IMG/VR virus record: IMGVR_UViG_3300033074_002003 | Direction: 5' to 3' (one strand) | Length of the DNA stretch: 64,000 nucleotides | DNA from: a virus | Shown: positions 1 to 64,000 of the stretch, piece by piece | Position numbering within the stretch: the first letter of the stretch is position 1 | How the letters are laid out: each line of letters begins with the position of its first letter | Position numbers and translations under genes: made by a program | Notes under the pieces: model-generated | Told to the model about the DNA's origin: nothing | Seen by the model: the letters and a program-made list of their open reading frames with translations, nothing else | The model's database searches: none

Positions 1-324
1 ATGGCGTGCCCGCGATTGACGATAGGTATGCGACAAACGAACGATTGAAGAGAGCGCCCTCTCGACTGTGTTGAACTATTGCTGCACAGCGAGACCCGGC
101 AAATCCGGTGAGGTAGTGAATTGCGAGAGCGCTGACAACGCCCGAGCGATTGAGTCCCTGGTGACACGTTACGAGCGCAGTCTTTCCCTCTCTTACTGCG
201 GCGGCAACAGCCTGTGCGGCAGAGTGCCAAGACGAAATCCAGTGCTCTGGGATGACACACTCCGCGTCGATCGAAGGTGCTCTGATCACTTGGACGCCCG
301 GGAATCCGAGATCCTGTGGTCCGT

Positions 325-1230
325 CTACTTGGTACTCTTTCGCACAGAGGACAACCACATCGATCCCGGAATCACGCAGGCTGTTTCCTTGCGGTGGGCG
401 AGGACCCTGGTAGATCCTCTGGAAAACCATATCAGCACTGTATTGCACTTGTCACTGGCCTTTTCTGGCTCTCGCGCGGATGGTGTCGAATGACTCCGGC
501 GCGGCGAGGTTGCCAGCATTGTACACCTCGCGCATGATAGAGTAAGGCACTTTCGCGGCACCATCCCGGAGAACAGCGCGCGAATCCTATCCGCGTCGCT
601 GCCCGATGTATTGCTCTCGTGCGCGCAGTAGTTGAAATACGGCCTGCGTCCCGTTGCAGCGTGCCAGAGCTCTCCCTCTCGCGCGATCTGCGCGAGCGTC
701 AGCTTTGCCCTGAACGGCACGAGAGCATTTCGAGCCTCGTCGGTGCTCTCATGGACAGAAAACTGCAACCCGACTGTCGGAACATCGACAGACAGCTTTC
801 TCATCTGCGAATAATCAACGTCGGGTGCACTCGTGCTGACAAGTAGGGCCGCCTTGGGATAGAGCGAGTGCAACTTTCGAACTGCAACATCGAGCTCTTT
901 CATGTTGAGCAGTGGTTCTCCCATGCTCATGAACATGATCTGCAGCTTATCGACCGCACTTGCGTCGATATTGTTCGCAGCGAAGAGGTGCGCGGGCTGC
1001 TCGACGATCTCGTCTGAGGTGAGACTTCGCACGAAGGAGTCGCCAGCACCGCAGAATCGGCATCCGACTGGGCACCCGCTCTGGGTCGAGATGCACATCA
1101 CCGTCCTCTGTTCGTACGTCGGGTACTTGTAGAGGACGGATTCGGCGACAGCATCACCTCGTTCGAAGACGTACTTCAGAACGTTGGCATCGGAGCTGCG
1201 GACGACGCGGGTAGAGTCCCAGTGTTTCAT
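325..1230 (-). CDS. radical SAM enzyme of the RlmN/Cfr RNA methyltransferase family; N-terminally short, and the last ~80 codons are compositionally odd so the C-terminal boundary is uncertain
   Basis: CPVGCRFC (CxxxCxxC) at aa 52-59; MSMGEPLL SAM-binding motif; LLVSTSAP and LQFSVHESTDEARNALVP resemble the RlmN STSG and SLHAPNDELR..LVP motifs. Confidence 0.55.
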   Translation of the reverse strand: MKHWDSTRVVRSSDANVLKYVFERGDAVAESVLYKYPTYEQRTVMCISTQSGCPVGCRFCGAGDSFVRSLTSDEIVEQPAHLFAANNIDASAVDKLQIMFMSMGEPLLNMKELDVAVRKLHSLYPKAALLVSTSAPDVDYSQMRKLSVDVPTVGLQFSVHESTDEARNALVPFRAKLTLAQIAREGELWHAATGRRPYFNYCAHESNTSGSDADRIRALFSGMVPRKCLTLSCARCTMLATSPRRSHSTPSAREPEKASDKCNTVLIWFSRGSTRVLAHRKETACVIPGSMWLSSVRKSTK

Positions 1231-1239
1231 TGCAGCCTC

Positions 1240-2271
1240 CTAGAACTTCTGCGCGAAGTGCGTGATGATGTGGAAGTGGTCCTCAAAGAAAGAGGCCTCG
1301 CTAGCGAACACCTCATTGAGTGGCATCCACCACGCTTTTTCGGCGTCATCGCTACCCCTGACACGCGGCAATTCGCCCGTGCCGAGATCAATTGCAAATG
1401 CGTGTGTGATCGTACGACCCCGGAGAGAGCGACCTGGGTGATCGAACACGTGAGAATCGACGATCGCAGATGACAGTTGCGCGTTTGAGACCTTGATGCC
1501 CGTCTCTTCACGAAGCTCTCGGATCGCACCGGCTCTGATCGTCTCTTTCTGATTGAGGAACCCACCCGGGAGCGCAAAGAGGCCCTTCCCGGGATTGCCC
1601 TTCCTCTTTACGACGAGGACGTGACCGCTCTTGAACACGACGGCATCGACGGTCACAAACATGGGCGGGAACGGAGCGCCTCTCCATGCTTCTTTGTACG
1701 ATTCGATGAAGTGAAACTCTTCCTTGAGAGCCTCAAACTTATCACTCTTGCTGAACTTGAGCAAGAAGTCCGTCACAGCCGCGGGCAAGTAGTTTTGAAA
1801 CTCAGCATCGCCGCGAAAATACAGCTCGCGAATCTCGGTCGCGCCCTTCACACCCTTGATCTCGTCCGTCTCAACGAACTTCCACTGCGGGAAGATGCGA
1901 AGGTAGAAAGAGCTGTCGTCTTTCTCATGGCCGAAAAGAGCTATCGTGGGTGAGGCGTGCTCGGTGGCACCAGTCGTAATTTCGCTCACCTGGCGCTGCA
2001 CCGACGTCACCCACACGTTGTCGTTGTAGAGGTGATCGTTTGCCAACACAAACCTGATGTGCTGCTGCTCTTCGTACGTCAGCGAGTTGAGAATCATCGC
2101 GCCGCGCTCTGCAGCGGTCCAGGGATTCTTGGTCGTCCTGGGTTTGTTGCAGCTACCGATCACAACAATCAGGGTCTCACACCGCTCGAGCGCAAATTTG
2201 ACAGACGCCAGGTGCGCGACGTGAAACGGCTCGAAACGACCGATGTAGACACCAAAATCAAACTTTTCCAT
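1240..2271 (-). CDS. nadM: bifunctional NMN adenylyltransferase / Nudix ADP-ribose pyrophosphatase (NadM-Nudix, NatV-like)
   Basis: N-terminal GRFEPFHVAHL nucleotidyltransferase (H/T)xGH motif; C-terminal Nudix box GGFLNQKETIRAGAIRELREETG. Confidence 0.8.
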   Translation of the reverse strand: MEKFDFGVYIGRFEPFHVAHLASVKFALERCETLIVVIGSCNKPRTTKNPWTAAERGAMILNSLTYEEQQHIRFVLANDHLYNDNVWVTSVQRQVSEITTGATEHASPTIALFGHEKDDSSFYLRIFPQWKFVETDEIKGVKGATEIRELYFRGDAEFQNYLPAAVTDFLLKFSKSDKFEALKEEFHFIESYKEAWRGAPFPPMFVTVDAVVFKSGHVLVVKRKGNPGKGLFALPGGFLNQKETIRAGAIRELREETGIKVSNAQLSSAIVDSHVFDHPGRSLRGRTITHAFAIDLGTGELPRVRGSDDAEKAWWMPLNEVFASEASFFEDHFHIITHFAQKF

Positions 2272-2392
2272 GACACACTCTCCGTGTATTAGGCGTCACT
2301 CGCTCACTGCAAGTATCGACACCAGAGCAGCTTCTCGTGCTCCTGACTATAGGATATGGCGACCCGTGAGTTTGTACACAAAATGCTCTAAC

Positions 2393-3511
2393 TCAGGACG
2401 CCTTTTCAGTATCATCCTTGGTTGAATCGAGCTCAATCTTCACTGCACCCGTCGGAGTGACCTTCTTGAACGCAAGCGCCTCGAAGTACTTCACTGCCTC
2501 CTGATCTTCAAGATTCACGGGTCCACCCATTCTCTTCGAAACGGCGCGACCGAACATTCTCTCCCAATCGCGGTGCTCGGGTGCCCTAACTTCGAGGTTC
2601 TTCTTCCAGGATGCTTCGATGACTGTCGGCGCAATTCCGAGCTGCTTCGCCTGATAGACAAGCGCATTTACGTCCTTCGGGAAACAGTGACCGCCATAGC
2701 CCCGCGAGCCGTCAGGACCCGGCACTGCCCAGTGAGAAGTTCCGAGCCGCTCATCGAGCCGAGCGTATTCAACGACCTTGTCGTAGTCGATATTCGCGCC
2801 CGTGGCATCGAGTGCCTCACAGATCTGTGACATCTCGTTCGCGAAGGCAACCTTCGTGGCGAGGAAGCAATTCGTCACGTACTTTACCATCTCGGCTGTC
2901 GTCGAGCTCGTCTTGATGAGCTTCACGCTCGGGAATGCAGACTGGAAGATCTCCTTCACCTTGTTGATGTGGGGACGCGGCCCGCCGAGGACGATCCTGT
3001 TCTGGTTCCTCATGTCATCGAGAGCGTTTGCCTCTGTGAGGAACTCGGGGCTGAATACGACGCGGAGACCTGTGCCGGCGTACTTCTTGTTCCACGCTTC
3101 TGTCGAGCCAGGTGGAACGGTAGACTTCACGACCGCGATGCGCGAGCCGGGAACTTTTGCAAGTTCATCGAGCGTTGACTCTACGATAGAGAGGTCGGCA
3201 GCACCGTCCTCATACATGGGTGTCGGAAGGCAGACGAAGTAGACGCCCGAGAAAAGGTGCTGTCTCTCACACTCTTCGACAAAGCCGCGCGTATTGGGAA
3301 CCTCTGCTTGTTCCGCGGGCAGAGTGTCGAGGCCGGCATTCTTTTGCATCTGCTCGAACGAGATAGAAGCTGCAATGAGCGCAGTGCCCCCCTCGGCGAC
3401 CTTTCCCATCTTGTCGTAGACAAACACGGTAAACCCGCGCTCATTCATGACAGTAGTGAGAGACCCGCCGACAAAACCTTGACCAATGATCGCTAGCGAT
3501 TGATTTTTCAT
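2393..3511 (-). CDS. ugd: UDP-glucose 6-dehydrogenase (makes UDP-glucuronic acid)
   Basis: N-terminal Rossmann IIGQGFVGG; catalytic-Cys motif GGHCFPKD; overall UDPG/MGDP dehydrogenase layout. Confidence 0.85.
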   Translation of the reverse strand: MKNQSLAIIGQGFVGGSLTTVMNERGFTVFVYDKMGKVAEGGTALIAASISFEQMQKNAGLDTLPAEQAEVPNTRGFVEECERQHLFSGVYFVCLPTPMYEDGAADLSIVESTLDELAKVPGSRIAVVKSTVPPGSTEAWNKKYAGTGLRVVFSPEFLTEANALDDMRNQNRIVLGGPRPHINKVKEIFQSAFPSVKLIKTSSTTAEMVKYVTNCFLATKVAFANEMSQICEALDATGANIDYDKVVEYARLDERLGTSHWAVPGPDGSRGYGGHCFPKDVNALVYQAKQLGIAPTVIEASWKKNLEVRAPEHRDWERMFGRAVSKRMGGPVNLEDQEAVKYFEALAFKKVTPTGAVKIELDSTKDDTEKAS

Positions 3512-4296
3512 TGTTCGTTCCTAATCCAGCTACGATAGCCCAACACTTCTAGCTCACCCTGAGTAACCCAACGATAACTCATTTGCTTAGTTTCAGCAAA
3601 TTTATGAAGCGCAAAACGTTTGAATTCAGCATTTTTATCACGACCCTTTACTTCTTCAATCGATACTCGATCACGAGTTACCAAGAAATCAGGGACAAAC
3701 ATTTTCGGAACGCCATCACAATTTGTGTATGGTATGCGAATACCATGACGTTTTGTCCACATCACAACAGTGACATCACTATCAAGTCTTTGCATGTAAA
3801 ACTTTTCAAGCATTGAATCATAGAAGAAAGATTCACTTGATTTTGATGATGTATACCAACCTTTACGCCCATACCCATTTGTATTGGGTATTGTCCCGTC
3901 AGCAATGCCGCGAGCTCGAGACTCTGACATTCTTTGACACGTTTCTGCTGTGTGGTGTTTTCCAAAGAAAGGATTATTTTCACCCGTAAAACGTTGGCTA
4001 TTTAGCGCAATTTTTCTACGAGCTTCTTCAGTGTGTGTTTTGCCGAAAAAAGAATTTCCTTCGCCTTTACGAGCTAAAGACATCTTAGCACGAGTTTCAA
4101 GTGATGCTTTCTTCCCACGTTTAGATGCGCTCAGCTTTGCTTTACTTTCAATAGAAAAATGCTTTCCGCGAAATGGATTGTTCCTTGTTGTGAAGCAACT
4201 TCGGCACTCTTGCTTTCGTTGTTCAGCACGTAAAAATGCTTGTTCACCCTTGTATGTCAACTCACGATTACATGTTGGACAATTTCGCACAAACAC
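3508..4296 (-). CDS. homing-endonuclease-like protein: N-terminal Zn finger, three NUMOD3 DNA-binding repeats and a C-terminal putative PD-(D/E)XK-like nuclease domain
   Basis: CPTCN..CRSC finger; repeats NPFRGKHFSIESKAKLS / NSFFGKTHTEEARRKIA / NPFFGKHHTAETCQRMS; C-terminal FVPDFLV..IEEVKG; local GC ~42% versus ~55% in flanks; ATGA overlap with ugd. Confidence 0.6.
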   Translation of the reverse strand: MFVRNCPTCNRELTYKGEQAFLRAEQRKQECRSCFTTRNNPFRGKHFSIESKAKLSASKRGKKASLETRAKMSLARKGEGNSFFGKTHTEEARRKIALNSQRFTGENNPFFGKHHTAETCQRMSESRARGIADGTIPNTNGYGRKGWYTSSKSSESFFYDSMLEKFYMQRLDSDVTVVMWTKRHGIRIPYTNCDGVPKMFVPDFLVTRDRVSIEEVKGRDKNAEFKRFALHKFAETKQMSYRWVTQGELEVLGYRSWIRNEQ

Positions 4297-4357
4297 ATTT
4301 AATCCCTTATCTTACAGTTCATGTTGAGCTCACTGTATATCGAGATGCTTCGAGTGT

Positions 4358-5020
4358 TTATTTCCCGCCGAGATGTTCGTGAAGGGCTTCTGACTCGTAC
4401 CTGTCTAGAGCACGCTCATATTTGGGCTCGCGCCCGAGCGAAATTTCTCGCACAGCGACAGACGACGCGAGCGACGGGCGGTGAAGCGTCGACTTTTCGC
4501 CGGCCTCGTTCAACGCAATCGCGACCCTGCTAGAGTAGCACCTGATGCCGCCGAGGATCGCATTCTTTGTGTCGTACCTCCAGAAGGAAGAAAGCCAGAC
4601 GTTCTTCAGAGACTTCTCGGCCTCGAGGTGCCAGTTCTGTTCAGAACAATCGATCACACAACCAGTAATGACGGTGTCATCATCGAGCAACAGGCAGTGT
4701 CGCCAGTCGTCTACGATGACAAAATCACACGATGCTGCGAAGATTTCCGCTAGCGCCTCGCGTGTGGGCTCGGGAACAGAGATGATCCTGCGCGACTTTC
4801 CCAGGATCTGAGAGAGCGCAATGAGTTGTGGAGAAGATCCGATTGCCACAACCAGCGCGGCTTCTGCCGCAGCGGACTTCTTCGCTGCTTTCCTCGCCGT
4901 TTCCTCGGCCCTAAATTTCTTGTTGGCCTCTCGAATCGCTTTCTTCTCGAGGCGCTTCTTCTCGTATTCTGCGATCCGCGCCGCCCGCTCTTCGAGAGAC
5001 AGTTTCACACCTCTGGGCAT
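4358..5020 (-). CDS. hypothetical protein with a basic K/A/E-rich N-terminal region
   Basis: ORF fits the operon phasing; no recognisable catalytic motifs. Confidence 0.4.
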   Translation of the reverse strand: MPRGVKLSLEERAARIAEYEKKRLEKKAIREANKKFRAEETARKAAKKSAAAEAALVVAIGSSPQLIALSQILGKSRRIISVPEPTREALAEIFAASCDFVIVDDWRHCLLLDDDTVITGCVIDCSEQNWHLEAEKSLKNVWLSSFWRYDTKNAILGGIRCYSSRVAIALNEAGEKSTLHRPSLASSVAVREISLGREPKYERALDRYESEALHEHLGGK

Positions 5021-5051
5021 GTTCAGATTTTACGCCGTCAGTGAGGTGTGT

Positions 5052-5822
5052 TCAGCGAAACCTATTTCTCATGATCGAGACAGCCTGTTCGTTGCTATCG
5101 ACCAAGATGCACGTTCGACCCGTATTCAGCGCCGCCTGTCCTGTCGTTCCTGAACCCGCAAAAAAATCTAGGACCGTCCCACCCACCGGGCAAGAGGCTC
5201 TGATCGCTCGCTCAACGAGCTTCACGGGCTTCTGCGTTGGGTAGTGCCCACCGAACTCCCTCTCTTTACTCTGCGTTCCGACAATAGACATCCACCACAC
5301 GTCTGTCGGATTTTTTCCTGCGGCCGCTCGGTCGGCATCTTTCTGCAGTCCGGGCGCCATGTAGGGAATCTTGTCAATGTCATCCCAGTTGAATACGTGC
5401 CCACCGAACGATTTCACGTACACAAGAATGTCATCGTGCTTCCTGGGCCACCGATTTTTCCCGCGCCCGCCGTAATCATAGGCCCAAATCACGTGGTTGA
5501 GGAAGTTGTGTCGACCGAAGATCTCATCGGCGACTGGTTTCACGTCAAACACCGAGTGATAGTCTAGGTGGATGTAGATCGTCCCACTGTCTTTCAATAC
5601 AGCGTGAGCTGCGCTGAGGTAATTTCGAGTGAATTGAACGTAGTCACCCACACTAAATGAGTCACGATAACGAACACCAGCATCCTCCGTAGATTTTTGC
5701 GTGTAACCGCAGTTGAAAGGCGGGTCGACGTAAATCATATCGATCGACTGTTTTGCGCGCGCAGACAGAAATTCCACACAATCACCGTGATGAATCTCTA
5801 GCGGCGAAGCGCCGCCACCCAT
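5052..5822 (-). CDS. beta-class DNA N6-adenine/N4-cytosine methyltransferase with no adjacent restriction enzyme; likely starts at the internal Met (MGGGASPLEIHHGDCVEF) of the longer ORF 5052..6053
   Basis: Motif IV IYVDPPF precedes C-terminal motif I FAGSGTTG (beta-class order); the upstream 77 codons are Arg-rich and overlap the ATP-grasp gene in another frame. Confidence 0.75.
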   Translation of the reverse strand: MGGGASPLEIHHGDCVEFLSARAKQSIDMIYVDPPFNCGYTQKSTEDAGVRYRDSFSVGDYVQFTRNYLSAAHAVLKDSGTIYIHLDYHSVFDVKPVADEIFGRHNFLNHVIWAYDYGGRGKNRWPRKHDDILVYVKSFGGHVFNWDDIDKIPYMAPGLQKDADRAAAGKNPTDVWWMSIVGTQSKEREFGGHYPTQKPVKLVERAIRASCPVGGTVLDFFAGSGTTGQAALNTGRTCILVDSNEQAVSIMRNRFR

Positions 5823-5845
5823 CTCATCTGGCGCTGGGCCTCTTC

Positions 5846-6646
5846 TCACGTGAGCACTTCTTTCCGCAGTGCGACGTACAGATCGAGAGCTTCGTTCATC
5901 GACAGCCCGGACTGTTGGCCGTCGTTCACTTCGACGACGATCCACCCGCCATCTTGCTTCTGTGCCACATCGACAGCAAAGAACGTGACGTGCTGCGCGA
6001 TGATCTCTGCAACAGATGCCAGAAATTCGGGTGGCGGTCGGGACGTGATCCACTCGGGAGGCACGTCTTCACCGTGCGTCGACCAGTAGTATCCCGTCGT
6101 CAGTTCTGTTGTCTTGTAGAAGAACGAGCGATACTCGCGTGTGATCGGGAGCCCGTGATCTGACCTGCAGTGTGTGAGCAGTGGGACGTACTCTCTGATG
6201 TAGATGTCCTGTTCACCCACAAGAGAATCGGCCGTGAGTCGTGAGTGGACTCGCACGGCGTCCTCGAAAGTCTCTGCGTACATGTGAGTGTCCCACAGAA
6301 ATTTCATCGAGTTCGTCGCGCCCTTCAGGACGAAAGGTCCCTTCGCGTCTCTTATATCCTGAAGCCTAAACCACGTCTTTGGCGTGAGGTCGCCGAGAGC
6401 CGTAGACCACTCGCGCATATCTGCACAGAACTGGTGTTCTCTGTATGTGTTTATGAGTGCACCACCGAGAAGTTCTATATCGTTCTCGAATTCCTTGAAG
6501 AAGGGCAGTGCAGAGTAGCGAGGCACGACAAAATCGCCAGGCTGTACGGCTGCGCGCTGGCGAATGACAGTGAATCCCGCCTGCTGCGCGGCCTCCCGTT
6601 CGTGGTCTTCTTCGCGACCCCCTCGCAGTAGCACTACAGTTCTCAC
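5846..6646 (-). CDS. ATP-grasp fold ligase-like protein
   Basis: C-terminal GGWIVVEVNDGQQSG resembles the ATP-grasp C-terminal strand (cf. RimK ..VMEVNASPG); ATGA overlap with glf. Confidence 0.45.
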   Translation of the reverse strand: MRTVVLLRGGREEDHEREAAQQAGFTVIRQRAAVQPGDFVVPRYSALPFFKEFENDIELLGGALINTYREHQFCADMREWSTALGDLTPKTWFRLQDIRDAKGPFVLKGATNSMKFLWDTHMYAETFEDAVRVHSRLTADSLVGEQDIYIREYVPLLTHCRSDHGLPITREYRSFFYKTTELTTGYYWSTHGEDVPPEWITSRPPPEFLASVAEIIAQHVTFFAVDVAQKQDGGWIVVEVNDGQQSGLSMNEALDLYVALRKEVLT

Positions 6647-7749
6647 AGGTGCCGTTTTGCGAGTGTCAGAGCAGAGGCGACGCAGGGACCCATGTCTGTG
6701 TAGGTGTACCTTCCCAGTCGCCCTCCGACTACATACTTCGGGTCTGAATCGGCGAGCCTCTTGTATTTCTGGTAGACCTCGCCGTTCTTATCGTCATTGA
6801 TCGGATAGTACGGGATCGCGTCGCGCGTCCACACTTCTGGGAACTCGCGCGTCACAACCGACGTGGGCAGGTTGTCCTTGAATTCGAAGTGCTTGTGTTC
6901 TACCTGACGCGTCCAGGGAACGTCGCGCTCTGTGTAGTTCACAGTTGCGGTTCCTTGCACATCGCCCAGGTTGACAGTGTGTTCGAACCTCAGTGTCCTG
7001 TACTCGAGCTCTCCATGAACGTACCCATAGAGCTTGTCGATGGGCCCAGTGTAGAGGATCTTGTCACACATCGCCTCGAGAGTGTGCTGCTCCTTGAAGA
7101 AGTCGACACCCAACTGAACTTCGATTCCTTCGAGCATGTTCTCGAAAATCTGTGTGTAGCCGCCGATGGGAATTCCCTGGTGCTTGTCGTTGAAATAGTT
7201 GTCGTCCCACGTGAGGCGAATTGGGAGGCGTCGCAGGATACTTGCCGGGAGCTTGTCTGGCGTGCGCATCCACTGCTTCGTTGTGTAGCCGTAGACGAAT
7301 GTCTCGTAGATCTGACGACCGACCTGTGTGAGCGCCCACTCTTCCATATTTCGCGGCTGTGGGTATCGCTCTCGGTAGCTACGCGTCACTTCTGCCAAGT
7401 GCATCTTCGCCTCTGCGGGCGTTGACACTCCCCAGAGTTGGTACAGCGTCATCATGTTGATCGGGAAAGAGAACATCTTTCCCTCATAGTTCACCTTCGG
7501 CCGGCAGACGAAGTGATTGAACTTCGTGAAGCGATTTACGTACCCCCACGTTTCGTCGTCGTTGCAGTGGAAGACGTGGGGACCGTGCATATGAACATGT
7601 GTACCTTCTATTTCCTTTGTGTAGCAATTACCACCGACATGTGATTGTTTGTCGATCACCAAACAACGCTTGCCCGCTTCCTTAGCCCTCTGAGCGAATG
7701 TTGAACCTGTAAGACCAGCACCAACAATCAGAAAATCATATTTTGACAT
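6643..7749 (-). CDS. glf: UDP-galactopyranose mutase (makes UDP-galactofuranose); probable start at MSKYDFLIVGAG
   Basis: Near-collinear similarity to Glf: FAD-binding DFLIVGAGLTGS, HVGGNCYT, HMHGPHVFHCND, YQGIPIGGYTQIFENML. Confidence 0.85.
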   Translation of the reverse strand: MSKYDFLIVGAGLTGSTFAQRAKEAGKRCLVIDKQSHVGGNCYTKEIEGTHVHMHGPHVFHCNDDETWGYVNRFTKFNHFVCRPKVNYEGKMFSFPINMMTLYQLWGVSTPAEAKMHLAEVTRSYRERYPQPRNMEEWALTQVGRQIYETFVYGYTTKQWMRTPDKLPASILRRLPIRLTWDDNYFNDKHQGIPIGGYTQIFENMLEGIEVQLGVDFFKEQHTLEAMCDKILYTGPIDKLYGYVHGELEYRTLRFEHTVNLGDVQGTATVNYTERDVPWTRQVEHKHFEFKDNLPTSVVTREFPEVWTRDAIPYYPINDDKNGEVYQKYKRLADSDPKYVVGGRLGRYTYTDMGPCVASALTLAKRHL

Positions 7750-8530
7750 CGAGTTTATTCCTGAGATACTGTACAAGATTATTTTGTGCTAGCTCACGCT
7801 GTGCTTCTAAATCTGTAATTCGGACGAGACGAATGTTTTGATTTTCGAACCACAATACTTGCTCTTGATCTCGAGCTCGCGTGTCTAAAATTACGCGATC
7901 GATGGGTTTATCACTCAACTGTATCGCTTCAACAGAACGATCCAGACCGTGCCAGAACACGCCGTCGACTTGAACATAGATCGTAGGCTCTTTGACTTTG
8001 AGATCAATTTCCCAACCGTTGATTCTGCTCGGCCATTCAACGAGATCTTCGCCGAAGATCGATGCTAGCGCATCACGCACGCTTCTCTCGATTTTGGAGT
8101 GTCGATAAGTTCCATTTTTGACGCGTGTCTGTCTTCCTTTTGCATAGTTCGCGGGCGAAAATGCATTTACTCTCCATTCATCAAATTTTGCTTTGCCTTC
8201 GCTTTCACCGTACTTGGAAATGAGCTTTTCAAGTCTTTCTTGATTTGTCAACCCAGCAGTACCGACCTTATTAGCAGTTTGCCATTTTGATCTACAAGAG
8301 AATCCACAAAATGCAATAGCACCCGCCGAAAGTCGCGCACCATTGATTCGTTGTGTGGTTTCTTGCTTACACTGTTTACACACAAACGTATAATCAACGG
8401 CAACCCATCCGTTCTTCTCTTGACGCTGCCGAACCCAGTAACTAGACAAACACGATTGCGAACAAAAGCGAAGTTTTCTGCCAATACCAGACGCGTCTTC
8501 AAAATCACACAAACAACGTGGACAGTTCAA
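7736..8530 (-). CDS. Zn-finger protein with a C-terminal Vsr/DUF559-like PD-(D/E)XK endonuclease domain (homing-endonuclease-like)
   Basis: CPRC..C..SC and CKQCK..C..SC fingers; C-terminal IYVQVDGVFWHG..DR..L...G..LVRI typical of DUF559/Vsr endonucleases; low local GC (~40%). Confidence 0.55.
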   Translation of the reverse strand: MNCPRCLCDFEDASGIGRKLRFCSQSCLSSYWVRQRQEKNGWVAVDYTFVCKQCKQETTQRINGARLSAGAIAFCGFSCRSKWQTANKVGTAGLTNQERLEKLISKYGESEGKAKFDEWRVNAFSPANYAKGRQTRVKNGTYRHSKIERSVRDALASIFGEDLVEWPSRINGWEIDLKVKEPTIYVQVDGVFWHGLDRSVEAIQLSDKPIDRVILDTRARDQEQVLWFENQNIRLVRITDLEAQRELAQNNLVQYLRNKLDVKI

Positions 8531-8549
8531 AGTGTATTCCCATATGTCA

Positions 8550-8915
8550 TCAGCAGTACCTCACGTTCCCGCTACGACAGCGGCCCACTTCTCTTCCCAT
8601 GACATTGAGTCGCTTCTCAATTGCATCTAGACGGATCACCAACATCGGATCGATCGCCTGCGGAGACGGTGGAATGTTCTCTGCGGGGAGCGCAGGTGCG
8701 GGATCGGCGGCGTCCTCTTGCCGTGCATCACCTTCAGCTGGTGTCAGATTGACATCTTCGGCTGAGAGGGTTGTTACCTTCTCGAAGGTCAGTTGGAGGT
8801 GTTCTTTGATCACGCGGGCTTGCGCTGCGCTGATTGAACCAGAACCGCTCGGCTGCAGTTCAAAGTAACCCTGTAGCCAGTAGCAGAATTGTTCTGGTGT
8901 CATTTGCTCTCCCAC
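8550..8915 (-). CDS. hypothetical protein (conserved small phage protein, MTPEQFCYWLQGYFEL N-terminus)
   Basis: ORF in operon phase; no catalytic motif. Confidence 0.4.
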   Translation of the reverse strand: MGEQMTPEQFCYWLQGYFELQPSGSGSISAAQARVIKEHLQLTFEKVTTLSAEDVNLTPAEGDARQEDAADPAPALPAENIPPSPQAIDPMLVIRLDAIEKRLNVMGREVGRCRSGNVRYC

Positions 8916-9286
8916 ACGTAGTTTGTTGTTGTGACCGTGTCGTCAAATCTGTCCGCTAGAGTGTGGAAGTAAATTTTGGGACGCACGTTCGACCTAAGAT
9001 ACTTTTGCACCATCATGTCCTGCAAGAAAAACGACCACACGCGCAGTTCATCGTTGATCCCTGCATTTGGCAGGCGATAAGCGTCCATGTGCATCATTAC
9101 GGGATTGCCGTGCCCAGTCCAGAATTTGGGCGTTGAAACGATTTCGCAATCGATCTCGTCGGGAATGAGAATTTTCTCGATAATGAGCAACTCAGACTCG
9201 GAGGGCTCAGCCCTTCCACTTTTAGTCTTGCTCTCGTGAAGAGTTTTCAGCAAGAGCTCTTTTTCGTCGCTGTTAAAGTGTCTCAT
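8900..9286 (-). CDS. hypothetical protein
   Basis: ORF in operon phase, overlaps its neighbours by a few codons. Confidence 0.35.
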   Translation of the reverse strand: MRHFNSDEKELLLKTLHESKTKSGRAEPSESELLIIEKILIPDEIDCEIVSTPKFWTGHGNPVMMHMDAYRLPNAGINDELRVWSFFLQDMMVQKYLRSNVRPKIYFHTLADRFDDTVTTTNYVWESK

Positions 9287-10187
9287 GCAATGCTCGAATG
9301 ACGTCAGACCACCCGCCCTGTGATTTTATCTCCTCAACACCCTGTTGTATCGCCTTGTCGTTTCTAGTGGGATCTCTGCCGAGAACGCTTCTGATATTTG
9401 TGACGAGCGAATCGAGGTCCTCAAATGGCCTGATCGTTTCGATCGTTTCACAGCCATAAGTGAACACCTGATCGTCAAATGATCGCATCGAGAAGCAGCC
9501 TCGAGCCGCGGCTTCGATGTCTTTGATCCACGGTGGGCTCGCGTTGATCTTTTCGCCGTCAACAGTGCACTCAAAGTTCTCGCTGTGCACAAACACTTTC
9601 ATCTGCGAAAGCGTCGCGAGATAGCTCTGGTAGTCTACCTGTGGAGCGATAGTGACGTCAATGCCGCGAGATTTGAGACCCTCAAACAATTCTCTGCGAT
9701 ACGGGTGAAGTGTACCACAGAATCCGACGTCAATTTTTCTATCGGAAAACTTGGGACCTACGCTGCAGTACTGCGGCAACATCCACATCCTGACAAACTT
9801 CGACGGGATTCCGCGCGAGACGACGAAGTTCGACCACCACGAAGACGTTGTCAGGAATGTTGCGAGGTTCAACCTGCGCTTGATGACATCGTACGTTCCC
9901 TTGAATGGCGACTCGTCGCGGAACGACTCCCACACGTCCTGCTCGTAGAAAAGTGTCCGCGCGCCGCCAAGAAATGATTCGATAGCATCGATCTCACGGT
10001 GAATGGTACGCAACTTCAGAAGTGACAGCGTTCGATCTGAACCCTTCTCGAGTCGCGATCCAGATCGCACGTCAGCGAGTTCATAGTACCTGACGCTGCA
10101 CTGCTGGTCTAGTGTTGCGAGGAGCTGGTGAATGTAGCAATTTGATCTCGCGTACTGGAGTGAGTCTACGATGACGTCTACTTTCAT
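9273..10187 (-). CDS. putative glycosyltransferase (GT-B C-terminal-domain-like, CgeB-like)
   Basis: Weak similarity to group-1 GT C-terminal half; embedded in the glycan operon. Confidence 0.3.
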   Translation of the reverse strand: MKVDVIVDSLQYARSNCYIHQLLATLDQQCSVRYYELADVRSGSRLEKGSDRTLSLLKLRTIHREIDAIESFLGGARTLFYEQDVWESFRDESPFKGTYDVIKRRLNLATFLTTSSWWSNFVVSRGIPSKFVRMWMLPQYCSVGPKFSDRKIDVGFCGTLHPYRRELFEGLKSRGIDVTIAPQVDYQSYLATLSQMKVFVHSENFECTVDGEKINASPPWIKDIEAAARGCFSMRSFDDQVFTYGCETIETIRPFEDLDSLVTNIRSVLGRDPTRNDKAIQQGVEEIKSQGGWSDVIRALHETL

Positions 10188-10906
10188 TGTGCGCTCCCGA
10201 ATTTCGCTACTGCCTCCGCGAGCGCTTCTTTGAACCTTGTAGATGTGTAAGAGTTGGCGGCCGCGAACTTTATTGGATTTGCTGCGACGACGCGAGCACC
10301 CTCTAGAGCAAGCTCTCTGGCGCGGTGCGGAGCAACAGCATTGTGCTGCAGCACCTGTGACAATACGTGAACCTGGCCTTTCAGTGCACGGTGGAGACCG
10401 AAGTGAAAGGCCTGTTCATCGTTGGGATACAGACAGTGAAATCCCGCGGGTTCCATGACCGCGTGGCGCCCGAGACTTTCACCCTTGAGAACGATGTCGT
10501 GATTCCCGTCGACGTGGTCACAGAATAGTTCTTGGCTACGCGCAAAGGTCACTCGAGGCGTGAAGAAATTTAGGCCCGCAATGAGACCGCCCGTGTAGAA
10601 GTCTTGGAGTCTGAGCTGCAAACCGGTGACTCGCTTGTTTTGCGCGAAAATCTCAAACCACGCACGGGCGATTACGGTTTCGTGCGCAAGAACTGTATCG
10701 GCGTCGACCTTCACAAAGAGATCGTGTGTCGCCTTGTGAGCGTCCCAAGCGTCCCAGAGCGCGTTGTGTGCTTCTTTTTCTGGTAGACCTGCCACGACAT
10801 GGTGTGTAATCGAGACCTGCTCCTGTGCGGCAATGAGACGTTTGCACTCTTCGAACTCGGCTTCGCCCGAGTGTAGTGTTCCGACAAACACTCTTGGTTG
10901 TGTCAT
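10184..10906 (-). CDS. hypothetical protein, possible GT-A fold glycosyltransferase
   Basis: KVDADTVL DxD-like motif; ATGA coupling on both sides. Confidence 0.3.
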   Translation of the reverse strand: MTQPRVFVGTLHSGEAEFEECKRLIAAQEQVSITHHVVAGLPEKEAHNALWDAWDAHKATHDLFVKVDADTVLAHETVIARAWFEIFAQNKRVTGLQLRLQDFYTGGLIAGLNFFTPRVTFARSQELFCDHVDGNHDIVLKGESLGRHAVMEPAGFHCLYPNDEQAFHFGLHRALKGQVHVLSQVLQHNAVAPHRARELALEGARVVAANPIKFAAANSYTSTRFKEALAEAVAKFGSAQ

Positions 10907-11481
10907 GGGTGGTTCCTTGTCGCGTACTGTGTTCTCAACATGAACATGCAGATCTGATCCTCAAACTTGCCGTCCCTGTACAGAGACTCCACCAAGACAC
11001 CTTCTTGCAGGAATCCAAGGCGTGTATAGACTTTTCGACCAATTTCGTTGTACACGGCCGTCGTCAGCGACACGCGATGCATCCCTAGGTCGTTGAAACA
11101 GTGTGAGAGCATGAGCTCCCACATCAGGTACGAATATCCTTTGCCGCGATAGTCCCGATGAATATCTGCACCTAGGACGCACGAGAAGTTATTCCTATCT
11201 ACCGTGAACTTGCAGAACCCAACATTTCTCCCGTTGATCGTGAAAATCTTTCGAATCTCGCGCTCTACGTTGAGAGAACGCCACCACTGCATGTGACGCT
11301 CCTCGGTGATGCGCGTCGGATCAGTGAGGTTGCGTAGCACGACTGGATCATTGTGCAGCTCGATTAGCCACGAGTGATCGCGATCATCTACGTCTACAAG
11401 TTCGGTGCGCAGCGTCGTAGAGCCGGGATGATCATCGTCTATTGTAATGGTGTATGACTCGCGACGCGATGAATCTGACAT
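10903..11481 (-). CDS. GNAT family N-acetyltransferase (RimL/PseH-like, probable amino-sugar N-acetylase)
   Basis: GNAT core VGFCKFTV..RGKGYSYLMWELMLSHCFNDLGMHRVSL..N..G..VYTRLGF; sits next to the DegT aminotransferase. Confidence 0.7.
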   Translation of the reverse strand: MSDSSRRESYTITIDDDHPGSTTLRTELVDVDDRDHSWLIELHNDPVVLRNLTDPTRITEERHMQWWRSLNVEREIRKIFTINGRNVGFCKFTVDRNNFSCVLGADIHRDYRGKGYSYLMWELMLSHCFNDLGMHRVSLTTAVYNEIGRKVYTRLGFLQEGVLVESLYRDGKFEDQICMFMLRTQYATRNHP

Positions 11482-12586
11482 CCGATTCCTCCAACCACCA
11501 ACCGCACGGTATCGAGAAGTGCCTGCGAGCGAACTTCCTCACTCCTGGGAGGTGAACTTTGTTTCTCAGGAAACACGTATAGTCGTCGTTCGGAACGTGA
11601 ACGAGTCCCGCTGCGATTCCGTCGTCGTTCAGTGACTTCACGATGTCATCGCGCGTCGCGCCGTCTTCAGAATCTGGTGCCAAGAGTGTGTACACCCAGT
11701 TGCTAGACTGTGACCTTACTGGCCGATAGATCGGCTGGACTCGCGATGTCTTGAAGATTTCGTCGTAGAGCGCGGCATTTAACCTGTGTGTCTGAATGAT
11801 CTTCTCGACGTGTCTCATCTGCGAGAGGCCGATGGCCGCCGAGATGTTGTTCATGTTGAACTTGTACCCCGCCTCCCGAATGTCGACGTCCCACTGCTGT
11901 CCCTTCCAGTCGCCCTTCGCGTCCTTGCCTACATCGCGATCGAGGCCGAACCACTTGAGGCACTTGGCTCGTGCGAGGTCTTTCTTAGACGCACAGACGA
12001 GTGCCCCACCGTCTCCCGTCGTGATGTGCTTGATCGCCTGAAATGAGTAACAGACGAAGTCTGCACTCTTTGAGAGGCACTCGCCGTCATATTTCGCTCC
12101 GAACGCGTGGGCCGCGTCTACGATAAGCTTCACGCCCTTCTGCTTGCAGACATCATAGATGACGTCCATCTCGCCGGGATTCCCGGCCCACGCGACAAAC
12201 ATCACCGCTTTCGTCTTCTCGGTGATCGCCTGCCTGATTGCCTCTGCGTAGACAGTACCAGTTGTCGGATCGATGTCAGCCCAGACGATCTTTGCACCGA
12301 GGTTCTTGATCGGTGTATTCGTGGCGACACACGTCATGGGGGTCGTGACGACGTGATCTCCGTGGCCGACACCCGCTAGCTTCAGCGCGACAGTGAGTGC
12401 CGAAGTGCAACTGTTCATCAGGACGAGATTGTGACCGTCTCCGAGGTGCTGTGAAAGCTCAGCCTGTAGCTGTGTGACGGTCTCACCCTCGTTGAGATAT
12501 CCAGACTCGAGAACGCTGTGAATGTGCTCCATCGCCGATGGTACATCGACGTGGACTTTGAAGAGTGGGTATTTCTTTGCTGTCAT
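11432..12586 (-). CDS. DegT/DnrJ/EryC1/StrS-family PLP-dependent nucleotide-sugar aminotransferase
   Basis: Full-length fold match; PLP-lysine motif SFQAIKHITTGDGGAL; DAAHAFGA. Confidence 0.85.
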   Translation of the reverse strand: MTAKKYPLFKVHVDVPSAMEHIHSVLESGYLNEGETVTQLQAELSQHLGDGHNLVLMNSCTSALTVALKLAGVGHGDHVVTTPMTCVATNTPIKNLGAKIVWADIDPTTGTVYAEAIRQAITEKTKAVMFVAWAGNPGEMDVIYDVCKQKGVKLIVDAAHAFGAKYDGECLSKSADFVCYSFQAIKHITTGDGGALVCASKKDLARAKCLKWFGLDRDVGKDAKGDWKGQQWDVDIREAGYKFNMNNISAAIGLSQMRHVEKIIQTHRLNAALYDEIFKTSRVQPIYRPVRSQSSNWVYTLLAPDSEDGATRDDIVKSLNDDGIAAGLVHVPNDDYTCFLRNKVHLPGVRKFARRHFSIPCGWWLEESDVRFIASRVIHHYNRR

Positions 12587-12595
12587 GTTTGTGTC

Positions 12596-13537
12596 TCAGT
12601 AGATTTCTTCGATGCCCATTTGAAAGTGCACCGCTTCCGGGAATTGCAGAGGCTCGTCGGCGCCCGTTCGCACAGCGAGAAGCTCCACAGAACTTCCTCG
12701 TTCGGCACCGGGTTTATACCCAGCTTCGAGTATGTTGTGCTTGTACAGTTCGTTATGAGCACACCAGATCGTGATCTCAGACCACTTGTGTCTGTAGGCG
12801 GTTTCTTCCACGGCGTCAAATAGATCTGTTAGCGACCAAGGATCACCTTCGACTTCAAGAACATGACACGCGTCTCCGTACGGTTTTAGGACGATGTAAC
12901 TACCATCCTCAGCCGAAAACTTGATGTAGTGATGGTACGGATGATGTTCCCAACGTGCGAGTCGATAGATGTCATCACACACAAACCCGTCGTAATCTGC
13001 TACAACACCGAGTCCCAAAGTGTTCTTGACACTGTCTGGTATTTTTCGATATCGATCCTGTCTCGGTTTGAGACTGTACATCTCTATTTCTTGAACACGT
13101 TCCCACCCAGACTTTAGGTGAGCATCAATCACAGGTTTGCCCGCCTGTGGGAAACCCAAGATGTAGTCAGTTAGATGGAGGTTGCGTTCACAAGCAATCG
13201 CGTACTTGCTCAGTTCAACGAATATGTTGCGCCTGCGATAGTTCGGATCGATGCCCACAGCGAAGCACCTTCCCACACTTGTCTGTTCACCCGCGCGGAG
13301 TAGTGCTTTTTGCTCGACACACCAGATACCCACAAGGTGCGTGCCGTCATACGCACCATATACACGAACATCGCGATCGAATGAACCTACAGTTGCGCGA
13401 CGCGGTCGCATATACCAATCGATCCACTCACGCGTAATGTCAGTGTTGGGAAAAAGCGTGGTGTGAAGAGCGAGAAACCGCAGCACTTCGTTGTAAGAGC
13501 TGAGCGCGACGCTGGAGAAATATATGTTTTCACTCAC
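12596..13537 (-). CDS. hypothetical protein, possible acyltransferase (GNAT/FemAB-like fold)
   Basis: Operon position between SDR and aminotransferase; weak fold-level resemblance only. Confidence 0.3.
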   Translation of the reverse strand: MSENIYFSSVALSSYNEVLRFLALHTTLFPNTDITREWIDWYMRPRRATVGSFDRDVRVYGAYDGTHLVGIWCVEQKALLRAGEQTSVGRCFAVGIDPNYRRRNIFVELSKYAIACERNLHLTDYILGFPQAGKPVIDAHLKSGWERVQEIEMYSLKPRQDRYRKIPDSVKNTLGLGVVADYDGFVCDDIYRLARWEHHPYHHYIKFSAEDGSYIVLKPYGDACHVLEVEGDPWSLTDLFDAVEETAYRHKWSEITIWCAHNELYKHNILEAGYKPGAERGSSVELLAVRTGADEPLQFPEAVHFQMGIEEIY

Positions 13538-14286
13538 AACCTGAGCCCTCCGTCAACGTGAAGTGTCTGTCCCGTAGTGTATCCGTTGTCACTATCGAGC
13601 AAGAACTTTACAGCGCTGTAGAAGTGTTGGATTGACCCAAACTTTTTCGCCGGAATCTTCTCTTTGATCTGCTCCTGGATTGCGGGCGGGATCGTGTTGA
13701 TGATACCCTGATCGAAGTAGCCAAGAGCGAGTGCGTTGACAGTGACGCCCTTCCCGATGAGCTCGAGCGCCGCTGACCTCGTGAATCCCTCGATTCCGGC
13801 CTTCGCTGCTGCGTAGTGTGATGCTCCCACGGCACCATTCGCGGCAACAACGCTCGATATGTTGATGATCCGCCCGTATTCCGCGTCACGCATTCCCGGG
13901 ATGAATTCGCGACAGACGAGAAACGTCGAGACGAGATTATCGTAGATTGCGCCCGTGAAGCTCTTGAGGTCAAGCTTCCAGCACATGCCATTCGAAGACG
14001 CGCCCGCCAGGTTGATCAGGTGCTGAACGCGCTGCCCGGTTGTGGACTCAATCGCTGCCCTGAGGTTGCGAACATCGCTCTCATTTGTCAGCTCTGCTTT
14101 GAAGCACCGCGAATCAAAGTTTCGAATCGGGTCTGATGTGATGTGTGCGTGCCTATCCCAGACGTCTTTCAATGCCGTGTAGTGATCTCTATACTGACAG
14201 ACAACGTCAAAGCCGTCGTCGAGCATCTTCTCTACGAGGGCACAACCCAGTCCGCCTCCAGCACCCGTAACTAGGACGATTGTCAC
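13534..14286 (-). CDS. classical short-chain dehydrogenase/reductase (FabG-like)
   Basis: TGAGGGLG cofactor motif; catalytic YAAAK; NISS. Confidence 0.8.
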   Translation of the reverse strand: MTIVLVTGAGGGLGCALVEKMLDDGFDVVCQYRDHYTALKDVWDRHAHITSDPIRNFDSRCFKAELTNESDVRNLRAAIESTTGQRVQHLINLAGASSNGMCWKLDLKSFTGAIYDNLVSTFLVCREFIPGMRDAEYGRIINISSVVAANGAVGASHYAAAKAGIEGFTRSAALELIGKGVTVNALALGYFDQGIINTIPPAIQEQIKEKIPAKKFGSIQHFYSAVKFLLDSDNGYTTGQTLHVDGGLRL

Positions 14287-15098
14287 TGCGCGCTCCGCAA
14301 CTGGGACGTGATGTAGACTTCACAAGCGTCGTAGAAAGTCTTTGAGAGCGGGTGCACCCTAAACTGCTTGCTCATTGAACCACGCTGGTGTGCTACGAAC
14401 GGTGTGCCGTCCGATAGCGTGTACTCTGTGTGATAGTCCTCACCCGTGAGTACGGCCTTCGCCTTGCCCGAGTTGGGCCTGACAAATTCTAGGGAGTAGT
14501 ACTTGATGGAGTTCTCATAGAGATACAACGGGAATTTCCAGCACGGTTCTCTGAAGAGAGAGAAGCCGATGGGAAGGTTGAATGCCTCGGACTGTTCTTT
14601 GGTTGTGATGGGCAGGAGGTTGCCCTTGTCTGCTGAAACGTCAAAGTCCCACGCGTGCCTCGTCGTAAGAGCACACCACGTGAAATTTGGCACGCGCTTG
14701 TAAGTCTGCGATACGCCCGTTCCAGAAGAGAACCCACCGATGTCCTCGTAGATCGTTCCGATGACATCTACGCCGCCAGCGACAATCTCTTCGAGCTTCG
14801 TGTCCCAGCCGCGAGCGAGCACGAGCGAGTCGCTGTCTGCAATGATGTTTACCTCACCCGCTTCCATGTTTGCAAGCGCGGCCTTGATACCCAGCATGTG
14901 TGCAATCGATCCCGAATTTCCGAGGGGAAGTAGCACAGCCTTCCCACCCGACGACAACACACGCTGGTAGCTGTCCTGATCGAGGCAGTATGCCACAAAA
15001 TCGAGCCGCTCTGGTTTCGCAGCGAGGCTGCGATGATTTGCTACGCAGTATTCGTAGTACTGGTACGTCACTGCTGACGTGACAATGTGAACTCTCAT
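14283..15098 (-). CDS. hypothetical protein, possible GT-A-fold glycosyltransferase
   Basis: IIADSDSLV DxD-like motif; ATGA coupled. Confidence 0.3.
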   Translation of the reverse strand: MRVHIVTSAVTYQYYEYCVANHRSLAAKPERLDFVAYCLDQDSYQRVLSSGGKAVLLPLGNSGSIAHMLGIKAALANMEAGEVNIIADSDSLVLARGWDTKLEEIVAGGVDVIGTIYEDIGGFSSGTGVSQTYKRVPNFTWCALTTRHAWDFDVSADKGNLLPITTKEQSEAFNLPIGFSLFREPCWKFPLYLYENSIKYYSLEFVRPNSGKAKAVLTGEDYHTEYTLSDGTPFVAHQRGSMSKQFRVHPLSKTFYDACEVYITSQLRSAQ

Positions 15099-16114
15099 TT
15101 TGAATCCTTCACGATTTCGTCGATCGCTCTGCCCGTGAATGACGACAGAGGCGCGTCCAAGATTCCGAGCTTTGTGAGGTGCTCGTGGAGCTCGTCCTTC
15201 GACATCACATCGTCGGCGCTCGTGTAATCGATCCGCAGCTCTCCGTCTGAAGCTTGCTTGTACGACGGCACGAGTGCGTAATGCTTCCCGTCGAAAATGA
15301 CGCGTTCCGAGGTGTTCAGAAGCGCTTCGTGCATCTTTTCTCCGGGTCGCAGGCCCACAACCTTGATTGGCTTACCAGACTTCTCAGAGAAGATTTCGGC
15401 CAAGTCTCCGATTCTCATCGCCTTCAGCTTCGGGATGTAGATCCTGTTGCTCACGCCGTGGTGGAGAGCGTGGAATATCAGGTTGACGGAGTCGTCGAGC
15501 GTCATGACGAACCTCGTCATGTCAGGATCTGTGACGGTGATGTGCTCTGCGTTCTCCGACTGGTACTTGAACAGTGGGATGATGCTACCGCGCGACTCGA
15601 GCACATTGCCGTACCTGACGCCGAGAAATCTCGTAGGTGACTGTGAACTCGTAATGAGTCTTTCTGAGATTGCCTTGCACATTCCGTAGACGTTGACTGG
15701 AGCGCAGGCTTTGTCGGTGCTGACAAAGAGAACGGATTCGATCGGCGGGTGTGATGATGCTCCTGCTGTCGCATTGTACTCGTGGACTGCGTCAACAACG
15801 TTCTGCGTTCCCGCGAGGTTCGTCAGGACACTCTCCGTGGGAGAGAGCTCACACGTATCCACCTGCTTCAGTGCAGCAGCAATGATAATCGTCTTCGGGC
15901 GGATCTGTCGTATTGTGGCAAGGACACGCTTCGAGTCCCGAATGTCGCCCACAACGAACTTGCGCGTCTGTTCGAGCGACACGCCGAGCTGAGAGCGCAG
16001 CGTCCAGTGCTTCGCCTCGTCGCGCGAGAAAGCATAAACGAGCTTCTGTGCAGGAAATCGCCTGAGAAGTGCATTGCCCAGCGATCCCGTTCCCCCAAAG
16101 ATGAGAACTGTCAT
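15095..16114 (-). CDS. UDP-GlcNAc 4,6-dehydratase/epimerase of the PseB/CapD/FlaA1 family (Polysacc_synt_2)
   Basis: IFGGTGSLGNAL Rossmann; YGMCKA (YxxxK); VRYGNVLESRGSIIPLF matches the PseB VRYGNV..SRGSVIP signature. Confidence 0.8.
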   Translation of the reverse strand: MTVLIFGGTGSLGNALLRRFPAQKLVYAFSRDEAKHWTLRSQLGVSLEQTRKFVVGDIRDSKRVLATIRQIRPKTIIIAAALKQVDTCELSPTESVLTNLAGTQNVVDAVHEYNATAGASSHPPIESVLFVSTDKACAPVNVYGMCKAISERLITSSQSPTRFLGVRYGNVLESRGSIIPLFKYQSENAEHITVTDPDMTRFVMTLDDSVNLIFHALHHGVSNRIYIPKLKAMRIGDLAEIFSEKSGKPIKVVGLRPGEKMHEALLNTSERVIFDGKHYALVPSYKQASDGELRIDYTSADDVMSKDELHEHLTKLGILDAPLSSFTGRAIDEIVKDSK

Positions 16115-16149
16115 TTCAGGAGTGATTCTAATGACAGTCCGCGCAGTGT

Positions 16150-17007
16150 TTACAATCTCTCTTTGGGGAGGATCCGCGAGTCTATCCTGTCAGCACGAGT
16201 GGGTCTGTAACCGAGTTCGGCTAACTTTGCTGGATTTGTGTAGCTTCCCGTGACGCTTCTCTCGTAGGAGCTCTTGCAGTTGTAGATCCCACCATCAAGA
16301 AGTGCTGTCTCCTCGTAGCCCATCGAGAAAAATCTCTGGAAGTCTGCCTCAGATATCCCTGCGTACTCTGACATCTTCTTCAGCTCATCGAACGCAAACT
16401 GCACTCTGCCTATCCTGTTGAGTGCTGGCAGTTGGGGCGCGAGGTTTGTGCGCCACACTTTTGGGTGGGCCGTCGGCGAGAAATACGCTTTCTTTCCCGT
16501 GAAGTGATTCGATAGCCGGGTCCACGCCCATCGCCTAGAGTCGGGTCTCTGCAACTCTTTGTCGTAGAGGTGCAACTCCTCGACAGAGAACTCCTGAAGC
16601 CGCACCGATGCAACGTCCCAGTTCAGCGGGTCATCGAGGAACGCCCGTGCTTCGGTGATCCTCTCATAACACGTGTGCACCATATCTGACTCTATGATGT
16701 AGATGTAGCTATAGTCGCCGCGGCATGACAGTCTGTAGTTCTGCAGAGCGTACCAGAGAGCGCCCCAATAGCCGTAATTTTTGTCTAGGACACACACGTG
16801 ATCTGTGACGCTTCGAAGGAGCTCCGTCACACCCTCGACAGTAGAGTTGTTATCGATAGCGTAGACGTCCTCGCGAGGGACGCGACCCTTGATGCTGTCG
16901 ATGCACTCTTTCAGGACCTCAAGCCGCGTCTCTTCGAGACAACACGAGACGATGACGTGTAAGATATCTCCCACGATCACTCCAGATTCGAGAGCATCCT
17001 GTCCCAA
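16150..17007 (-). CDS. putative GT-A fold glycosyltransferase
   Basis: N-terminal VIVSCCLEE..AIDNNS nucleotide-sugar-binding-like segment; operon context. Confidence 0.35.
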   Translation of the reverse strand: MGQDALESGVIVGDILHVIVSCCLEETRLEVLKECIDSIKGRVPREDVYAIDNNSTVEGVTELLRSVTDHVCVLDKNYGYWGALWYALQNYRLSCRGDYSYIYIIESDMVHTCYERITEARAFLDDPLNWDVASVRLQEFSVEELHLYDKELQRPDSRRWAWTRLSNHFTGKKAYFSPTAHPKVWRTNLAPQLPALNRIGRVQFAFDELKKMSEYAGISEADFQRFFSMGYEETALLDGGIYNCKSSYERSVTGSYTNPAKLAELGYRPTRADRIDSRILPKERL

Positions 17008-18152
17008 GCACTCCAGTACGAGTCGTCCTCAAAGAGACGACGGTGAACCTCGTACATTCCGAGCCTGAGCTTCGTGGCATACGCATCGTCTTTCGAGAGT
17101 CTCAAAACAGCGAGCGCTGCCTCTTCGGCTGTCTTCACGACGACACAGTTGTAATCGTGAATGAGCGTAGAGTGTGCGTGTGAGTTGTCGATGAAGTGTT
17201 GTGTGGTGATCATCGGCGTCGCCGCGAACCTCGAGTATGCTGGCACACCGCCCGACCAGTCTGTGTTCTTCAGGTGGACGACGGCCCTGATCGAGAGGAA
17301 CTTCTTTGCAGCCTGTCGCGGGCTCAGCGTCTCATAGTTGCCCGTGAGGCCGGCGTCACCTGCATACTTGACGTCTGCACCGTGACCCCTGATGTTCCCG
17401 CCGTGATTCGGAACGTGGATCCCGTGGGGCGCGAGCAGCTCGTTCATCGCCGCAAACATCGGATAACCGATCGCGTGCGGTTGCCTGATCGCGTAGTTGT
17501 GATTGAACGAACCGAATCCCTCGCGAGGGCCGGCGATCATCGCGTGTTTGTCACGCTTCACGCCGTAGAGGTCGAACTCTGTGTGGTGACGATAGAAGTT
17601 GCAGGCGTGAAGAGGCTCGGCGTACTGAAATTCGGTATCGTAGTTTGCGGGCAGGTTGCGGCAAATGTTCTTTGGTTTGAGCCCAAGCGGGTAGTGCTCC
17701 CACGAGTTGAACGACGAACTGATCCACTTCGCACCGGGCATGAACGGCTTGACGTAGTTCTCGAAGATGTTGCCAAGCTCAGTGACAGCATTACACGTCG
17801 TGTGAAAGGCGTCGATCTCAATCTTGTCCTTCGACATGTCGACGAGATCGCACTCTGCTTCGCTTGTGTATAGCACTCCCATTTCAGGGAGTTCCTGCTC
17901 GATGAACCGATCCTCACCAAAGATGACGTCATCACCCTTCGCGTACCCGTGAATCTCGAGGTTGCGCTTCGTCGGTTCGCTCTGTGAGCGCATGAGGAGC
18001 CGCGGCCAGACTGGGATGCGACGCCAATCGAGTCCCGGAGATCCGGGCTTCGGCATGAACACATTGTGGCCGAGCTTTCGATAGTGATAAGGTAGGCCCG
18101 CCTGACCGCCACGATCATCGCTGTCAATGATCATGATATTGAGCTTCTTCAT
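16977..18152 (-). CDS. putative GT-B fold glycosyltransferase
   Basis: C-terminal LKNTDWSGGVPAYSRFAATPMIT resembles the group-1 GT E..G..LEAMA.G.P motif. Confidence 0.4.
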   Translation of the reverse strand: MKKLNIMIIDSDDRGGQAGLPYHYRKLGHNVFMPKPGSPGLDWRRIPVWPRLLMRSQSEPTKRNLEIHGYAKGDDVIFGEDRFIEQELPEMGVLYTSEAECDLVDMSKDKIEIDAFHTTCNAVTELGNIFENYVKPFMPGAKWISSSFNSWEHYPLGLKPKNICRNLPANYDTEFQYAEPLHACNFYRHHTEFDLYGVKRDKHAMIAGPREGFGSFNHNYAIRQPHAIGYPMFAAMNELLAPHGIHVPNHGGNIRGHGADVKYAGDAGLTGNYETLSPRQAAKKFLSIRAVVHLKNTDWSGGVPAYSRFAATPMITTQHFIDNSHAHSTLIHDYNCVVVKTAEEAALAVLRLSKDDAYATKLRLGMYEVHRRLFEDDSYWSAWDRMLSNLE

Positions 18153-18430
18153 CGCGTCTCTTCTTTCACCTTGATAGTAATTTGATGCGGAGAGATGTGA
18201 ATCTCACCTCGAATATCTTCGGTGTGTGCACCAGCTGGGCAACAACACGATCCGAATCTCGTCCACACTCCGTGCTCTCGCAATGCGGTAATGATTTCAC
18301 TATTGCTTTCGAGGGTTGAAAGCGATTCTAGCTCTGCCTTCGTAATTTCGCCCTCGACAAACATCATAACAAGCTTGCGGAATGTTTCAAATTTCATGAT
18401 TTCGCATTTCCAATAGTGATGTGAAAGCAA
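18149..18430 (-). CDS. hypothetical small protein (lower GC)
   Basis: ATGA coupled to the upstream glycosyltransferase. Confidence 0.3.
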   Translation of the reverse strand: MLSHHYWKCEIMKFETFRKLVMMFVEGEITKAELESLSTLESNSEIITALREHGVWTRFGSCCCPAGAHTEDIRGEIHISPHQITIKVKEETR

Positions 18431-18778
18431 TCACGAATCGAGACAACCTCCACCAGGGTGAAAGAAACCACACGATGAACAAGTTTCGCCAGGGATGTGA
18501 GCGGATCGCGTCCAATTGTCTTCTTTTACAGAGAGGTGCTCTGGGAGGATGTGCAAGGTCCCTGCAAAGCCCTCTAGGTCGAGGTGTTTCGTTGAAGACC
18601 TCGCGATCGTCGATGTGGGTCTATTGAAGGTGTGCTCGCCCTTCTCACGTAGAGACGCGATTCGCAGGACGACACACTCTGTGAGGAACTCTTCCGGTGT
18701 GATTGCTCCGAACTCGAGCAGGTTGAGAAGTGTCGTGAGACCCACGGGACGAAATGTGTTTTTTTCGACGTCAAACAT
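18431..18778 (-). CDS. hypothetical protein; start taken at internal MFDVEKN to avoid overlap
   Basis: ORF 18431..18895 trimmed to the Met next to the upstream stop. Confidence 0.3.
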   Translation of the reverse strand: MFDVEKNTFRPVGLTTLLNLLEFGAITPEEFLTECVVLRIASLREKGEHTFNRPTSTIARSSTKHLDLEGFAGTLHILPEHLSVKEDNWTRSAHIPGETCSSCGFFHPGGGCLDS

Positions 18779-19781
18779 CTGTTGCTCTCTTTCCGATCCC
18801 GGGTGAGGTGACACTGAACGGAGTCCGCCGCTCGAGGGTCTCAAAGAATTCTTTGAACGGCGCGAAACCTTGCGGCATGTAGAGACTCGATACACATTTC
18901 TCCGCGTGGTCCAGCTTGTTCATATCGTGTGACGACATCACGAGCTCAGCGAGGTTGTCACCGATCGAAGACGGGTGAAGAATTTGTGAGGCGGCGCCGA
19001 CATCGCGCGACACGATGGGTGTCCTTGTCGCGGCACACTCAAAGATTGCCTGTGGCCCGCCCTCGTAACGAGATGAGACGATGTAACAGTCTATCGCGTT
19101 GTAGAGCTCGTTGATCCTCTCGATGCTGGGCCTCTCTTCGTAGACAAATGGGATCCCGGCTTGTGTGAGTCGCTGTGTCACGTACTGCCGTCGCCAGCCT
19201 GCAAGAAGTACCGTGAGGCTCGGAATCTTCTTCTGCAGCTTGATGAGCTCGTCACACAGGATGTCAGGGCCCTTTTCGAGCTTCGGTGAGGTGAGATCGC
19301 TACCTTCGGTATCGCGCTGTGCCGAGCCCACGATAAATCGATCGGGTGCGATGCCAAACTTGGACGAGTGCAGAGTGCGAGGACCCGGGAGAGCGTGCCA
19401 GACGTCGGGATTCACCCAGAACGGCTGCGAAAAGATCGGCTTCTCGATGCCGTGTGACGAAAGAATCGCGTGCAGCTGCTCTCGCGTCTTCTCGGACGGG
19501 ACGTGATACGCAGTGATGTACTTGTCGCGGACAAGGAACTCGCCCAGCTCGCGGTGCCCGAACTTCTCTGGAACGATGTGGTGCACAGTTGCGACCACGG
19601 GTCGTCCCGACAGCAGAAATGTGGGCGGAACGTGATTCCACATCCAGTCGGCGATGAGCCACAAAATGTCAGCTTTATTTGGATCTAGTTCGCCCATGCC
19701 GCTCTTTTGCCACTCGCGACAGAAGCGGTCACAAATCCAGTCCTCTTGAGCGGGGAGCGCCCACACTTTCAAATCTGTCAT
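18771..19781 (-). CDS. glycosyltransferase family 1/4 (GT-B)
   Basis: EGGPQAIFECAATRTPIVSRDVG matches the GT1 EX7E-region motif. Confidence 0.7.
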   Translation of the reverse strand: MTDLKVWALPAQEDWICDRFCREWQKSGMGELDPNKADILWLIADWMWNHVPPTFLLSGRPVVATVHHIVPEKFGHRELGEFLVRDKYITAYHVPSEKTREQLHAILSSHGIEKPIFSQPFWVNPDVWHALPGPRTLHSSKFGIAPDRFIVGSAQRDTEGSDLTSPKLEKGPDILCDELIKLQKKIPSLTVLLAGWRRQYVTQRLTQAGIPFVYEERPSIERINELYNAIDCYIVSSRYEGGPQAIFECAATRTPIVSRDVGAASQILHPSSIGDNLAELVMSSHDMNKLDHAEKCVSSLYMPQGFAPFKEFFETLERRTPFSVTSPGIGKRATDV

Positions 19782-20716
19782 CTCTCGACTCCCAAAATTG
19801 AATCGAACACAGCTTCGTACTTCGAAGCTACGGCACCAATATCAAAGCGTCCAGCATCTGGCACAGGCTTCACATCAGGGAGCGCGACCATCTGCTTCAC
19901 ATTGATCTTTGGCGGCTTATCGTAGTATGTGAGTTCGAAATTGTACTCGCTGTCATCCTTCAATACGATGCCGTTCTCGGGACCGACAAGTTCTGCGGTA
20001 CCACCTTCAGAAGAGCAGATTACGGGCAGCCCCTGGGAGAGTGCCTCAATGACAACGTTGGGACAATGGTCGAGCCAAGCGAGGTGTAGGAACCAATCCG
20101 AGCTGCGATACATCTGCAGGCAGACTTCGGGAGTCTGCCGCCCGGCATAAAAGATGTCCGGATCTGCGACCGTCACGTCTGGGTTGGGACCCACAATCAC
20201 GAGACACGACGCGCCGTGAACAGCACGGAGGTGCTTAAAGAGCTCGATATTTGACTTCAGTCGCTTCTGCGGGTGCCATGATGAACTGCAGATGAAGACG
20301 TTCTTGTACGTCTTTCTTAGGCGTTCGAATCCGACCATGGGTGGTGCCGGTGTCGTGTCGATGCCGTTGTGAATGACGCTGAACGCCTTCGGCTCGTCCC
20401 ACCAGTTGATGACCATCTTCCGATCGAAGTCCGACTGAAAAATCACGTGGTTCGCGCGGCGGAAGAATTCCCTGATGGGACGGTTCCTCCTCTCAAACTC
20501 TTCGGGGGAGAACCAGATACCGTCTAGTCGGTGAACAGACGGCTTCCTTTTGTTGAGCTCTCGCGTTGGCTCTATGAAAACAAGTGCGATGTCATAGTCG
20601 TCAGGATCGGCGATTGTGTGGCCGTTGAGGGTAAGCCTCTCAGCCAAACGTGTGGCGAACGTGTTGGGCCCGCTGTTCGAGGAGAAGTTTACATTGTCAA
20701 AGTACACACGTCGCAT
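19778..20716 (-). CDS. glycosyltransferase family 1/4 (GT-B)
   Basis: CPNVVIEALSQGLPVICSSEGGTAELV GT1 motif; ATGA coupled. Confidence 0.7.
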   Translation of the reverse strand: MRRVYFDNVNFSSNSGPNTFATRLAERLTLNGHTIADPDDYDIALVFIEPTRELNKRKPSVHRLDGIWFSPEEFERRNRPIREFFRRANHVIFQSDFDRKMVINWWDEPKAFSVIHNGIDTTPAPPMVGFERLRKTYKNVFICSSSWHPQKRLKSNIELFKHLRAVHGASCLVIVGPNPDVTVADPDIFYAGRQTPEVCLQMYRSSDWFLHLAWLDHCPNVVIEALSQGLPVICSSEGGTAELVGPENGIVLKDDSEYNFELTYYDKPPKINVKQMVALPDVKPVPDAGRFDIGAVASKYEAVFDSILGVER

Positions 20717-20728
20717 GCTACGACAAAT

Positions 20729-21676
20729 TTACGGCGTAGCACTCAGTAGTTCATCGAAAATTGCGGCGAACTTTCCGATGCACGCTCTCCAGTCAGTAAA
20801 CTCAACAGCAGTGTTAGGAACAAAGGTTTCGCTGAGAAGCAGGCGCTCTAACTCCGCTTCAGACGAGAACGAGTGATCTTCACCGGCAAACTCTTTCGCG
20901 CCGCCGCCATTTGTATGGACGTACGTCGGAACACCACATGCGATCGATTCGATCACGTGGTTGGGCCCAGGGTCCCATCGACTCGCGCTGATGTAAACAT
21001 CGGCATTCGCGAGGTGCTCAGCCAGCTCGACACCATAGCACGGCGGGACGTGCGTCGTATTTTGCAGGGTACCCTTGTACCGACCGATGTAAGTGTACGA
21101 AAATCTGTCTCTGTACTTCGGAATGAAATACGAATCGAGCCACTGTGTGAAATCTGCGCCCTTCAGCGCGTTATCCGACCAGTGATGAGTGACAATCCGA
21201 ATTTTGTCAGTTCTGGGAGCACCGCGCGCGGGCGAAAAGACGCCCTTATCGACACCGTTGTAGATGATGTGATCGCTGGATCTGGCGTGGGTGAGGTCCA
21301 GTGACTGCGCCTCCCAAGAGTTCTTCAGGTAGTCGCAAAGCCAGTGGGAAACGAACACACACTCATCGACGTGCTTCCTGCACTTGAAAAGCATCGCATC
21401 TACGTCGGATGTACCTTTTCGAGCATCGCACTCGTTCAACCTTTGGATGACGGCGGCCCGCGGGTTGCTGCGCTTGTACGTCACGATTTCGTTGATGCTG
21501 GGATTCGCGTCCTCGTAGCGCGGGTCGACGATCAGAACTGCATCAGGGTTATCGACGAGCGACCCTACGACAGTGTACCCAAATCCAGAGAATAGGTCGT
21601 GTGCCGCCTGGACAAACAGGTTACCCCCGCCCCAGCTCTGGTTGCGCCGCGGAGTTCGATTGATGAAAATCTTCAT
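20729..21676 (-). CDS. glycosyltransferase family 1/4 (GT-B)
   Basis: GPNHVIESIACGVPTYVHTNGGGAKEF GT1 motif. Confidence 0.65.
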   Translation of the reverse strand: MKIFINRTPRRNQSWGGGNLFVQAAHDLFSGFGYTVVGSLVDNPDAVLIVDPRYEDANPSINEIVTYKRSNPRAAVIQRLNECDARKGTSDVDAMLFKCRKHVDECVFVSHWLCDYLKNSWEAQSLDLTHARSSDHIIYNGVDKGVFSPARGAPRTDKIRIVTHHWSDNALKGADFTQWLDSYFIPKYRDRFSYTYIGRYKGTLQNTTHVPPCYGVELAEHLANADVYISASRWDPGPNHVIESIACGVPTYVHTNGGGAKEFAGEDHSFSSEAELERLLLSETFVPNTAVEFTDWRACIGKFAAIFDELLSATP

Positions 21677-22407
21677 CTCACGAATCCTCGCTTACGAAGA
21701 AACTCTGCCTCACGCGCCTGAAACTTTGCGTCCGCTGTCTGAAAAGTCTCTGGCCTCATGTCGCACCTATACGCATACGTTACGACAGGCACGTAGACAC
21801 GATGTTTCGCTTCGTGTAGCACGGGAAGGAAAATCGCCTGATCTCCCGCTCGACGTATGTATCGCCCGTCTTCGCCCCTGAAGTTCGCATCTGAAACCCG
21901 TGAGATCAGTGACTTACGAAACGTCTTCAGATGGCTCGAGACCCACGGGTGTGTGTAAGGGTTCGCGCCGAGAGCCATGGGCCCAGATATGTTCTGCATC
22001 GTCACGCCGCGATCGTCAAACCAACGGTGTGCGGTCCACGCGGCGTCACAGAAGCCATCGCTGTACACACGATTCAATAGTTCAAGCGCGTTGAGATCAC
22101 AGAGGTAATCGTCGGGATCTATCCGACAGATGATGTCTGTCTCTTTGACAGTGGGGTGTGCGATACACTGCAGGACATTTTCGACCTCCCACAGTTTTTC
22201 GGTGTTGACATGAAGCTTCAACTTGTCTTCAATGCCGAGCTCGCGAAAGAGCCTCGCGATGCGCTCGACAGAATCGTCTGTCGAGAGGTCATCGACGACA
22301 ATGATTGACCAGTCATTGTAAGACTGTCCGGCGAGGCTCAGAACGAATTGCCTGAGGTACCTCGACGCATTGAACATCGGCGCGACGAAGGTGAAGTGAT
22401 TTGACAT
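21673..22407 (-). CDS. glycosyltransferase family 2 (GT-A)
   Basis: FVAPMFNASRYL..SIIVVDDLSTDDS and RIDPDDY motifs. Confidence 0.75.
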   Translation of the reverse strand: MSNHFTFVAPMFNASRYLRQFVLSLAGQSYNDWSIIVVDDLSTDDSVERIARLFRELGIEDKLKLHVNTEKLWEVENVLQCIAHPTVKETDIICRIDPDDYLCDLNALELLNRVYSDGFCDAAWTAHRWFDDRGVTMQNISGPMALGANPYTHPWVSSHLKTFRKSLISRVSDANFRGEDGRYIRRAGDQAIFLPVLHEAKHRVYVPVVTYAYRCDMRPETFQTADAKFQAREAEFLRKRGFVR

Positions 22408-22408
22408 G

Positions 22409-23188
22409 TCACTTGTCGTTGAGCCACTCCGAGACGTAAGCCTCCTCCGGACTCTCTTCTACGAGCGGCTTCTTGCGCGTCATGAGGACCTGACCGTAGT
22501 CGATCTGATCGTCCGTATACCCGCGCTCGTCCATGAAAATTCGGCGATCCATCTTGATGAGCTGCTTCTCGTGTGAGTCAAACTGTGACTCATCGATCTC
22601 GTCGATCGCCCGCGCACACTCGATCGCCTCCTCTTTCTTTGTCGGGAGGTGATAGTCGTCGAAGAGAATGTGACGTGACCACTTGTCCTTCAGTAGTTCC
22701 CAGTCGCGCTTCACTGCGTCGTACCTGTGATCACCGTCGACATAGACGAGATCGAACTTCTCTGGAATTCGCGGAAGCGCGTCCTCTGACTTGTCTGTCA
22801 CGAAAACAATGCCCTTGAACCACTCCTCTGGGAAGATCCTGGCGAGGCTCTGCACGTAATCACGGTTTAGCGATGGGTCGATCGTCGTGATTCGGCCCGT
22901 CTTCCCGAGGTCTGCGAACGCCTTCGCCGCACACATTGTGCTGTAGCCCCGGCCGAAGCCGATCTCGAGGAACGAGTCGAGATTTCCGGTGACGATGAGG
23001 TAGTAAATGAGAATACCTCTCTCGTAATTGCTGCGATAGAAAGCTCCCACAGTATCGAAGAGCTTGTTCCCAGGCTCACGATTTCTCTTCGCCGTGAACT
23101 CGCCGATCGAGTCGAAATGGCCCAGTGAAATGTCAGATACTTTTACGCCGAGCTCCTCGAGCTTCTGTTGGATCTTCAGTGTCTTCAT
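22409..23188 (-). CDS. class I SAM-dependent methyltransferase (Methyltransf_24/CmcI-like; candidate sugar O-methyltransferase)
   Basis: Motif I LEIGFGRGYST; acidic LVYVDGDH. Confidence 0.65.
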   Translation of the reverse strand: MKTLKIQQKLEELGVKVSDISLGHFDSIGEFTAKRNREPGNKLFDTVGAFYRSNYERGILIYYLIVTGNLDSFLEIGFGRGYSTMCAAKAFADLGKTGRITTIDPSLNRDYVQSLARIFPEEWFKGIVFVTDKSEDALPRIPEKFDLVYVDGDHRYDAVKRDWELLKDKWSRHILFDDYHLPTKKEEAIECARAIDEIDESQFDSHEKQLIKMDRRIFMDERGYTDDQIDYGQVLMTRKKPLVEESPEEAYVSEWLNDK

Positions 23189-23784
23189 TGTGTTGGCTTT
23201 CTAAAAAGAACGACGGGTTCGCCGCCGATGGGTGCTGATGCCGTCCACGACAGGTTGTTTCCGAGAAATTCGTCTACTGCGGCTTTTACGCCCACCTTGT
23301 CAGTCTTCACTACGGGTGTGGCGCTCTCGATCTGCGAGTGTGTGTCGCGCTCGGAGTAAAAGAGGTCGCGCTCTGACCATTTTCCGAAGTAGTCATCTAC
23401 GATGAGGAGTCCATCGGGACTCAACAGGTCTTTCAAGAGGTCCAGCTCGCGACTCACCGTATAGTAGTTGTGATCGCCGTCGAGGAAGATGAGGTCGAAT
23501 TTCTCTGTGTTCGGTCCGAGAGTCGGCAGGTAATTCAAGCTGTTGTCAACAACGAACTTGAACTTGTCACTATCAAGAAATCCTGTGTACTTCAGGATCA
23601 CTTCAAGTGAGGCATCAAATCGAATATCGACGGACGTCACTTTGAAATCATTCTTCACGCGTGACAGCCAGAAGAGCATCGGAACGAGCGTCTGCCCACG
23701 GTCCACACCGATTTCAAGAATGTTTGGTCTTGAGACTCGTGAGAGAAACTGTTGTGCGACGGGAATGTAACCGTGATGGCTCAT
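23185..23784 (-). CDS. class I SAM-dependent methyltransferase, paralogue of 22409..23188; start at MSHHGYIP gives an ATGA overlap with the upstream gene
   Basis: ILEIGVDRGQT motif I; LIFLDGDHNY parallels LVYVDGDHRY in the paralogue. Confidence 0.65.
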   Translation of the reverse strand: MSHHGYIPVAQQFLSRVSRPNILEIGVDRGQTLVPMLFWLSRVKNDFKVTSVDIRFDASLEVILKYTGFLDSDKFKFVVDNSLNYLPTLGPNTEKFDLIFLDGDHNYYTVSRELDLLKDLLSPDGLLIVDDYFGKWSERDLFYSERDTHSQIESATPVVKTDKVGVKAAVDEFLGNNLSWTASAPIGGEPVVLFRKPTQ

Positions 23785-24050
23785 AGATTTTGCTCTCGCT
23801 TCTCGATTCCAATGATCTCTTGTCGACGAACGCAAAAGAGCAATTCGCCATCAACGGTGATCTGCTGCATGTGTGCAGATTTTGGAACAAAAATGATATC
23901 GTCCTCGATCGGAAGGGCCCCAACACACGAGATGACGCGCATCCTCTTACACGAAGAAGACGATGAATCGATCATGATGAGATCAGAATCAGAGCTCTTC
24001 TCTTCGATCTCTTTCACGAGAATGAAATCGTTCAGCATCTGTACGGGCAT
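23781..24050 (-). CDS. GroES/Cpn10-like co-chaperonin (analogue of T4 gp31)
   Basis: [22 protein letters not shown] aligns to GroES [31 protein letters not shown] ~ [25 protein letters not shown] ~ EEVLIMSESDILAIV; stop/start overlaps on both sides. Confidence 0.5.
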   Translation of the reverse strand: [89 protein letters not shown]

Positions 24051-25990
24051 CAGTGTTCCCTGTCGTTAGTCCAGCCAATGATATCGCGCGGAAGCGATCT
24101 GTTCACAGAAATGTGAGGCGTTGACGTCTTCCCGTCCCACTTCCTGTGCCAAACCCACCCGCCGAGGACACTCTTCATTAGTGCGGCCCTCTCACGAATA
24201 TCTTCGTCAGACACGTCCGACCACTTCTTGTCAAACATGAAGTTATTTTCTGGTGTGTCTGTGACAGTGACGTCAAACAGAGATTTCCAGTGACGAGCCC
24301 AGTACCCGCGGTACGTCTTGATTTTCCTCTCGAGATCCCACCAAGAGAAGTGAAACACGCCTGGGATCTTGTCTACGACGAAGTTGAACCACTGTTCGTA
24401 GTTTGCAAGTGCGCTGGCGTTGCCCATCATTGCAGCGTGCTTCAACCTTTCGATGTCTGGGGTGTAGAAAGACGAAAATGGGATGGGATCACTGGTGACA
24501 GAGTCGATATAATCGCAGCCGTCTGTGCCCTGCGCTGCGTAGGTGTGTCCCAATGAATCGATTCGCCGAAGCGCGCGGGGGATCCCGTGTGTTATCGCGG
24601 GGTCGTTGCGACTGATCCTCCACTTCCACGGGTTGATGTCCAACCTGACTTTTTCGATCCCGCCCCAATATTCGATGACGGGCAGCGCGAGAAGAGCGGC
24701 ATTCGCCGGGAACCTCATGACGAGGTCCTTGATTTTTTCACAGTCGTCTTCGTGGACAACCTCGTCAGAGTCCTGCTGCCAGCAGAAATCTCCCGTGCAC
24801 ATCTTGCGAGCCTCGGCTTTCTGGAGGCCGTCGAACACTGCATGGCGAGGGTGGTCCCAGTCGCGAGTGATCTGCTTGACCTTCAGGCGCTGTGTCACTG
24901 TACCGTCGACGTTTTGCGTCATATAACCGAGAGCCATCTGTTGCAGTCGGCTCCACGTGCTGTCTGTCGATCCGCCGTCCACGACGCAGACCTCATCGCA
25001 GAATGCAAGCATGCTTTCGATGCTTTCGCGAAATGGGTATCCCTGGTCGACGCAGTTGTACGTCGTCGTGTAGCCACTGATCTTCGGGCGATCCAAGTGA
25101 GACTTGGTATCGGCCCAGAACCTGGAGCGGCTGAGAAATAGGTACGATTCGGTGTCGACGCGGTCGGGCGATGTGAACCACTCCTCGGCCGCATGTTCGA
25201 CATTTTCATTGAGGTGCAGCTCACATCCGAGGAGTTTTGCCTCGATCACCATTCGTGGGCATGTATCTCCGCCGAGGGGCAGGTAAACGAATCCTGTGGC
25301 CCGCGCGAGCCTGTCAAGAAGTTCATCGTACGGCAAGTTCCACACGATGTCGTAGTCTTTGCCCGTAGACTTACACCATTCGACCGCCGCGTCGAAACCC
25401 TTCACCCACGACTTCGATCCGAGAACAATCCACTTTCCGTCGCGGGGACTGTCAGCATATTTCTTGTTCAACTGGGCAACCTTGACGAAAAATTGGTCAT
25501 CAAACACCGACGAGAGGACTGTGTTGTTGCACTGCTGGATCTCAGGAATCTTTGCGATGTACCTGCTTCTCTGGCGTTCGGACATCCACCAGATCGACTG
25601 GGCGCCGCAGAAGAACGTCGAAATTAGCTTCCCGTGTGCCTCGTTTTCGCAGTTGCATGGATTTCCTTCGATGGCGGCGTGTTTCTCTGGGGAGCGGTAT
25701 TTGCAGTACTTGTAGTCGTACTCCAGGATTGCGTACTTGATCCCAGAGGAAACGATCACGGGTAGAAGCGAGATGTCCATGCCCGCAAAATTGCCAAAGA
25801 TCCAGAAACGATCTTTTCCCTCTTCAAGGATCGATCTCGTAACACTGGATGACTTCAACTTGAGAAGCGGGAAGGGTGCAGAGTCGATGATCGCCTGCGA
25901 TGTTAGCTCTGCTCCACCGACGTACTCGTCAACGAAGAAGTCAGAAACGAAGACAAATTTGACGTCGGCTTGGATTTGGCCTGGAACCAT
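24050..25990 (-). CDS. two-domain glycosyltransferase (N-terminal GT-B-like plus C-terminal GT2-like); first gene of the leftward operon
   Basis: C-terminal half carries GT2 motifs CVVDGGSTDS and QQDSDEVV; the N-terminal ~300 aa resemble a separate glycosyltransferase domain. Confidence 0.55.
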   Translation of the reverse strand: MVPGQIQADVKFVFVSDFFVDEYVGGAELTSQAIIDSAPFPLLKLKSSSVTRSILEEGKDRFWIFGNFAGMDISLLPVIVSSGIKYAILEYDYKYCKYRSPEKHAAIEGNPCNCENEAHGKLISTFFCGAQSIWWMSERQRSRYIAKIPEIQQCNNTVLSSVFDDQFFVKVAQLNKKYADSPRDGKWIVLGSKSWVKGFDAAVEWCKSTGKDYDIVWNLPYDELLDRLARATGFVYLPLGGDTCPRMVIEAKLLGCELHLNENVEHAAEEWFTSPDRVDTESYLFLSRSRFWADTKSHLDRPKISGYTTTYNCVDQGYPFRESIESMLAFCDEVCVVDGGSTDSTWSRLQQMALGYMTQNVDGTVTQRLKVKQITRDWDHPRHAVFDGLQKAEARKMCTGDFCWQQDSDEVVHEDDCEKIKDLVMRFPANAALLALPVIEYWGGIEKVRLDINPWKWRISRNDPAITHGIPRALRRIDSLGHTYAAQGTDGCDYIDSVTSDPIPFSSFYTPDIERLKHAAMMGNASALANYEQWFNFVVDKIPGVFHFSWWDLERKIKTYRGYWARHWKSLFDVTVTDTPENNFMFDKKWSDVSDEDIRERAALMKSVLGGWVWHRKWDGKTSTPHISVNRSLPRDIIGWTNDREH

Positions 25991-26015
25991 AGCACGATGT
26001 TACAGCATTTGTCCC

Positions 26016-26152
26016 GATCTGTTCATTAAATTTGAACACCTGAGATCTCCCCTTAAATTAAGATCCAGATCAGATCTAGATCATTTAACAGATCGATCTC
26101 TTAACTGGTTAACCACTAGATCAGTTAATAGATCTGGAAGAGATCTAGATCA
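26016..26152. promoter_or_regulatory. GATC-saturated palindromic/iterated strand-switch region (divergent promoter region and/or origin-like element)
   Basis: 12 GATC sites in 137 bp; AGATCT four times; TAGATCA three times; AGATCTAGATCA twice; GGTTAACC palindrome at 26107-26114; lies between divergent operon starts. Confidence 0.6.
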
Positions 26153-26171
26153 GAAAGTGTATGTATCCTGA

Positions 26172-26633
26172 GTGCCTCCCCAAGTACCTCGTCGAGATCC
26201 GCGTGAAGAACCTCTCGAGGGGGAGAGATTTCATACTCCCCTGAGCGGGCAGGTCGGTATTTTTGAGGTTCTCTACTCTATCAAGGCAGAAGTAGGAACC
26301 GTTCACAAGCGCATCGACGAGATGCAACACACGATGACGCGCATAGGCGAGGAATCGTCTGTCAACGGACACAAGCTAACGAACCTCTCAGAGAAGCTCC
26401 TCGAACCAGACGAGGGACTGTTTGCCCGCGTTCGTGATATCGAGCGCAAGATCGAGCTCACCGAGAAGATAACGGAGAAGAAGGGCGACGAGACAGAAGC
26501 CGCTGTCAAACAAGTCGACAAGCTCGTCACGTGGAAAGACACGTGGGGCAAGGTGGGGTGGTACGTCCTCATCGCACTTGTCGGAGTTGTTTTGAAGTAC
26601 ATCTTTGATTTTCTGGTTACAAAGCCTAAGTGA
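26172..26633 (+). CDS. hypothetical coiled-coil protein with C-terminal transmembrane anchor (start may be ATG 26322)
   Basis: C-terminal hydrophobic VGWYVLIALVGVVLKYIFDFLV; the tool's start is GTG; stop overlaps the next gene's start (GTGA). Confidence 0.4.
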   Translation: MPPQVPRRDPREEPLEGERFHTPLSGQVGIFEVLYSIKAEVGTVHKRIDEMQHTMTRIGEESSVNGHKLTNLSEKLLEPDEGLFARVRDIERKIELTEKITEKKGDETEAAVKQVDKLVTWKDTWGKVGWYVLIALVGVVLKYIFDFLVTKPK

Positions 26634-27883
26634 CAGTCGAGATAGTTACGTCTTCTGACATCTCCGGACTTATTTGTGAAGTTGGAGAGCGACTCGAGAA
26701 TTTTTCCTCTCTTGTCGGGAGACTTAGCCCACAGCAGCTGTCTGCCGCGACTCTCGCGTTCCAAGATGGCTCCGAGAAGGTTGTCGCCCAACTGATGTTA
26801 GAGGCGGGATTTCGCGCCGAACGTGTCTGTCCGTACTCAGCTAGGGCTGCAATCCAGCTGGTCCTTGGTCACTCGAGAAAATTCTCTGGTGTACGTTCGG
26901 TGTACACAGCCGAAGGGCTGGAAGAATTCTTGAGTGACGTGACGAGGAAGATAGCACACGTGAGGGGCGCGTCGTTCTTTCCGAATGCGAGCGAATTTTG
27001 GGATGTTGTCTCTTCACACGCGTCTCACCGAGCTCTCGGTGTACTGCGCGACGCAATTTCGCTTGGCGGTTTTGACAGCAGATATGTCATCGAGAGAAGC
27101 AGCTCGCCTAACCCTGATGTCACTGTTGAGACTGTTTTAGGATACAACTTTTCGCTCGATTCGGCGGTGAACATCGATAGTTGGGAAGCTGAGAACGTGT
27201 CTCTTCTCATGGTCGACGGTGTGATCGAGTCTGTCACTGAGATTCATCGCGTCCTGACATTCGCCGCCGAGAAAAAAGTTCCGATTGTCATCGTCGCTCG
27301 TTCGTTTGCCGACGATGTGAGGCAGACGATCGTGACAAATAATGCCCGAAGGTCGTTCTCCGTCCTCCCAATTGTCGTACCAGCTGATGCTAGAAACATC
27401 AATACGATACGAGACATCTCTATCGTGTGTGGATCGAGCGTCGTTTCTTCGATAACTGGTGAGGTGCTGTCCGGAAAAACTGGCGAGTCACTGATCTCTG
27501 TGAACGCGGTGAGATTTTTGCGAGGAAACTTGACGATCGTGGGCGGAGAAAGAACTGCTGCTGCTACAGATGCTCACCGGTGCTCTTTGGTAGAGAGCAG
27601 GCAAGAGGCGCACCACGAGATGTTGCCACACTTTGACTCTCGCATCAAGTCGCTTACGCCGAATCACGTCTTGGTTCGCGTGCCGAGTCGAGGTCTTGAA
27701 GATTCAGGCCTATTTGACGACATCACGGACGTCTTCAGACTTGTGAGAGCAATTCACGAGTATGGTGTGCACATCGATGAAAATGGTGACATCGACGTCA
27801 CGCTCAGAGCGCTGTCGGCGCTTCGATTTGCCAAAGCACAGCTAAAGTTGCTATTTTCGCTCGGAGCGATCGTTGTAAACTAG
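26630..27883 (+). CDS. truncated, degenerate GroEL/Cpn60-like protein (apical plus intermediate domains, reduced equatorial domain)
   Basis: [14 protein letters not shown] ~ GroEL [61 protein letters not shown] ~ [58 protein letters not shown] ~ NKDTTTIIDGVGE; the GDGTTT ATP motif is replaced by QDGSEK; no GGG motif. Confidence 0.5.
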   Translation: [417 protein letters not shown]

Positions 27884-27886
27884 GGC

Positions 27887-28855
27887 TTACTTCGCTGCTG
27901 GTTTGAAGACTTTCAGCGCTTGATCGGGAGACATTTGTAGCTTCTGAAGCGCCGACGCGGCCCAATACAGGGCGCCTCTGGCGTCTCTCTTCTTGAGAGC
28001 CGAGTTCATACCGTTCAGCTGCTGCGCGACAGAGTGCTCTGGATCGCCGCCCTCGTCTCCTGTTTCGATCGGTCCGTCTTCTGGCGTACTCCGTGATGTC
28101 GTTCCTTGTGTGCTCTGCGATTGCCCCGCTTGATCTGCGGGTGCAGCTGCTTCAGGACTGCCCATTGTAGCCGCAACATCTGCCGGAGGGGGCGCCCCCA
28201 CACTGCGAATTTCTTGTGCAAATGCACGGAGCTGCGAAGGCTTGAGATTTGCGAGGTCATTCGCAAACATATCGCCGATCGAACCTTTCAACCCGAGAAG
28301 CTGGCTGAGCTTGCCGCCCGCGAGGCCCGAAAGTGAAGAGGTGTGTCCCGGATCGAAGGCTTTCTTTAGCGCAGCGATGACGTTGCCGCTGGCGGGTCCG
28401 TCCTGATCTGTCAGTGGATCGTCAGTCAATTTCTTTCCCTGCTGGTCGAGAAGCGTTCCGACGAGCTCCATGCCTGAAGACAGAAGTGTCTCAAGGGCCG
28501 CAGCTTTTGCGAGCGGGTTATTTGTCGAGGAGAGCGACCTCTTGAGGCGATCCCACCATCCTGCTCCCTGGTACGCGTTCAGTTCACTGACAACACCCGA
28601 GATCATTTTTGAGATGTTGGGCAACTGTCCGCCCTCACCGCCGAATTTTTCGAGCACAGACTCGAGACGCGAGACAGCTTTTGCAATCTTCTTTGCTTCG
28701 CCGCTGTCGATCTTCTCCTCATAGATCAGAGAGAGCGTCTCGTTCAACATCACCATTCGACCGTCAAACCGCTGGCGTGCCTCTCGCATGACAGTCGCCT
28801 TGGTCACAATCTCGTTCAGTTTGCGTGCGCGGTACGATTCTTCGAGCGTTTTCAT
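27887..28855 (-). CDS. hypothetical protein (coiled-coil N-terminus, G/S/A/P-rich low-complexity C-terminus); the only minus-strand gene in this stretch
   Basis: Long ORF with a consistent frame; no catalytic motifs. Confidence 0.4.
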   Translation of the reverse strand: MKTLEESYRARKLNEIVTKATVMREARQRFDGRMVMLNETLSLIYEEKIDSGEAKKIAKAVSRLESVLEKFGGEGGQLPNISKMISGVVSELNAYQGAGWWDRLKRSLSSTNNPLAKAAALETLLSSGMELVGTLLDQQGKKLTDDPLTDQDGPASGNVIAALKKAFDPGHTSSLSGLAGGKLSQLLGLKGSIGDMFANDLANLKPSQLRAFAQEIRSVGAPPPADVAATMGSPEAAAPADQAGQSQSTQGTTSRSTPEDGPIETGDEGGDPEHSVAQQLNGMNSALKKRDARGALYWAASALQKLQMSPDQALKVFKPAAK

Positions 28856-28927
28856 CTACACTCTAGATATGTTCGATTTACGCTACGGGAACGATGTTTA
28901 CAGTCTTGATCCAGTGCTGAGGAAAAC

Positions 28928-29173
28928 ATGAGCGTAAATGCGGTAAACAGGACAGTGAAGGGTATTTTCGACGTCACGAAATCAAAGGTGACACAGGCTG
29001 TCATCAAAGCAGTAGCCTCCGGTGAGGTGAAGACGCTCGAACAGGCTGATATCGAGAGGCTGTGCAAGATCATTGATGCCACGATCGATCAGAGCCTCTC
29101 AAACGGCTTCCCGGCGATTAATCGCTCCGTCCAGGATTCTATCAACAGCGGATCGAAAAAAAACACTCCCTGA
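28928..29173 (+). CDS. hypothetical small protein
   Basis: ORF with an upstream divergent promoter region. Confidence 0.35.
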   Translation: MSVNAVNRTVKGIFDVTKSKVTQAVIKAVASGEVKTLEQADIERLCKIIDATIDQSLSNGFPAINRSVQDSINSGSKKNTP

Positions 29174-29208
29174 TCGAGGCGCTGATGGGCTTCTTGAGAG
29201 CAGATTGA

Positions 29209-29679
29209 ATGGAAGCACTGAAACATCTCATAGAGTGCAACTGTATCCTCGCACAATTTGCGAAATCGCCCTCGCCGCCCTTTCACAAGTTTGTCGTATT
29301 TTCGCAGGTTGAAGACGACGGTCGCGTACTTGAAAAGCACGCGCAGTGTTCAAACTGCGGAGCAATTCACCGTGTCTACGACGTGTGCAAGAGCGAGGTA
29401 ATACCGAGAAAAGAGAGCTCTGCGATCGTAATGACGATCGATGACGTAAAGCCATCGCTCTCAAAAGACGTCTGCGACCTGCTCGAGAAGAATAACTGCG
29501 ATGTTTCGACGTGGGAGCACGTGCAGTTTATCATCGAGAACCAAAAGTGGGGAGAGCACGTAGTTCTCTCGTCTGAGAAAACAGGTACAGGGAAAGAGGG
29601 CAAGATCCTCAGGATTCTTGGCAACTCACTATTTCGCGTCCAGCCTTTCACGATAACAAATGAGGTAGAAATTGGCTAG
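29209..29679 (+). CDS. hypothetical Cys-rich (possible Zn-binding) protein
   Basis: ECNC and CSNC pairs. Confidence 0.35.
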   Translation: MEALKHLIECNCILAQFAKSPSPPFHKFVVFSQVEDDGRVLEKHAQCSNCGAIHRVYDVCKSEVIPRKESSAIVMTIDDVKPSLSKDVCDLLEKNNCDVSTWEHVQFIIENQKWGEHVVLSSEKTGTGKEGKILRILGNSLFRVQPFTITNEVEIG

Positions 29680-29917
29680 CCCACTCTTTGGCGAACTGAA
29701 CACAGAGCGCCTTGCAGCAGAAAATCTGAAGTGCCGTGAGATCGTTAGAGAGATTGTCAACTTTGGTGTTACAGAGAGGCAGTTGTTTGTCATTATCAAG
29801 CTTCTAGCTTATGAGCTCGAAAGTGTTGATGCGATGCGCGAGCTTGTTGCGCACGTAGATGAACTCTGTAACGAGATCGGTATTTCGTCAAATAGTACAT
29901 CAGGAGAAGCACGATAA
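29672..29917 (+). CDS. hypothetical small protein
   Basis: ATGA-coupled to clpP. Confidence 0.3.
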   Translation: MASPLFGELNTERLAAENLKCREIVREIVNFGVTERQLFVIIKLLAYELESVDAMRELVAHVDELCNEIGISSNSTSGEAR

Positions 29918-30492
29918 TGGGAAGGCAAGCTGCTAAAACAACCGGAGACAGTGAATTCGGCGAAGCTCCCTCGATGGGAATTGCGCTAGCAGAAGACAGG
30001 ATCGTATTTCTGTCTGGTGACGTTACAGAACACTCAATCACGCAAGTGCAAGCACAGCTAATTTCGCTCGCAAATCACAGCAAGTTGCCGATTACGCTAG
30101 TCGTGAGCACATACGGTGGTTCGGTGGACGAGATGTTCAGTCTGTATGACACGATCAAGTTTATCGGCGTGCCCATTCATACAGTCGGGCTCGGAAAGAT
30201 CATGTCAGCTGGTGTCTTGCTTCTCGCTGCGGGTGCAAAAGGCAAGAGACTCATTGGGACTCACGCGCGCATCATGATTCATCCGCTCTCGGGTGGATCT
30301 GGCGGCAATGTTTTCGAGATGCAAAATGACACGGCCGAACACCAGCGCCTGCAGGAGCTTCTCGTCAAAGCGATGTTGCAAGAGACGAAGTTTAAGAGGC
30401 CTGATCTCGAGAAGCTCATGAAATCTGGTTACGACTGCTACCTCACCGCGCAAGACGCGATTCGCCATGGAATCGTAGATAGTCAAATCTGA
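29917..30492 (+). CDS. clpP: ClpP-family serine protease subunit
   Basis: Ser motif GKIMSAG; His motif RIMIHPLSGG; C-terminal Asp in GIVDSQI; collinear with ClpP. Confidence 0.8.
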   Translation: MGRQAAKTTGDSEFGEAPSMGIALAEDRIVFLSGDVTEHSITQVQAQLISLANHSKLPITLVVSTYGGSVDEMFSLYDTIKFIGVPIHTVGLGKIMSAGVLLLAAGAKGKRLIGTHARIMIHPLSGGSGGNVFEMQNDTAEHQRLQELLVKAMLQETKFKRPDLEKLMKSGYDCYLTAQDAIRHGIVDSQI

Positions 30493-30620
30493 GCTCGACG
30501 AGATAAGAAAAAAAAGTGAGCCCATCGAAGTTTTTGTGGGATTTTCTTTTTACACTTTGGGATAGCGAGGTATTTATACTCTGAGCGTTGCAAAGCAAAA
30601 AGCTCGCAAGGAGAATCAAC

Positions 30621-30869
30621 ATGTCTGATACGGACGTACTCGTGAATTGGGATGGTGTGAAGGCGACTGTTACTGCTCTTGAGGAGGATGTCGTGAAGAA
30701 CCTCGTCAAGGGAAATGCGTCGGCTGGTGTTCGCGCACGCAAGGGCCTTCGCGCTCTCCGCGGGCAGCTCACCCTGATCGTGAAGCAGTCGATGGAGGCA
30801 GCAAAGGCTGCCCGCGCGGCCAAGCCGCCGAAGGCTCCGAAGGAGCCCAAGGCGAAGAAGAGCGCCTGA
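30621..30869 (+). CDS. histone H1-like (Hc1 family) DNA-binding protein
   Basis: KGNASAGVRARKGLRALRGQL ~ chlamydial Hc1 KGNKAAAQRVRTESIKL; K/A/P-rich tail AKAARAAKPPKAPKEPKAKK; AAGGAG RBS 7 nt upstream of the ATG. Confidence 0.55.
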   Translation: MSDTDVLVNWDGVKATVTALEEDVVKNLVKGNASAGVRARKGLRALRGQLTLIVKQSMEAAKAARAAKPPKAPKEPKAKKSA

Positions 30870-30891
30870 ACCGAAGCTCAGTTTGACATTT

Positions 30892-30931
30892 CGGGGACCA
30901 ACTTGAATGAGTTGGTCCCCGAAACCATTTT
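30892..30931 (+). terminator. rho-independent terminator after the Hc1-like gene
   Basis: Perfect 12-bp stem CGGGGACCAACT / AGTTGGTCCCCG with loop TGAATG, followed by AAACCATTTT. Confidence 0.6.
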
Positions 30932-30962
30932 GGCGATTATTTAGACTCGAGGTCACACAAAG

Positions 30963-31208
30963 ATGCCATCACCAAGAAGCGTTCTCATTGATATCACGGA
31001 GAAGAATCTTGATCCTGAAGTTGCTCACGCACGTGTGGGTGCAAATGGACGACTTCGTTCCCCGACCGATGCAGAGACCGTAGAAGAGCAGGCGGTTGAA
31101 GTAGAAGCCGAAAAGCCCGTCAAGGCAGGACTTGTAGAGCTGGCAGACGCGCCGGTCGTCAAGAAAGAGCCAAAGGCGAAGAAGAAGCAGTCAGTCGACG
31201 ACGCGTAA
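30963..31208 (+). CDS. hypothetical protein with a lysine-rich C-terminus
   Basis: ORF following the terminator. Confidence 0.35.
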   Translation: MPSPRSVLIDITEKNLDPEVAHARVGANGRLRSPTDAETVEEQAVEVEAEKPVKAGLVELADAPVVKKEPKAKKKQSVDDA

Positions 31209-31478
31209 GCGGCGCTTGATCGTTCCTTCAATCTGACAGATTCTCATACGTGTGAGTCCATACAATTTTCCCACCTCTTCGAGGGTCTTCGCACCCTCGG
31301 ATGCAGAAATGATCGAGCAATTTTGTGCAGACGCCGCGGCAGCCAGCCAGTGTCTGCACGTGCTCTTTTTGCACGGTACGCGGTGCTTTGCGTGAGTCTC
31401 ATAACATGTGGGCATTTGTAGATCATCTCTCCGGTTACGCCTTAGAATCTCATACGTGACGCGTTGTTGTTCAAACAT
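31191..31478 (-). CDS. small Zn-finger protein whose C-terminus is a sigma-70 region 4.2-like HTH
   Basis: TLEEVGKLYGLTRMRICQIEGTIKRRL versus RpoD [28 protein letters not shown]; N-terminal C/H cluster PTCYETHAKHRVPCKKSTCRH. Confidence 0.6.
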   Translation of the reverse strand: MFEQQRVTYEILRRNRRDDLQMPTCYETHAKHRVPCKKSTCRHWLAAAASAQNCSIISASEGAKTLEEVGKLYGLTRMRICQIEGTIKRRLRVVD

Positions 31479-31493
31479 GAAAGAGTGTTCTTG

Positions 31494-32888
31494 ATGTCAA
31501 ATGCCGTGGAAAAGTGCTTTGTTCTAGACACAAATGTCCTTCTCAGCGATCCTTCGTCAATTTACTCGTTTGAAGAGCACACTGTAGTGATTCCGCTCAT
31601 TGTCCTCGAGGAACTCGATAGGCAGAAGAGCAGGCAGGACGAGGTCGGTAAGAGCGCTCGTGCGGTCGCGCGCGAGCTCGACGATCTGAGGGCGACTGGC
31701 AATTTGTTCGACGGAGTTCGCCTCGCTCACGGAACAGCGACGGGAATTCTTCAGATCAAAAGCCTCTCTAGCACGCTTTCACTCGATAAGCTACCACCTG
31801 AGCTTCGAACCGGAAGTGCTGACAATATCATCATTTCGCTTGCAAAGCTCCTTACTGACGTGCTGACGTCAAAAAAAGTCGTTCTTGTGTCGAAAGACAT
31901 CAACGTCAGGCTGAAGGCCGATTCTATCGGTGTGGTAGCAGATGACTACCTCAAGATGAGGGTGACCACAGACAAGGAACACATCTACGGCGGAGTGATG
32001 AGACTCGACGTGCCAGCCGACGTTCTTGAGAGGTTCTACACCGAAAAGAAGGTCGACGCCGTGGGCGATTTCTTTGACGTGCACGAATTTCAACCGAATC
32101 AGTTTGTCGTCATGAAGGACGTCGCCGCACCGGGAAAATCGGCCATCGGTCGGTTTGTCTTGGTGAATGGAATGCCGACGATCCAGCAGTTCAAGTTTGC
32201 TCGCGAAGCTATGGCTGTCTTCGGTGGGCTCGCTCCAAAGAACAAGGAGCAGATCTTTGCCCTTGAGTTGCTGCTCGATCCGAGCGTGAAGCTCGTGACG
32301 CTTCTCGGTGCCGCGGGAACAGGTAAGACACTCTTGTCTGTTGCTGCGGGACTGAACCAAGTAAGTGGCATCTCGGGGGTCGCAAACGCGCCGTACAGCA
32401 AGCTCATCGTGACGCGGCCGATCCAACCTCTCGGAAAGGACATCGGGTTCCTTCCCGGAACGCTCGAAGAGAAGATGGACCCGTGGATCTCACCGATCAA
32501 GGATTCACTCAACTTTCTCTTCGGGAAGCCGAAGGCAAAGCGTGAGGACGAGACGATGCTATCGATGCACCTCGAGAAAAAGAAGATCGAGATCGAAGCG
32601 CTGACATACATCCGCGGGCGCTCTATTCCAGACTCTTTCATCATCATCGACGAGGCACAGAACCTATCTGTTCACGAGCTGAAGACGATCATTACTCGCG
32701 TGAGCGAGGGAACGAAGATCGTCCTGACGGGAGACATTGAGCAGATCGACAACACGCACGTCGATGTATACTCGAACGGTCTGACACACGCCGTCGAGAA
32801 ATTCAAGTACTATCCGATTTCTGGGCACGTGACCATGCGAAAGGGCGAGCGTAGCGAGTTGGCGACGTTGGCCGCTAGTATTCTGTGA
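31494..32888 (+). CDS. phoH: PIN-domain / PhoH-like ATPase fusion (PhoH2/YlaK-like)
   Basis: N-terminal PIN FVLDTNVLLSD..IPLIVLEELD; Walker A LLGAAGTGKT; Walker B IIIDEAQN. Confidence 0.8.
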   Translation: MSNAVEKCFVLDTNVLLSDPSSIYSFEEHTVVIPLIVLEELDRQKSRQDEVGKSARAVARELDDLRATGNLFDGVRLAHGTATGILQIKSLSSTLSLDKLPPELRTGSADNIIISLAKLLTDVLTSKKVVLVSKDINVRLKADSIGVVADDYLKMRVTTDKEHIYGGVMRLDVPADVLERFYTEKKVDAVGDFFDVHEFQPNQFVVMKDVAAPGKSAIGRFVLVNGMPTIQQFKFAREAMAVFGGLAPKNKEQIFALELLLDPSVKLVTLLGAAGTGKTLLSVAAGLNQVSGISGVANAPYSKLIVTRPIQPLGKDIGFLPGTLEEKMDPWISPIKDSLNFLFGKPKAKREDETMLSMHLEKKKIEIEALTYIRGRSIPDSFIIIDEAQNLSVHELKTIITRVSEGTKIVLTGDIEQIDNTHVDVYSNGLTHAVEKFKYYPISGHVTMRKGERSELATLAASIL

Positions 32889-32925
32889 TCGACGCGAGAT
32901 TGTGTGCGTACCTACTTAGAACGAT

Positions 32926-33843
32926 ATGGGCATACTAGACTCAAAGTCGCGAATTCTTGACACCATACTGACACCCGAGGGCCGCAAGCAGCTCTCGGAG
33001 GGAAGCTTGCGGATCAAGTTTGCGACTGTGAGCGATGCCTCGACGTTTTATGAATATGACGCGGTCAGTGGTTCATCGGATCACACTGCACGAATTTATC
33101 TAGAGTCAGCAGGTCTGCCCCAAGATACCATCACCTTCTCGGCTGATGATTCTGGAAAACTGAGGCCATTTCCCAATCCTTCGGGATTGAACGTGATCGC
33201 TGGGAAGCTGGTGTCAGGCTCAAGCGTTGTGCCCGCCGATGGGACACAGTTTTCTAGTCTCGCTGGCGATCTGCTTGGCTCAAACATCGAAAATCTCAAG
33301 AGGCTTTCGATAGTCTCTACGATCGACGACCTATTTGAGGACGATCAGTTTGAGCTATCACGGAGGAAGATTACATTCGGTTTGACAGACTCCAAACCCG
33401 CAGAGTCGACGAAGATTTCGCGCGTGACAGTGCTCGACATTCCTTCGCTTCAACAGGATCCGCGACTGATCCACACGCCTAACTTTCGTTTCCTTCCGCC
33501 CGTTGTCAGTGGGAATGACAAAAAACGCGTTCCCGTTGCCGATTTTGCTCCACTTTCATCCTTTCTCTCTGATGATGCATTCTACACAGCACTCAAAGCG
33601 AGGCTGGCGAAGCTCGATTCAGAAGGTTCGGGATGTCACGTGACGCTGCATCCGACGTCGCACGATAGCAATGTGTTCTACCAGATGTTTGAGGTGAATC
33701 CTGACGGAACGCTCACGAAGCTAGATACACTCATCTTCAAGCACAGTACGGATTCTGATAAGTCAGCGATCTTCGCTGGGAAGATTGTTCGCGATGCCGA
33801 AGAGTACAAGTTCGTGTGTCTATTTACGCTTGTGCTGTCCTGA
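32926..33843 (+). CDS. putative virion structural protein (N-terminal domain paralogous to 41881..42594)
   Basis: Shared N-terminal motif MGILDSKSRILDTILTPEGRKQLS. Confidence 0.35.
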   Translation: MGILDSKSRILDTILTPEGRKQLSEGSLRIKFATVSDASTFYEYDAVSGSSDHTARIYLESAGLPQDTITFSADDSGKLRPFPNPSGLNVIAGKLVSGSSVVPADGTQFSSLAGDLLGSNIENLKRLSIVSTIDDLFEDDQFELSRRKITFGLTDSKPAESTKISRVTVLDIPSLQQDPRLIHTPNFRFLPPVVSGNDKKRVPVADFAPLSSFLSDDAFYTALKARLAKLDSEGSGCHVTLHPTSHDSNVFYQMFEVNPDGTLTKLDTLIFKHSTDSDKSAIFAGKIVRDAEEYKFVCLFTLVLS

Positions 33844-33858
33844 TAGGATCAAAAACAC

Positions 33859-36243
33859 ATGAGGGTCACGCAGAAAGAAAAGAAGCAACTTATCTCGACT
33901 GTATCCTCATTTTTGAAGGTCGTCGAGCTCGGCGAGAAGCACACAGCACTCGAAATCCAATATTCTGTTCTTTTGGCCGAGGTGTTGCGGCGCAAGCTCT
34001 CGACCGTTCGTGTGACGCTCAGCCCACCAGCGGGTCCCACACCGTCATTGATCGACGGAACGAGCGGAGACAGCGACAAGATAGTCACGGGCATCCTGAC
34101 GGGGTATTCGCTTGTGCGAGACTCTGTGAAGAAAAAGAGTGCAGCTGTCATCAAGACATACGACAGTGACATTACGAGAGCGATCAGCAACTCATCTACG
34201 TCAGCCAGCGATCCCACGTCAGCAAAGACAGTGCTACGTGCGGTACCATCAGCCTCCGTTAAAAGCAGCATCGTAGGAACAAATCGGCTGGCTCACGTTC
34301 CAACACCAGATCGCACGGCGCAATTCCTGGCGACGAAGCTACTCGTTGACGAGTTTGACCCGGCGATGGTTACAAAAATTGGAGCGCAGGTCACGACAGT
34401 TCGTGATCTGGTTGCCGGTGTGATGAAACACGTGCGTACGCAACTGTCATCGTATGATGATCAGCTCGCGTATCTAAAAGCGATATCGTCAGCGACAACA
34501 CCCGTGATTACGGTATCTGGAACGTCGACAGAGGTTATCAGCGAACAGCAGAGCGAAGTGCTGCTTGTTGATGTGGTAGACATCCCCGTTCGTATTGATT
34601 CTTTGAGCGAAATTTCGGTAACATTTGAGCTGCTCAACGCTGATGGATCTGTTTTTTCGAGCCTTGCACGAACAGTGAAAACATCGCGCGTCGTTGCTTC
34701 GGCAGCAAATGTCTGCGTTCCACCCTCCCTAAGTGTTGGTACAAGTGAGACGGGAGCGTGTGTCGTTCAGGTGAAACAGCTAGACAGAGCCGGTAAGTTT
34801 GTTTCGCTGTATAAACGCGATGTCTTTGACAGTTTGCTCGACGCGGAGGCAAAATACGAACTTTTGACGACGCGCAAGCTGTCTTCTGCTGACGGTGTCC
34901 TTGTAGCAGAGCTAGATGTCGGATTTGCGTCGAGTATCATAGTAAGAGCTGTGGGTTCTGGTTCTGATGCAGAACTTACATCGGGAGAATTTTCTGGTGT
35001 TGTTGTGCGCCGCGATGCAAAAGCGATGAGACAGACGTTCTCGTCTTTGACTTCAAGACCCACAAGCGAAGGAGTTTCGATCGATCTCAGAAACATTCCC
35101 TATGACGTTGTGTCAGTTGCTATCAAGCGCCGCGACGCTATGGGAGCCGCAAGTGAATGGGAGACTTTGACGGTGTTTTCTGTCGCAGATCGACGAGACG
35201 TGTATCCTTTTACGGATACTACTGTCCTGCAGGGAAGAACGTACGAGTATACGTGTGATCTATCGACGGCTGGGGGAAGTGTTCTGCGCGGAAGCACTGA
35301 GATCGTAGAGTTCAGATCGGTGTCAACAAAATTGGTTGACACTCGAATCGAGAGCCTGTCAGTGTCTCAATCTGATGACGACATTGATGTTGCATTCAAA
35401 ATCACGTCATCGATCGTTCCGAAGACGCTCGAACTCACTCGCGCTGCTATGGTCGAACAAGGGCTGGCAGATTTTTACACAGATGAACTCCTTTCGGCAC
35501 GCGAGAGCCTGCAGGCCCTCATCGCGCACTCCGTCACAAGGGTCAATATGCTCACTGGTGAGCGTGAATCGTTTGGTGTACAACTCAGCGGTGATTTTTC
35601 TGATAGTGCAGTGGGGCCTTCTTTGGGCGTGTCTGCGCTCAAGAGGGGCGTAACGTATCGTTATGAGGTCACAGCGCTCTTGCGCCACCCAGAGACTATG
35701 TTGCCGGATTACGTGAAGACCGCGACAGACGGTAGATCAAAGCGATCGTATGCGTTCAAACCCGCAAAATTCAAGCATCCCGTGGTGTTTTCAGATGGCA
35801 GCATCACGACACCAGGATCTCTCACACGGAATCACAGCAAGGATCAATTTTCATTCGGCAATACGGGCAACTATGTCTGTGTTGACGTCCCAATTTCCAC
35901 ACCAACTCCCACAATAACAACACCGTCTGCGTCTCAAGTCGACGCAGAGACGATCGAAATTGTGTGGAAAGTTATCTCATCAATCTCTTCGATCGATCAC
36001 TTCCTCATTTTCAAGTGTTCTTCTGATGGCAGAGAACTGGTCGGGAAGACACACACGTTTTTCGACGGTGATTTTTCCTTTGTGTATCGCATTTCACCGG
36101 CAGACGTCGGAGACATCACATTTGTTGTCTTTCCGATATTTGCCGATTTCTCGCGAGGACAAGAGTTGTCAACGAACCACATATTCATAGCCGAAAGTGA
36201 CGGGCTTCACCGGCGCCGGCCGACAAGAGTGACAGGATACTGA
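33859..36243 (+). CDS. large putative virion structural protein with Ig/FN3-like segments (tail or fibre-associated)
   Basis: 794-aa ORF, beta-rich S/T/V composition; YEYTCDLS and VTYRYEVTAL FN3-like strands. Confidence 0.35.
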   Translation: MRVTQKEKKQLISTVSSFLKVVELGEKHTALEIQYSVLLAEVLRRKLSTVRVTLSPPAGPTPSLIDGTSGDSDKIVTGILTGYSLVRDSVKKKSAAVIKTYDSDITRAISNSSTSASDPTSAKTVLRAVPSASVKSSIVGTNRLAHVPTPDRTAQFLATKLLVDEFDPAMVTKIGAQVTTVRDLVAGVMKHVRTQLSSYDDQLAYLKAISSATTPVITVSGTSTEVISEQQSEVLLVDVVDIPVRIDSLSEISVTFELLNADGSVFSSLARTVKTSRVVASAANVCVPPSLSVGTSETGACVVQVKQLDRAGKFVSLYKRDVFDSLLDAEAKYELLTTRKLSSADGVLVAELDVGFASSIIVRAVGSGSDAELTSGEFSGVVVRRDAKAMRQTFSSLTSRPTSEGVSIDLRNIPYDVVSVAIKRRDAMGAASEWETLTVFSVADRRDVYPFTDTTVLQGRTYEYTCDLSTAGGSVLRGSTEIVEFRSVSTKLVDTRIESLSVSQSDDDIDVAFKITSSIVPKTLELTRAAMVEQGLADFYTDELLSARESLQALIAHSVTRVNMLTGERESFGVQLSGDFSDSAVGPSLGVSALKRGVTYRYEVTALLRHPETMLPDYVKTATDGRSKRSYAFKPAKFKHPVVFSDGSITTPGSLTRNHSKDQFSFGNTGNYVCVDVPISTPTPTITTPSASQVDAETIEIVWKVISSISSIDHFLIFKCSSDGRELVGKTHTFFDGDFSFVYRISPADVGDITFVVFPIFADFSRGQELSTNHIFIAESDGLHRRRPTRVTGY

Positions 36244-39200
36244 TGGCACTGTTTACAGCGAGCAAAATTCTCCCAGTGGCGCCCAGCATTGTGGCGTCGG
36301 TCAGTACTGTCTCAAGTGACCTCAAAACGCCGTCACCGGCAAAAGATCCACTCGTCGATAAAGTGATAGCCAGCGTTATCGATCCTCCCTCGCCCGGGAA
36401 GATTCCGATGTCTCCGCTGTCACCCCTTCACTCAACGAAGCCGGTCATTCCTGGAAAAGCTGAGTTTATCGATTTTACTCCCGAAGTTGCAATTGCGTCT
36501 GATATTGCGCTCCGGAGCGTTGACCGCGAAAAGAAGAATTTCAACCCACTCGGCGATACGTCGGGCATCACCTCACAGAGGCCTATCGTACTCGCTGTCA
36601 CACAGTTCAATCCTCTTTTCGTTCGTGACGTGTCCAAAGACAGCGTTGCGTCCGGCAGTCCTTTCACAGATATGGGAAATCACTTCCTCGATCAGTTTTT
36701 CACAAAGAAACTGATCTGGGAAAACATCGCTCGTATCGTAGATGAGCTCGGCAAAGCTCCCGACACGGCAAATAAGGTCGCTCTCTTGAATCGCGGGTTC
36801 AGGACGGGCTTCGAAAAGAGTATCGTCCCAGTTCAGTCGCTGTTTCTTGCTTTGCGCTCGCTCGAAGCTCTCAAGAAAGAGTTCGAGTTCAAGAGATACG
36901 AGGCAGTCAGCTCTACTACGATCGAATCGCTGAAACCATCAGTGCTAAAGAGCGTCGTCGGAACACACGATACGGCTGTTGCGACGTTGAGCGACGTGTT
37001 CACAGATGACCTGAAGTTCAGCGATAGCGCGTTCAGAAAGTTTTCTAACACAAAGGTGATCTATCAGCTCATCTACGAGCTTCAACACTTTGCTAGAAAT
37101 CACAGTTACGATCTTGTAAAGACAGATGTATCGGCTCACACGAGTGACGATACAGACTCTAAGATCGTCAAAAATTACGATGTGACGCCGAAGTTCTCTG
37201 TCGGATTCATGGAGAGATTCAAGCAGTTGAAGCTCACACAGTCTGATCTCGTATCGTTGTTTTCGGGTGATGACAAGGAACCCGCTTACAAACGGCTTCA
37301 GGCTGCGTTCAAATACATCTCGAGCGAACTGCCGACAAATACAGTTGAGAAAATTCAGCTCCTTGCTCTACTAGTAAGCCGCGAATTTAGGTGCAGCTCA
37401 GGATTGAGCAATGTTGATTTTCAGAACAGACTTCGCTCGGCGGGATTTGATCCCGATTCAGAAAAAAGCATTCTAGAGCAGCTTGCGGGTGATATTCCGG
37501 AGAGTGTGACTGACGTTCTCCTTGCGCAACCGAGGGGCGCGCTCTCAAACGTCGCGCAGATCAGAGCAGATGGTGCGGCTGTCCTGCCGTTTGAGACGAA
37601 ATTCATAGACTCCGAGAACGGGACGTACACACCTGGATCACTGTATATGATCGATTCGATCGTCAACGATCCCGCGTCGGCTCTCAACACTGATCGTCTG
37701 AAGTCGTACGTTTCTACATTGTCAACGTGTCTTGCGGCTCTGCAGGATACGCTAACACAGCTGAAACTCGTCAACTCATACGCGACACCCCTCCCGATGG
37801 GATTGAATCGCTCGGACGTATTTTTCTTCAGGCTGTTTTCCGAGTTGCTGCGTGCCACAATGTCAACCGGCGACCTAGGAGCTGGAATCCTTGTCGGAAC
37901 ACAAAATGAAGTGTTGGTATCGACATTCGCACAGGCAGCTGCTGATGACGTGCTCAAGAGCCAGATTTTTGCCCTTCTGTGGGATGCAGATAGTGCAGAG
38001 CTTGACACGATCATCGATGTTGATGCAGTGAACAGAATTTTCAATCGAGTGACAACTGTTCTCGGGGCGCTGAGAGCTGATACTACGAAATCTACGTCGG
38101 GTCTCAAGAAAACGCCGCTAGCGGGACCGGGTGTGAAACTCGATTTCACTGAGCTGGTGAAAGACATCGGAACAGCCACACGCAGAGATGTCAGCGAGGA
38201 AGAGTTCAGAGCTGCTTTCAGTAGCGCTGAATTCAAAAATGTCAAGGCACTGTTCAAATCGATCGCGTCGACATTCGAAATAAAGAAGAGCTACACAGAC
38301 GCTGGTACGACAAGACTCAGCAAAGTCAACTCGATCGCGGTTCAGATGCTGCTCGTAGACGAATTTGTCTCTATCGCGAGCAGGTTCATGTTTTCCAAAT
38401 TTAAGCTCGGGTCAGACAGCAGATTGCAGGTAGAGAGCTCGGGATCGAAGATTTTCGGCGTGCGTACCGTGCTAGACAAGCTGGCGGTTGCGCCCGACCT
38501 GCAACAGGCAATTCAAGTCAACAACGCAGACGAGCTGGATGCCGTAGATCCGCAGCTACGACAGATTGCCTTCAAGCTCAATGATGAGGAGATGGCACTC
38601 AAGAAAATCTACATCTCTCTCGTAAATCTGCTCTCAGGTGTTATCAGGTCAGCTGAGACAACTCTCGCGCAGTTCGCGCCGGGAACGGGCGTTCACGCCA
38701 AGCTGTTTGATGACCTGTCTGACATCATAGACAAGAGGCTGGTGAATTTGCTTGACGCAGCTCAGATACGCCTCGCGTCGTTCAAAACGCTCGACACCAC
38801 GTCACGCGTCGTTGCGGGTCTCGCTAAGGGTGAGAGAGTTACGATGCTTGACGATACAGTGATGCAGTTGCCGACGCTGCTCGCATTGGGTTCAGCTCTG
38901 TCGGAGAAGAGGTTTCAACAGCTCGCTGCGCAGAATCTGCGAATCATCAGCGTTGGACTCCCGGCGGGATTTTCAAAGCAACTTCAAGAGCGCGTCGACG
39001 TGCGCTTGACCAAAGGGACGACGAAACTTCAGCGCAAAGAGCAGGACGTCGTTACGATCAACGTGTACAAGCGTGACGCCGGGTATCCCGAAATCGTGTT
39101 CAAACCGCAGAAGTTCGTGTTTGAGCTCTCTAGATTCGTGTTTGTTGACTCGGCGTTTGCCCTCGCTGCCTCAAAAGAGCCGAGTTTCATGTCTTTTTCG

Positions 39201-39929
39201 AAGTTGATGGAGATCGCTAGGACGGTCGATCTGGGTGATACGATCGTATCACCAGACGTCCTGACGTCTTCAGACAAAGACCTTCGCGACAGTTCGGAGT
39301 ACGATTTCTTGAGTCCTGACGAAAAAGAGGCGCTAAGAGCAAATCACGTGATGAGTGCTCTTCTGACACAGTACATCAAGATGATTTCGGGAGTCTCTCT
39401 TGACGAGAGCGCATTTCCGATCAGTTTCGGTGACATCACTGTCCCAGTGGCAGTGACAGATCCGGCGCTTCTGAAAGAGCTTATCGAAGCGCGTGTGAAG
39501 ACAGTCGCAAACATTCCAGCATTTGACGCCGCCACAGACAGTGTCTCGAGCCTCGACATCTCTGCGGAGAAAAAGAACAAGATTGCGTGTGATGTCAAAC
39601 ACCTCGCGGCGCTCGCTTTTTCAAGAACAACACTGGGAGATCCCACAGCAGAAACAAAGGCCGCGCTGACACCAAAGCTCTTCGAGAGAATCTTCAATGT
39701 CCCAGTCGATCCAGACGACTTCCTTGTTGATGTCGAACTAACTCGCAAGAGCACATCGGGTGCTGCTGCTCTGGATGCTTACGTCGCCTCGGGCGAATTT
39801 CAACACATCGACGATCGCGATGGCACGGTGACATCTTACGCTCTTGCTGACAAAAATAGGCAGCGTACAGACACTGTTCTGGAGCAGTACTTTGTCACCA
39901 TATCTACAACCCTCGGGACAAGTACATGA
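36243..39929 (+). CDS. very large putative virion structural protein (1228 aa)
   Basis: Long uninterrupted ORF, ATGA coupled to both neighbours. Confidence 0.35.
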   Translation: MALFTASKILPVAPSIVASVSTVSSDLKTPSPAKDPLVDKVIASVIDPPSPGKIPMSPLSPLHSTKPVIPGKAEFIDFTPEVAIASDIALRSVDREKKNFNPLGDTSGITSQRPIVLAVTQFNPLFVRDVSKDSVASGSPFTDMGNHFLDQFFTKKLIWENIARIVDELGKAPDTANKVALLNRGFRTGFEKSIVPVQSLFLALRSLEALKKEFEFKRYEAVSSTTIESLKPSVLKSVVGTHDTAVATLSDVFTDDLKFSDSAFRKFSNTKVIYQLIYELQHFARNHSYDLVKTDVSAHTSDDTDSKIVKNYDVTPKFSVGFMERFKQLKLTQSDLVSLFSGDDKEPAYKRLQAAFKYISSELPTNTVEKIQLLALLVSREFRCSSGLSNVDFQNRLRSAGFDPDSEKSILEQLAGDIPESVTDVLLAQPRGALSNVAQIRADGAAVLPFETKFIDSENGTYTPGSLYMIDSIVNDPASALNTDRLKSYVSTLSTCLAALQDTLTQLKLVNSYATPLPMGLNRSDVFFFRLFSELLRATMSTGDLGAGILVGTQNEVLVSTFAQAAADDVLKSQIFALLWDADSAELDTIIDVDAVNRIFNRVTTVLGALRADTTKSTSGLKKTPLAGPGVKLDFTELVKDIGTATRRDVSEEEFRAAFSSAEFKNVKALFKSIASTFEIKKSYTDAGTTRLSKVNSIAVQMLLVDEFVSIASRFMFSKFKLGSDSRLQVESSGSKIFGVRTVLDKLAVAPDLQQAIQVNNADELDAVDPQLRQIAFKLNDEEMALKKIYISLVNLLSGVIRSAETTLAQFAPGTGVHAKLFDDLSDIIDKRLVNLLDAAQIRLASFKTLDTTSRVVAGLAKGERVTMLDDTVMQLPTLLALGSALSEKRFQQLAAQNLRIISVGLPAGFSKQLQERVDVRLTKGTTKLQRKEQDVVTINVYKRDAGYPEIVFKPQKFVFELSRFVFVDSAFALAASKEPSFMSFSKLMEIARTVDLGDTIVSPDVLTSSDKDLRDSSEYDFLSPDEKEALRANHVMSALLTQYIKMISGVSLDESAFPISFGDITVPVAVTDPALLKELIEARVKTVANIPAFDAATDSVSSLDISAEKKNKIACDVKHLAALAFSRTTLGDPTAETKAALTPKLFERIFNVPVDPDDFLVDVELTRKSTSGAAALDAYVASGEFQHIDDRDGTVTSYALADKNRQRTDTVLEQYFVTISTTLGTST

Positions 39930-41779
39930 GCACGTCATTTCCCAGCACACCCATCACAATTGCGGACGTGCCCGAAGTTTCGAAATTTCCACAACCACAG
40001 TTCGTCTACAACTACTACGTTGAGAATGAGACTGTTGATGAGACGGGTGAGCCACCCGCTGGGACCCTGCGTCGAAGCACGAGCTACATGAATGACGGCT
40101 CAAACTTGGTGCAGTACGCTCGCAGGATGCCGCGTCACGTAAAAATCGCGTTCTCGCCGGTTGTGATTTCGTCTGTGTCGACGGAGAAGAGAAAAAACGC
40201 CTCTTACATCCGTAGCAACGAATCAAAAATTGTCCACGAGGAGCACTTCAGCAACAACAAATACACCGGTGTGAACTTTGAACCAGTTGATGCTGAGGCA
40301 AAGTTGTTCGCACTAGTCTCTGGATCAGCGGCGTCTGTCGGCTCTTCTAGTCCGACGCTCGAAAAGACGGTTAGCGCAAAATCGTCGCTAGCCGAAAGGG
40401 TCGGCGGTGCTACGAGCGAAGAGATCCCACCCGGATTTCTCAGCAAAGTAATGGCTTCGCGTGTCGTTCAAGATCACGCAATTCGCGCGCACGATCCAAT
40501 TCCACCCGATCTATCACTCCGTGTGCAGTTTGACAATAGATTCGTGAAATCAGCCGTTCAGACGTCTATGTTTGATCCCTTTTCGATCTACAACGAAGAC
40601 ATCAGATCACTGTGGACGTCCCTACAAGAAGTGCAGCGTAAGGCGATTTCGTCCGCGAAGAGTACGACCATTCATAGCAAAGAGTTTGATCCTGAGGTGC
40701 AGTGGATCTCCGTCGAAAAACAGACCGACACCACAACACCAGGTCCGCTGCAGACGAAAATCGTGGGATATATCGTCGACAAGTGGGAAATTTCAAGCGA
40801 TGGCACGTTCAAGAGTGTCAAGCCGTCGATAATTCTCGAAAATCCGCTCGCGTGTGAGTACCTGGATTTTTCGGTAAAGTACGGCTGTGAATACTGCTAC
40901 GCTGTGCGAACCATAGCTGAGATTCGCGTGTCAATGCTCGTTGAGAGTGCTGACGGTAGTGTCGTCCCGTCGATCGTGACGCTGCTGGTCTCTTCGCGGC
41001 CGACGCCAAAGCAGTATGTCCAGACGATCGAAAAAGTTGCACCTCCGCCCCCGACAGACGTGGATTTCGTGTGGAACTTTCAGGACAAGCTCCTGAGCGT
41101 TGTCTGGTCATTTCCCGTCAACACGCAGCGCGACATCAAGAAGTTTCAGGTGTTTCGGAGGAGAGACATCTCTTCTCCGTTTGAGCTGTTGCAGCTGATA
41201 GACTTTTCGGACGCCCGCGCGGCAAAATTTCCCGATCCGGAGAGCGATGCGCTGCCGAGCTCTGTCGTGAGGCGCGTCACATCGCCGGTTACCATGTTTG
41301 TCGACGAAGAGTTCACACGTGACTCGGAGTTCATCTATGCTGTTGCGGCGATAGATGCACATGGCCTCGCTTCTGCTTATTCGCAGCAGTTCAAGGTTTC
41401 GTTCGATAAGTTCCGCAACAAACTCATTAGAGAGCAGATTTCTCCATCGGGCGCTCCGAAGCCCTACCCAAACTATCACCTTCTCGTCGACACATTTGCC
41501 GATGTTGTACACAGTACAAAGAAACAAACGGTGTCTGTGTATTTTACTCCTGACGCTGTTTCGATCATAGATCGTTCAAATGCGAAGAAGCAGATGCTCG
41601 AGACGGATGCTACGGGTGGGAAGTACTACTTGCAGGTGACGAACACAGATCTGCAGAAGCAGAGGATCTGTGAAATCTCTGTCGTGGATCTGAGAACGAC
41701 TGTCGGTTCTCCGAGCGCTGTTGGAAAGTTCCTCGGCGACATCAGTACAATATCTGCAGCACGCCCGAGATTCGGTTGA
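39926..41779 (+). CDS. putative virion structural protein with FN3-like segments
   Basis: CEYCYAVRTIAE and SEFIYAVAAIDAHG strands. Confidence 0.35.
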   Translation: MSTSFPSTPITIADVPEVSKFPQPQFVYNYYVENETVDETGEPPAGTLRRSTSYMNDGSNLVQYARRMPRHVKIAFSPVVISSVSTEKRKNASYIRSNESKIVHEEHFSNNKYTGVNFEPVDAEAKLFALVSGSAASVGSSSPTLEKTVSAKSSLAERVGGATSEEIPPGFLSKVMASRVVQDHAIRAHDPIPPDLSLRVQFDNRFVKSAVQTSMFDPFSIYNEDIRSLWTSLQEVQRKAISSAKSTTIHSKEFDPEVQWISVEKQTDTTTPGPLQTKIVGYIVDKWEISSDGTFKSVKPSIILENPLACEYLDFSVKYGCEYCYAVRTIAEIRVSMLVESADGSVVPSIVTLLVSSRPTPKQYVQTIEKVAPPPPTDVDFVWNFQDKLLSVVWSFPVNTQRDIKKFQVFRRRDISSPFELLQLIDFSDARAAKFPDPESDALPSSVVRRVTSPVTMFVDEEFTRDSEFIYAVAAIDAHGLASAYSQQFKVSFDKFRNKLIREQISPSGAPKPYPNYHLLVDTFADVVHSTKKQTVSVYFTPDAVSIIDRSNAKKQMLETDATGGKYYLQVTNTDLQKQRICEISVVDLRTTVGSPSAVGKFLGDISTISAARPRFG

Positions 41780-41880
41780 GGGCTTTACGATCTCACACTG
41801 TGGTATACACTACAAATACTCACGAGTGTCATACGAAGCTAATACGTAGCTGTTGTTCGCGCCTCGCGCACGGAGTGTAA

Positions 41881-42594
41881 ATGGGATTTCTAGATCAGTC
41901 TACAAATAGCATCTTGCTCGATTCTGTCTTGACTGATTACGGTCGACAGGCTCTGTCAAGGAACGACGGGTCTTTTTCCGTCGTGAAGTTCGCGGTGAGT
42001 GACGAAGAGGTAGACTACTCGATCATCACAAAGTACGGCCGAACAGTCGGCAAAGAGAAGATCGAGAAAAATACGCCCGTGTTTGAGGCAATCACCAACC
42101 AGAATTACGCTCAGAAATATCGTCTGGTGTCTCTGTCAAATCCATACCTCATTCGCCTCCCTAACTTTACGCTAGAGGGTGCCGGTGTCGATTCTAGCTC
42201 GGACACCGTGTCTATGGGTCGCCTCTACACCAAGTCGGCAACGCTGACGGTGACGCAGACAATCACAAACGAGTCTTCGATCGACAACGAGCTGCGCGAT
42301 CAGTCTTTCATCGTTGAGGTGAACAACTCGTTCCTGCAGATCGCAAAGTCACGTCCGAACAACATCGACGGACAGCAGCGTGCGAGGTACATTCTTACGC
42401 GAGCGCCCGTTGAGACGTCGCTCGGCGGGTCAACCGTGACGTTCACGCTGCAGGTGAAGTCGCTGACCGAAGCACAGTTTCAGGTGTTCGGAAGCACAAG
42501 CAACAAGAATCGAATCACGACATACGTTCGTGTCACTGGCGTGCAGAGCGGGGCCGTGAAAGAGTTTCGCGTAAACATCGACAAGACTGCGTGA
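41881..42594 (+). CDS. putative structural protein (N-terminal paralogue of 32926..33843)
   Basis: MGFLDQSTNSILLDSVLTDYGRQALS. Confidence 0.35.
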   Translation: MGFLDQSTNSILLDSVLTDYGRQALSRNDGSFSVVKFAVSDEEVDYSIITKYGRTVGKEKIEKNTPVFEAITNQNYAQKYRLVSLSNPYLIRLPNFTLEGAGVDSSSDTVSMGRLYTKSATLTVTQTITNESSIDNELRDQSFIVEVNNSFLQIAKSRPNNIDGQQRARYILTRAPVETSLGGSTVTFTLQVKSLTEAQFQVFGSTSNKNRITTYVRVTGVQSGAVKEFRVNIDKTA

Positions 42595-42604
42595 TCGGGG
42601 AGAA

Positions 42605-43867
42605 ATGGCAACATTCAAAGAAATTAGCTCAGAAGACGTCAAGACGCAGCGGTCGTTTCTCGAACAGATTGTTGACGTTCTCCAACAGAGCATCAGCGGT
42701 TCGTCTACACGCCGGAAATATCAGGTCTTCGTCACGGGTGGCCTGGGACCAGGCGTAACGTCGTCTCTCTTTCAAACTGTCTACGATCAGGATTTCACGC
42801 TGCAGACGGCAAACCCAGTCTTTGACATGTCTGTCGGCCTGTACTACAGCGGCTCTACTGCACTCGGCGCGCAGGTTGGCACAGACACGTCAGGGAAACC
42901 GCTCTTCCCCAGCAATACCCTCATGATGAGGGAGAAGATTGACGTCTACAAGCAGTTTGCCCAGGCACTTCTCGGTGAATCGACGGCACAGTTCGTTGCA
43001 CCTTTCGACTCTACAACGGACGCGGACAAATTTGATTCCGCTCTCTTCCTCTCGTTCAAGCGACTCTTTGCTCGCGACAAGATGAAGCGCGAGACGTTCT
43101 CGATGGTCTTCTACAAGGGTGCCGCACACACTGAGATGGGTGGGTTCGCGGCGGGTTCGTCTCTTCCCAACCTCGCACAGACGTCTATCATCAGCGCTTC
43201 GATCCTCACTGACTTCGGAGCGTCCGGTGATAGGGTGGTGACGCCGGGCGGAGAGGTCGGAAATCTCTACAACGCTACAGACACAACTACGACAGTCGGT
43301 CAGATCTTCTACGACAGGGGCGTTGTTGTCCTCAATCTCGCTCGTGTCATCTCCGGAAGCCAACACGTCTCAGGCGTCATCAGCTACGTTTCTGGCGGTT
43401 CTGCGACGGGATACTCGATTGGCCAAACGATCATCGGAGCACACTCTGGTGGTGGCGCGGATCCAAACTTCCCGCTCGCAAATCCGAACGCGAAGTTCAT
43501 TCCCGATCTCATGGTATCGGGCTCCATCGATAACATCATCGATCACTTCGCGACAGCGAGGTTCCAGTCGGGCTCCCTTTCGGCGATGACGTTCCAGAAC
43601 CTCACGACGATCAACTCGTCGCTGTACTTTGCACGCCTCACAGCAGATGAGTTCAACTACAGCACCAACCCAACATTCACAGATTCTGAGAACAGGATTG
43701 TTGTGATCGACGAGGGTCAGGAAGACACGCAGCAGTCGTTCACATTCGTGACCACGATCGGCCTCTACGATGCGAACGATAACCTTCTGGCTGTCGGAAA
43801 GCTCTCGCGCCCTGTTGAGAAAAACTCTGAGAAGGACCTCACGTTCAGGATCAGATTGGATTTTTGA
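42605..43867 (+). CDS. putative tail/structural protein (C-terminal domain paralogous to 43935..46280)
   Basis: Shared C-terminal motifs GQIFYDRGVVVLNLARV and FVTTIGLYDANDNLLAVGKLSRPVEK. Confidence 0.35.
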   Translation: MATFKEISSEDVKTQRSFLEQIVDVLQQSISGSSTRRKYQVFVTGGLGPGVTSSLFQTVYDQDFTLQTANPVFDMSVGLYYSGSTALGAQVGTDTSGKPLFPSNTLMMREKIDVYKQFAQALLGESTAQFVAPFDSTTDADKFDSALFLSFKRLFARDKMKRETFSMVFYKGAAHTEMGGFAAGSSLPNLAQTSIISASILTDFGASGDRVVTPGGEVGNLYNATDTTTTVGQIFYDRGVVVLNLARVISGSQHVSGVISYVSGGSATGYSIGQTIIGAHSGGGADPNFPLANPNAKFIPDLMVSGSIDNIIDHFATARFQSGSLSAMTFQNLTTINSSLYFARLTADEFNYSTNPTFTDSENRIVVIDEGQEDTQQSFTFVTTIGLYDANDNLLAVGKLSRPVEKNSEKDLTFRIRLDF

Positions 43868-43934
43868 AAGTTTTACGAATTCTGCTCAACGAGCAAAGGA
43901 TTGGCGTCGCGTTAGAGCGAGTACTTAAGTTGCG

Positions 43935-46280
43935 ATGTCATTTTTCAAAATCTCCCCCGATCAGATTGAGACATTCACGATTGTTACAAATCCGTATCGA
44001 TCGTATGCCACATCGTCAGCGGGTGCTTTTGGTTCGATCTATGTGTTCCCACGTCGCTCTCCATTTGAGCGTGACGTAGTAGAGACGGGGACAGAAGCGA
44101 CGCGCTTCTCTGACGGTACGATCGATCAGCTCATTCAGGATATCAAGTCTTCTCTAACTTCGTCTACTGACATAAGTTCGGCTGTCAGTTCGTACATGGC
44201 AGCCGTTCACTCTAGACCGCAGTCGAAGAGAAATACGGCTACACTACCGATAGTGAGGTATGTACCAGGCAACATCTTCTCCGAGAGTACGCTGCGCAAA
44301 AATACCGTCAGGAAGCTTCTCTGTCCCTACTATCGCACAGAGATGCCGACGGCACACTGGGCGTATACAAACTACCACTCGATCAACTTTGCTCGTTCGG
44401 CGAACCTTTCGACGGGGTCTGCGCTGTTGTTTCCAAATGCTCCGATTTCGAACAGCACATTTGCGTCGGGCACGTATGTCGTAACGGGTGGGTTCACCTT
44501 TGAGTTCTCTGTCAACCCGCGGTTCGTAGCCAATTCTCCCACGACTGAATTCAGGGCGTCAACGCTGATGCACCTATCATCGTGCTTTGCTGTATCGATC
44601 GTGTCCGGCTCGGAGCGCGATCACAACAACAACACGCGTGGTTTCAGGGTGCTGCTTCAGTTGAGCCACAGCGCCGATATTTCTCCGTCTGTTGCTGCTG
44701 CGGGTACGTACCCACGTAACTTGGTCTTTTTGTCGGATGACAACTCGCTGAAGGCAAATACGTGGAGCAGGGTCGTGATCCGTTGGGGCACCAATTCTGT
44801 GAACCACGGAACTGGAACCATCCTCATTGACGGCGTGACACGCGGCACGTTCGTTGTGCCGTCATCGTCGATTGCCCCACGCTCGATGGCAGCGTTCGGA
44901 AACCCAGACGTGCTCTGCGTCGGAAATTTCTACGAAGGAACCAACGCCGGAACGTCACAGCTCGCGTACTTCTTTGCTGCTAACACCGCTGCAAGAGAGG
45001 GCCTCGTTCCGCTGACGAGCGATACGTCACGGGACGAGCCGGCGACCTACAGCTTCTCTCACCCTTTCAACGCCGAATTCCACGACCTCATCATACGTGA
45101 TGGGTACGCACCAGATGACCTCGTATTCAGCGGTTCGGGCGTCGGACCGGAAAATCTAGACGGTGTGAAGTTCTTCCTCCCGCCGTTCTTTACGAGCGAG
45201 TCTCCGTTCAGGAGGCAGGTGGGAACGAAGGGTGGTGTCCTTCAGACACCGTTCTTCTCGGTCGACGGCACGACAGACGATCCGTTCAACGCTGCGCTTG
45301 CGTTCGGTGTCGGCGGTCACTATATCAACGCAGAGAACTTCGTCCGCGATTTTGCTACGGGCCGGTACCCACTTCTTCACCAGCTGTCCGCGTCAGAGAT
45401 TACGACAACGACTGATGCCCTGTCGACTAACGAGACGTTCTACAGGGATCCCAACGTGAGGCGAAGGAACACTTTCATCCTCCCGTGCGATGATGGCAGC
45501 TACGTTCCGAATTTCGGATTGCTTCTCACGAGCTCCGCGACGTCATCGTTCTACGACGATCTGGGGGCTGACGATCCAAGCTTCATCTCGCTGAATGACA
45601 TGATTCCGAGCGGCAACTTTCTCGGATTCCTGCAACACGATTCCGGTTCATATTTTCAGCAGCTCGCGGGAGCGTCCCCGGAGTCTCCTGGCGTTGACCC
45701 GGGCTCTGTCCTCACAATCTTCCAGAGGACTCGCGATAACTCATCGAACCAAGTGACGCTGTTCAACATCAGCAACCTGTACTACGGCAACAGGATCAAA
45801 CCCGGGACGTTCTCTGTCAGTGACTCATCACTTTCCGGAACGGCGGGGGCTATTGGGATCACGCTGCGCGATGACGGTTACGGAAACCTCTATCGAGCAG
45901 ATTGTAGCGGATCGCACGCTAAGTGGAACTCAGTGGGCAACATCTTCTACAATGAGGGTGTCGTCGTCGTGAAGTCACCTCACCTTAACTTTTTTGGTGC
46001 AGACGCGTTCTCAATGACATTTCAGGGTGAACAGACGATTCACACCACGAAGATCAACGTCATCATCGGTAGCAATACACTAAACTCTTCTTCAAACACG
46101 TCATTTTCGCCGATTTCGGCCTCCTTTGCGGCGAACGAGACTGACGGACGGTTCGTGTACGTGACAGATGTCTACCTGATGGACGAGAACATGAACGTTG
46201 TCATGAAGACAGCTCTCGCACAGCCGATCTTGAAGCGGTACGGCGAAAAATACCTCGTGAGAGTCCAGCATGACTATTAA
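43935..46280 (+). CDS. putative tail/baseplate or fibre structural protein
   Basis: 781-aa ORF; C-terminal GNIFYNEGVVVVKSPHL and YVTDVYLMDENMNVVMKTALAQPILK paralogous to the previous gene. Confidence 0.35.
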   Translation: MSFFKISPDQIETFTIVTNPYRSYATSSAGAFGSIYVFPRRSPFERDVVETGTEATRFSDGTIDQLIQDIKSSLTSSTDISSAVSSYMAAVHSRPQSKRNTATLPIVRYVPGNIFSESTLRKNTVRKLLCPYYRTEMPTAHWAYTNYHSINFARSANLSTGSALLFPNAPISNSTFASGTYVVTGGFTFEFSVNPRFVANSPTTEFRASTLMHLSSCFAVSIVSGSERDHNNNTRGFRVLLQLSHSADISPSVAAAGTYPRNLVFLSDDNSLKANTWSRVVIRWGTNSVNHGTGTILIDGVTRGTFVVPSSSIAPRSMAAFGNPDVLCVGNFYEGTNAGTSQLAYFFAANTAAREGLVPLTSDTSRDEPATYSFSHPFNAEFHDLIIRDGYAPDDLVFSGSGVGPENLDGVKFFLPPFFTSESPFRRQVGTKGGVLQTPFFSVDGTTDDPFNAALAFGVGGHYINAENFVRDFATGRYPLLHQLSASEITTTTDALSTNETFYRDPNVRRRNTFILPCDDGSYVPNFGLLLTSSATSSFYDDLGADDPSFISLNDMIPSGNFLGFLQHDSGSYFQQLAGASPESPGVDPGSVLTIFQRTRDNSSNQVTLFNISNLYYGNRIKPGTFSVSDSSLSGTAGAIGITLRDDGYGNLYRADCSGSHAKWNSVGNIFYNEGVVVVKSPHLNFFGADAFSMTFQGEQTIHTTKINVIIGSNTLNSSSNTSFSPISASFAANETDGRFVYVTDVYLMDENMNVVMKTALAQPILKRYGEKYLVRVQHDY

Positions 46281-46701
46281 GCGCCCGCGCCGAGCGAAGA
46301 AAAAGAGATTTCACACAGGCACTTACGTGTCTACGAAAACCGGGAAATCGATGGTCTACAGGAGTTCGTGGGAGCTCGAATTCATGGAGTACCTCGATGC
46401 TGACGATACAGTGACATCGTACTCTTACGAGTCGGTCATCGTCCCGTATCGACGGTCGTTGAGATCGATTCGCATCAGCAAGTACATCGTCGATTTTAGG
46501 GTCGAGTACAGTTCTGGTGTCACTACGCTGTATGAAATCAAATCGTCGTCATTTGTGAACAGGCGTGTCAACCTCGCCAAGTTCAGCGCGTGTAGGACGT
46601 ACTGCACACAACACGGTTGGCAATTTTCTGTGCTGACAGAGGTAGAGCTTCGCGCGATGGGCCTGCTGAAACGAAAGGCTCCGGGTACGTTACAATCATA
46701 G
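46270..46701 (+). CDS. PD-(D/E)XK family endonuclease (TnsA-N / Hjc-like)
   Basis: Motifs YIVDFRVEY and LYEIKSS (D...E.K). Confidence 0.4.
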   Translation: MTIKRPRRAKKKRFHTGTYVSTKTGKSMVYRSSWELEFMEYLDADDTVTSYSYESVIVPYRRSLRSIRISKYIVDFRVEYSSGVTTLYEIKSSSFVNRRVNLAKFSACRTYCTQHGWQFSVLTEVELRAMGLLKRKAPGTLQS

Positions 46702-47457
46702 TTGATGAAGAAGCGATTTCTTGGGCTTGATATCAGCACATCGTGCACGGGTTGGACAGTGTTGGGTGAGGAGGGCGAGCTCATCAAGATGGGACACATC
46801 CTCTTCAAGGGCTGCGCGACACTCTGGGACAAAGTAGATCTCGCAAGGGAAGCACTAGCGGAAGTGCAGACAGAATTTGCGCCCGCGCAGGTTTTCATCG
46901 AAGAATCTCTCCAGGGATTCAGACCTGGGATGTCTTCTGCAAATACGCTCTTGATGCTCGCAAAGTTCAATGGCATCATCAGCTATGATATGCGCCACCT
47001 CACCGGTGTAGATCCGGTGTATATTTCTTCGGGCGAGGCGCGCAAGAGATGCGGAGTGAAGCTGATCCGTGAGAAGAAAAAACATCCCCGTCAGCTAGGA
47101 TACAAGCACCAGACCTTCAACGTAATTTCTAGCGGCCTTCTGGACGGTTACAGCTGGCCAGAGAAGAAGGGGAAAGATGACCCAGCTGCCACTCTGGCCG
47201 AACGTGTTGTCGATTGGGCACTAGATGAGGTCGATTCTTACGTCATCGCGCGGGCGGGCTGGCTTTCAACGCTGAACAAAACAGTACGTGCGGAGAAAAA
47301 TAAGGAGGATGTTCGCCCTCTCAGACAAAGTAAAGTTCATCGAAAGGGTGTTCGGAAAGGGGGACGTGACTCGCAACCTGACGAACATTCAGGTGACGTG
47401 CCCAATTTGTCTTCAGCAGAGTCAGAAGTGGTCGCAGAAGAGAAAGCTGGCGGTTAG
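46702..47457 (+). CDS. RuvC-fold Holliday-junction resolvase-like protein; the 3' ~150 nt overlap the primase gene
   Basis: LGLDISTSCTGWTVL ~ RuvC ILGIDPG..TG first-strand Asp motif; FIEESL second acidic site. Confidence 0.5.
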   Translation: MMKKRFLGLDISTSCTGWTVLGEEGELIKMGHILFKGCATLWDKVDLAREALAEVQTEFAPAQVFIEESLQGFRPGMSSANTLLMLAKFNGIISYDMRHLTGVDPVYISSGEARKRCGVKLIREKKKHPRQLGYKHQTFNVISSGLLDGYSWPEKKGKDDPAATLAERVVDWALDEVDSYVIARAGWLSTLNKTVRAEKNKEDVRPLRQSKVHRKGVRKGGRDSQPDEHSGDVPNLSSAESEVVAEEKAGG

Positions 47458-48286
47458 GCTCTCAGACGATCTTGTGCACTGTTGGGTCTGTGGCTATAGT
47501 TCGAGGAACCTTGTCCCGCTTCTCAGGAAGTTTGGAAGCCACGATGACCTGAGTTTCTACATCGAGAAGTCTGGGTCATCTCTCACATTTCAGAAGCCCG
47601 CCGAAGACGAAAGCGTTCCACTGAAGTTGCCCGAGGGGTTCAGGTTGATCGCCCCACTCATCGGCCGCGGCGATCGAGACGTTGTTCGTGCGATGCGATA
47701 CCTCAAGGAGCGCGGGCTCACAGCGTCAGACGCGTGGTACTACAAGTTTGGTGTCGCTCCGACGCTCCCAGATCGCGTCATCATGCCCTCATTCGATCAA
47801 GTGGGTGGGCTAAATTTCTGGACGGCCCGTTCGATCGTTGACGCTCGTCCGAAGTACATCGATCCCCCGAAGGAGTGTGTGAGGAAGAATGAGATCATCT
47901 TCAATGAGATCAACATTGACTGGAAGAAGGAGCTTGTCATCGTCGAGGGCCCATTTGACCTGACGAAGTGTCCCACCAATACGACAGCCCTTCGAGGCAA
48001 CCAACTCTCTGAAGAGTCTCGGCTACTTATACAGATCGTGATCCACGAGACTCCTTGTGTCGTGATGCTTGACGACGATGCAACTGATCGCGCCGGGAAA
48101 ATCGTGAGGACATTGGCGTCGTACGGCGTCACTGCAAAGCGCGCTAACCTCGGCGAATTTCACGATCCGGGCGAGATGACGAAGAAACAGGTTGCCGACT
48201 GCGTAAAAGCCGCACGTGAGCTACAATGGGAAGATCACCTCTCCGACAAGCTTTCTAAATTGGATCGCCTTCACCTCTCGTTTTGA
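47309..48286 (+). CDS. DnaG-type DNA primase (Zn ribbon plus TOPRIM), T4 gp61-like
   Basis: CPICLQQ..HCWVCGY zinc ribbon; TOPRIM ELVIVEGPFD and VVMLDDDATDRAG. Confidence 0.7.
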   Translation: MFALSDKVKFIERVFGKGDVTRNLTNIQVTCPICLQQSQKWSQKRKLAVRLSDDLVHCWVCGYSSRNLVPLLRKFGSHDDLSFYIEKSGSSLTFQKPAEDESVPLKLPEGFRLIAPLIGRGDRDVVRAMRYLKERGLTASDAWYYKFGVAPTLPDRVIMPSFDQVGGLNFWTARSIVDARPKYIDPPKECVRKNEIIFNEINIDWKKELVIVEGPFDLTKCPTNTTALRGNQLSEESRLLIQIVIHETPCVVMLDDDATDRAGKIVRTLASYGVTAKRANLGEFHDPGEMTKKQVADCVKAARELQWEDHLSDKLSKLDRLHLSF

Positions 48287-51200
48287 GGCACATGAAAATC
48301 TGTCACATCGCAGACATCCACATCCGTTCGATCAGCAGGCACGATGAGTACCGAACTGTGTTTCAGAGTCTCATCGACGACCTGAAAAAAGATCCCGTTG
48401 ACGTTATCTTTGTCGGGGGCGATGTCTGGCACACGAAAACAGCTGGGCTCACACCTGAGTACATCGACTTCATGCGGTGGTGGCTGACAGAGCTCGCGAA
48501 TTGTGCCGAGCTGTTTGTTACTCTTGGAAATCACGACGGAAATCTCGTCAACACTGACAGGCAGGATGCAGTGTCGCCGATCGTCGCCGCCCTCGCAAAC
48601 CCGCGCGTGAAGCTGTACAAGAAGAGCGGTGTATATGAGTTCAAGAAGGGCTGGAACTTCTGCGTCTACTCGCTATTCGATCGCGAGGGGTGGAAGAATG
48701 TATCACCCGAGAAGGGGAAGATCAACATCGCGTGCTATCACGGCGGTGTCAGGTCTTCTCTGACCGAGACGGGTTGGCCAATCGAAGAGGGCCCGTCTGT
48801 CGACTTCTTCGACGGGTATGACCTTGTCCTCCTCGGTGACATCCATCGCCAGCAGTTTCTCGGCAGCCCGAAGAACGGACAGCCGTGGATCGCGTACCCC
48901 GGAACGCCAGTCTGTCAGAACTACGCAGAGGGCTACCAGAAGCACGGGTACCTAAAATGGGTGCTGAATGATGACGGTGTCGTAAGCTCTGTTGATTTCG
49001 TCGAGCTGAAGCAACCGAACCCGTTCGTGACAGTCGACTGGGAGGGCGATCGAGAGAAGTTCGTCAAAGATATCGAGGAGCTTCCGGAGGCAGCGAGGTT
49101 CCGTGTCAAGAGCTCTGTGTTCGTATCACAGGATGACATGGGTGTCATCTCTGCGACACTGAAGAAGAAGAAATCGGCGATCGAAGTCGTCTTGAAGTCT
49201 GAGGTGACACACAAGAAGGACGTGTTCTCGGCGGGCGGCCTTGAGATGATGCGCGATGACTTGCGCAATGTCGAGGTCCTGACACTTCTCTTGAAGGATT
49301 TCTATCGCGGTATCTCTATCAGCAATTCTGAGTGGGATGACGTCACGAAACTCGTTGAGAAGTACTTGCGATCGGCTTCGAGTGACGACGAGTCACCGCG
49401 ACACGTCAAGTGGAGAATCGGCGAATTCTCGTTCGAGAACCTGTACTCTTACGGGCTCGGCAACAAGATCAACTTTGAGAAGCTGTCTGGTATCGTCGGA
49501 ATTTTCGGACCTAACAGGTCTGGGAAGTCATCGATCGTCGGGACGATGATGTATGGTCTCTTCAACACGACAGATCGCGGGGCGGTCAAAAACCTTCAGA
49601 TCGTAAATGACAGGAAGTCCTCCGGCGAGGCGAAGATCGCACTTCAGGTGGGTGAAGCGAAGTACGTGCTGACGCGTGAGACAAACAAAACAGACACGAA
49701 GAAGGGCATCACAGTCGCGGCCACTTCACTCGATCTGAGGCGTATCGCCGCTGACGGCTCTCTTGTGAACATGAACGGTGAGCAGAGAAATGACACCGAG
49801 AAGACGATCAGGAAGTTGATCGGTACACAGGACGATTTCCTGCTCACGTCAATGTCAACACAGGGTGATCTGAACAAGTTCATCAACGAGGGCTCTGCCT
49901 TCAGGAAACTGATTCTCACGAAGTTCCTCGACCTCGACATCTTTGAGAAGATGCACGAAGCAGCCAAAGCAGAGCTCAAAGCGGCGACAGCGATATCAAA
50001 GACGATCCCAAAGCGTGATTGGCCAGCAGAGCTAAAGAAGATCGACACAAAGCTGTCTAATTTTGATGACTTCGCAGAGAAGATCGAGACAAAGCTGTCT
50101 GAGCTTCGGGCATCGCTGCATACCGCACAGGTGAAGCTCGCGCTGTATAAAAACACCTCAACTGTGTCAGAGGACGAAATTTCTGCCGCAGTAGCTCTTC
50201 TAGAGTCGTACGTTGCTTCTTCTGAAGCGCTCGAAGTGCAGCTCAAGAAGCTTCGCCTCTCGCTGGAAAATGGTCACGATGCCCACGCTCGCGTCCTATC
50301 CCTTCTCGAGAACTACGACGCAGAACAGCTACGAATTGAGCGTGATAACGGCGTAGCACTAAAATCTGCGGCAAAGACGCTTGAGGCACAGCTCACTCGC
50401 GCGAAAGAGGATGTCGAGAGGTTGAAGAGGTCCGCAAAGAAGCTAAGTGTCGTCCCATGCGAAGACAAGTTTCCCACGTGCATGTTCATCAAAGACTCTC
50501 ACGTCGATAGGGGAGAACTACCCGCCGCAGAACAGAATGTCGCCGAACTAGAAAAATCTCTCGAGAGCACAAATTCGGCATTTTCTGACTGGCAGAAGCT
50601 CGATACGGAGAAGAAGTTCGCAGAGCACGCTCGCCTCCTGACAGAAGAGAGGTCACTCGCAAACGCTATCTCGGCGTCAGAGGTGTCGGTCACAAAGACA
50701 GAGAGCCAACTTAGTATTGCGAACGCGAAGCGCGGAGCACAGAAGATCAAGGTCGATGAGCTCGTCGAGGCTGCGGCTCGTGCGGAGAGTGTCGAGGCAC
50801 TTACTCTCCAGAGAGAGTGCGACTCGATCAACGAAGACATCAAGCGTTACGACAAAATGAAAGTCGATGCCGCCACCAGTCGCGGCAAATTTGAGACTGA
50901 GGCGAAGCAGCTGAAGTCACAGCAGTCACAGTACGAAAAAGTTCAGCATGACATTCACGTGACGGAGCTGATCTCAGAGGCTTTCTCGAAGCGCGGAATT
51001 CCCACGAAAATCATCAATTCGCAGCTGCCGGCGATAAACGCTACTGTCGCTGAAATTCTCCATGGCGTTGTGGATTACACGATTGAGTTCGTTGCGGACG
51101 AGGACTCGAACGCCCTTGACGTGATCTTGAACTACGGCGATTCAAAGAGGGTTATCGAGCTCGGATCTGGCATGGAGAAACTATTTGCGTCACTTGCAAT

Positions 51201-51438
51201 CAGGGTGGCACTTCACACGATCACCTCGCTCCCAAAGACCGACATGTTTGTCATTGACGAAGGATTTGGCTCTCTGGACGACCTCAATGTGGAGCCCTGT
51301 AATCGCCTCTTGAGATCGCTGAAGAGGTACTTCGGAACGGTGATTGTCATCACACACGTGGGTGGTATCAAGGATTCTGCCGACACGATCATTGAGATCG
51401 CTCGAGACGGAAAAGACTCGAAGGTGGTCGCAGAATGA
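48283..51438 (+). CDS. single-polypeptide fusion of Mre11/SbcD-like nuclease (T4 gp47-like) and Rad50/SbcC-like ABC ATPase (T4 gp46-like)
   Basis: N-terminal phosphoesterase motifs ICHIADIHI, FVGGDVWH, TLGNHD; Walker A FGPNRSGKSS at ~aa 410; long coiled coil with CEDKFPTC hook-like motif; signature GSGMEK; Walker B MFVIDEGFGSLD; H-loop IVITHV. Confidence 0.75.
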   Translation: MRHMKICHIADIHIRSISRHDEYRTVFQSLIDDLKKDPVDVIFVGGDVWHTKTAGLTPEYIDFMRWWLTELANCAELFVTLGNHDGNLVNTDRQDAVSPIVAALANPRVKLYKKSGVYEFKKGWNFCVYSLFDREGWKNVSPEKGKINIACYHGGVRSSLTETGWPIEEGPSVDFFDGYDLVLLGDIHRQQFLGSPKNGQPWIAYPGTPVCQNYAEGYQKHGYLKWVLNDDGVVSSVDFVELKQPNPFVTVDWEGDREKFVKDIEELPEAARFRVKSSVFVSQDDMGVISATLKKKKSAIEVVLKSEVTHKKDVFSAGGLEMMRDDLRNVEVLTLLLKDFYRGISISNSEWDDVTKLVEKYLRSASSDDESPRHVKWRIGEFSFENLYSYGLGNKINFEKLSGIVGIFGPNRSGKSSIVGTMMYGLFNTTDRGAVKNLQIVNDRKSSGEAKIALQVGEAKYVLTRETNKTDTKKGITVAATSLDLRRIAADGSLVNMNGEQRNDTEKTIRKLIGTQDDFLLTSMSTQGDLNKFINEGSAFRKLILTKFLDLDIFEKMHEAAKAELKAATAISKTIPKRDWPAELKKIDTKLSNFDDFAEKIETKLSELRASLHTAQVKLALYKNTSTVSEDEISAAVALLESYVASSEALEVQLKKLRLSLENGHDAHARVLSLLENYDAEQLRIERDNGVALKSAAKTLEAQLTRAKEDVERLKRSAKKLSVVPCEDKFPTCMFIKDSHVDRGELPAAEQNVAELEKSLESTNSAFSDWQKLDTEKKFAEHARLLTEERSLANAISASEVSVTKTESQLSIANAKRGAQKIKVDELVEAAARAESVEALTLQRECDSINEDIKRYDKMKVDAATSRGKFETEAKQLKSQQSQYEKVQHDIHVTELISEAFSKRGIPTKIINSQLPAINATVAEILHGVVDYTIEFVADEDSNALDVILNYGDSKRVIELGSGMEKLFASLAIRVALHTITSLPKTDMFVIDEGFGSLDDLNVEPCNRLLRSLKRYFGTVIVITHVGGIKDSADTIIEIARDGKDSKVVAE

Positions 51439-51725
51439 GCGGTCTAAAGGTGACAAGGGGTGAATCGTCGATTCTGCTTGTCAGAGAGGGAGCTACGTCA
51501 CCCATACCGTTGTTTTGTCCCGTCTGTGATCTCATGATGAGAACAGCCGAAGACGCCGCAGCGCATCGCGAGTCTACGTGTTGTGCTGCGTGCGCGAGGA
51601 AGTGGCGAGATTCAAATCGATCTCGATGGGCATCTGGTTGGAGACCTACCACAAAAGAAGTCAGTGAAGAGGTCTCTACAAGGAGAATTGTACCCATCTC
51701 GCTAAAGCTTGAGGAAGACGCATAG
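51435..51725 (+). CDS. small Zn-finger protein
   Basis: CPVC..HRESTCCAAC. Confidence 0.35.
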   Translation: MSGLKVTRGESSILLVREGATSPIPLFCPVCDLMMRTAEDAAAHRESTCCAACARKWRDSNRSRWASGWRPTTKEVSEEVSTRRIVPISLKLEEDA

Positions 51726-51746
51726 TTATCTCCGCACGGAGATAAA

Positions 51747-52139
51747 ATGGAACTCGAAAATGGCCTTGATGTAGATGCTTTGGGACAGGCGACGGACAAC
51801 ACGTTCGGGCGGTCGTCTACAACGGCGTGTGCGACAAACTCTGTAAAAATCAGGCTAGTCGGCGACGGTCTGCTGCAGGTAGATTACCTGTCTTCTGTCA
51901 CGTATGCGTCAGATGCGATGATGCGCGACGTGATGAAGAAGTACGGTGATGAGTCTGATTCTGCGATCAATTCTGCGATGAAGACGGTGAAAGCAGAGTA
52001 CCGCAGGATCTGCGACAAGCAGCTGAAAGCAAAAGCTGTAGGCAATCCCGACTCGTCGATCGAGGCTGTGAACATGTCGTCTCACAGTCCCATCAAGCGT
52101 GGTTTCTACCGGAAGCGCTGTGTGTTTGAGGTGAAGTGA
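51747..52139 (+). CDS. 16: terminase small subunit (T4 gp16-like)
   Basis: Sits immediately upstream of, and ATGA-coupled to, terminase large; N-terminus MELENGLDVDALGQ resembles T4 gp16 MEGLDINKLLDISDL. Confidence 0.5.
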   Translation: MELENGLDVDALGQATDNTFGRSSTTACATNSVKIRLVGDGLLQVDYLSSVTYASDAMMRDVMKKYGDESDSAINSAMKTVKAEYRRICDKQLKAKAVGNPDSSIEAVNMSSHSPIKRGFYRKRCVFEVK

Positions 52140-53806
52140 TGACTGCTCCCAAAGCAGCGGTCTCTACCAAAGAGATCATGCGAAAAGAGCTCATCGCGTG
52201 TGCCGAGAGCCCAGAGTACTTCCTGAAGACATACGCAAAAATCGTTCACCCTACAAGGGGGCGAATTCCATTTAAGACCTACGCATTTCAGGATGACTGT
52301 CTGAAGTCGTTCATGGATCACCGCTTCAATATCGTCCTGAAGTCGCGCCAGCTCGGTCTCTCGACCGTGACAGCGGGATTTGCCACGTGGTACGCTATGT
52401 TCGCGCGCGACAAGACAGTTCTTGTTATCGCGACGAAGCTAGACGTCGCGATGAACTTCATCAAGAAGGTGAAGACGATCCTCTCAAATCTCCCACCATG
52501 GTTCGGCAGCGTCGTCTCTATCAAAGGCGAGACAAAAAAGTCGATCGAGCTTGCGAATGGCTCTACGATCACCGCTATCCCGACTTCCGAAGACGCCGGT
52601 CGTTCAGAAGCGCTGTCACTCCTGATCGTAGATGAGGCGGCAATCATCAAGGACTTCGAAGAGGTATGGACAGGCCTCTATCCGACGATCTCAACGGGAG
52701 GTCGCGCCATCCTGCTCTCTACGCCGAAGGGCGCGATGGGACAGTTCTACGAAATCTGGCAGCAGGCGATAAACGGCGAGAACGATTTCAATGCCACAAA
52801 GTTGATGTGGTACGTGCACCCAGAGCACGACGAAGAGTGGTTCAAAAAAGAGACTCGGGGCTTCTCACCGCGTAAAATCAGCCAGGAATTTTTGTGCGAC
52901 TTCAACGCGTCCGGCGATACTTTCATCACAGTCGATGACATGGAATGGTTGCGCTCGCAAGTCCAAGCGTGTGTGGATCGCTGGGGAGATGACGGGAACG
53001 TGTGGGTGTGGGAGAAGCCGCAGTACGGTGAGAAGTATTGCCTGTCGGGCGACGTGTCTCGAGGCAATGCGGAGGACTTTTCTACATTCCACGTTTTCAA
53101 GATGTCTACAAATGAGCTCGTCGCTGAGTACAAGGGTAAGTTGCCTCCTGATGAATTCGGCATGCTCATCAACGACATCGGCAAGAGGTACAATACCGCG
53201 CTAGTGTGTCCAGAGAACAACACGTTCGGATACTCTACGATCAGAGCACTGAAGACCGCGGGATACAAGAACCTCTACTACGAGGGTAGGCGACCAGGCT
53301 ACGTTCCGTATGACGAGAAAGAGATGGCGGGATTCTCGACGCAGAAAAATACGCGTGAGAAGATTCTAACCAACCTAGAGAGAGCCATCAGAAACAAGAC
53401 GATCAAGCTTCGCTCTGAGAGGTTGTACCTAGAGCTGAAGACATTCGTATGGATTGGCCAACGTGCCCGGGCACAGGACGGAAATCACGATGACCTCGTG
53501 ATGAGTGCAGCCATCGGTGCTTACCTTCTGGATCCGAACGGTGGGGCTGTTGACAATGGTGATGCTGCTGGCTTGCTCGGTGCAATGTCCGTGTCGTCTC
53601 GCGACGCGGGTGAGATTTCTGGCATGGGCAGGGATATCACCGCGCTTACGAATCCCAACATGATGGTCGCTGCAACGAACCGGGTCGCGATGCGACCCAT
53701 CATGGGATCTGAGACGATCGGAGTACAGGAGCAGCTGCGCAACATGGGATTTGGGGCGCGAGATCAGAGCCTTAGCGATTTTTCGTGGGTGCTCAAGGGA
53801 CGCTGA
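52136..53806 (+). CDS. 17: terminase large subunit (T4 gp17-like ATPase/nuclease)
   Basis: KSRQLGLSTVTAGF ~ gp17 SRQLGKTTVVAIF; ELANGSTITA ~ ELDNGSSIGA; LLIVDEAAII Walker B; HDDLVMSAAIGAYL ~ gp17 HDDLVMSLVIFGWL. Confidence 0.9.
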   Translation: MMTAPKAAVSTKEIMRKELIACAESPEYFLKTYAKIVHPTRGRIPFKTYAFQDDCLKSFMDHRFNIVLKSRQLGLSTVTAGFATWYAMFARDKTVLVIATKLDVAMNFIKKVKTILSNLPPWFGSVVSIKGETKKSIELANGSTITAIPTSEDAGRSEALSLLIVDEAAIIKDFEEVWTGLYPTISTGGRAILLSTPKGAMGQFYEIWQQAINGENDFNATKLMWYVHPEHDEEWFKKETRGFSPRKISQEFLCDFNASGDTFITVDDMEWLRSQVQACVDRWGDDGNVWVWEKPQYGEKYCLSGDVSRGNAEDFSTFHVFKMSTNELVAEYKGKLPPDEFGMLINDIGKRYNTALVCPENNTFGYSTIRALKTAGYKNLYYEGRRPGYVPYDEKEMAGFSTQKNTREKILTNLERAIRNKTIKLRSERLYLELKTFVWIGQRARAQDGNHDDLVMSAAIGAYLLDPNGGAVDNGDAAGLLGAMSVSSRDAGEISGMGRDITALTNPNMMVAATNRVAMRPIMGSETIGVQEQLRNMGFGARDQSLSDFSWVLKGR

Positions 53807-53831
53807 TAGTTAAAGGGACGGTGGGACTAGA

Positions 53832-54260
53832 ATGACAAAGATTGTCAATGTAGACGAAAAATTGCTCCGCAAGATCATCCGTGAGGAACTTGAAGCAGAG
53901 CCGCCAAAGAACACACTGAACCACGAAGAGGCAGTATCGATTGTCTCAGCAGCTAGCAAGCTTCTGGGTGCGGTCGAGGCATTCGAAGAAAAAGCACCGC
54001 AATCCGCAAAAGACCTGATGGCAAGCAGAGTACCAGACCTACGCAAAGCACTCGAAGACATGGTGACAAATCCCGGAGCTTACGTTTCAAGAGTCAACCC
54101 ACAGAACGTCAAAGTGTCAGACACAGCACAAAATATCGTAGATCCGAGTCCCGCCGTAACAGCATCACCAGCAGGCAAGAAACCAGTTCTCGATCACAAG
54201 ACAGCAACAGAGTCAATCAACAGGCGCCTGCGTCAGAACGCAAAGAACACCAAGACTTAA
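53832..54260 (+). CDS. hypothetical head-module protein with capsid-targeting-like N-terminus
   Basis: VDEKLLRKIIREELEAE motif is shared with 58390 and 59038 proteins. Confidence 0.35.
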   Translation: MTKIVNVDEKLLRKIIREELEAEPPKNTLNHEEAVSIVSAASKLLGAVEAFEEKAPQSAKDLMASRVPDLRKALEDMVTNPGAYVSRVNPQNVKVSDTAQNIVDPSPAVTASPAGKKPVLDHKTATESINRRLRQNAKNTKT

Positions 54261-54296
54261 CAACTTCGCAAATAGAGGGTACTTATCTTTCTGAAT

Positions 54297-54312
54297 GGTG
54301 ACGTTCGTCACC
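54297..54312 (+). terminator. short GC hairpin upstream of the portal gene (weak terminator or regulatory stem)
   Basis: GGTGACG tt CGTCACC followed by TTCAGACTTT. Confidence 0.3.
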
Positions 54313-54356
54313 TTCAGACTTTAAGGGCGGTGCGACAATGGCACGCTGGAGCGAAT

Positions 54357-56381
54357 ATGTCAACAAGGCAACGTGAGACTCTTTTTCGCAGGCTTACCAA
54401 ACTTTTCAAGTCTGGGCCCGTAGTAAAGAGAAAGGTAAAGCAGCAAGATACGAGGCAGGCGGGGCCCGATCCCGATAAGTCGTCAGCTGTTCTAACGTTC
54501 CAGAAGTCATATTCGCCCATCTACAACACGATCGTCAGTAATGCGTTCAACCTTTCAGAAAGGCTAGCGCGATACCAAGATTTCAACTCGATGGAAATGA
54601 CGCCGGAAATTTCCAAGGCGCTAGACCTCTACGCCGACGAAAGTGTGGCCCAAGACGATGTGGGACGTACACTTCACATCTACTCCGACAACCCGAAGGT
54701 GAAAGGTCTACTTGAGGAGCTCTTCTACGATACGCTGAACGTTGAATTCAACCTCAGACCGTGGGTGCGGAACCTGGTTAAATACGGCGACCTGTTCCTC
54801 TTTAACGACGTGCATCCCAGGTTTGGCCTGATCAACGTGATCCCGATCCCTGTGAATGAGCTCGAGCGCGAAGAGGGATTTGACAGGGAAGATCCAACAG
54901 CGGTCAGGTTTCGCTGGACGACGATGAACAACAACCTGCTCGAGAACTGGCAGGTGACACACATCAGGCTCATGAGCAATGACATGTTCTTGCCTTACGG
55001 TACGAGCATGATCGAGTCAGCAAGGAAGATCTGGCGACAGCTGATGCTCATCGAGGACGCGATGCTCGTATATCGCGTCGTCCGTGCACCCGAGCGTCGA
55101 GTCTTCTACATTGACGTCGGAAATACGCCAAATGATGAGGTGCCAAACCTCATGGAACAGGCGAGAATGAAACTTCGCACGTCACAGGTGATAGACCAGT
55201 CGACATCACGTGTAGATGTCAGATACAATCCCCTGAGCGTTGATGAGGATTATTTCATACCTCGGCGCGGAGCTGAGGGTGGAACAAAGATCGAGACGCT
55301 GGCGGGCGGGCAGAACACCGCTGCTGTCGAGGACGTTCAGTACATTCAGAGGAAGCTCTTCGCAGCACTGGGAATCCCAAAGGCGTACCTAGGCTACGAC
55401 GAGATGCTCTCCAGCAAGGCGACACTCGCTCAGGAGGACATTAGATTTTCGCGCACAGTGAACATGATCCAGCGCACTCTGATCTCAGAGCTCAACAAGA
55501 TGGCGATCATTCACCTTGCCGCGCACGGGTTTGACGGTGAAGACCTGCTGAACTTCCGACTTCACCTCTCAAATCCTTCTACAGTTGCTCAACAGCAGAA
55601 GCTTGAGCTCTACCGGACGAAGTTTGAGATTGCCGCTGCTGGACAGCAGGTCGAGAACCTCGTCGACATGCAGTTCCTCAGAAAGAAGATTTTGGGCCTC
55701 ACTGACGAAGAGATCGATGAGATCAAGTCTGGACAGCTTACTGACGCAGAGTTCCTTGCGGGTGTAGAAGCTGGCGGCGAGGGTGGTGGAGGCGGAGGTC
55801 TTGGTGGGGGAGGCGGCGGAGGTGGAGGCGGGGGTCCATTTGGCGATGAAGACGCTCCCGACGAAGAGGGTGCCGACACCGAAGATGAACCAGAGAAAGA
55901 AGAGGGTGACGATGTCGAACCGGGCGTCGAGCTCATCAGAAGCGGTGACGATGATAGTGGAAGCGGAAAACCGCTGAAAATCTCGATCGCCGACCCGTCA
56001 GCACCACTGAAGACAAAGGCTACCGTGTTGGGTGCGGCTCTTACGAAGAGGCGTCGCAAGAAGCACCATGGCAATGAGATCGAGCAGAGACCCGATTTCT
56101 TGAGGATGACGTCGATGAAGGGTCACAGAGACGACGATCCTTTCGATATGTCATGGATCAAGACATCCGCACGCAACCCACTGGGCGAGGGCCTCGCTCC
56201 GACCCTGAGCTGGAACCTCAGCTCAATGATCGATCGCATGGCGAAGAAGATCGGAATACGCCGCGGGTACACCGCGTCGCCAGTTCCTGCGAATATCCTC
56301 TCAGAGGGCGTTGAAGACGTTGAAATCGATATCAACATTGATGGCGAAGAACAAGACGATAGTTATGACGGAGACACCTGA
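54357..56381 (+). CDS. 20: portal vertex protein (T4 gp20-like) with a ~150-aa C-terminal poly-Gly/acidic extension
   Basis: LDLYADESVAQDD ~ gp20 VSEIVSDAIVYEDD; GGAG RBS 6 nt before ATG 54357; GGEGGGGGGLGGGGGGGGGGGPFGDEDAPDEEGADTEDEPEKEEGDD at aa ~473-520. Confidence 0.8.
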   Translation: MSTRQRETLFRRLTKLFKSGPVVKRKVKQQDTRQAGPDPDKSSAVLTFQKSYSPIYNTIVSNAFNLSERLARYQDFNSMEMTPEISKALDLYADESVAQDDVGRTLHIYSDNPKVKGLLEELFYDTLNVEFNLRPWVRNLVKYGDLFLFNDVHPRFGLINVIPIPVNELEREEGFDREDPTAVRFRWTTMNNNLLENWQVTHIRLMSNDMFLPYGTSMIESARKIWRQLMLIEDAMLVYRVVRAPERRVFYIDVGNTPNDEVPNLMEQARMKLRTSQVIDQSTSRVDVRYNPLSVDEDYFIPRRGAEGGTKIETLAGGQNTAAVEDVQYIQRKLFAALGIPKAYLGYDEMLSSKATLAQEDIRFSRTVNMIQRTLISELNKMAIIHLAAHGFDGEDLLNFRLHLSNPSTVAQQQKLELYRTKFEIAAAGQQVENLVDMQFLRKKILGLTDEEIDEIKSGQLTDAEFLAGVEAGGEGGGGGGLGGGGGGGGGGGPFGDEDAPDEEGADTEDEPEKEEGDDVEPGVELIRSGDDDSGSGKPLKISIADPSAPLKTKATVLGAALTKRRRKKHHGNEIEQRPDFLRMTSMKGHRDDDPFDMSWIKTSARNPLGEGLAPTLSWNLSSMIDRMAKKIGIRRGYTASPVPANILSEGVEDVEIDINIDGEEQDDSYDGDT

Positions 56382-56384
56382 GAC

Positions 56385-57248
56385 ATGAGCAGCAAAGCAC
56401 ACAACAAGCGTAGGAATGCGGGACTCCTGTACGAGTTTCTCTTCAGAGCCGCATCAACTGCGATCGTCGATGGCGATCACGAAAAGAGTGCAGCCGCCCT
56501 TGCGATCATCAAGAAGTATTTCAACAAGGACGGCGAGCTCTACAGAGAGTATCGGCTCTTCAATTCGTTGATGAAGGTCGAAGTGAAGTCTGAGGCCGTC
56601 GCGTCAACTATCCTTCGTGAGGCCGCGCTCGCGGCGAAATCTCTTCAGACAGAGGCCGTTCAGAAGAAGAAGACGGCACTGATCAACGAAATCAACAAGA
56701 CGTTCGATGATCCCACGTTCTGGGACGCGCCGATCGCTAACTACAAGATTTACGCTACGATCGGTACTCTGATCTCGGAGTGGTCAGAGCAGTCTGGCAA
56801 GGTAGACATTCAGAGGCTTGCGGAGCTCGAAGACAGGCTGGTATCTTGGCTCCGTGAGAACAAGTCAGCGGTGCAGGAAGCAGAGCCGACGAAGAGGGAC
56901 GGAACAGAGAGGCTTGCCCTCCGACTGGCACTCAGAAAATTCAACGAGAAATATGCCGGTACTCTACAGACAGAGCAAAAGGACATTATCAGGTTGTGGG
57001 CCCTGTCACACCAGAGCGGGAAAGCCGAACCTGTCACCAAGTTTCTCGCAGAGGTAAAATCGTCCACACTTGCAGCGATAGACGTTGCGGTAAAAGACCC
57101 CGAGCTGGCTCTTCTTCACGAGGGGATCAAGTCTACGCGTGAGAAGATCGAATCCGAAAAACTTGAAGAGGTGAATGACGAGACGGTCACTAGGTTTGTC
57201 CTCTATTCGCACCTCAAATCTGAGCTCACAAAGCGAGGGGACACATGA
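56385..57248 (+). CDS. putative prohead core / internal protein
   Basis: Between portal and prohead protease, ATGA coupled; helical K/E-rich composition. Confidence 0.35.
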   Translation: MSSKAHNKRRNAGLLYEFLFRAASTAIVDGDHEKSAAALAIIKKYFNKDGELYREYRLFNSLMKVEVKSEAVASTILREAALAAKSLQTEAVQKKKTALINEINKTFDDPTFWDAPIANYKIYATIGTLISEWSEQSGKVDIQRLAELEDRLVSWLRENKSAVQEAEPTKRDGTERLALRLALRKFNEKYAGTLQTEQKDIIRLWALSHQSGKAEPVTKFLAEVKSSTLAAIDVAVKDPELALLHEGIKSTREKIESEKLEEVNDETVTRFVLYSHLKSELTKRGDT

Positions 57249-57877
57249 AACTTCTTGAGACATTCGACGAATTTGAGTACAAGCTCATCACAGAGGCCGC
57301 GCCCGTACCTGTAGAAGTAGAGGACGAGAGTGGTAACAAGGTTTCGCTTCCTGGCAAGCCGAAACTCATGATGAAGGGCATCTTGCAGAAGGCCGATACG
57401 CTCAACCAGAACGGCAGGATCTACCCTAAGGCGATCCTAGAGCGCGAGATTCGCAACTACCAGAAGTTCATCAACGAGAACCGCGCTCTGGGGGAAATTG
57501 ATCACCCGGACTCTTCTGTTGTGGAGCTGAAGCGCGTCTCTCACATTATTCGCGAGGCACACATGGAGGGAAATACCGTCATCGGAACGGTGGAAATTCT
57601 CCCAACACCCTCGGGCAATATTCTACGAGATCTGGTCGAGGCGAAGGTGAAGCTCGGAATCTCGTCGCGCGGTGTCGGCTCTACGAAGAAAGACGGTGAC
57701 TACTACGTCGTTCAGGACGATTTCCAACTGATCTGCTGGGACTTCGTGTCCGAGCCGTCGACACCGGGAGCGTTCATGATGGCCGAGGGCAAGACGTTGA
57801 CTGACAGCGAACTGCGCAAGATCTTCAATAGGTCTGACAGGATTTCGCGAATCCTAAACGACATCCTGGACAAGTGA
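57245..57877 (+). CDS. 21: prohead core protease (T4 gp21-like)
   Basis: Position between portal and scaffold; collinear resemblance to gp21-family proteases (GEIDHPDSS..SSRGVGS). Confidence 0.65.
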   Translation: MKLLETFDEFEYKLITEAAPVPVEVEDESGNKVSLPGKPKLMMKGILQKADTLNQNGRIYPKAILEREIRNYQKFINENRALGEIDHPDSSVVELKRVSHIIREAHMEGNTVIGTVEILPTPSGNILRDLVEAKVKLGISSRGVGSTKKDGDYYVVQDDFQLICWDFVSEPSTPGAFMMAEGKTLTDSELRKIFNRSDRISRILNDILDK

Positions 57878-57901
57878 TCGCGAGCGGTGTAATGTACAGG
57901 G

Positions 57902-58393
57902 ATGAATATCGTAAAATTCCCTAACACAGCGCTTCGCGTCCCATGTGTCGATGTCTCGCGCGAAGATGATATCTCTGATCTCATAAAAGAGATGATTGAT
58001 ACGATGTATGCGAACAACGGCGTCGGTCTTGCGGCACCGCAGGTAAATGTGCACAAAGCGCTGTTTGTGATGGATTGGACGGGCGGAGACAGGAATGACA
58101 CTCTGACTGTCGTCATCAACCCCGTGATCATCTCACACTCTGGAGACGACCAACAAGTCTCACCAGAAGGGTGTCTCTCGATCCCTGGTGTATTTGCGAA
58201 TGTCAACCGGCGGTCTTCTATTGTGGCTACGTGGTTCAACGAAAAAAGAGAACCCATCACAAAAGAACTATCGGGCCCCGAAGCGGCGATTTTTCAGCAC
58301 GAACTTGACCACCTCGGTGGTATTGTATTCACAGACAGGTTGTCTCAGTTTGCGAAGAAGCTCGCATTCAAAGGGTATGGAAATCAGTCATGA
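57902..58393 (+). CDS. def: peptide deformylase
   Basis: Three PDF motifs GVGLAAPQV, EGCLSIPG and QHELDHLGG. Confidence 0.9.
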   Translation: MNIVKFPNTALRVPCVDVSREDDISDLIKEMIDTMYANNGVGLAAPQVNVHKALFVMDWTGGDRNDTLTVVINPVIISHSGDDQQVSPEGCLSIPGVFANVNRRSSIVATWFNEKREPITKELSGPEAAIFQHELDHLGGIVFTDRLSQFAKKLAFKGYGNQS

Positions 58394-58956
58394 AGATAAA
58401 CAGGAATGATCTGAAGGCGATTGTCAAGGAGTGTCTCCTTGAGATCATGGTAGAGGGCCTCGGTGCGCGGGTCGAAGAGAAGATCGAAGAGAGCTACGCT
58501 GCACAACCTCGACAGGTTCAGAGACAGGTTCAGCAGCCTCGCGAGCGCCGGCCACTCACCACACCTTTCACACCCGCACCCTCTGGTCGGCCTCGTGCCG
58601 CAGCCGCTCGTCAGTCGGCCGCAGTGAGCGTCTTTGCGGGACAGTCTGTCGGTGCCGTATCTCTCACAGAGATCCTGAAAGACACAGAGACAAATACGTT
58701 GCCACAGATGGCAGCGGCGCCCGATCCAGAAGCGATGATGGGAAGGGCACAAATGATGTATGAGGGGCCTTCATACGACGAAGACGGTCCGTTGCCGCAA
58801 CCCACGGCCGATGATCCGTACCCGGGTCTCACAAACATGTCGGAGGAACAGAAGGCGTCCGTGTGGGACAGACTCATCACGGCACCAACGCGCATCGTTC
58901 ACCCGCCTGCACCCGCCTCGATTCCAAGGGAAGTGTTGGATGCGAAAGTGGGTTGA
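58390..58956 (+). CDS. hypothetical head-module protein (putative internal/core protein) with Q/P-rich middle
   Basis: N-terminal NRNDLKAIVKECLLEIMVEGL amphipathic motif; ATGA coupled to def. Confidence 0.35.
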   Translation: MKINRNDLKAIVKECLLEIMVEGLGARVEEKIEESYAAQPRQVQRQVQQPRERRPLTTPFTPAPSGRPRAAAARQSAAVSVFAGQSVGAVSLTEILKDTETNTLPQMAAAPDPEAMMGRAQMMYEGPSYDEDGPLPQPTADDPYPGLTNMSEEQKASVWDRLITAPTRIVHPPAPASIPREVLDAKVG

Positions 58957-59037
58957 TCTGTCAGCACACTGCGATCGAAGCGATACTTATCTGACGTCTC
59001 CGGTCGACATCGCCCGGACTATAACATGAGGGAATCC

Positions 59038-59316
59038 ATGAAAACTGTCAAGCTTGATGCGCGTCTCCTGAAGAAGCTTGTCCTCGAAGAGGTCGAGAAG
59101 ATGAAGCTTGAGGAAGCTGACGCACTTGAGACCGTCGAGTCTCGTGGGGATGATGCCGAAGAGCTGGATGATGCCGGCGATTACGCAGACACGCTTGAGA
59201 AGAAGATCGACTTCTACAAGGCGAATAAGGTGAAGGAGCAGAGGATTCTGCGCAACCTGAAGACGCTTCGTGAGACCCAGTCGCGTCTCAAGTCTGAAAT
59301 TGCGAAGAAGCTCTAA
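59038..59316 (+). CDS. small acidic coiled-coil head-module protein (putative prohead core protein)
   Basis: MKTVKLDARLLKKLVLEEVEKMKLEE; GAGGGA RBS upstream of ATG 59038. Confidence 0.4.
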   Translation: MKTVKLDARLLKKLVLEEVEKMKLEEADALETVESRGDDAEELDDAGDYADTLEKKIDFYKANKVKEQRILRNLKTLRETQSRLKSEIAKKL

Positions 59317-59357
59317 GAGCTATCGATTTAGCGATTTCTGTACAAGGGAGATGAACC

Positions 59358-59855
59358 ATGCCTGGTCAGGGAAAATACACACAGTTTGATCCGATTCCCA
59401 GCAAAGATCCTGCTGTGGGCAAGGCTACGGCCAACGTCTCCCGTCTCCGCGGCGCGTTCAAGACGTCGCCACTGAAGAACGACGGCACGAATCGCACCGA
59501 AGCAAACAAGCGCGGTGAGGCTTTTCTCACCCCTCCATCAGTTGATGACGGTGGCTATATGTTCGGTGTCGTGGACCTCGATTACAAGAAGGCACCCGAT
59601 TTCAAGGACGTAAAGACTGGTGGCGCTGGCCTTCCTTCGACAGCTTGGTCACCGAACGTGAACTCTCCGGGTGAGGGAAATGGCGCTGATCCCAAGAAGA
59701 TCGATGCGATGGATCCGAAAGACGTTCCCGTTGCCAACACGTCGCTTGATCCCGCAGGTGATGACCTCATGAATCCTATCGAGGCATCGAAGCAGGTGTC
59801 TGCTGTGAAGCTCGGTGATGCGCTTGTCCCGGGCCGTCGTCCTGGTGCTGTCTGA
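59358..59855 (+). CDS. hypothetical G/P/D-rich head-module protein
   Basis: ORF with RBS AGGGAG. Confidence 0.35.
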   Translation: MPGQGKYTQFDPIPSKDPAVGKATANVSRLRGAFKTSPLKNDGTNRTEANKRGEAFLTPPSVDDGGYMFGVVDLDYKKAPDFKDVKTGGAGLPSTAWSPNVNSPGEGNGADPKKIDAMDPKDVPVANTSLDPAGDDLMNPIEASKQVSAVKLGDALVPGRRPGAV

Positions 59856-59905
59856 GGGCCGACTTTTCGATCGTTGAAGCTAGTTATCGAATAGGTGTTC
59901 AATAA

Positions 59906-61681
59906 ATGTCAAAATCTATGATCGAAGAGGCACTGATTGATGCGCAGAAGCTCAAGGAGCTTGCTGTTGAGAATGCGCGTCGCGATATCATAGAGAAGAT
60001 TACGCCTCGAATCAAAGAACTCGTCGAGTCTCGCATGATGGAGGACTCGTCTGCGGAAGATTCTGGCGGTACTTCGGAACTAGACGAGGATGACGAGGTC
60101 ACTACTGAATCAGGTGACTACGAGATGAGCAGCGAGTCGCTGAAGACGATGGCTCCGATTCTGCGCGCCGCAGGCGACCAGAACAGCAAGCTTGAACTCA
60201 GCGTTGCCAACCTGGGGGAATCTGTGCAGCGTGCACTTCGCGTCTCTGACACAAAGAGACAAGAGTCCGAATTTATTTCGGGGATCTCGCAGTTGTTTTC
60301 GACAATTCAGGATATCTATTCACACGTGCACGAGTCAAGGACTCTGACAACCACCCGCAAAGCTGCGCTGGAACAGAAACTCGAATCGCACTTTGCTGAA
60401 CTGAACGAGGGATTCAAGGAGATTTCGATGAAGAAGCTGAGCTTGAGAGAGGCCGATGAGATGCTTGACGCGGGTGCTCCTGATGCCGGAGCTGCTCCTG
60501 CGCCGGGTGCAGAGGACGCGCAAGAGGGTCCCGAGGGTGAAGACGTAGTCATCACGCTCAAGGGTCTCAATGGCGTCGATGCCGAGTCTCTCAATGTTGA
60601 GGTTGAGGTCGAGTCTCCTGATGAGGAAGAGGGCGAAGAGGGCGGTGCAGACCTCCCGGCAGCTCCTGACGCTGATGGCGGTGGAGACGATGTGTTTGGT
60701 GAGGGTGAGGAACTCTCCGGTGACACAATCCTCGAAATTTCGGACGTAGAACTGAAGAAGGAGATCGCTCGCATGCGTAGGTTGTCTGAGGGCGACGAAG
60801 ATGTCGGTAAGAGGGTTCCCGCAACAGGCAAGCCCAAGCACCCTGTCGAGGACTTCGGCGGTGGTTCGGATGACGGCGATCCGTGGCTCGATCACGATGT
60901 GACTGTCGGAATGGCACACCTCGCGGGCAAGCCGGGCAAGAAGCTCAAGGAGTCTGACGAGGACATGGAAGAGTCGCTCGAAGTCGAGGGTGACGAGGAC
61001 ATGACAGAGGCCGAGGATATGGACGAGTCAGATGACTGCGATGAGTCGCAGGAGTTTGGCGGCGTCGCCGAGGCAGCGAAGAAGAGTGTCGTTGCCCGTC
61101 AGCTGAAGGCCGAGAAGGCCCGTCAGCTCGAGTCGCAGAAGAAGATTGCAGCGTACAAGACAGAGGCACGCAAGTGCCGCGGAACAGTACGCGAGACGCA
61201 CCTGAAGAAGCGTGCGGCAGCAGAGTTCAATCGCATCAAGGAGTCTCAGGCGAAGGTCGCGAAGCTCTCGGGTGCACTGAAGAAGGGAGCGTCTAACAGT
61301 GGCGCTTCGAACAAGCTCGTCAAGGAAAATGCCGAGCTACGCAACAGCCTTGATGAGCAGAAGCTCTTCAGCGCAAAACTTCTCTATGCCAATAAGCTCT
61401 TGCAGACCGAGGGTGTCAAGATCACCGCAGACATGCGCGACAAGATCTACGATTACCTTGACTCGGCGGAGAGCCTGAGAGAAGCGAAGGAACTGTACGT
61501 GAAGCTGTCCAAGAAGCTCACGAGCTCGGTGAACGAGTCTGTACGGTCTGCAAAGGCCGGACTCATCGCCGGATCGTCTTCGAGGTCAGGACGTACCGCG
61601 GGCACGACTCTCAATGAGTCGGCAGATGCAGAGAGCGTCGAACTGGATCGCTGGGCGACACTCGCGGGCATCAAGTCTTGA
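59906..61681 (+). CDS. 22: prohead scaffolding protein (gp22-like, unusually long and acidic)
   Basis: Immediately upstream of the major capsid gene; coiled-coil plus poly-acidic runs (DEEEGEEGG, EEDMDESDDCDE). Confidence 0.55.
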   Translation: MSKSMIEEALIDAQKLKELAVENARRDIIEKITPRIKELVESRMMEDSSAEDSGGTSELDEDDEVTTESGDYEMSSESLKTMAPILRAAGDQNSKLELSVANLGESVQRALRVSDTKRQESEFISGISQLFSTIQDIYSHVHESRTLTTTRKAALEQKLESHFAELNEGFKEISMKKLSLREADEMLDAGAPDAGAAPAPGAEDAQEGPEGEDVVITLKGLNGVDAESLNVEVEVESPDEEEGEEGGADLPAAPDADGGGDDVFGEGEELSGDTILEISDVELKKEIARMRRLSEGDEDVGKRVPATGKPKHPVEDFGGGSDDGDPWLDHDVTVGMAHLAGKPGKKLKESDEDMEESLEVEGDEDMTEAEDMDESDDCDESQEFGGVAEAAKKSVVARQLKAEKARQLESQKKIAAYKTEARKCRGTVRETHLKKRAAAEFNRIKESQAKVAKLSGALKKGASNSGASNKLVKENAELRNSLDEQKLFSAKLLYANKLLQTEGVKITADMRDKIYDYLDSAESLREAKELYVKLSKKLTSSVNESVRSAKAGLIAGSSSRSGRTAGTTLNESADAESVELDRWATLAGIKS

Positions 61682-61722
61682 AATTGGCATAGTAAACAGG
61701 AAGGTTTGGAAAGGGTTTTCTA

Positions 61723-63630
61723 ATGAAGAAGTTTTCACTCGAGCAGCTCTCGGAAGGTATCCGAGACCGCAATCTCTCAGCTGATGGCAAGCGTCTAGTT
61801 GAGAAGTGGAGCCGCACAGGACTCCTCAGGGGCCTCGATGGCGTGAAGCGCGACAACATGGCGCGTCTCCTCGAGAACCAGGCAGCGCAGCTCCTCAAGG
61901 AGACGAACGCAATCAGCACTGGTGCTGGTGGCCTCACGTCTTCGGGACAGATCCAGGGTTTCGCGAACATCGCGTTCCCAATGGTTCGCAGGGTTTTCGG
62001 TGGCCTCGTTGCCAACGAGCTCGTGTCGATCCAGCCGATGTCGCTCCCGTCGGGCCTCATCTTCTACGTCGACTACACCTACGGTAACAACGTCGGTGGT
62101 GACTCTGGCGTGGCACTGAGCTCGGGCGCAACGACCCCGACATATCAGCGCGGACAGTCGATCTACAACAACCCGGTGGGCCGCGGCATTCAGTCCGGTT
62201 CTCTCGCGGCTGGTGGTATGTACGACCTCGTCGGTGACGGTTACTCCAAGGTTCACCTCAACAGCACGACCCTCTCCGGATCGAACGTCTGGACGGGCGC
62301 GTGGACGACCGGTCCTTCCGAGTCGTGGACCGCTTCGGGTACAGTCGGTGCAGCAACTGACTTCACGGGCACAAACGCGGTGAACGCGCAGTTCGACCCA
62401 CAGGTCGAGGCTGACCTCGCCTCCAACACGCTCGACTTCACGTTCGTTCACATCCCGGTCTCTGACTTCAGGACCGCGATCCCGAACGGCGACCTCACGG
62501 CCCTCGACCAGATCAACCTCTACGGTGTCTCGATCACCCAGGGCGCGACGGCATGGGGTTCTTCGTACCAGGCAGGTGCAGGCGTCCTGAACCTTCGCAG
62601 GCTCACGCGCCGCGGTAACTTCTCCGCGACAGCGAAGACGTTCACCGTCGATCCGTTCAACGGAACGCACATCCAGTTCGTGGTTCGCCTCACCAACGGT
62701 GGAACGGCTCCGAACGTCGGTCTTGCAAACTCCGTGTCAATGGCAACAGCTGACGCAGTGAGGAACGCAGACCTCGGCACGCCGGGCACCGTCCTGACGA
62801 TTCCGTCGTTCGAGTCTGACTTCGGCGCGACACCTTCTCCGGCAATCCCAGAGATTGACATCAAGGTGGAGTCGATCGCCGTGACAGCGACCACGCGCAA
62901 GCTGCGCGCAAAGTGGACCCCTGAGCTTGCTCAGGACCTCAATGCGTACCAGTCGCTGGACGCAGAGGTTGAGCTCACGCAGATCCTCTCGGAGCAGATT
63001 GCTCTCGAGATTGACCGCGAGATCCTTCAGGACCTCCTGATGCAGGCAAACGGCGCATCGCTCTTCTGGAGCCGCGCACCTGGCAAGTTCGTGAACAAGA
63101 TCACCGGCTCGCCGGTTTCCCTTGCGAACAGCCTCTCGATCGGTCCGGCATTCACCGGCACCGTGCGCGACTGGTACGAGACGCTCATTGAGACGATCAT
63201 TGACGTGTCGAATACCATTCACCGCAAGACGCTCCGCGGCTCGGCGAACTTCATCGTGGTGTCTCCGGACGTCGCGACGATCCTCGAGGCAAGCGTTGCC
63301 TACAGGCCGAAGGTTTCGATCGACGGCGACGGGCAGGTCTCTGCGACCTTCTCGATCGGTGCGGAGGCTGTTGGCACGCTCAACAACCGCTTCACCGTGT
63401 ACAAGGACCCGTACTTCCCACGCAACAAGATCCTTGTTGGGTTCAAGGGCGGCGGATTCCTCGAGACCGGGTATGTGTACGCTCCGTACGTACCGCTCAT
63501 CGTCACCCCGACGCTCTTTGCGCCGGAGGACTTCACTCCACGTAAGGGCGTGATGACCCGCTACGGCAAGAAAATGGTCCGCTCGGACTTCTACGGCGTG
63601 GTCACGGTTCTCGACATGAATATCATTTAG
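61723..63630 (+). CDS. 23: major capsid protein (T4 gp23-like)
   Basis: AFPMVRRVFGGLVANELVSIQPMSLPSGLIFYVDY ~ gp23 P(I/M)IRRVFP.LIANEIVSVQPM..P.GL.FY signature. Confidence 0.85.
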   Translation: MKKFSLEQLSEGIRDRNLSADGKRLVEKWSRTGLLRGLDGVKRDNMARLLENQAAQLLKETNAISTGAGGLTSSGQIQGFANIAFPMVRRVFGGLVANELVSIQPMSLPSGLIFYVDYTYGNNVGGDSGVALSSGATTPTYQRGQSIYNNPVGRGIQSGSLAAGGMYDLVGDGYSKVHLNSTTLSGSNVWTGAWTTGPSESWTASGTVGAATDFTGTNAVNAQFDPQVEADLASNTLDFTFVHIPVSDFRTAIPNGDLTALDQINLYGVSITQGATAWGSSYQAGAGVLNLRRLTRRGNFSATAKTFTVDPFNGTHIQFVVRLTNGGTAPNVGLANSVSMATADAVRNADLGTPGTVLTIPSFESDFGATPSPAIPEIDIKVESIAVTATTRKLRAKWTPELAQDLNAYQSLDAEVELTQILSEQIALEIDREILQDLLMQANGASLFWSRAPGKFVNKITGSPVSLANSLSIGPAFTGTVRDWYETLIETIIDVSNTIHRKTLRGSANFIVVSPDVATILEASVAYRPKVSIDGDGQVSATFSIGAEAVGTLNNRFTVYKDPYFPRNKILVGFKGGGFLETGYVYAPYVPLIVTPTLFAPEDFTPRKGVMTRYGKKMVRSDFYGVVTVLDMNII

Positions 63631-63732
63631 CGTCATCTGAACGCTAGACGATAATCTCAGCCTAGAGAGTCCTGATGCAAATCGGGACTTTCGGCATTTA
63701 ACGCCTGAGATCTTCAGAGTATATTATCTGAA

Positions 63733-64000
63733 ATGGAACAATGCAAAGAATGCAGACGAGAGTGTGAATCGATAGAGTTTCTTTTACGTCACCTGAGAAC
63801 ACACAGGATGAAAGCATTTGATTATGTGCTCAAGTGGGAACACAACGGCATAAGACCGAAATGCAAATGCAAGTGCGGTCGTGAAACGGGATGGAACGTT
63901 GCTCAACGAAACTTTGCACAATTTCTTCCGGGACACTGCATGACAGGAACAAAGAGAAGCGACGAGACACGCAAGAAAATCGGGAAGACAAACGCAGTAA
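63733..64000 (+). CDS. 5' part of a homing-endonuclease-like gene (Zn finger plus NUMOD3), runs off the window end
   Basis: MEQCKECRREC..CKCKCGRETG finger followed by GTKRSDETRKKIGKTNA NUMOD3-like repeat; lower GC than the capsid gene. Confidence 0.45.
   Translation, partial: MEQCKECRRECESIEFLLRHLRTHRMKAFDYVLKWEHNGIRPKCKCKCGRETGWNVAQRNFAQFLPGHCMTGTKRSDETRKKIGKTNAV

What the first reader, a model, noticed from the sequence alone, without database searches (positions are those of the whole stretch)
3508..4296. Low-GC homing-endonuclease-like insertion with inverted domain order inside the glycan operon
GC drops to about 42% against ~55% in the flanks. The protein has an N-terminal Zn finger and three NUMOD3 repeats. 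Its C-terminal segment (FVPDFLV..IEEVKG) looks like a PD-(D/E)XK nuclease. This is the reverse of the usual order of an N-terminal GIY-YIG or HNH catalytic domain followed by NUMOD DNA-binding modules. It is ATGA-coupled to ugd and so rides on the operon's expression.
Basis: partly seen in the sequence, partly recalled or inferred. Interest (0 to 1): 0.55.

Follow-up and report, generated by a model that had tools for sequence, protein, structure and literature searches.

The report
Mobile nuclease gene inserted before phage ugd
A selfish, horizontally mobile nuclease gene of an uncharacterised type has inserted at the very start of a phage sugar-metabolism gene (ugd), bringing a replacement gene start with it; a close relative without the insertion shows exactly where it went in.

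Summary
Window 3508-4296 (- strand) is an intact 262-aa ORF with 40.6% GC against about 56% in both flanking genes. It has a CxxC...CxxC zinc finger, three NUMOD3 repeats and a C-terminal PD-(D/E)XK nuclease domain. Its stop overlaps the ugd start (ATGA).

A close relative (L052, about 88% nt identity) lacks the gene. In L052 the 220-aa ORF ("p220", window 4358-5020) is followed directly by ugd. The foreign segment in the window is therefore about 3467-4317. It comprises a 21-nt leader, the endonuclease ORF and a replacement first 15 codons of ugd.

All eight homologues with at least 43% identity whose context was examined (window included) sit immediately 5' of ugd, behind different upstream genes. 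More than 20 related ugd loci lack it. More distant clades sit 5' of SDR epimerase or DEDD exonuclease genes. Several loci keep a remnant of the target gene's 5' end that stops at the Rossmann GxGxxG codons.

It is best read as a free-standing homing endonuclease of an experimentally uncharacterised NUMOD3 + TnsA-like family. The inverted domain order is real, but it was already described for the EDxHD family.

The parts
3508..4296 (-). Endonuclease ORF (HE1), 262 aa, GTG start, stop TGA at 3508-3510
   Evidence: ORF; NUMOD3, TnsA-like N, PHROG 15427 'endonuclease'; homologues, 99% to 25% identity
4195..4281 (-). Zinc finger, residues 6-34 (C6, C9, C31, C34)
   Evidence: Cys positions. Cys columns are conserved in A1 and A2. 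AF2 pLDDT is about 97 for residues 1-30. The family profile hits the I-TevI DNA-binding domain 1i3j at E 1e-3.
3898..4185 (-). NUMOD3 repeat region, residues about 38-133 (three N.F.GK.H + helix units and one half unit)
   Evidence: NUMOD3, E 1.7e-27; motifs at residues 39, 78, 105; TIGR01453 group I intron endonuclease, residues 50-132, below cut-off
3511..3879 (-). TnsA-like PD-(D/E)XK nuclease domain, residues about 140-262. Catalytic codons: E164 (3805-3807), D203 (3688-3690), E215 (3652-3654), K217 (3646-3648).
4297..4317 (-). 21-nt leader brought in with the endonuclease (CTGTAAGATAAGGGATTAAAT), including a purine-rich Shine-Dalgarno-like AAGGGA
   Evidence: this stretch is absent from the insertion-free relative L052. 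Similarity to L052 ends at window 4318.
4299..4322 (-). Remnant of the original ugd start. The ATGAA at 4318-4322 is still identical to the empty-site allele. It now opens a 7-codon mini-ORF (MNCKIRD*) that stops 2 nt before the endonuclease GTG.
   Evidence: sequence comparison with L052. That the mini-ORF has any function is inference.
3467..3511 (-). Replacement 5' end of ugd (codons 1-15), of different origin from the rest of ugd
   Evidence: compared with L052 there is a codon indel and 7 of 27 nt mismatches, all synonymous. This is followed by 32 identical nt from 3466. The background is 54 mismatches in 456 nt.
3464..3484 (-). GGTCAAGGTTTTGTCGGCGGG, the codons for the Rossmann G-Q-G-F-V-G-G motif. 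This is the candidate recognition/cleavage region (inferred).
   Evidence: Remnants of target genes upstream of homologous endonucleases stop at or just before GGN-TTY. The crossover point in the window lies just 3' of it.
3508..3511 (-). ATGA stop/start overlap between the endonuclease and ugd
   Evidence: A 4-nt overlap is also seen in L035, L040, L043, L048, L049, L051 and Moonbeam gp26.
2393..3511 (-). ugd (UDP-glucose/GDP-mannose dehydrogenase family), the target/host gene

Best explanation
HE1 is a free-standing homing endonuclease gene. It is not inside an intron or an intein. It belongs to an experimentally uncharacterised family with a zinc finger and NUMOD3 DNA-binding modules at the N-terminus and a TnsA-like PD-(D/E)XK nuclease at the C-terminus.

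Shown:
- The gene, a 21-nt leader and a replacement first 15 codons of ugd form one foreign block (about 3467-4317). An about 88%-identical relative lacks this block.
- The ugd-associated clade of the family always sits immediately 5' of ugd, whatever lies upstream.
- The catalytic residues are invariant across the family.

Inferred mechanism:
- In a mixed infection the enzyme binds a long site through its extended NUMOD3/zinc-finger arm.
- It cuts an endonuclease-free ugd allele in or just 3' of the DNA that encodes the Rossmann G-x-G-F-(V/I)-G motif.
- Repair from the endonuclease-carrying genome copies the cassette.
- When the upstream genes are not homologous, the left junction forms illegitimately. 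This leaves a stub of the old ugd 5' end: ATGAA in this window, and longer stubs in L048, L035 and L043.
- The cassette keeps ugd functional by supplying a new start that is translationally coupled (ATGA) to the endonuclease ORF.
- The endonuclease itself probably uses the old ugd ribosome-binding site, through a 7-codon mini-ORF that ends 2 nt before its GTG.
For: (1) Empty site. L052 aligns to window 4318-5192 (88.7%) and 3011-3507 (86.7%), with only 2 nt in between.

(2) Foreign composition in three different genomic backgrounds: HE 0.41 vs 0.56, 0.40 vs 0.48, and 0.45 vs 0.55-0.59.

(3) Position. The window, P0002, P0003, P0004, P0005, P0007 and P0011 are all directly 5' of ugd. Their upstream neighbours differ: the 220-aa ORF (p220), a glycosyltransferase-like gene, a 129-aa ORF, a 312-aa ORF, an SNase, an epimerase and a methyltransferase. 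P0013, P0019, P0021 and P0024 are 5' of SDR epimerases. P0030 and Moonbeam gp26 are 5' of a DEDD-type exonuclease gene. Endonuclease clades track the target gene.

(4) Patchy distribution. More than 20 IMG/VR ugd loci with 46-67% ugd identity lack it. Endonuclease-positive ugd genes are scattered in a ugd NJ tree.

(5) Footprints. The 5' end of the target gene is duplicated upstream of the endonuclease in L048 (MKSIAVIGQGL*, 0 of 1000 shuffles), L043 (KKILITGSSGF.., 0 of 1000), L042 (MLVFIDTEL.., 0 of 1000) and L035 (28 of 1000).

(7) A homologue with the same architecture (hhalign probability 96.8%, E 2.6e-10) sits between split-intein halves in fractured ugd genes. That is a classic homing-endonuclease location (arrangement defined in PMC2677866).

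(8) No group I intron, no terminal inverted repeats, and no promoter or terminator in the leader.
Against: - No cleavage activity or biased inheritance has been shown for any member of this family.
- The endonuclease-positive and endonuclease-free ugd alleles cannot be told apart at the proposed target motif across genomes. How the carrier protects itself is therefore unexplained.
- The window itself retains only 5 nt of the old ugd, so it has no statistically significant remnant (991 of 1000 shuffles).
- The cut-site inference combines junctions from endonucleases that are only 36-58% identical to each other.
- Only one insertion-free close relative was found, and it is a 1.4-kb contig.
- The trees are NJ without support values.
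Confidence: 0.8

Rival explanations
1. A decaying or inactive relic. The gene arrived by homing but no longer cuts DNA. It persists only because ugd translation now depends on the ATGA coupling to its reading frame.
For: Homing endonuclease genes commonly degenerate after fixation (established homing-cycle model). One family member (L051) has a frameshifted N-terminus. Three assemblies from related samples (L001-L003) all carry an identical HE1, as expected after fixation. ugd has lost its own ribosome-binding context.
Against: The ORF is intact. All six family-invariant residues, including E164, D203, E215 and K217, are present. The zinc-finger cysteines are intact. The 99%-identical copy P0001 differs by only two conservative changes beyond the start codon. 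GC3 of 0.29 against 0.67 shows little amelioration, which suggests recent arrival.
Confidence: 0.12
2. A domesticated DNA-binding nuclease that works for the phage, not for its own spread. It could degrade host or competitor DNA, or regulate the glycan operon.
For: It is co-oriented and translationally coupled within an operon. Some phage homing-endonuclease-like genes are known to act in exclusion of competing phages (general knowledge of T4 seg/mob genes).
Against: A near-identical relative does without it. It is strictly linked to one target gene's 5' end behind different upstream genes, and target-gene stubs are present. Both point to site-specific insertion, not to a conserved host function. 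More than 20 related glycan clusters lack it.
Confidence: 0.05
3. The restriction endonuclease partner of the N6/N4 DNA methyltransferase two genes upstream (window 5052-5822), or the TnsA subunit of a Tn7-like transposon.
For: The domain has a PD-(D/E)XK restriction-type fold and a best structural match to TnsA. A methyltransferase lies nearby (PF01555).
Against: None of the other 13 family loci examined has an adjacent methyltransferase of this type, or any TnsB/TnsC/TnsD gene. There are no terminal inverted repeats. NUMOD3/zinc-finger modules are typical of homing endonucleases (PMC3239194). The insertion is a single gene of 0.8 kb.
Confidence: 0.03

Closest known systems
EDxHD / Vsr-like homing endonucleases (I-Bth0305I; Dassa et al. 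2009, PMC2677866; Taylor et al. 2011, PMC3239194)
   Same: Phage-borne. N-terminal NUMOD DNA-binding region and a C-terminal restriction-fold nuclease, so the same 'reversed' order. Members occur free-standing, next to or inside conserved genes, and between split-intein halves.
I-TevI and other GIY-YIG/NUMOD3 phage homing endonucleases (T4 Seg proteins, I-BmoI)
   Same: Zinc finger plus NUMOD3 extended DNA-binding arm. The family profile hits the I-TevI DNA-binding domain 1i3j at E 1e-3. TIGR01453 matches residues 50-132. The free-standing lifestyle between conserved phage genes is shared.
   Different: There is no GIY-YIG domain. The nuclease is at the C-terminus and has a different fold.
Tn7 TnsA (PF08722; PDB 1f1z, 1t0f)
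   Different: No TnsB/C/D partners and no transposon ends. The protein has a sequence-reading NUMOD3/zinc-finger arm instead of TnsA's C-terminal TnsC-binding domain. It scores 22.0 bits against the Pfam cut-off of 26.5.
I-Ssp6803I (PF11645), the first PD-(D/E)XK homing endonuclease
   Same: A restriction-fold nuclease used for homing.
   Different: I-Ssp6803I is intron-encoded, small, tetrameric and has no NUMOD modules (PMC2677866). HE1 gives no Pfam hit to PF11645.
Bacillus phage Moonbeam gp26 ('endonuclease, contains NUMOD3 domain'; PHROG 15427)
   Same: A true family member: 40% identity over residues 75-260. It passes the PF08722 cut-off at 32.5 bits. It also has a 4-nt overlap with the downstream gene.
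   Different: It sits 5' of a DEDD exonuclease gene (annotated 'RNaseH'), not ugd. It is annotated only by domain content and is not characterised.

Membership tests
PD-(D/E)XK nuclease superfamily, TnsA-like N-terminal domain (PF08722) | Restriction-endonuclease-like alpha/beta core superimposable on TnsA | tested here: met
PD-(D/E)XK nuclease superfamily, TnsA-like N-terminal domain (PF08722) | Catalytic E ... (P)D ... (D/E)xK residues present and conserved | tested here: met
   E164, P202-D203, E215 and K217 are invariant in 100 representatives clustered at 50% identity. They align with the T7 endonuclease I and TnsA motifs.
PD-(D/E)XK nuclease superfamily, TnsA-like N-terminal domain (PF08722) | Score above Pfam's gathering threshold | tested here: inconclusive
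   HE1 scores 22.0 bits against a cut-off of 26.5. The relatives Moonbeam gp26 (32.5) and P0021 (30.2) pass. 88 of 100 family representatives match at E <= 1e-3.
Tn7-type heteromeric transposase (TnsA function) | Adjacent TnsB/TnsC genes and transposon end repeats | tested here: not met
   Neighbouring genes in the window and in 13 family loci show none. No terminal inverted repeats.
NUMOD3 DNA-binding modules | Pfam PF07460 above threshold, in repeated copies | tested here: met
   95.5 bits against a cut-off of 20.4. Three N.F.GK.H motifs.
Free-standing homing endonuclease gene | Presence/absence polymorphism with a precise empty site in a close relative | tested here: met
   L052 lacks window 3508-4317. 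The flanks are 87-89% identical.
Free-standing homing endonuclease gene | Constant position relative to a conserved target gene in otherwise different genomes; sporadic phylogenetic distribution | tested here: met
   8 of 8 members of the ugd clade (window included) are directly 5' of ugd, with different upstream genes. More than 20 ugd loci lack it. Carriers are scattered on the ugd tree.
Free-standing homing endonuclease gene | Not embedded in a self-splicing intron or an intein | tested here: met
   No Rfam intron match in window 1-10000. The ORF lies between two complete ORFs.
Free-standing homing endonuclease gene | Site-specific double-strand cleavage of the endonuclease-free allele, and biased inheritance in mixed infection | not testable with these tools
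   Requires protein expression with cleavage mapping, and phage crosses.
EDxHD / Vsr-like homing endonucleases | E-D-x-H-D catalytic signature and a Vsr-like core | tested here: not met
GIY-YIG, HNH, T5orf172 and I-Ssp6803I-type homing endonucleases | The corresponding catalytic domain detectable | tested here: not met
   No such Pfam, PHROG or NCBIfam domain in HE1. Matches to GIY-YIG families cover only the NUMOD3 region.

The most novel reading that the evidence does not exclude
This family may home into the first conserved motif of its target gene. For most members examined, that is the DNA encoding the Rossmann G-x-G-F-(V/I)-G dinucleotide-binding loop within the first 10-16 codons.

It would do so as a self-contained cassette made of a leader, the endonuclease and a replacement 5' end with a coupled start codon. 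Such a cassette needs homology only on the 3' side.

Because the recognised core (GGN-TTY-RTN-GG) recurs in unrelated NAD/FAD enzymes, the same lineage could jump between non-homologous genes such as ugd and SDR epimerases. A second, unrelated endonuclease sits in the same way in front of glf in this window.
Probability: 0.35. Interest if true: 0.7.

Novelty: new variant of a known kind. Interest (0 to 1): 0.55.

Why it matters
The recognised homing endonuclease lineages are few: LAGLIDADG, GIY-YIG, HNH, His-Cys box, the PD-(D/E)XK enzyme I-Ssp6803I, and EDxHD.

A NUMOD3 + TnsA-like family of several hundred 50%-identity clusters (428 with E <= 1e-3) would add a distinct restriction-fold lineage. 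This case comes with a defined empty site and a narrowly bounded candidate target. It also shows an unusual way of staying harmless: replacing the target gene's 5' end and coupling translation.

That makes the family directly testable. The DNA substrate and the active-site mutants can be specified now. The modular 'reader arm + C-terminal nuclease' layout could interest people who engineer nucleases.

It also matters for annotation. Gene callers truncated or missed these ORFs in identical DNA (101 aa against 260 aa), and several use GTG starts.

Tried and rejected
- Megablast of window 1-9000 against INPHARED phages found no match. tblastn with a 646-aa window protein also found none. The phage has no close cultured relative; the best portal identity is 40%, to Microcystis phage Mel-JY01.
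- Contigs with an identical ugd protein (L001-L003) all carry an identical HE1, so they gave no empty site.
- I looked for a co-conversion gradient in ugd protein identity among endonuclease-positive loci. There is none at this divergence.
- I looked for nucleotide positions in the GxGxxG region that separate endonuclease-positive from endonuclease-free alleles. There are none.
- Nucleotide-level self-alignment for target-gene remnants was mostly insignificant because of synonymous divergence. Protein-level alignment worked.
- The 220-aa upstream gene (p220) found nothing in IMG/VR. The junction 30-mer found nothing in IMG/VR.
- A single-sequence phmmer search against PDB found nothing useful.
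- Literature searches for NUMOD3 with TnsA or TnsA-like found no description of this family.
- The transposon reading was rejected: no inverted repeats and no TnsB/C.
- The R-M reading was rejected: the methyltransferase is not linked in other loci.
- The intron-encoded reading was rejected.

Full report
**1. Observation**

Window 3508-4296 (- strand) is a 262-aa ORF with a GTG start. Homologues begin MF(V/E)R.C at the aligned residue, and several also use GTG, which supports this start.

- Composition. Its GC is 0.406 and GC3 is 0.293. ugd has 0.559/0.673 and the upstream 220-aa gene 0.561/0.656. It is the lowest-GC stretch of the 64-kb window.
- Pfam. NUMOD3 scores 95.5 bits against a cut-off of 20.4. 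Tn7_TnsA-like_N gives a sub-threshold match (22.0 against 26.5 bits, residues 176-246).
- PHROGs. The best match is phrog_15427, 'endonuclease', at 3.7e-18.
- Motifs. C6, C9, C31 and C34 form a CxxC...CxxC zinc finger. Three N.F.GK.H motifs lie at residues 39, 78 and 105.
- Junction. The stop overlaps the ugd start as ...CAA TGA / ATG AAA....

**2. The nuclease domain**

- An AlphaFold2 model built on 30 homologues has mean pLDDT 90.
- Foldseek against the PDB returns only TnsA at E < 1e-3 (9bw1_M, 1t0f, 1f1z; probability 1.0).
- A search of 1.84 billion cluster representatives with residues 135-262 alone found 428 clusters at E <= 1e-3 and 90 at E <= 1e-10. In nearly all of the 150 listed hits the domain lies at the C-terminal end of a 200-340-aa protein.
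- In an alignment of 100 of these, S161, E164, P202, D203, E215 and K217 are invariant. 88 match PF08722 and 44 match NUMOD3 at E <= 1e-3.
- The N-terminal half of the family profile matches the I-TevI DNA-binding domain (1i3j, E 1e-3).

Numbering note: alignment A1 and the model are offset by -1 from the full-length numbering used here.

**3. It is an insertion**

A 1,374-bp metagenome contig (L052, OFRO01019932.1) carries the 220-aa upstream gene (p220, window 4358-5020) at 95% amino-acid identity, followed directly by ugd. L052 2-875 aligns to window 4318-5192 (88.7%). L052 878-1374 aligns to window 3011-3507 (86.7%).

- Left junction. The two sequences are identical through ...GAGCTCAACATGAA (window 4347-4318). 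The window then continues CTGTAAGATAAGGGATTAAAT-GTG (the endonuclease start), while L052 continues with ugd codons. The original ugd ribosome-binding context and ATGAA therefore survive at 4318-4322. They open a 7-codon mini-ORF that ends 2 nt before the endonuclease GTG.
- Right junction. The first 45 nt of the window's ugd differ from L052 by a codon indel and by 7 of 27 mismatches, all synonymous, in the A-I-I-G-Q-G-F-V-G codons. These are followed by 32 identical nucleotides from 3466. The background is 54 mismatches in 456 nt.

The foreign block is therefore about 3467-4317. It comprises the leader, the endonuclease and a replacement ugd 5' end.

**4. Distribution and context**

Seven homologues with 43-58% identity were located on contigs. 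Every one sits immediately 5' of a ugd gene, overlapping or abutting its start. The upstream gene differs each time.

- Four more distant members sit in the same way in front of SDR epimerase/dehydratase genes.
- P0030 and Bacillus phage Moonbeam gp26 sit in front of a gene that begins with a DEDD exonuclease motif.
- In an NJ tree of the endonucleases these three groups form separate clades.
- More than 20 IMG/VR phage loci with ugd 46-67% identical have ordinary sugar-pathway genes directly upstream and no endonuclease.
- Endonuclease-positive ugd genes are scattered among endonuclease-free ones.
- The endonuclease is 10-15 GC points below its host genome in three different backgrounds.

**5. 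Footprints and the likely target**

Upstream of the endonuclease in several loci there is a stub of the target gene's own 5' end.

| Locus | Stub | Intact target start | Shuffles reaching the score |
|---|---|---|---|
| L048 | MKSIAVIGQGL* | MKSICVIGQGF... | 0 of 1000 |
| L043 | KKILITGSSGFCQ* | MKRILITGSGGFIF... | 0 of 1000 |
| L042 | MLVFIDTELVL* | MLVMIDTEF... | 0 of 1000 |
| L035 | MKSIAVI... | | 28 of 1000 |

- In the two Rossmann-gene cases with the longest stubs, the retained recipient sequence stops at GGN-TT(Y).
- In L046 and L053 the endonuclease ORF ends within a few nucleotides of that motif.
- In the window the donor tract ends just 3' of the motif.

Taken together, these place the break that initiated insertion in a window of about 40 bp starting at the Phe codon of G-x-G-F. 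This is inference, and it combines different enzymes.

I could not find nucleotide differences that distinguish carrier from non-carrier alleles across genomes. Self-protection is therefore unexplained.

**6. Mechanism**

- Shown: the anatomy, the empty site, the site specificity and the conserved active site.
- Inferred: the enzyme cuts endonuclease-free ugd alleles during co-infection, and repair copies the cassette. Where the upstream genes are not homologous, the left junction forms illegitimately and leaves stubs.
- The ATGA overlap is conserved as a 4-nt overlap in 8 of the 13 loci where the junction was read (window included). It keeps the displaced target gene translated.
- No promoter or terminator was found in the leader. 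The gene is therefore most likely read from the operon transcript.
- There is no intron and there are no transposon-like ends.

**7. Independent support**

In L011/L012 and L020, ugd is 'fractured' at its catalytic cysteine (GGHC|FPKD) by a split intein. A free-standing ORF lies between the intein halves. In L013 the split intein is present without that ORF.

The ORF has the same zinc finger + NUMOD3-like + PD..K architecture. It is homologous to the HE1 family (hhalign probability 96.8%, E 2.6e-10). This is the arrangement described for homing endonucleases by Dassa et al. (PMC2677866).

**8. Comparison with what is known**

- The reversed order (NUMODs at the N-terminus, nuclease at the C-terminus) was explicitly noted for the EDxHD/Vsr-like family (PMC3239194). 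It is not new in itself.
- It is not I-Ssp6803I-like, GIY-YIG, HNH or T5orf172.
- It is not a Tn7 TnsA in function, because it has no partners and no transposon ends.
- The PD-(D/E)XK survey of Steczkiewicz et al. lists the TnsA family only as a bacterial transposase (PMC3424549).
- Full-text searches found no paper that combines NUMOD3 with TnsA.
- Databases already contain members annotated by domain only: Moonbeam gp26 and PHROG 15427.

**9. Verdict**

This is a real, well-delimited, recently acquired free-standing homing-endonuclease cassette. Its family is known to databases but not characterised.

- Novelty: a new variant of a known kind.
- Interest: moderate (0.55).
- What is worth following up: the empty site, the 5'-end-replacement design and the candidate Rossmann-motif target.

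Noticed in passing
window 7736-8530 (- strand): A second low-GC (0.44-0.46) endonuclease-like ORF of 264 aa. It has N-terminal zinc-finger-like Cys pairs and a C-terminal Vsr-like segment (EIDL..VQVDGVFWHGLDR). Matches are weak: Pfam Vsr E 0.12, TIGR00632 E 0.005, phrog_559 E 0.0018. Its stop lies 14 nt inside the start of glf (UDP-galactopyranose mutase) and 12 nt before the glf GxGxxG codons. This is the same placement as HE1 before ugd, but from a different nuclease family. L015 10803-11726 is a homologue.
   Followed up: partly
window 7456-7540 and 8654-8859, compared with L001: L001 (SRR32380195) is identical to the window over 13.5 kb except for 27 differences. All of them lie in two patches flanking the second endonuclease gene: 4 in glf, and 23 (17 substitutions plus a 6-nt indel) in the 121-aa gene upstream. 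The endonuclease gene itself is 100% identical. This looks like recombination or co-conversion tracts around a homing endonuclease.
   Followed up: partly
L011/L012 5974-8067; L020 5938-8046; L013 5998-7608: ugd is 'fractured' at its catalytic Cys (GGHC|FPKD) by a split intein. In L011/L012 and L020 a free-standing DUF7487-type zinc finger/NUMOD3/PD..K endonuclease ORF lies between the halves. In L013 the split intein has no endonuclease. ugd seems to be a hotspot for mobile elements in these phages.
   Followed up: partly
L015 6972-7733: In a 324-kb phage contig, a 253-aa zinc finger/NUMOD3/PD..K ORF sits immediately downstream of ugd, not upstream, again with a 4-nt stop/start overlap.
   Followed up: partly
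L001-L003, L040, L046, L048: Automatic gene calls on identical DNA gave 260 aa in one contig and 101 aa in two others for HE1. Homologues were called truncated (192-212 aa), although in-frame GTG/ATG starts with the zinc finger lie upstream. This family is systematically mis-called.
   Followed up: yes
window 4358-6646: Three genes lie between glf and HE1/ugd: an R2K-type ATP-grasp-like gene, an N6/N4 DNA methyltransferase and a 220-aa ORF of unknown function. In relative L014, glf and ugd are adjacent, so this block may be a further insertion into the glycan cluster.
   Followed up: no
L051 about 2800-3645: The homologous endonuclease in front of an SDR epimerase has its zinc-finger part in a different reading frame from the rest. 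This is probably a frameshifted, decaying copy. A possible stub of the epimerase start (MRVLVTESSG*) lies upstream.
   Followed up: partly
window 2393-2520 (3' end of ugd): The window's ugd (372 aa) has a C-terminal extension of about 40 residues that does not align to the 305-338-aa ugd proteins of related phages.
   Followed up: no
window 48283-51438: A single 1051-aa ORF fuses a calcineurin-like phosphoesterase (SbcD/Mre11-like) domain with an SMC/AAA_23 (SbcC/Rad50-like) domain. Similar ORFs of about 1043 aa lie directly upstream of ugd in L017/L019/L024.
   Followed up: no

Follow-up and report, generated by a model that had tools for sequence, protein, structure and literature searches.

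A roofless and very divergent GroES homolog in a large uncultivated phage with a T4-type capsid

Background

Phage-encoded homologs of the co-chaperonin GroES are already well known. In phage T4, folding of the capsid protein gp23 needs GroEL together with the phage protein gp31 (T4 record annotation; PMC5649160). Both gp31 and its counterpart CocO from phage RB49, likewise a co-chaperonin for host GroEL on which gp23 folding depends, lack the roof hairpin of cellular GroES, and their genes are unlinked to the capsid gene, lying instead among non-structural genes (PMC5649160). Viral cpn10 clusters without a roof have also been documented in virioplankton (Marine et al. 2017, PMC5649160): their members are approximately 84-87 aa long and lack the dome loop, in some the Gly of the mobile loop is missing, and for some a viral GroEL gene lies close by. 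The viral GroELs of these systems are full-length, in operons of the ES>EL or EL>ES type, and Marine et al. speculated that loss of the loop Gly accompanies the use of a viral rather than the host GroEL (PMC5649160). A further group of relevant proteins comprises the GroEL homologs of large phages, such as EL gp146, OBP gp246 and AR9 gp228, which are co-chaperonin-independent ATPases of about 550 aa, with approximately 20-24% identity to cellular GroEL (PMC7185714, PMC9598537).

Here we describe a GroES homolog of the roofless kind encoded by a large, uncultivated phage whose capsid is of the T4 type, along with a GroEL-derived protein encoded close to it. The analysis covers a stretch of 64,000 nucleotides, henceforth the window, whose relevant features are collected in Table 1.

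Table 1. Features of the window considered in this study
Feature	Coordinates	Strand	Remarks
Cpn10/GroES-like co-chaperonin gene	23781..24050	-	ORF, 89 aa, ATG start, 10.1 kDa, pI 4.7
Mobile loop, residues 16-35	23946..24005	-	Aligns with the E. coli GroES mobile loop
Hydrophobic tripeptide L24-I25-M26	23973..23981	-	Aligned with GroES I25-V26-L27, the GroEL-binding element
Roof remnant, residues 43-51, VGALPIEDD	23898..23924	-	Stands for the GroES roof beta-hairpin
TGATG stop/start overlap, GT2 gene/Cpn10-like gene	24048..24052	-	Sequence read directly
ATGA start/stop overlap, Cpn10-like gene/methyltransferase gene	23781..23784	-	
Upstream 646-aa glycosyltransferase (GT)	24050..25990	-	First gene of leftward operon; Pfam Glycos_transf_2 E=1.5e-6
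Downstream 199-aa SAM-dependent methyltransferase (Methyltransf_24)	23185..23784	-	Pfam E=3.8e-15
Divergent control region, 181 bp	25991..26171	.	Leftward GT/Cpn10-like unit, rightward p153/GroEL-like unit
GroEL-derived protein, 417 aa	26630..27883	+	Reduced equatorial domain; candidate alternative partner of the Cpn10-like protein
Gp23-family major capsid protein, 635 aa, 67.8 kDa	61723..63630	+	Pfam Gp23 E=4.1e-76

Results and discussion

Identification of a divergent Cpn10 protein

The 89-aa ORF is a real gene under purifying selection, with dN/dS values of 0.076, 0.13 and 0.18 against three diverged homologs, and a chance ORF is excluded. As its stop-to-stop segment starts at 24065, an earlier in-frame start is impossible.

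Several lines of profile evidence relate the encoded protein to the Cpn10 family. The Pfam Cpn10 profile (PF00166) aligns with it over positions 2-92 of 93 at E=0.0014, although its score of 19.1 bits lies 2 bits short of the gathering score of 21.1; likewise, the NCBIfam GroES subfamilies match it at E=9.7e-5, yet far under their equivalog cut-offs. It is matched over its full length by phrog_3188 'co-chaperonin GroES' (E=2.8e-6), and two of its homologs, P0003 and the copy in the related lineage L010, carry precomputed PF00166 matches. Comparison of the family profile with E. coli GroES using hhalign recovered 82 columns at E=7.6e-5 (probability 62%), and when PDB was searched with the family-only profile, the leading matches were all GroES chains. 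The family profile was needed for this, with single-sequence phmmer of the 89-aa protein against PDB returning only spurious quinolinate synthase matches. When 1.84 billion representatives were searched exhaustively with the profile, the only additions were P0007 and the canonical viral Cpn10 P0010, the latter at E=5.5e-4; two other candidates, P0008 and P0009, were rejected as repeat artefacts.

The AlphaFold2 model, for which five family sequences were the sole input, folds into a six-stranded beta-barrel (pLDDT 75, pTM 0.64). In Foldseek searches with this model the best 33 PDB matches are all Cpn10/GroES/Hsp10 proteins (probability 1.00, TM ~0.6), and the best viral matches in BFVD are 'co-chaperonin GroES' proteins of 84-87 aa (TM 0.67-0.71). 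The N- and C-terminal strands, which in GroES form the ring interface, are present and conserved. Taken together, the profile matches and the predicted fold make a convincing case that the 89-aa protein is a true, if very divergent, Cpn10/GroES protein.

Mobile loop and missing roof

The protein can be aligned end to end with E. coli GroES (PF00166; PDB 1AON chain O), sharing its barrel core, its ring-contact terminal strands and a loop whose hydrophobic tripeptide occupies the corresponding place, but the two are only 19% identical. The mobile loop is one residue shorter than that of GroES and is Ser-rich, with a poly-Ser run where GroES is Ala-rich, and residues 18-25 and 27-31 are predicted to be disordered (pLDDT <50 in the model). 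The tripeptide is LIM or LII across all family members; it is fully hydrophobic and would suit the hydrophobic groove that canonical GroEL offers. The Gly-Gly that precedes it in E. coli GroES is replaced by Ser-Asp; three lineages have this Asp immediately before the tripeptide, whereas P0007 has Gly.

A gap of 11 residues in the protein faces residues 49-59 of E. coli GroES, and what remains of the roof is modeled as a short loop joining strands 34-42 and 52-56. Conservation across four lineages is distributed unevenly along the chain: the mobile loop (13 of 20 positions invariant) and the N-terminal strand are the most conserved parts, with 65-67% of positions invariant, as against none of the nine positions of the roof remnant. 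This is the pattern predicted for a GroEL-binding, ring-forming protein. Since gp31, CocO and several clusters of viral cpn10 also do without the roof hairpin, it is not family-defining; rather, it separates cellular from some viral members of Cpn10. An earlier note on this DNA, made from the sequence alone, had described the product as a GroES-like co-chaperonin with a shortened roof loop, and this description holds at the level of sequence, profile and predicted fold.

The same note had also called the protein gp31-like. Beyond being phage-encoded, in a phage with a Gp23-family capsid protein, it shares with gp31 and CocO the missing roof hairpin, and its loop core (DSDLIM) recalls the ESGLII of T4 gp31, the GLII of which stands at the matching spot. 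However, gp31 has 111 aa and a lengthened loop, whereas the loop of the 89-aa protein is essentially of GroES length. We rejected membership in the gp31 family, as similarity to T4 gp31 is insignificant (BLASTP E=2.3; hhalign E=0.15 over 11 columns, probability 0.4%) and there is no gp31 chain among the 50 PDB matches listed by Foldseek for the model. On balance its sequence places the protein with Cpn10, without a detectable gp31 relationship, and the missing roof alone is gp31/CocO-like. The roofless virioplankton proteins, in turn, supply the leading structural matches in BFVD and are close to it in length and architecture but only 16-23% identical in sequence.

Genomic context and distribution

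The Cpn10-like gene is the second gene of a leftward glycan operon encoding approximately 25 enzymes. At its upstream junction the TGA of the glycosyltransferase gene (24052..24050) shares one base with its ATG (24050..24048; ACTGATGCC), and a Shine-Dalgarno-like AGGGA motif lies 6 nt upstream; the TGATG overlap is kept in the related lineages L010, L009 and L018. Downstream, the ATG of the methyltransferase gene (23784..23782) overlaps the TGA stop of the Cpn10-like gene (23783..23781; CTATGAGC), a junction that takes the form of the same 4-nt overlap in L010, GTGA in L018 and a 5-nt spacer in L009. Overall, the gene is found in the same slot with both overlaps in lineages down to 53% identity. 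A sigma-70-like match 28 nt upstream of the start falls inside conserved coding sequence and was therefore left uninterpreted.

The overlaps and the downstream SAM-dependent methyltransferase agree with what the earlier note had read from the sequence. Its 'two-domain' glycosyltransferase is borne out in part: a single GT2 domain occupies residues 309-440 of this 74-kDa protein, but the N-terminal ~300 aa match no domain and retrieve only spurious designed-repeat-protein artefacts in a PDB sequence search. Similarly, the gene is indeed embedded in the glycan operon and joined to its neighbors by overlaps, but this sets the gene little apart: 12 of the 28 junctions of the leftward operon are 4-nt overlaps, and with overlaps being the rule the coupling tells little about function. 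Moreover, because all carriers of the gene fall in one phage clade (flanks 80-97% identical), the conserved synteny reflects shared ancestry and is not independent evidence.

The family is small, amounting to two 50%-identity clusters among the representatives searched. Among 50,697 cultured phage records, neither megablast nor tblastn detected a match to the region, the Cpn10-like protein or the GroEL-like protein, and scans of IMG/VR, JGI metagenome contigs and GTDB genomes likewise yielded no match for either protein. The possibility of a second Cpn10 was rejected after a check of the window. Within the clade, the dN/dS of the Cpn10-like gene is 2-5 times that of the flanking genes, and in L009 the synonymous divergence of its allele is approximately 2.5-3 times that of its flanks.

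A GroEL-derived protein encoded nearby

The most relevant neighbor, of which the earlier note made no mention, is the gene for a 417-aa GroEL-derived protein, located 2.6 kb from the Cpn10-like gene across the 181-bp divergent region and joined through a GTGA overlap to a 153-aa gene upstream of it. Homology to the apical and intermediate domains of GroEL (PF00118) is detectable in its sequence: it matches phrog_5725 (E=1.2e-12), Cpn60 in PDB (E=4.7e-10, aligned to GroEL residues 60-424) and, at about 50 bits, NCBIfam GroEL (E=1.5e-13; cut-offs 350-580), and its model matches GroEL in Foldseek at E=1e-21. The gene is under purifying selection (dN/dS 0.066), and a contig of 305,889 bp encodes an identical protein. 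Two independent alignments agree that the LGPKG, TKDG and GDGTTT motifs, GGG414-416 and N479/A480/D495 are substituted or deleted, D398 alone being kept. The protein lacks equivalents of E. coli GroEL residues 1-24, 412-432, 448-501 and 524-548, and what is left of the equatorial domain is modeled at a pLDDT of 45-69. In the apical groove we note the substitutions L234H, L259R and V264T. Of the five apical contact residues that can be aligned, three are polar or charged, and the Y199-F204 segment is missing or altered. Judged by its sequence, the 417-aa protein is GroEL-derived, with a nucleotide pocket that is largely lost, and it is not filed here as a canonical chaperonin. A search with the GroEL profile in six frames found no other ORF segment; hence, we rejected both a split full-length GroEL made up of the 153-aa and 417-aa genes and a separate gene for the missing equatorial part at another site in the window.

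The 417-aa protein resembles EL gp146, OBP gp246 and AR9 gp228 in being a strongly diverged GroEL homolog of a large phage, at approximately 20-24% identity to cellular GroEL, but differs from them in lacking the pocket motifs, about 75 C-terminal equatorial residues and the N-terminus, and in that its gene co-occurs with a Cpn10 gene. Unlike E. coli groES, the phage Cpn10-like gene neither adjoins nor precedes a functional groEL, and, in contrast to the virioplankton operons, the 417-aa derivative is encoded on the opposite strand, past the glycosyltransferase gene, the 153-aa gene and the control region.

The divergent control region is 95-97% identical to that of L010, whereas synonymous sites of the flanking genes differ by 34-52%. 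The 200-bp bin 26001-26200 holds 17 AGATC/GATCT and 13 GATC, the maxima in other bins being 5 and 6. Neither a sigma-70-like nor a T4-late promoter signal was found in the region. A sigma-70 promoter scan gave two matches against 3.3 expected, not above chance, and the sole occurrence in the window of the T4 late-promoter motif TATAAATA lies away from it. The GC and AT skews flip near 26 kb, coincident with the change in gene orientation, such that skew does not distinguish an origin from divergent transcription. The Cpn10-like and GroEL-like genes are alike in GC3 (0.555 vs 0.556; neighbors 0.61-0.73). The nearby GroEL-derived gene, the conserved shared control region and the similar low GC3 hint at a functional or historical link between the two.

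The capsid protein as a client

The phage encodes a major capsid protein of the Gp23 family, which matches phrog_138 at E=1.7e-71 and in tblastn retrieves 2,578 phage records, T4-like and cyanophage gp23 included. At 68 kDa it is larger than T4 gp23 (521 aa). Its gene lies 37.7 kb from the Cpn10-like gene, in line with the ~38 kb previously given; however, that distance does not set the phage apart from T4, where gene 31 is itself approximately 25 kb from gene 23, on the opposite strand and among early non-structural genes. By analogy with T4, the capsid protein is most likely the main client of the Cpn10-like protein.

Proposed function and alternatives

In light of the above, we propose that the Cpn10-like protein probably caps host GroEL to fold the capsid protein, in the manner of gp31 and CocO. 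Seven copies would form a dome, whose flexible Ser-rich loops would dock L-I-M onto nucleotide-bound host GroEL, in the helix H/I groove of its apical domains, such that the ring would be capped in place of host GroES. With the roof hairpin deleted, the dome would be open or thinner on top, as in T4 gp31 and RB49 CocO, an arrangement presumed to give a larger folding chamber; the client most likely to need one would be the phage's own 68-kDa capsid protein. The Cpn10-like protein would be made alongside the glycan enzymes from the control region, its operon placement probably reflecting genome packing and timing and no dedicated role in glycan synthesis. The polar or charged groove changes and the lost nucleotide pocket of the phage GroEL-like protein favor host GroEL as the partner. 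Arguments against the proposal are the Asp in place of Gly before the tripeptide in three of four lineages, the sub-threshold Pfam score, the low identity to E. coli GroES, the nearby GroEL-derived gene with its shared control region and similar GC3, and the negative promoter searches in that region.

An alternative, which we consider unlikely, is that the protein partners the 417-aa GroEL-derived protein and not host GroEL, both being driven from the shared divergent control region; the pair would form a phage-specific assembly, probably independent of ATP, that serves as a capped holdase or cage or else remodels host chaperonin rings. Each gene is the second in the divergent units that flank one strongly conserved region, both are kept in every contig of sufficient length, purifying selection acts on the two alike (dN/dS 0.076 and 0.066), they share a low GC3, and viral GroEL genes often come with a viral GroES (PMC5649160). 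The change from Gly to Asp and the acidic residues flanking LIM could even complement the His and Arg at L234 and L259. Nevertheless, canonical GroES binding needs a nucleotide-bound state, and the phosphate loop GDGTTT has been lost along with LGPKG, GGG414-416 and N479/A480/D495; the altered apical contacts and Y199-F204 segment speak against this partnership; and ring formation by the 417-aa protein is doubtful because parts of its N-terminus and of the stem-loop used for ring contacts have been deleted and confidence in the modeled equatorial remnant is low. The two genes also lie in separate operons. A fuller version is rather improbable: here the roofless Cpn10 would be the lid of a 417-aa GroEL derivative that retains apical and intermediate domains but no ATP pocket, the two acting as a nucleotide-independent capped chaperone or as a module that hijacks or remodels host GroEL rings, co-regulated from the conserved GATC-dense divergent region beside a phage ClpP in a proteostasis island.

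Placement in the glycan operon invites the reading, offered as its second option by the earlier note, that the protein is a co-chaperonin dedicated to that pathway, folding with host GroEL the co-translated large glycosyltransferases and sugar-modifying enzymes. The order glycosyltransferase/Cpn10/methyltransferase and the overlaps are kept in all four lineages, down to 53% identity; the upstream glycosyltransferase, at 74 kDa, exceeds the usual GroEL/GroES cage limit of about 60 kDa; and the operon encodes some 25 enzymes. We nonetheless hold this to be very unlikely, as the carriers form one close clade in which the synteny is inherited and not convergent, overlaps are generic in this operon, and a diffusible heptameric lid needs no gene adjacency to its clients; literature searches gave no precedent, and the elevated synonymous divergence of the L009 allele looks as if the cassette had been swapped independently of the glycan genes. 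We are equally skeptical that the protein is a decaying relic or a small beta-barrel of GroES fold recruited elsewhere, without any chaperonin role. Its extreme divergence from GroES, sub-threshold Pfam score, tiny family and elevated dN/dS relative to its flanks would fit such a scenario, but a dN/dS of 0.08-0.18 signifies clear purifying selection, the constraint is focused on the mobile loop and N-terminal strand, and the other GroES-fold matches in PDB are medium-chain reductases only (E>0.3), and the Rossmann domain that these require is missing from the 89-aa protein.

Conclusions

The small, roofless GroES copy of this phage is a known kind of phage gene; what it adds is a very divergent, roofless lineage confined to a single clade of large T4-like phages from the environment. 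As the 68-kDa capsid protein should strain a normal GroEL/GroES cage, the gene is a natural test case for whether loss of the roof is by itself enough to enlarge the folding chamber. Of greater consequence is the neighbor, a constrained GroEL derivative without a recognizable nucleotide pocket that is kept beside a Cpn10. If the two interact, the chaperonin scaffold would be usable without its ATP cycle, and the pair would bear on whether divergent phage chaperonins have hidden co-factors, as has been raised for phage EL (PMC7185714).

Identification of a highly divergent Cpn10/GroES protein

Based on profile and model comparisons, the 89-aa protein is most simply classified as a very divergent Cpn10/GroES protein. 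The Pfam Cpn10 profile is matched over positions 2-92 of 93 (E=0.0014; 19.1 bits, 2 bits below the gathering score), PHROG 3188 'co-chaperonin GroES' over the full length (E=2.8e-6), and NCBIfam GroES subfamilies with E-values down to 9.7e-5. When the PDB was searched with a profile built from the phage family only, the four leading matches were GroES chains (E=0.011-0.16); against E. coli GroES this profile gives an 82-column alignment (hhalign E=7.6e-5). The AlphaFold2 model, computed from an alignment of five family sequences excluding canonical GroES (pLDDT 75, pTM 0.64), shows six beta-strands with residues 18-31 disordered; in a Foldseek search of the PDB, each of its 33 best matches is a Cpn10/GroES/Hsp10 chain (probability 1.00, TM about 0.6), and among viral models it most resembles 'co-chaperonin GroES' proteins, 84-87 aa long, from uncultured viruses (TM 0.67-0.71). 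The earlier note's Cpn10 assignment, which would fall if both profile similarity and a beta-barrel were lacking, is thus upheld by Cpn10 profile matches and a beta-stranded, Cpn10-matching model.

Coordinates of the features discussed in the window
Feature	Coordinates	Strand	Remarks
Glycan-biosynthesis leftward operon	25990 down to about 325	-	
NUMOD3-motif gene	3508..4296	-	homing-endonuclease-like
N6/N4 DNA methyltransferase	5052..6053	-	PF01555, E=9.5e-48
Cpn10-like gene	23781..24050	-	89-aa ORF
Divergent intergenic region	25991..26171		181 bp, between leftward and rightward units
GroEL-like gene	26630..27883	+	417 aa; 2.6 kb from Cpn10-like start
ClpP homologue	29917..30492	+	NCBIfam ClpP E=4e-36, full length
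Small basic protein	30588..30869	+	relatives annotated Pfam Hc1 (chlamydial histone H1-like family)
1,051-aa single ORF	48283..51438	+	SbcD-like residues 1-371, SbcC-like residues 261-1049
T4-type prohead protease	57245..57877		
Peptide deformylase	57902..58393	+	phrog_2890, E=1.1e-35
Gp23 capsid protein	61723..63630		Pfam; 635 aa, 67.8 kDa

The ORF is a real gene. At its 5' end, one nucleotide of the ATG (24050..24048) is also part of the TGA that closes the upstream 646-aa gene (ACTGATGCC); at its 3' end, the TGA (23783..23781) and the ATG of the downstream 199-aa gene overlap (CTATGAGC). The start codon is preceded, at 6 nt, by an AGGGA Shine-Dalgarno-like motif, and a start further upstream is ruled out; the boundaries and both overlaps reported earlier are accordingly correct. 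Identical or 94-99% identical copies occur on many metagenomic contigs, with more distant ones in the L010/L013 contig lineage (92%), on contig L009 (68%) and on the activated-sludge contig L018 (P0007, 53%); in each case the gene occupies the same slot, between the same glycosyltransferase C-terminus and methyltransferase N-terminus, and retains the TGATG overlap. Nei-Gojobori dN/dS values are 0.076, 0.13 and 0.18. The L009 allele (693..956, against window positions 23784..24050) has a dS of 1.33, approximately 2.5-3 times that of the flanking glycosyltransferase and methyltransferase segments (about 0.5; 0.45-0.53), which are 96% identical to the window, suggesting that within-clade recombination swapped the allele as a cassette. 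The family has very few members: searching 1.84 billion representative proteins with its profile recovered only the window's own cluster, P0007, two repeat artefacts and P0010, a canonical viral Cpn10 (E=5.5e-4, full length), and cultured phages, IMG/VR, a JGI contig scan and GTDB genomes yielded nothing.

Anatomy of the protein and comparison with gp31

Alignment with E. coli GroES places the mobile loop at residues 16-35, with L24-I25-M26 at the position of the GroEL-binding I25-V26-L27. The one large gap removes GroES residues 49-59 from the roof hairpin, so that only VGALPIEDD (residues 43-51), a short loop, remains. In a comparison of four lineages, conservation is highest in the N-terminal strand (10/15 positions invariant) and mobile loop (13/20), and none of the nine positions of the roof remnant is invariant, pointing to constraint on the GroEL-binding and ring-building elements. 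The glycine preceding the GroES tripeptide is aspartate in three lineages and glycine in P0007.

T4 gp31 (from NC_000866) shows no significant similarity to the Cpn10-like protein (BLASTP E=2.3); hhalign pairs only 11 columns (E=0.15), the loop core ESGLII against DSDLIM, and we therefore reject a gp31 relationship. The mobile loop of gp31 is lengthened, whereas that of the Cpn10-like protein is not, and an absent roof is the only feature it has in common with gp31 and CocO of RB49. Roofless viral cpn10 clusters are known from viromes, where the deletion was suggested to enlarge the cavity (PMC5649160). Many phages carry a GroES homologue that partners the GroEL of the host, and some have genes for both proteins (PMC7185714, PMC5649160); one jumbo-phage clade counts GroES among its shared genes (PMC5852040), and two GroES-like genes are present in phage CBB (PMC5259590). 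The gene is hence a very divergent addition to those already documented.

Genomic context

The leftward operon encodes a PseB-like dehydratase, DegT aminotransferase, GNAT acetyltransferase, SDR, UDP-galactopyranose mutase, UDP-glucose dehydrogenase, NUDIX/cytidylyltransferase, three GT4, two GT2 and two Methyltransf_24 proteins. As 12 of its 28 junctions are 4-nt overlaps, with a single 1-nt overlap at the glycosyltransferase/Cpn10-like junction, translational coupling is generic to the operon rather than specific to the co-chaperonin, whose presence there is no more than a curiosity. The operon also holds the NUMOD3-motif and DNA methyltransferase genes. In L010 (4913..5641) and L013 (790..1518) an inserted 242-aa GIY-YIG homing-endonuclease gene, absent from the window, separates the second methyltransferase from the GT2 gene.

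The divergent intergenic region contains 13 GATC and 17 AGATC/GATCT motifs, far above every other 200-bp bin, along with TTAAC/GTTAA near-palindromes, a concentration unique in the window; GATC is over-represented about 2.2-fold window-wide (543 observed, about 248 expected). The region is 95-97% identical between the window and the L010 lineage, while neighbouring synonymous sites differ at 34-52%, indicating a constrained control region common to both units. GC and AT skew switch sign here, as does gene orientation. The array may bind a regulator or serve as a methylation target, or the locus may be origin-like.

The replicon belongs to a large phage: its GroEL-like protein recurs, identical, on a 305,889-bp contig, and the window encodes terminase, portal and gp21-type prohead protease. 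The earlier note was right that the capsid gene lies about 38 kb away (37.7 kb), but this is no meaningful anomaly, because T4 gene 31 (131,181-131,516; neighbours cd, pseT, rIII and the ligase gene) itself stands about 25 kb away from gene 23 (104,945-106,510), on the opposite strand. The peptide deformylase gene sits in the head module directly 3' of the prohead protease gene. The 1,051-aa ORF appears, from its domain matches, to be a fusion of the SbcCD nuclease subunits.

A truncated GroEL-like neighbor

In the rightward unit, the second gene, which is joined to a 153-aa gene by a GTGA overlap and goes unmentioned in the earlier note, encodes a GroEL homologue (PHROG 5725, E=1.2e-12; NCBIfam GroEL, E=1.5e-13; T. 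thermophilus Cpn60, E=4.7e-10, aligned to GroEL residues 60-424; Foldseek matches of its model to GroEL, E=1e-21). Two independent alignments leave E. coli GroEL residues 1-24, 412-432, 448-501 and 524-548 without counterpart, and show LGPKG, TKDG, TTT of GDGTTT, GGG414-416 and N479/A480/D495 substituted or deleted, D398 alone being retained. The apical and intermediate domains persist (AF2 pLDDT 75-89; equatorial remnant 45-69). Missing are the N-terminus and, in the C-terminal equatorial domain, about 75 residues; none of the window's other ORFs makes up for these losses. The apical groove has His, Arg and Thr in place of L234, L259 and V264, and an altered Y199-F204 segment. The gene is under purifying selection (dN/dS 0.066). 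Outside the phage clade all matches are full-length GroEL, with no truncated relatives. 

The nearby ClpP homologue, additional to the prohead protease, has GKIMSAG, IMIHP and GYDCY motifs that by eye we take to mark the catalytic Ser, His and Asp; the Cpn10-like, GroEL-like and ClpP genes place three protein-quality-control homologues within 7 kb. The Hc1-type gene lies between the ClpP-like and PhoH/PIN genes.

Proposed partner and client of the Cpn10-like protein

Alongside the homology, fold, loop, roof deletion and capsid family established here, we infer the oligomer, partner and client. The best-supported reading, which we consider probable, is a classical co-chaperonin, a heptameric lid on host GroEL serving an oversized client: LIM-bearing mobile loops would cap host GroEL, and the roofless dome would accommodate the client, for which the 68-kDa Gp23-type capsid protein is the most plausible candidate. 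A GroES-fold protein without chaperone role is very unlikely, as the location of the constraint contradicts it, and we give equally little credence to a dedication to the glycan enzymes, since its sole support, synteny, is inherited within one clade.

That the 417-aa protein is the partner seems unlikely, even with the proximity, joint retention, common control region and similar GC3 of the two genes and the Gly-to-Asp change before the tripeptide in its favor, as its nucleotide pocket, groove and ring contacts have all decayed. GroES binding normally depends on the nucleotide-bound state, which seems out of reach for this derivative, and the all-hydrophobic tripeptide would, by sequence, fit the canonical hydrophobic groove better than one of His, Arg and Thr. 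We regard as decidedly unlikely the more specific proposal that the Cpn10-like protein is the lid of this pocket-less derivative, forming a nucleotide-independent capped chaperone or a module remodelling host GroEL. Literature searches returned no precedent for a Cpn10 paired with a GroEL derivative devoid of its nucleotide pocket, and this putative pairing is the part that could be new.

Follow-up and report, generated by a model that had tools for sequence, protein, structure and literature searches.

A dense GATC-cored repeat array at a divergent gene junction of an uncultured T4-like jumbo phage: a candidate protein-docking operator

Clusters of the tetranucleotide GATC are a feature of several well-described control elements. 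E. coli oriC carries 11 GATC in 245 bp, the packaging (pac) site of phage P1 carries 7 in 162 bp, and the known Dam-controlled promoters use two or three. SeqA, a reader of such sites, is to our knowledge confined to some Gammaproteobacteria. T4-like phages rely on recombination for most of their replication and have no conserved origins, while T4 itself packages DNA by headful without a fixed pac site. Little is known on the organization of early transcription and replication in uncultured jumbo phages. In one such phage, T4-like and represented here by a 64-kb window (the whole stretch of DNA that was analysed, 64,000 nucleotides), 12 GATC were counted directly within 136 bp (26016-26151).

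The array sits in a 181-bp gap (25991-26171) between the ATG of a leftward glycosyltransferase gene and the GTG of a rightward gene, i.e., exactly where two transcription blocks diverge, as the original prediction had placed it. The glycosyltransferase (24050..25990, minus strand; 646 aa, family 2, Pfam Glycos_transf_2) is encoded by the first gene of a leftward glycan operon of about 25 kb, which continues with methyltransferases, glycosyltransferases, and sugar-modifying enzymes. Full-length homologues of this enzyme, more than 2200 of them at 55-64% identity, come from aquatic phages of one highly diverse family in which the divergent gene order is shared. The first rightward gene (26172..26633, plus strand; 153 aa) encodes a weakly XhlA-like protein with a coiled coil and a transmembrane helix at the C-terminus, and its orthologues of 141-185 aa occupy the equivalent position in the relatives L023-L025. 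The second one (26630..27883, plus strand; 417 aa) encodes a divergent GroEL-like protein with PHROG and NCBIfam GroEL matches; its most distant homologue found carries PF00118. In relatives, too, the glycosyltransferase gene is divergent from a gene of about 150 aa followed by a GroEL-like gene. Neither megablast of 24000-28000 nor tblastn of the glycosyltransferase gave a match among GenBank phages, and hence a cultured relative is not available; a search of viral contigs with the 417-aa protein returned no relative.

The 12 GATC start at 26016, 26044, 26062, 26068, 26073, 26079, 26091, 26095, 26119, 26131, 26142, and 26148. The cluster is real and far beyond chance, as had been claimed: neither 300 dinucleotide shuffles (which gave at most 8) nor 2000 random placements of the window's 543 sites (at most 10) ever reached a count of 12. 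The second-densest 150-bp window in the 64 kb holds 6 GATC. The earlier figure of roughly 0.5 expected sites is correct for the local base composition (0.6 for 181 bp), but it is too low by genome density: as GATC is common window-wide (about one per 118 bp), the local expectation rises to about 1.2-1.5. A similarly high density is not found elsewhere in the window. None of the other intergenic regions contains AGATCT or more than three GATC, and longer intergenic gaps (237-401 bp) are without comparable repeats. The gap is also the segment of highest repeat density (score 30 vs 16 for the next best), and the array is the duplex-stability minimum of the window over both 100 and 150 bp (-1.18 kcal/mol per step vs a mean of -1.45, more than 4 sd).

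The individual motifs listed in the original prediction were all located: four AGATCT (26043, 26072, 26130, and 26141), three TAGATCA (26077, 26117, and 26146), the 12-mer AGATCTAGATCA duplicated at 26072 and 26141 (the sole two copies in the window), and the palindrome GGTTAACC (26107..26114), which is unique in the window and holds the only GTTAAC of the 64 kb. The repeated TTAA/GATC units were described there with the wrong spacing; instead of TTAA-N2-3-AGATC they have the form TTAA-N0-2-GATC (TTAAGATC, TTAACAGATC, and TTAATAGATC, with GATCTCTTAA on the other strand). Seven of the 25 TTAA in the window fall inside the gap. Within the array, the base before GATC is A in 10 of 12 cases, and the base after it is T in 6 of 12. 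Four contiguous AGATCN units (AGATCC, AGATC, AGATCT, and AGATCA; 26061..26083, plus strand) form a direct repeat with 26130-26152, the second copy being 83% identical to the first. A repeat search also revealed two 16-bp GATC-N8-GATC units with a central TTAA. The one at 26079..26094 (GATCATTTAACAGATC) forms the left half of a 20-bp near-palindrome, TTAACAGATC/GATCTCTTAA (26085-26104), while the other, at 26119..26134 (GATCAGTTAATAGATC), is 89% identical to it within a 19-nt repeat and makes an inverted pair with 26095-26107. The longer repeats amount to 2+2 copies of 19-23-nt units, 83-89% identical, besides the 5-6-bp cores, and the array is not a simple tandem expansion.

A promoter of the glycan operon, P_L, is predicted at the left edge of the gap. 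Its -10 element (TAACAT, minus strand) is predicted from the sequence at 25997..26002 and, as it ends 6 nt ahead of the ATG, implies a leaderless or near-leaderless mRNA with a predicted start near 25990-25992; the -35 element (TGAACA, minus strand) is predicted at 26020..26025 by anchored alignment. The first GATC (26016-26019) abuts this -35 box inside the 17-nt spacer, and the other 11 lie upstream of P_L. In 77 junctions, TGAACA was counted 43 times where 9.8 would be expected, and in the anchored alignment at least 15 diverse relatives have TGAACA-N16-18-TAnnAT ahead of the glycosyltransferase gene; the predicted sigma-70-type promoter is conserved beside the array. The inverted repeat TGTTCA-N7-TGAACA (26020..26038), which contains TAAATTTG (26027-26034) and appears as a hairpin in the DNA fold, may be read as the back-to-back -35-like boxes of two divergent promoters; the block TTAAATTTGAAC is present likewise in L110. 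The TGTTCAC box resembles the type-I iterons of phage P4; this idea was set aside because its fixed distance of 16-18 nt to the -10 hexamer makes the box behave as a -35 element.

A rightward counterpart, P_R, can be proposed from a pattern search: TTGAAC (26032-26037) is separated by N16 from TAAATT (26054-26059) on the plus strand, with a predicted start near 26066, in a range of 26041-26067. Such a start would put most of the array in, or just past, the transcribed leader. The same arrangement occurs in L017 and L110 (both N17), and L023, L024, L087, and L082 have TTGTAC-N16-19-TAnnAT followed by their own arrays. P_R is a weak consensus match and did not pass a stricter consensus scan, which gave no rightward promoter at its threshold.

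Other identities suggested by short motifs in the gap were dropped. In Rfam, searched with both strands, only sub-threshold matches to miRNA precursors were found, and these are due to the dyad symmetry. The cyanobacterial HIP1 palindrome GCGATCGC has no occurrence, so that there is no signal of a cyanobacterial host. CtrA-type TTAA-N7-TTAA spacing is absent (start-to-start spacings of TTAA are 5, 8, 16, and 27). Nor does TTAA represent the core of a late promoter: the gap contains no copy of the true late-type motif, TAGTTA[AT], from which CAGTTAAT, located at 26121 and 43 nt away from the start codon, differs.

In related phages, the array feature is kept, which answers the conservation test proposed at the outset. 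Twelve distinct metagenome contigs carry it with identical sequence, and all 12 GATC cores are kept in L017, L020, and L109. L017 is a relative with about 89-91% protein identity (89% in the neighbouring 417-aa protein), and the changes seen in the L017/L109 lineage, about 10 substitutions or indels, have all fallen between the GATCs and none within them, with an estimated chance of about 0.015. The GATC cores are therefore supported as being under selection. Several GATCs of L017 and L023 have lost their A/T flanks but retain the tetranucleotide. This speaks for GATC itself, and hence for a reader or writer of methylation, over a longer palindrome.

The pattern extends well beyond close relatives. 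In 14 loci of clades A-C, the junction has 22.6 GATC per kb, compared with 7.5 in other non-coding and 7.7 in coding DNA. Over 77 orthologous junctions, the most enriched words are AGATC (218 vs 66 expected, z = 15), GATCTA (96 vs 20), and AGATCT (69 vs 16). GATC in the family junctions is preceded by A in 114 of 202 cases and followed by T in 116 of 202, with TA before it 53 times and after it 49 times, i.e., the preference is TA-GATC-TA. These strand-symmetric flanks fit a palindromic double-stranded site and not a strand-specific RNA signal. On the glycosyltransferase tree, the GATC arrays follow the clades. Three separate clades have them, clade B in every one of its 11 members, as do three lineages that stand alone, with GC contents of 33-61% overall, and the enrichment persists across clades whose intergenic DNA is unalignable.

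Sister clades carry unrelated, GATC-free tandem repeats at the equivalent junction, e.g., (TAAGA)14 and (TCAGTA)10. The periods of the relatives' tandem arrays range from 5 to 33 bp, with perfect 5-8-bp units in up to 14 copies, and longer direct repeats are seen in L090 (15 bp, seven copies), L111 (16-17 bp, three copies), and L085 (33 bp, three copies). Although it makes up only about 4% of each locus, the junction is the locus-wide repeat maximum in 32 of 67 relatives (48% vs about 4% expected). As direct tandem arrays cannot form hairpins, a family-wide role of RNA structure is unlikely; as the sister-clade repeats are free of GATC, methylation of GATC is not a family-wide principle, and it may matter within the GATC clades.

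The reading tentatively preferred here, with a probability of about 0.4, is that the array is a cis-acting element which acts on double-stranded DNA as a binding array and controls the divergent early promoters. Its dense, closely spaced GATC-cored short repeats, placed directly upstream of P_L and over or just downstream of the candidate P_R, would be coated cooperatively by a dimeric or oligomerizing factor, phage-encoded or host. Coating would set the activity or timing of both early transcription units, in the manner of an operator or enhancer, with a logic like that of the heptad and iteron arrays of small repressor or centromere-binding proteins. The differing repeats at the equivalent position in sister clades would then reflect co-evolution of the binder with its sites. 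Several observations weigh against this. Perfect 5-8-bp tandem arrays, as found in relatives, are unusual for operators and just as compatible with slippage-prone DNA, an unwinding element, or iterons. The lowest duplex stability of the window and the uniqueness of the array in the 64 kb would both be predicted by an origin. No sequence-specific DNA-binding protein was identified among the neighbouring conserved genes, and the weak match of P_R to the consensus counts here as well, as does the loss of A/T flanks around kept GATCs in L017 and L023. The neighbouring small ORFs, considered as recognizable DNA-binding proteins, were dropped, since a search at E up to 1 gave no match to ribbon-helix-helix or helix-turn-helix families; a DNA-binding protein of novel fold could still be among them.

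The main rival is a phage replication origin at the junction, which appears doubtful. It can be imagined in two forms: an early promoter that fires into repeat-rich DNA which unwinds easily, on the model of T4 oriF or oriG with their promoter and downstream unwinding element, or iterons for a phage initiator, and the GATC cores might gate re-initiation by their methylation state as in oriC, P1 oriR, and the iterons of Vibrio chromosome 2. Besides the unique array, its GATC density above that of oriC, and the least stable duplex of the window, the position between divergent transcription units is as expected, and the candidate P_R, weak as its consensus match is, leads directly into the lowest-stability 100 bp of the 64 kb; the arrays of L017, L110, L023, L024, L087, and L082 likewise follow such a promoter. 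The lineage-specific direct repeats of relatives, with periods of 10-33 bp, could be iterons co-evolving with an initiator. Cumulative GC skew stops falling and begins to rise at the junction; however, this turn coincides with the switch in gene orientation, and the skew is about zero, not negative, for 15 kb leftward.

An origin of the oriC/SeqA type fares poorly; the original prediction had named SeqA/iteron-type origin elements. No DnaA box (TTWTNCACA) is present in 25991-26171 at up to one mismatch, and the 66 boxes in the whole window are at chance (65 expected). The oriC 13-mer (GATCTNTTNTTTT) has a single match in the gap, at two mismatches (26016); window-wide it is found 23 times against 17.8, also chance, and the resemblance of GATCTGTTC and GATCTCTTA to it was consequently rejected as not above chance. 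No replication or initiator gene adjoins the gap and the neighbours contain no replication domain, being the glycosyltransferase, the XhlA-like membrane protein, the GroEL-like protein, and unknowns. The repeats of the window hardly resemble a regular iteron ladder. A broader version of this idea, which is unlikely, would make the junction a conserved replication-control or bidirectional-switch locus of a large family of uncultured aquatic T4-like jumbo phages (possibly moraphages), in which lineage iterons co-evolve with their binder and several clades have converged on, or retained, GATC-cored iterons gated by adenine methylation. If true, oriC/SeqA-like logic would operate in a phage that has neither DnaA boxes nor an enzyme of the Dam family.

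It is improbable that the array is a Dam-type switch, in which full, hemi-, and unmethylated states of GATC change during infection, control a methylation-sensitive factor, and so time the divergent promoters. Such a switch would explain why the tetranucleotide is kept while its flanks drift, why the first GATC lies in the spacer beside the -35 box of a conserved promoter, and why GATC arrays recur in clades and isolated lineages of such different GC content. GATC is not avoided in the window (Markov observed/expected 0.96), which is compatible with protected or harmless sites, and the phage does encode its own DNA methyltransferase, as predicted, though its ORF lies on the minus strand at 5052-6053 and not at 5052..5822, with 333 aa when counted to the first start. 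This enzyme is of the N6-adenine type, but it belongs to the beta class (PF01555) and not to the Dam family, contrary to the Dam link drawn originally. Its best solved relatives are 8urk/9c3u, CcrM, and M.RsrI, and its best matches are non-GATC enzymes (CcrM, GANTC; M.RsrI, GAATTC; YhdJ-type). The GATC enzyme DpnA matches only weakly (1.7e-6 over 59 residues), the Dam family PF02086 gave no significant stretch, and no Dam-family methyltransferase was found in the window; a search of viral contigs with the phage enzyme gave no close relative. GATC observed/expected is 0.93 in array clades and 0.92 in clades without arrays, and was discarded as a signal of restriction or methylation for that reason. 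The GATC-free repeats of sister clades, and a number of sites well above that of known Dam-controlled promoters, also argue against the switch. Adenine methylation at GATC may have a role in the array. In sum, the initial interpretation of the locus is partly supported, and an origin or a timing switch is possible.

Repeats may also arise as a functionless by-product of slippage or recombination in a permissive non-coding gap, with GATC-rich units amplified incidentally, but for this junction that is distinctly improbable. The perfect micro- and minisatellites of relatives and their variable copy number (at least 11 GATAA in L098, 8 in L099) are what slippage would leave, and many assemblies break at the junction. 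Dense GATC quartets occur in at least 120 unrelated viral contigs, giant-virus bins included; none among the matches listed has the glycosyltransferase gene, so that the quartets are not family-specific and a collection-wide scan is uninformative. Against a by-product stand the longer gaps of the window that lack such repeats, the repeat maximum at the junction in nearly half of the relatives, the GATC cores kept through about 10 intervening changes, the enrichment that persists where intergenic DNA cannot be aligned, and the organization of the array itself, which goes beyond tandem expansion. A P1-type pac site, where clustered, methylation-regulated GATC hexamers direct terminase cleavage, is highly improbable despite a GATC density resembling that of P1 pac and several relatives' contigs that end in the junction: the gap contains no TGATCA, nor does any of the 12 GATC sites read TGATCG, the large terminase gene (52136-53806) is 26 kb away, the terminase, portal, and capsid proteins match T4-type families, and the contig ends, which were rejected as physical genome ends, fall in tandem repeats or at strain-variable points through which other contigs read, and are thus assembly breaks.

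The junction, at the head of a 25-kb operon for glycan biosynthesis, is a conserved, easily recognized landmark of a phage family whose metagenomic members number in the thousands. Should it act as operator or origin, co-variation across clades could lead from it to the cognate DNA-binding protein, methylation-dependent control could be examined in a system other than the enterobacterial Dam/SeqA one, and the frequent assembly breaks at this position would be explained. Even if it is merely slippage-prone DNA, it could be a practical marker for strain typing.

Compared with known systems, the array resembles P1 pac in its clustered GATC short repeats within about 150 bp of phage DNA, but it has no TGATCA/G hexamer, is not near the terminase, and accompanies T4-type packaging genes. 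Mu mom, P1 cre, IS10 pIN, pap, and agn43 also have GATC in or next to promoter elements, and the phage adenine methyltransferase may be a further likeness. These systems have two or three GATC inside a defined regulator site rather than 12 over 136 bp, and here the methyltransferase is of the beta class, no regulator site could be delimited, and no reader of the OxyR, Lrp, or SeqA type could be assigned. The T4 origins oriF (uvsY) and oriG (gene 34) and the oriE iterons share the T4-like phage background, a candidate promoter that would lead into the least stable duplex, and, in relatives, direct repeats at the junction. They differ in that the promoter here is sigma-70-like and not MotA-type, and in that T4 origins are without GATC arrays.

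Escherichia coli oriC, P1 oriR, and the iterons of Vibrio cholerae chromosome 2 have in common with the array a high GATC density in an AT-rich, easily melted, non-coding segment; with 12 GATC in 136 bp, the array is about twice as dense as oriC. The position between divergent genes and the conservation of GATC cores with varying flanks are also alike, whereas DnaA boxes, above-chance 13-mers, an adjacent initiator, and, in the window, a Dam-family enzyme are lacking. The omega heptads of pSM19035, the ParR/parC iterons, and the MetJ met-boxes differ in that a cognate small DNA-binding gene is not recognized nearby here, the core is a methylatable GATC, and the host replicon is a lytic T4-like jumbo phage and not a plasmid. 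Like the array, which has four contiguous AGATCN units at 26061-26083 and further units up to 26152 beside a conserved promoter, they consist of packed 5-8-bp direct and inverted units overlapping a promoter region, with a palindromic preference and a lineage-specific sequence.

The 181-bp gap (25991-26171) between the leftward glycosyltransferase gene (24050-25990, minus strand) and the rightward gene starting at 26172 (plus strand) contains 12 GATC sites within 136 bp (at 26016, 26044, 26062, 26068, 26073, 26079, 26091, 26095, 26119, 26131, 26142, and 26148). Other elements named in the original prediction are likewise present: four AGATCT and three TAGATCA sites, a duplicated 12-mer, AGATCTAGATCA, with no further copies in the window, and GGTTAACC, unique in the window. 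The expectation of about 0.5 GATC holds for local base composition only; because GATC is frequent across the window (543 sites, 2.2 times the mononucleotide expectation and in line with trinucleotide composition, observed/expected 0.96), a fair local value is about 1.2-1.5. The excess is local rather than genome-wide: the runner-up 150-bp stretch has 6 GATC, and 12 sites are reached in none of 300 dinucleotide shuffles (maximum 8) and none of 2000 random placements of the 543 sites (maximum 10). Every other intergenic region of the window lacks AGATCT and has no more than three GATC. Repeat searches reveal four contiguous AGATCN units (26061-26083, with an 83% copy at 26130-26152) and, within the array, a 20-bp near-palindrome, TTAACAGATC/GATCTCTTAA; GATC-N8-GATC, with TTAA at its centre, occurs as a 16-bp unit at 26079-26094 and again at 26119-26134, the two copies agreeing at 89% within a 19-nt repeat. 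When repeats are scored by strand-symmetric 7-mers, the gap is the most repetitive 150 bp of the 64 kb (30 vs 16 for the next best), and nearest-neighbour energies place the lowest duplex stability of the window there, for both 100- and 150-bp stretches. The segment folds better than shuffles as single-stranded DNA (z = -3.4) because the GATC cores are self-complementary; a family-wide role of RNA structure is argued against by the direct tandem repeats of sister clades, which are unable to form hairpins, and the gap matches no Rfam family. Seven of the 25 TTAA copies in the window lie inside the gap. TTAA is 7.8-fold rarer in the window than the mononucleotide expectation (Markov observed/expected 0.71), TATA (38) and ATAT (98) are also rare, the single GTTAAC is located in the junction, and CGATCG (72) far outnumbers GGATCC (9) and ATGCAT (3).

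An identical gap occurs in 12 distinct metagenome contigs. In the sister lineage (loci L017, L020, L108, and L109; 89% identity in the 417-aa protein P0002 and 91% in the glycosyltransferase P0005), all of the approximately 10 substitutions and indels fall between GATC cores, and 12 of 12 GATC are retained; with one third of positions belonging to GATC, the estimated probability of unchanged cores is about 0.015. Several A or T flanks have been lost in this lineage, so the conserved unit is the tetranucleotide itself. Full-length homologues of the glycosyltransferase number more than 2200 (55-64% identity), and gene order around the gap is unchanged in the relatives examined. Among 80 further loci from viral contigs (GC 30-61%), the 330 bp upstream of this gene contain from 0 to 12 GATC; the array is therefore clade-specific, not universal. 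In a neighbour-joining glycosyltransferase tree, arrays characterize one clade comprising the window, L017, L023, L024, L110, and L111, a second with at least four GATC in 11 of 11 members, a third comprising L100, L078, and L090, and three isolated lineages. In 14 loci of the array clades, the junction contains 22.6 GATC per kb vs 7.5 in other non-coding and 7.7 in coding DNA. Retention of the cores in the sister lineage and enrichment in the wider clades bear out conservation in related phages, and the array is real and conserved. GATC density as such is not peculiar to the family, since dense GATC quartets are likewise found in many viral contigs unrelated to it.

Across 77 junctions, the words most enriched over dinucleotide shuffles are AGATC (218 vs 66 expected), GATCTA (96 vs 20), and AGATCT (69 vs 16), with TCTAGA/ATCTAG also near the top. 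The flanks of GATC are strand-symmetric (preceding A in 56%, following T in 57%; TA before 53 times and after 49 times), which points to the palindrome TA-GATC-TA as the preferred site. The orthologous junction of high-GC relatives (L028, L033, L049, L100, L055, L025, L083, L032, L044, and L080) contains two conserved boxes absent from the window, GATACTTA in mid-gap and, some 20 nt before the rightward gene starts, TTAACGCG.

The predicted leftward promoter, P_L, consists of a -35 box TGAACA (26025-26020) and, after a 17-nt spacer, a -10 box TAACAT (25997-26002), both on the minus strand. TGAACA-N16-18-TAnnAT precedes the orthologous glycosyltransferase gene in at least 15 diverse relatives (L028, L025, L032, L033, L044, L055, L080, L083, L023, and others), often followed by a GAGGTG ribosome-binding leader, and, as a single-copy box, TGAACA shows 4-fold enrichment in the 77 junctions. 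Owing to this conservation, the assignment of P_L as a sigma-70-type promoter is well supported, and it is probably a host-type early promoter. Its -10 hexamer lies 6 nt from the glycosyltransferase ATG (25990); in the window as in L044, L083, and L065, no more than 6-9 nt separate the hexamer from the start codon, a proximity implying an mRNA that would be leaderless or nearly so. The first GATC sits in the P_L spacer, touching the -35 box. Directly right of P_L is the inverted repeat TGTTCA-N7-TGAACA, whose right arm belongs to TTGAAC of a candidate rightward promoter, P_R (TTGAAC-N16-TAAATT, 26032-26037 and 26054-26059, plus strand). The arrangement recurs in L017 and L110, and TTGTAC-N16-19-TAnnAT counterparts in L023, L024, L087, and L082 are each followed by the lineage's own repeat array. 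As its consensus match is weak and it does not pass a stricter promoter scan, P_R is only a putative rightward promoter.

The gap is not a late promoter, as it lacks TAGTTA[AT]. This word, which looks like the phage's late-promoter motif and a counterpart of the T4 motif TATAAATA, occurs just four times on both strands of the 64 kb (51723, 53807, 56360, and 59881), each 18-19 nt ahead of the start codon (ATG at 51747, 53832, 56385, and 59906) of a rightward gene in the structural module; for the capsid gene, CATAGTAAA is found 27 nt upstream (61690). A gp23-type capsid protein (61723-63630), a gp20-type portal (54330-56381), and a T4-type large terminase (52136-53806) mark the window as belonging to a distant T4-like phage, the nearest cultured capsids being just 36-50% identical. 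A 1051-aa ORF (48283-51438, plus strand) fuses calcineurin-like phosphoesterase (Mre11/gp47-like) and SMC/AAA_23 (Rad50/gp46-like) domains, whereas T4 encodes gp47 and gp46 by two separate genes.

Since a contig of 305,889 bp, the longest one carrying the same 417-aa protein, is known, the phage is a jumbo phage. Left of the gap, about 31 genes form a single leftward operon without interruption (325-25990); their products include glycosyltransferases, methyltransferases, sugar dehydratases, aminotransferases, and a GroES-like protein (89 aa, 23781-24050, minus strand). The first gene on the right encodes a 153-aa, weakly XhlA-like coiled-coil protein with a C-terminal membrane helix; it is followed by a divergent GroEL-like protein (417 aa, 26630-27883, plus strand), across the junction from its GroES-like counterpart and matching only the central part of GroEL, and then by ClpP, an Hc1 histone-H1-like protein (PF07432; 30621-30869, plus strand; conserved in L023 and L024), PIN-PhoH, and structural genes. 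A conserved 156-aa protein (29209-29679, plus strand) without a family match carries cysteines in the pattern CxC...CxxC and may contain a zinc ribbon; in every relative examined it lies about 3 kb away from the junction, and it is a candidate regulator. The window's glycosyltransferase lacks the N-terminal FDF motif of most homologues, and its operon is free of the homing-endonuclease-type genes (GIY-YIG, Endonuclease_7) found at differing points of relatives' glycan operons (L017 4913-5641; L020 790-1518; L023 8940-9638; L024 10420-10890; L025 9841-10212). The aquatic 'moraphages' described in a 2025 paper are jumbo phages whose genomes reach 307 kb and which have four core glycosyltransferases, chaperones, and Hc1 (PMC12619734). 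Compared by description, the resemblance of the window phage (the 305,889-bp contig, glycosyltransferases, chaperones, Hc1) is suggestive; term searches of the paper found no mention of methyltransferases or a replication origin (PMC12619734).

In 32 of 67 relatives, the locus-wide maximum of the repeat score falls in the junction, which makes up about 4% of the locus. Repeat sequences vary from one lineage to another: (TTAGTATTCTAGATC)x7 or more in L090, 16-17-mers headed by GATCTTAA in L111, (TAATTGTATC)x10 in L085, (TAAGA)x14 in L099, (TCAGTA)x10 in L097, (CTAATCTA)x5 in L087, (TCTCTTAA)x4 in L095, and (AGATCTCT)x4 in L078. At least 10 contigs of relatives (L018, L019, L029, L089, L090, L094, L098, L108, L110, and L111) terminate within the junction, either inside tandem repeats or where strains vary. 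As other contigs run straight through, these ends are read as assembly breaks, not genome termini. Together with a difference in GATAA copy number (at least 11 in L098 vs 8 in L099), they identify the junction as a locus of variable repeat number at which assemblies break systematically.

The array, located directly upstream of the conserved P_L and over or just past the candidate P_R, is a selected double-stranded DNA element in a fixed position. Its close packing, its preference for a palindrome, its single occurrence in 64 kb, and the way other short repeats replace it in particular lineages are best accommodated, with a probability of roughly 0.4, by cooperative protein binding along the junction, and the putative bound array would govern both divergent early transcription units. 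The chief alternative is a replication origin, made up of a promoter plus unwinding element, as in T4 oriF and oriG, or else of iterons for some initiator. An origin would account for a unique element of low duplex stability and for tandem arrays resembling iterons, but is rather doubtful: DnaA boxes are absent from the gap, the oriC 13-mer consensus is at chance level, which disposes of an oriC-type origin, no initiator gene is adjacent, and the GC-skew signal is confounded. Conservation of the bare tetranucleotide favors a methylation switch as the primary mechanism; neither a writer nor a reader is found, however, and such a switch cannot be a family-wide principle, making it unlikely. The phage does encode a DNA methyltransferase (5052-6053), not of the Dam family but of the beta class (PF01555), an adenine or N4-cytosine enzyme whose best solved relatives are 8urk/9c3u, CcrM, and M.RsrI; the GATC enzyme DpnA is a marginal match. 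Genome composition carries no restriction or methylation signal, as genome-wide GATC usage is equal in clades with and without arrays. Neutral slippage is improbable as well, since it conflicts with the recurrence at one position and with the conserved cores. A P1-type packaging site, with TGATCA absent from the gap and the terminase gene 26 kb distant, can be set aside as highly improbable.

The GATC array is this clade's version of a previously undescribed, family-wide 'repeat junction'. It lacks defining features of oriC-type origins and P1-pac-type sites and probably does not belong with the classical Dam promoters, but it is like known GATC clusters and operator or iteron arrays in its logic.
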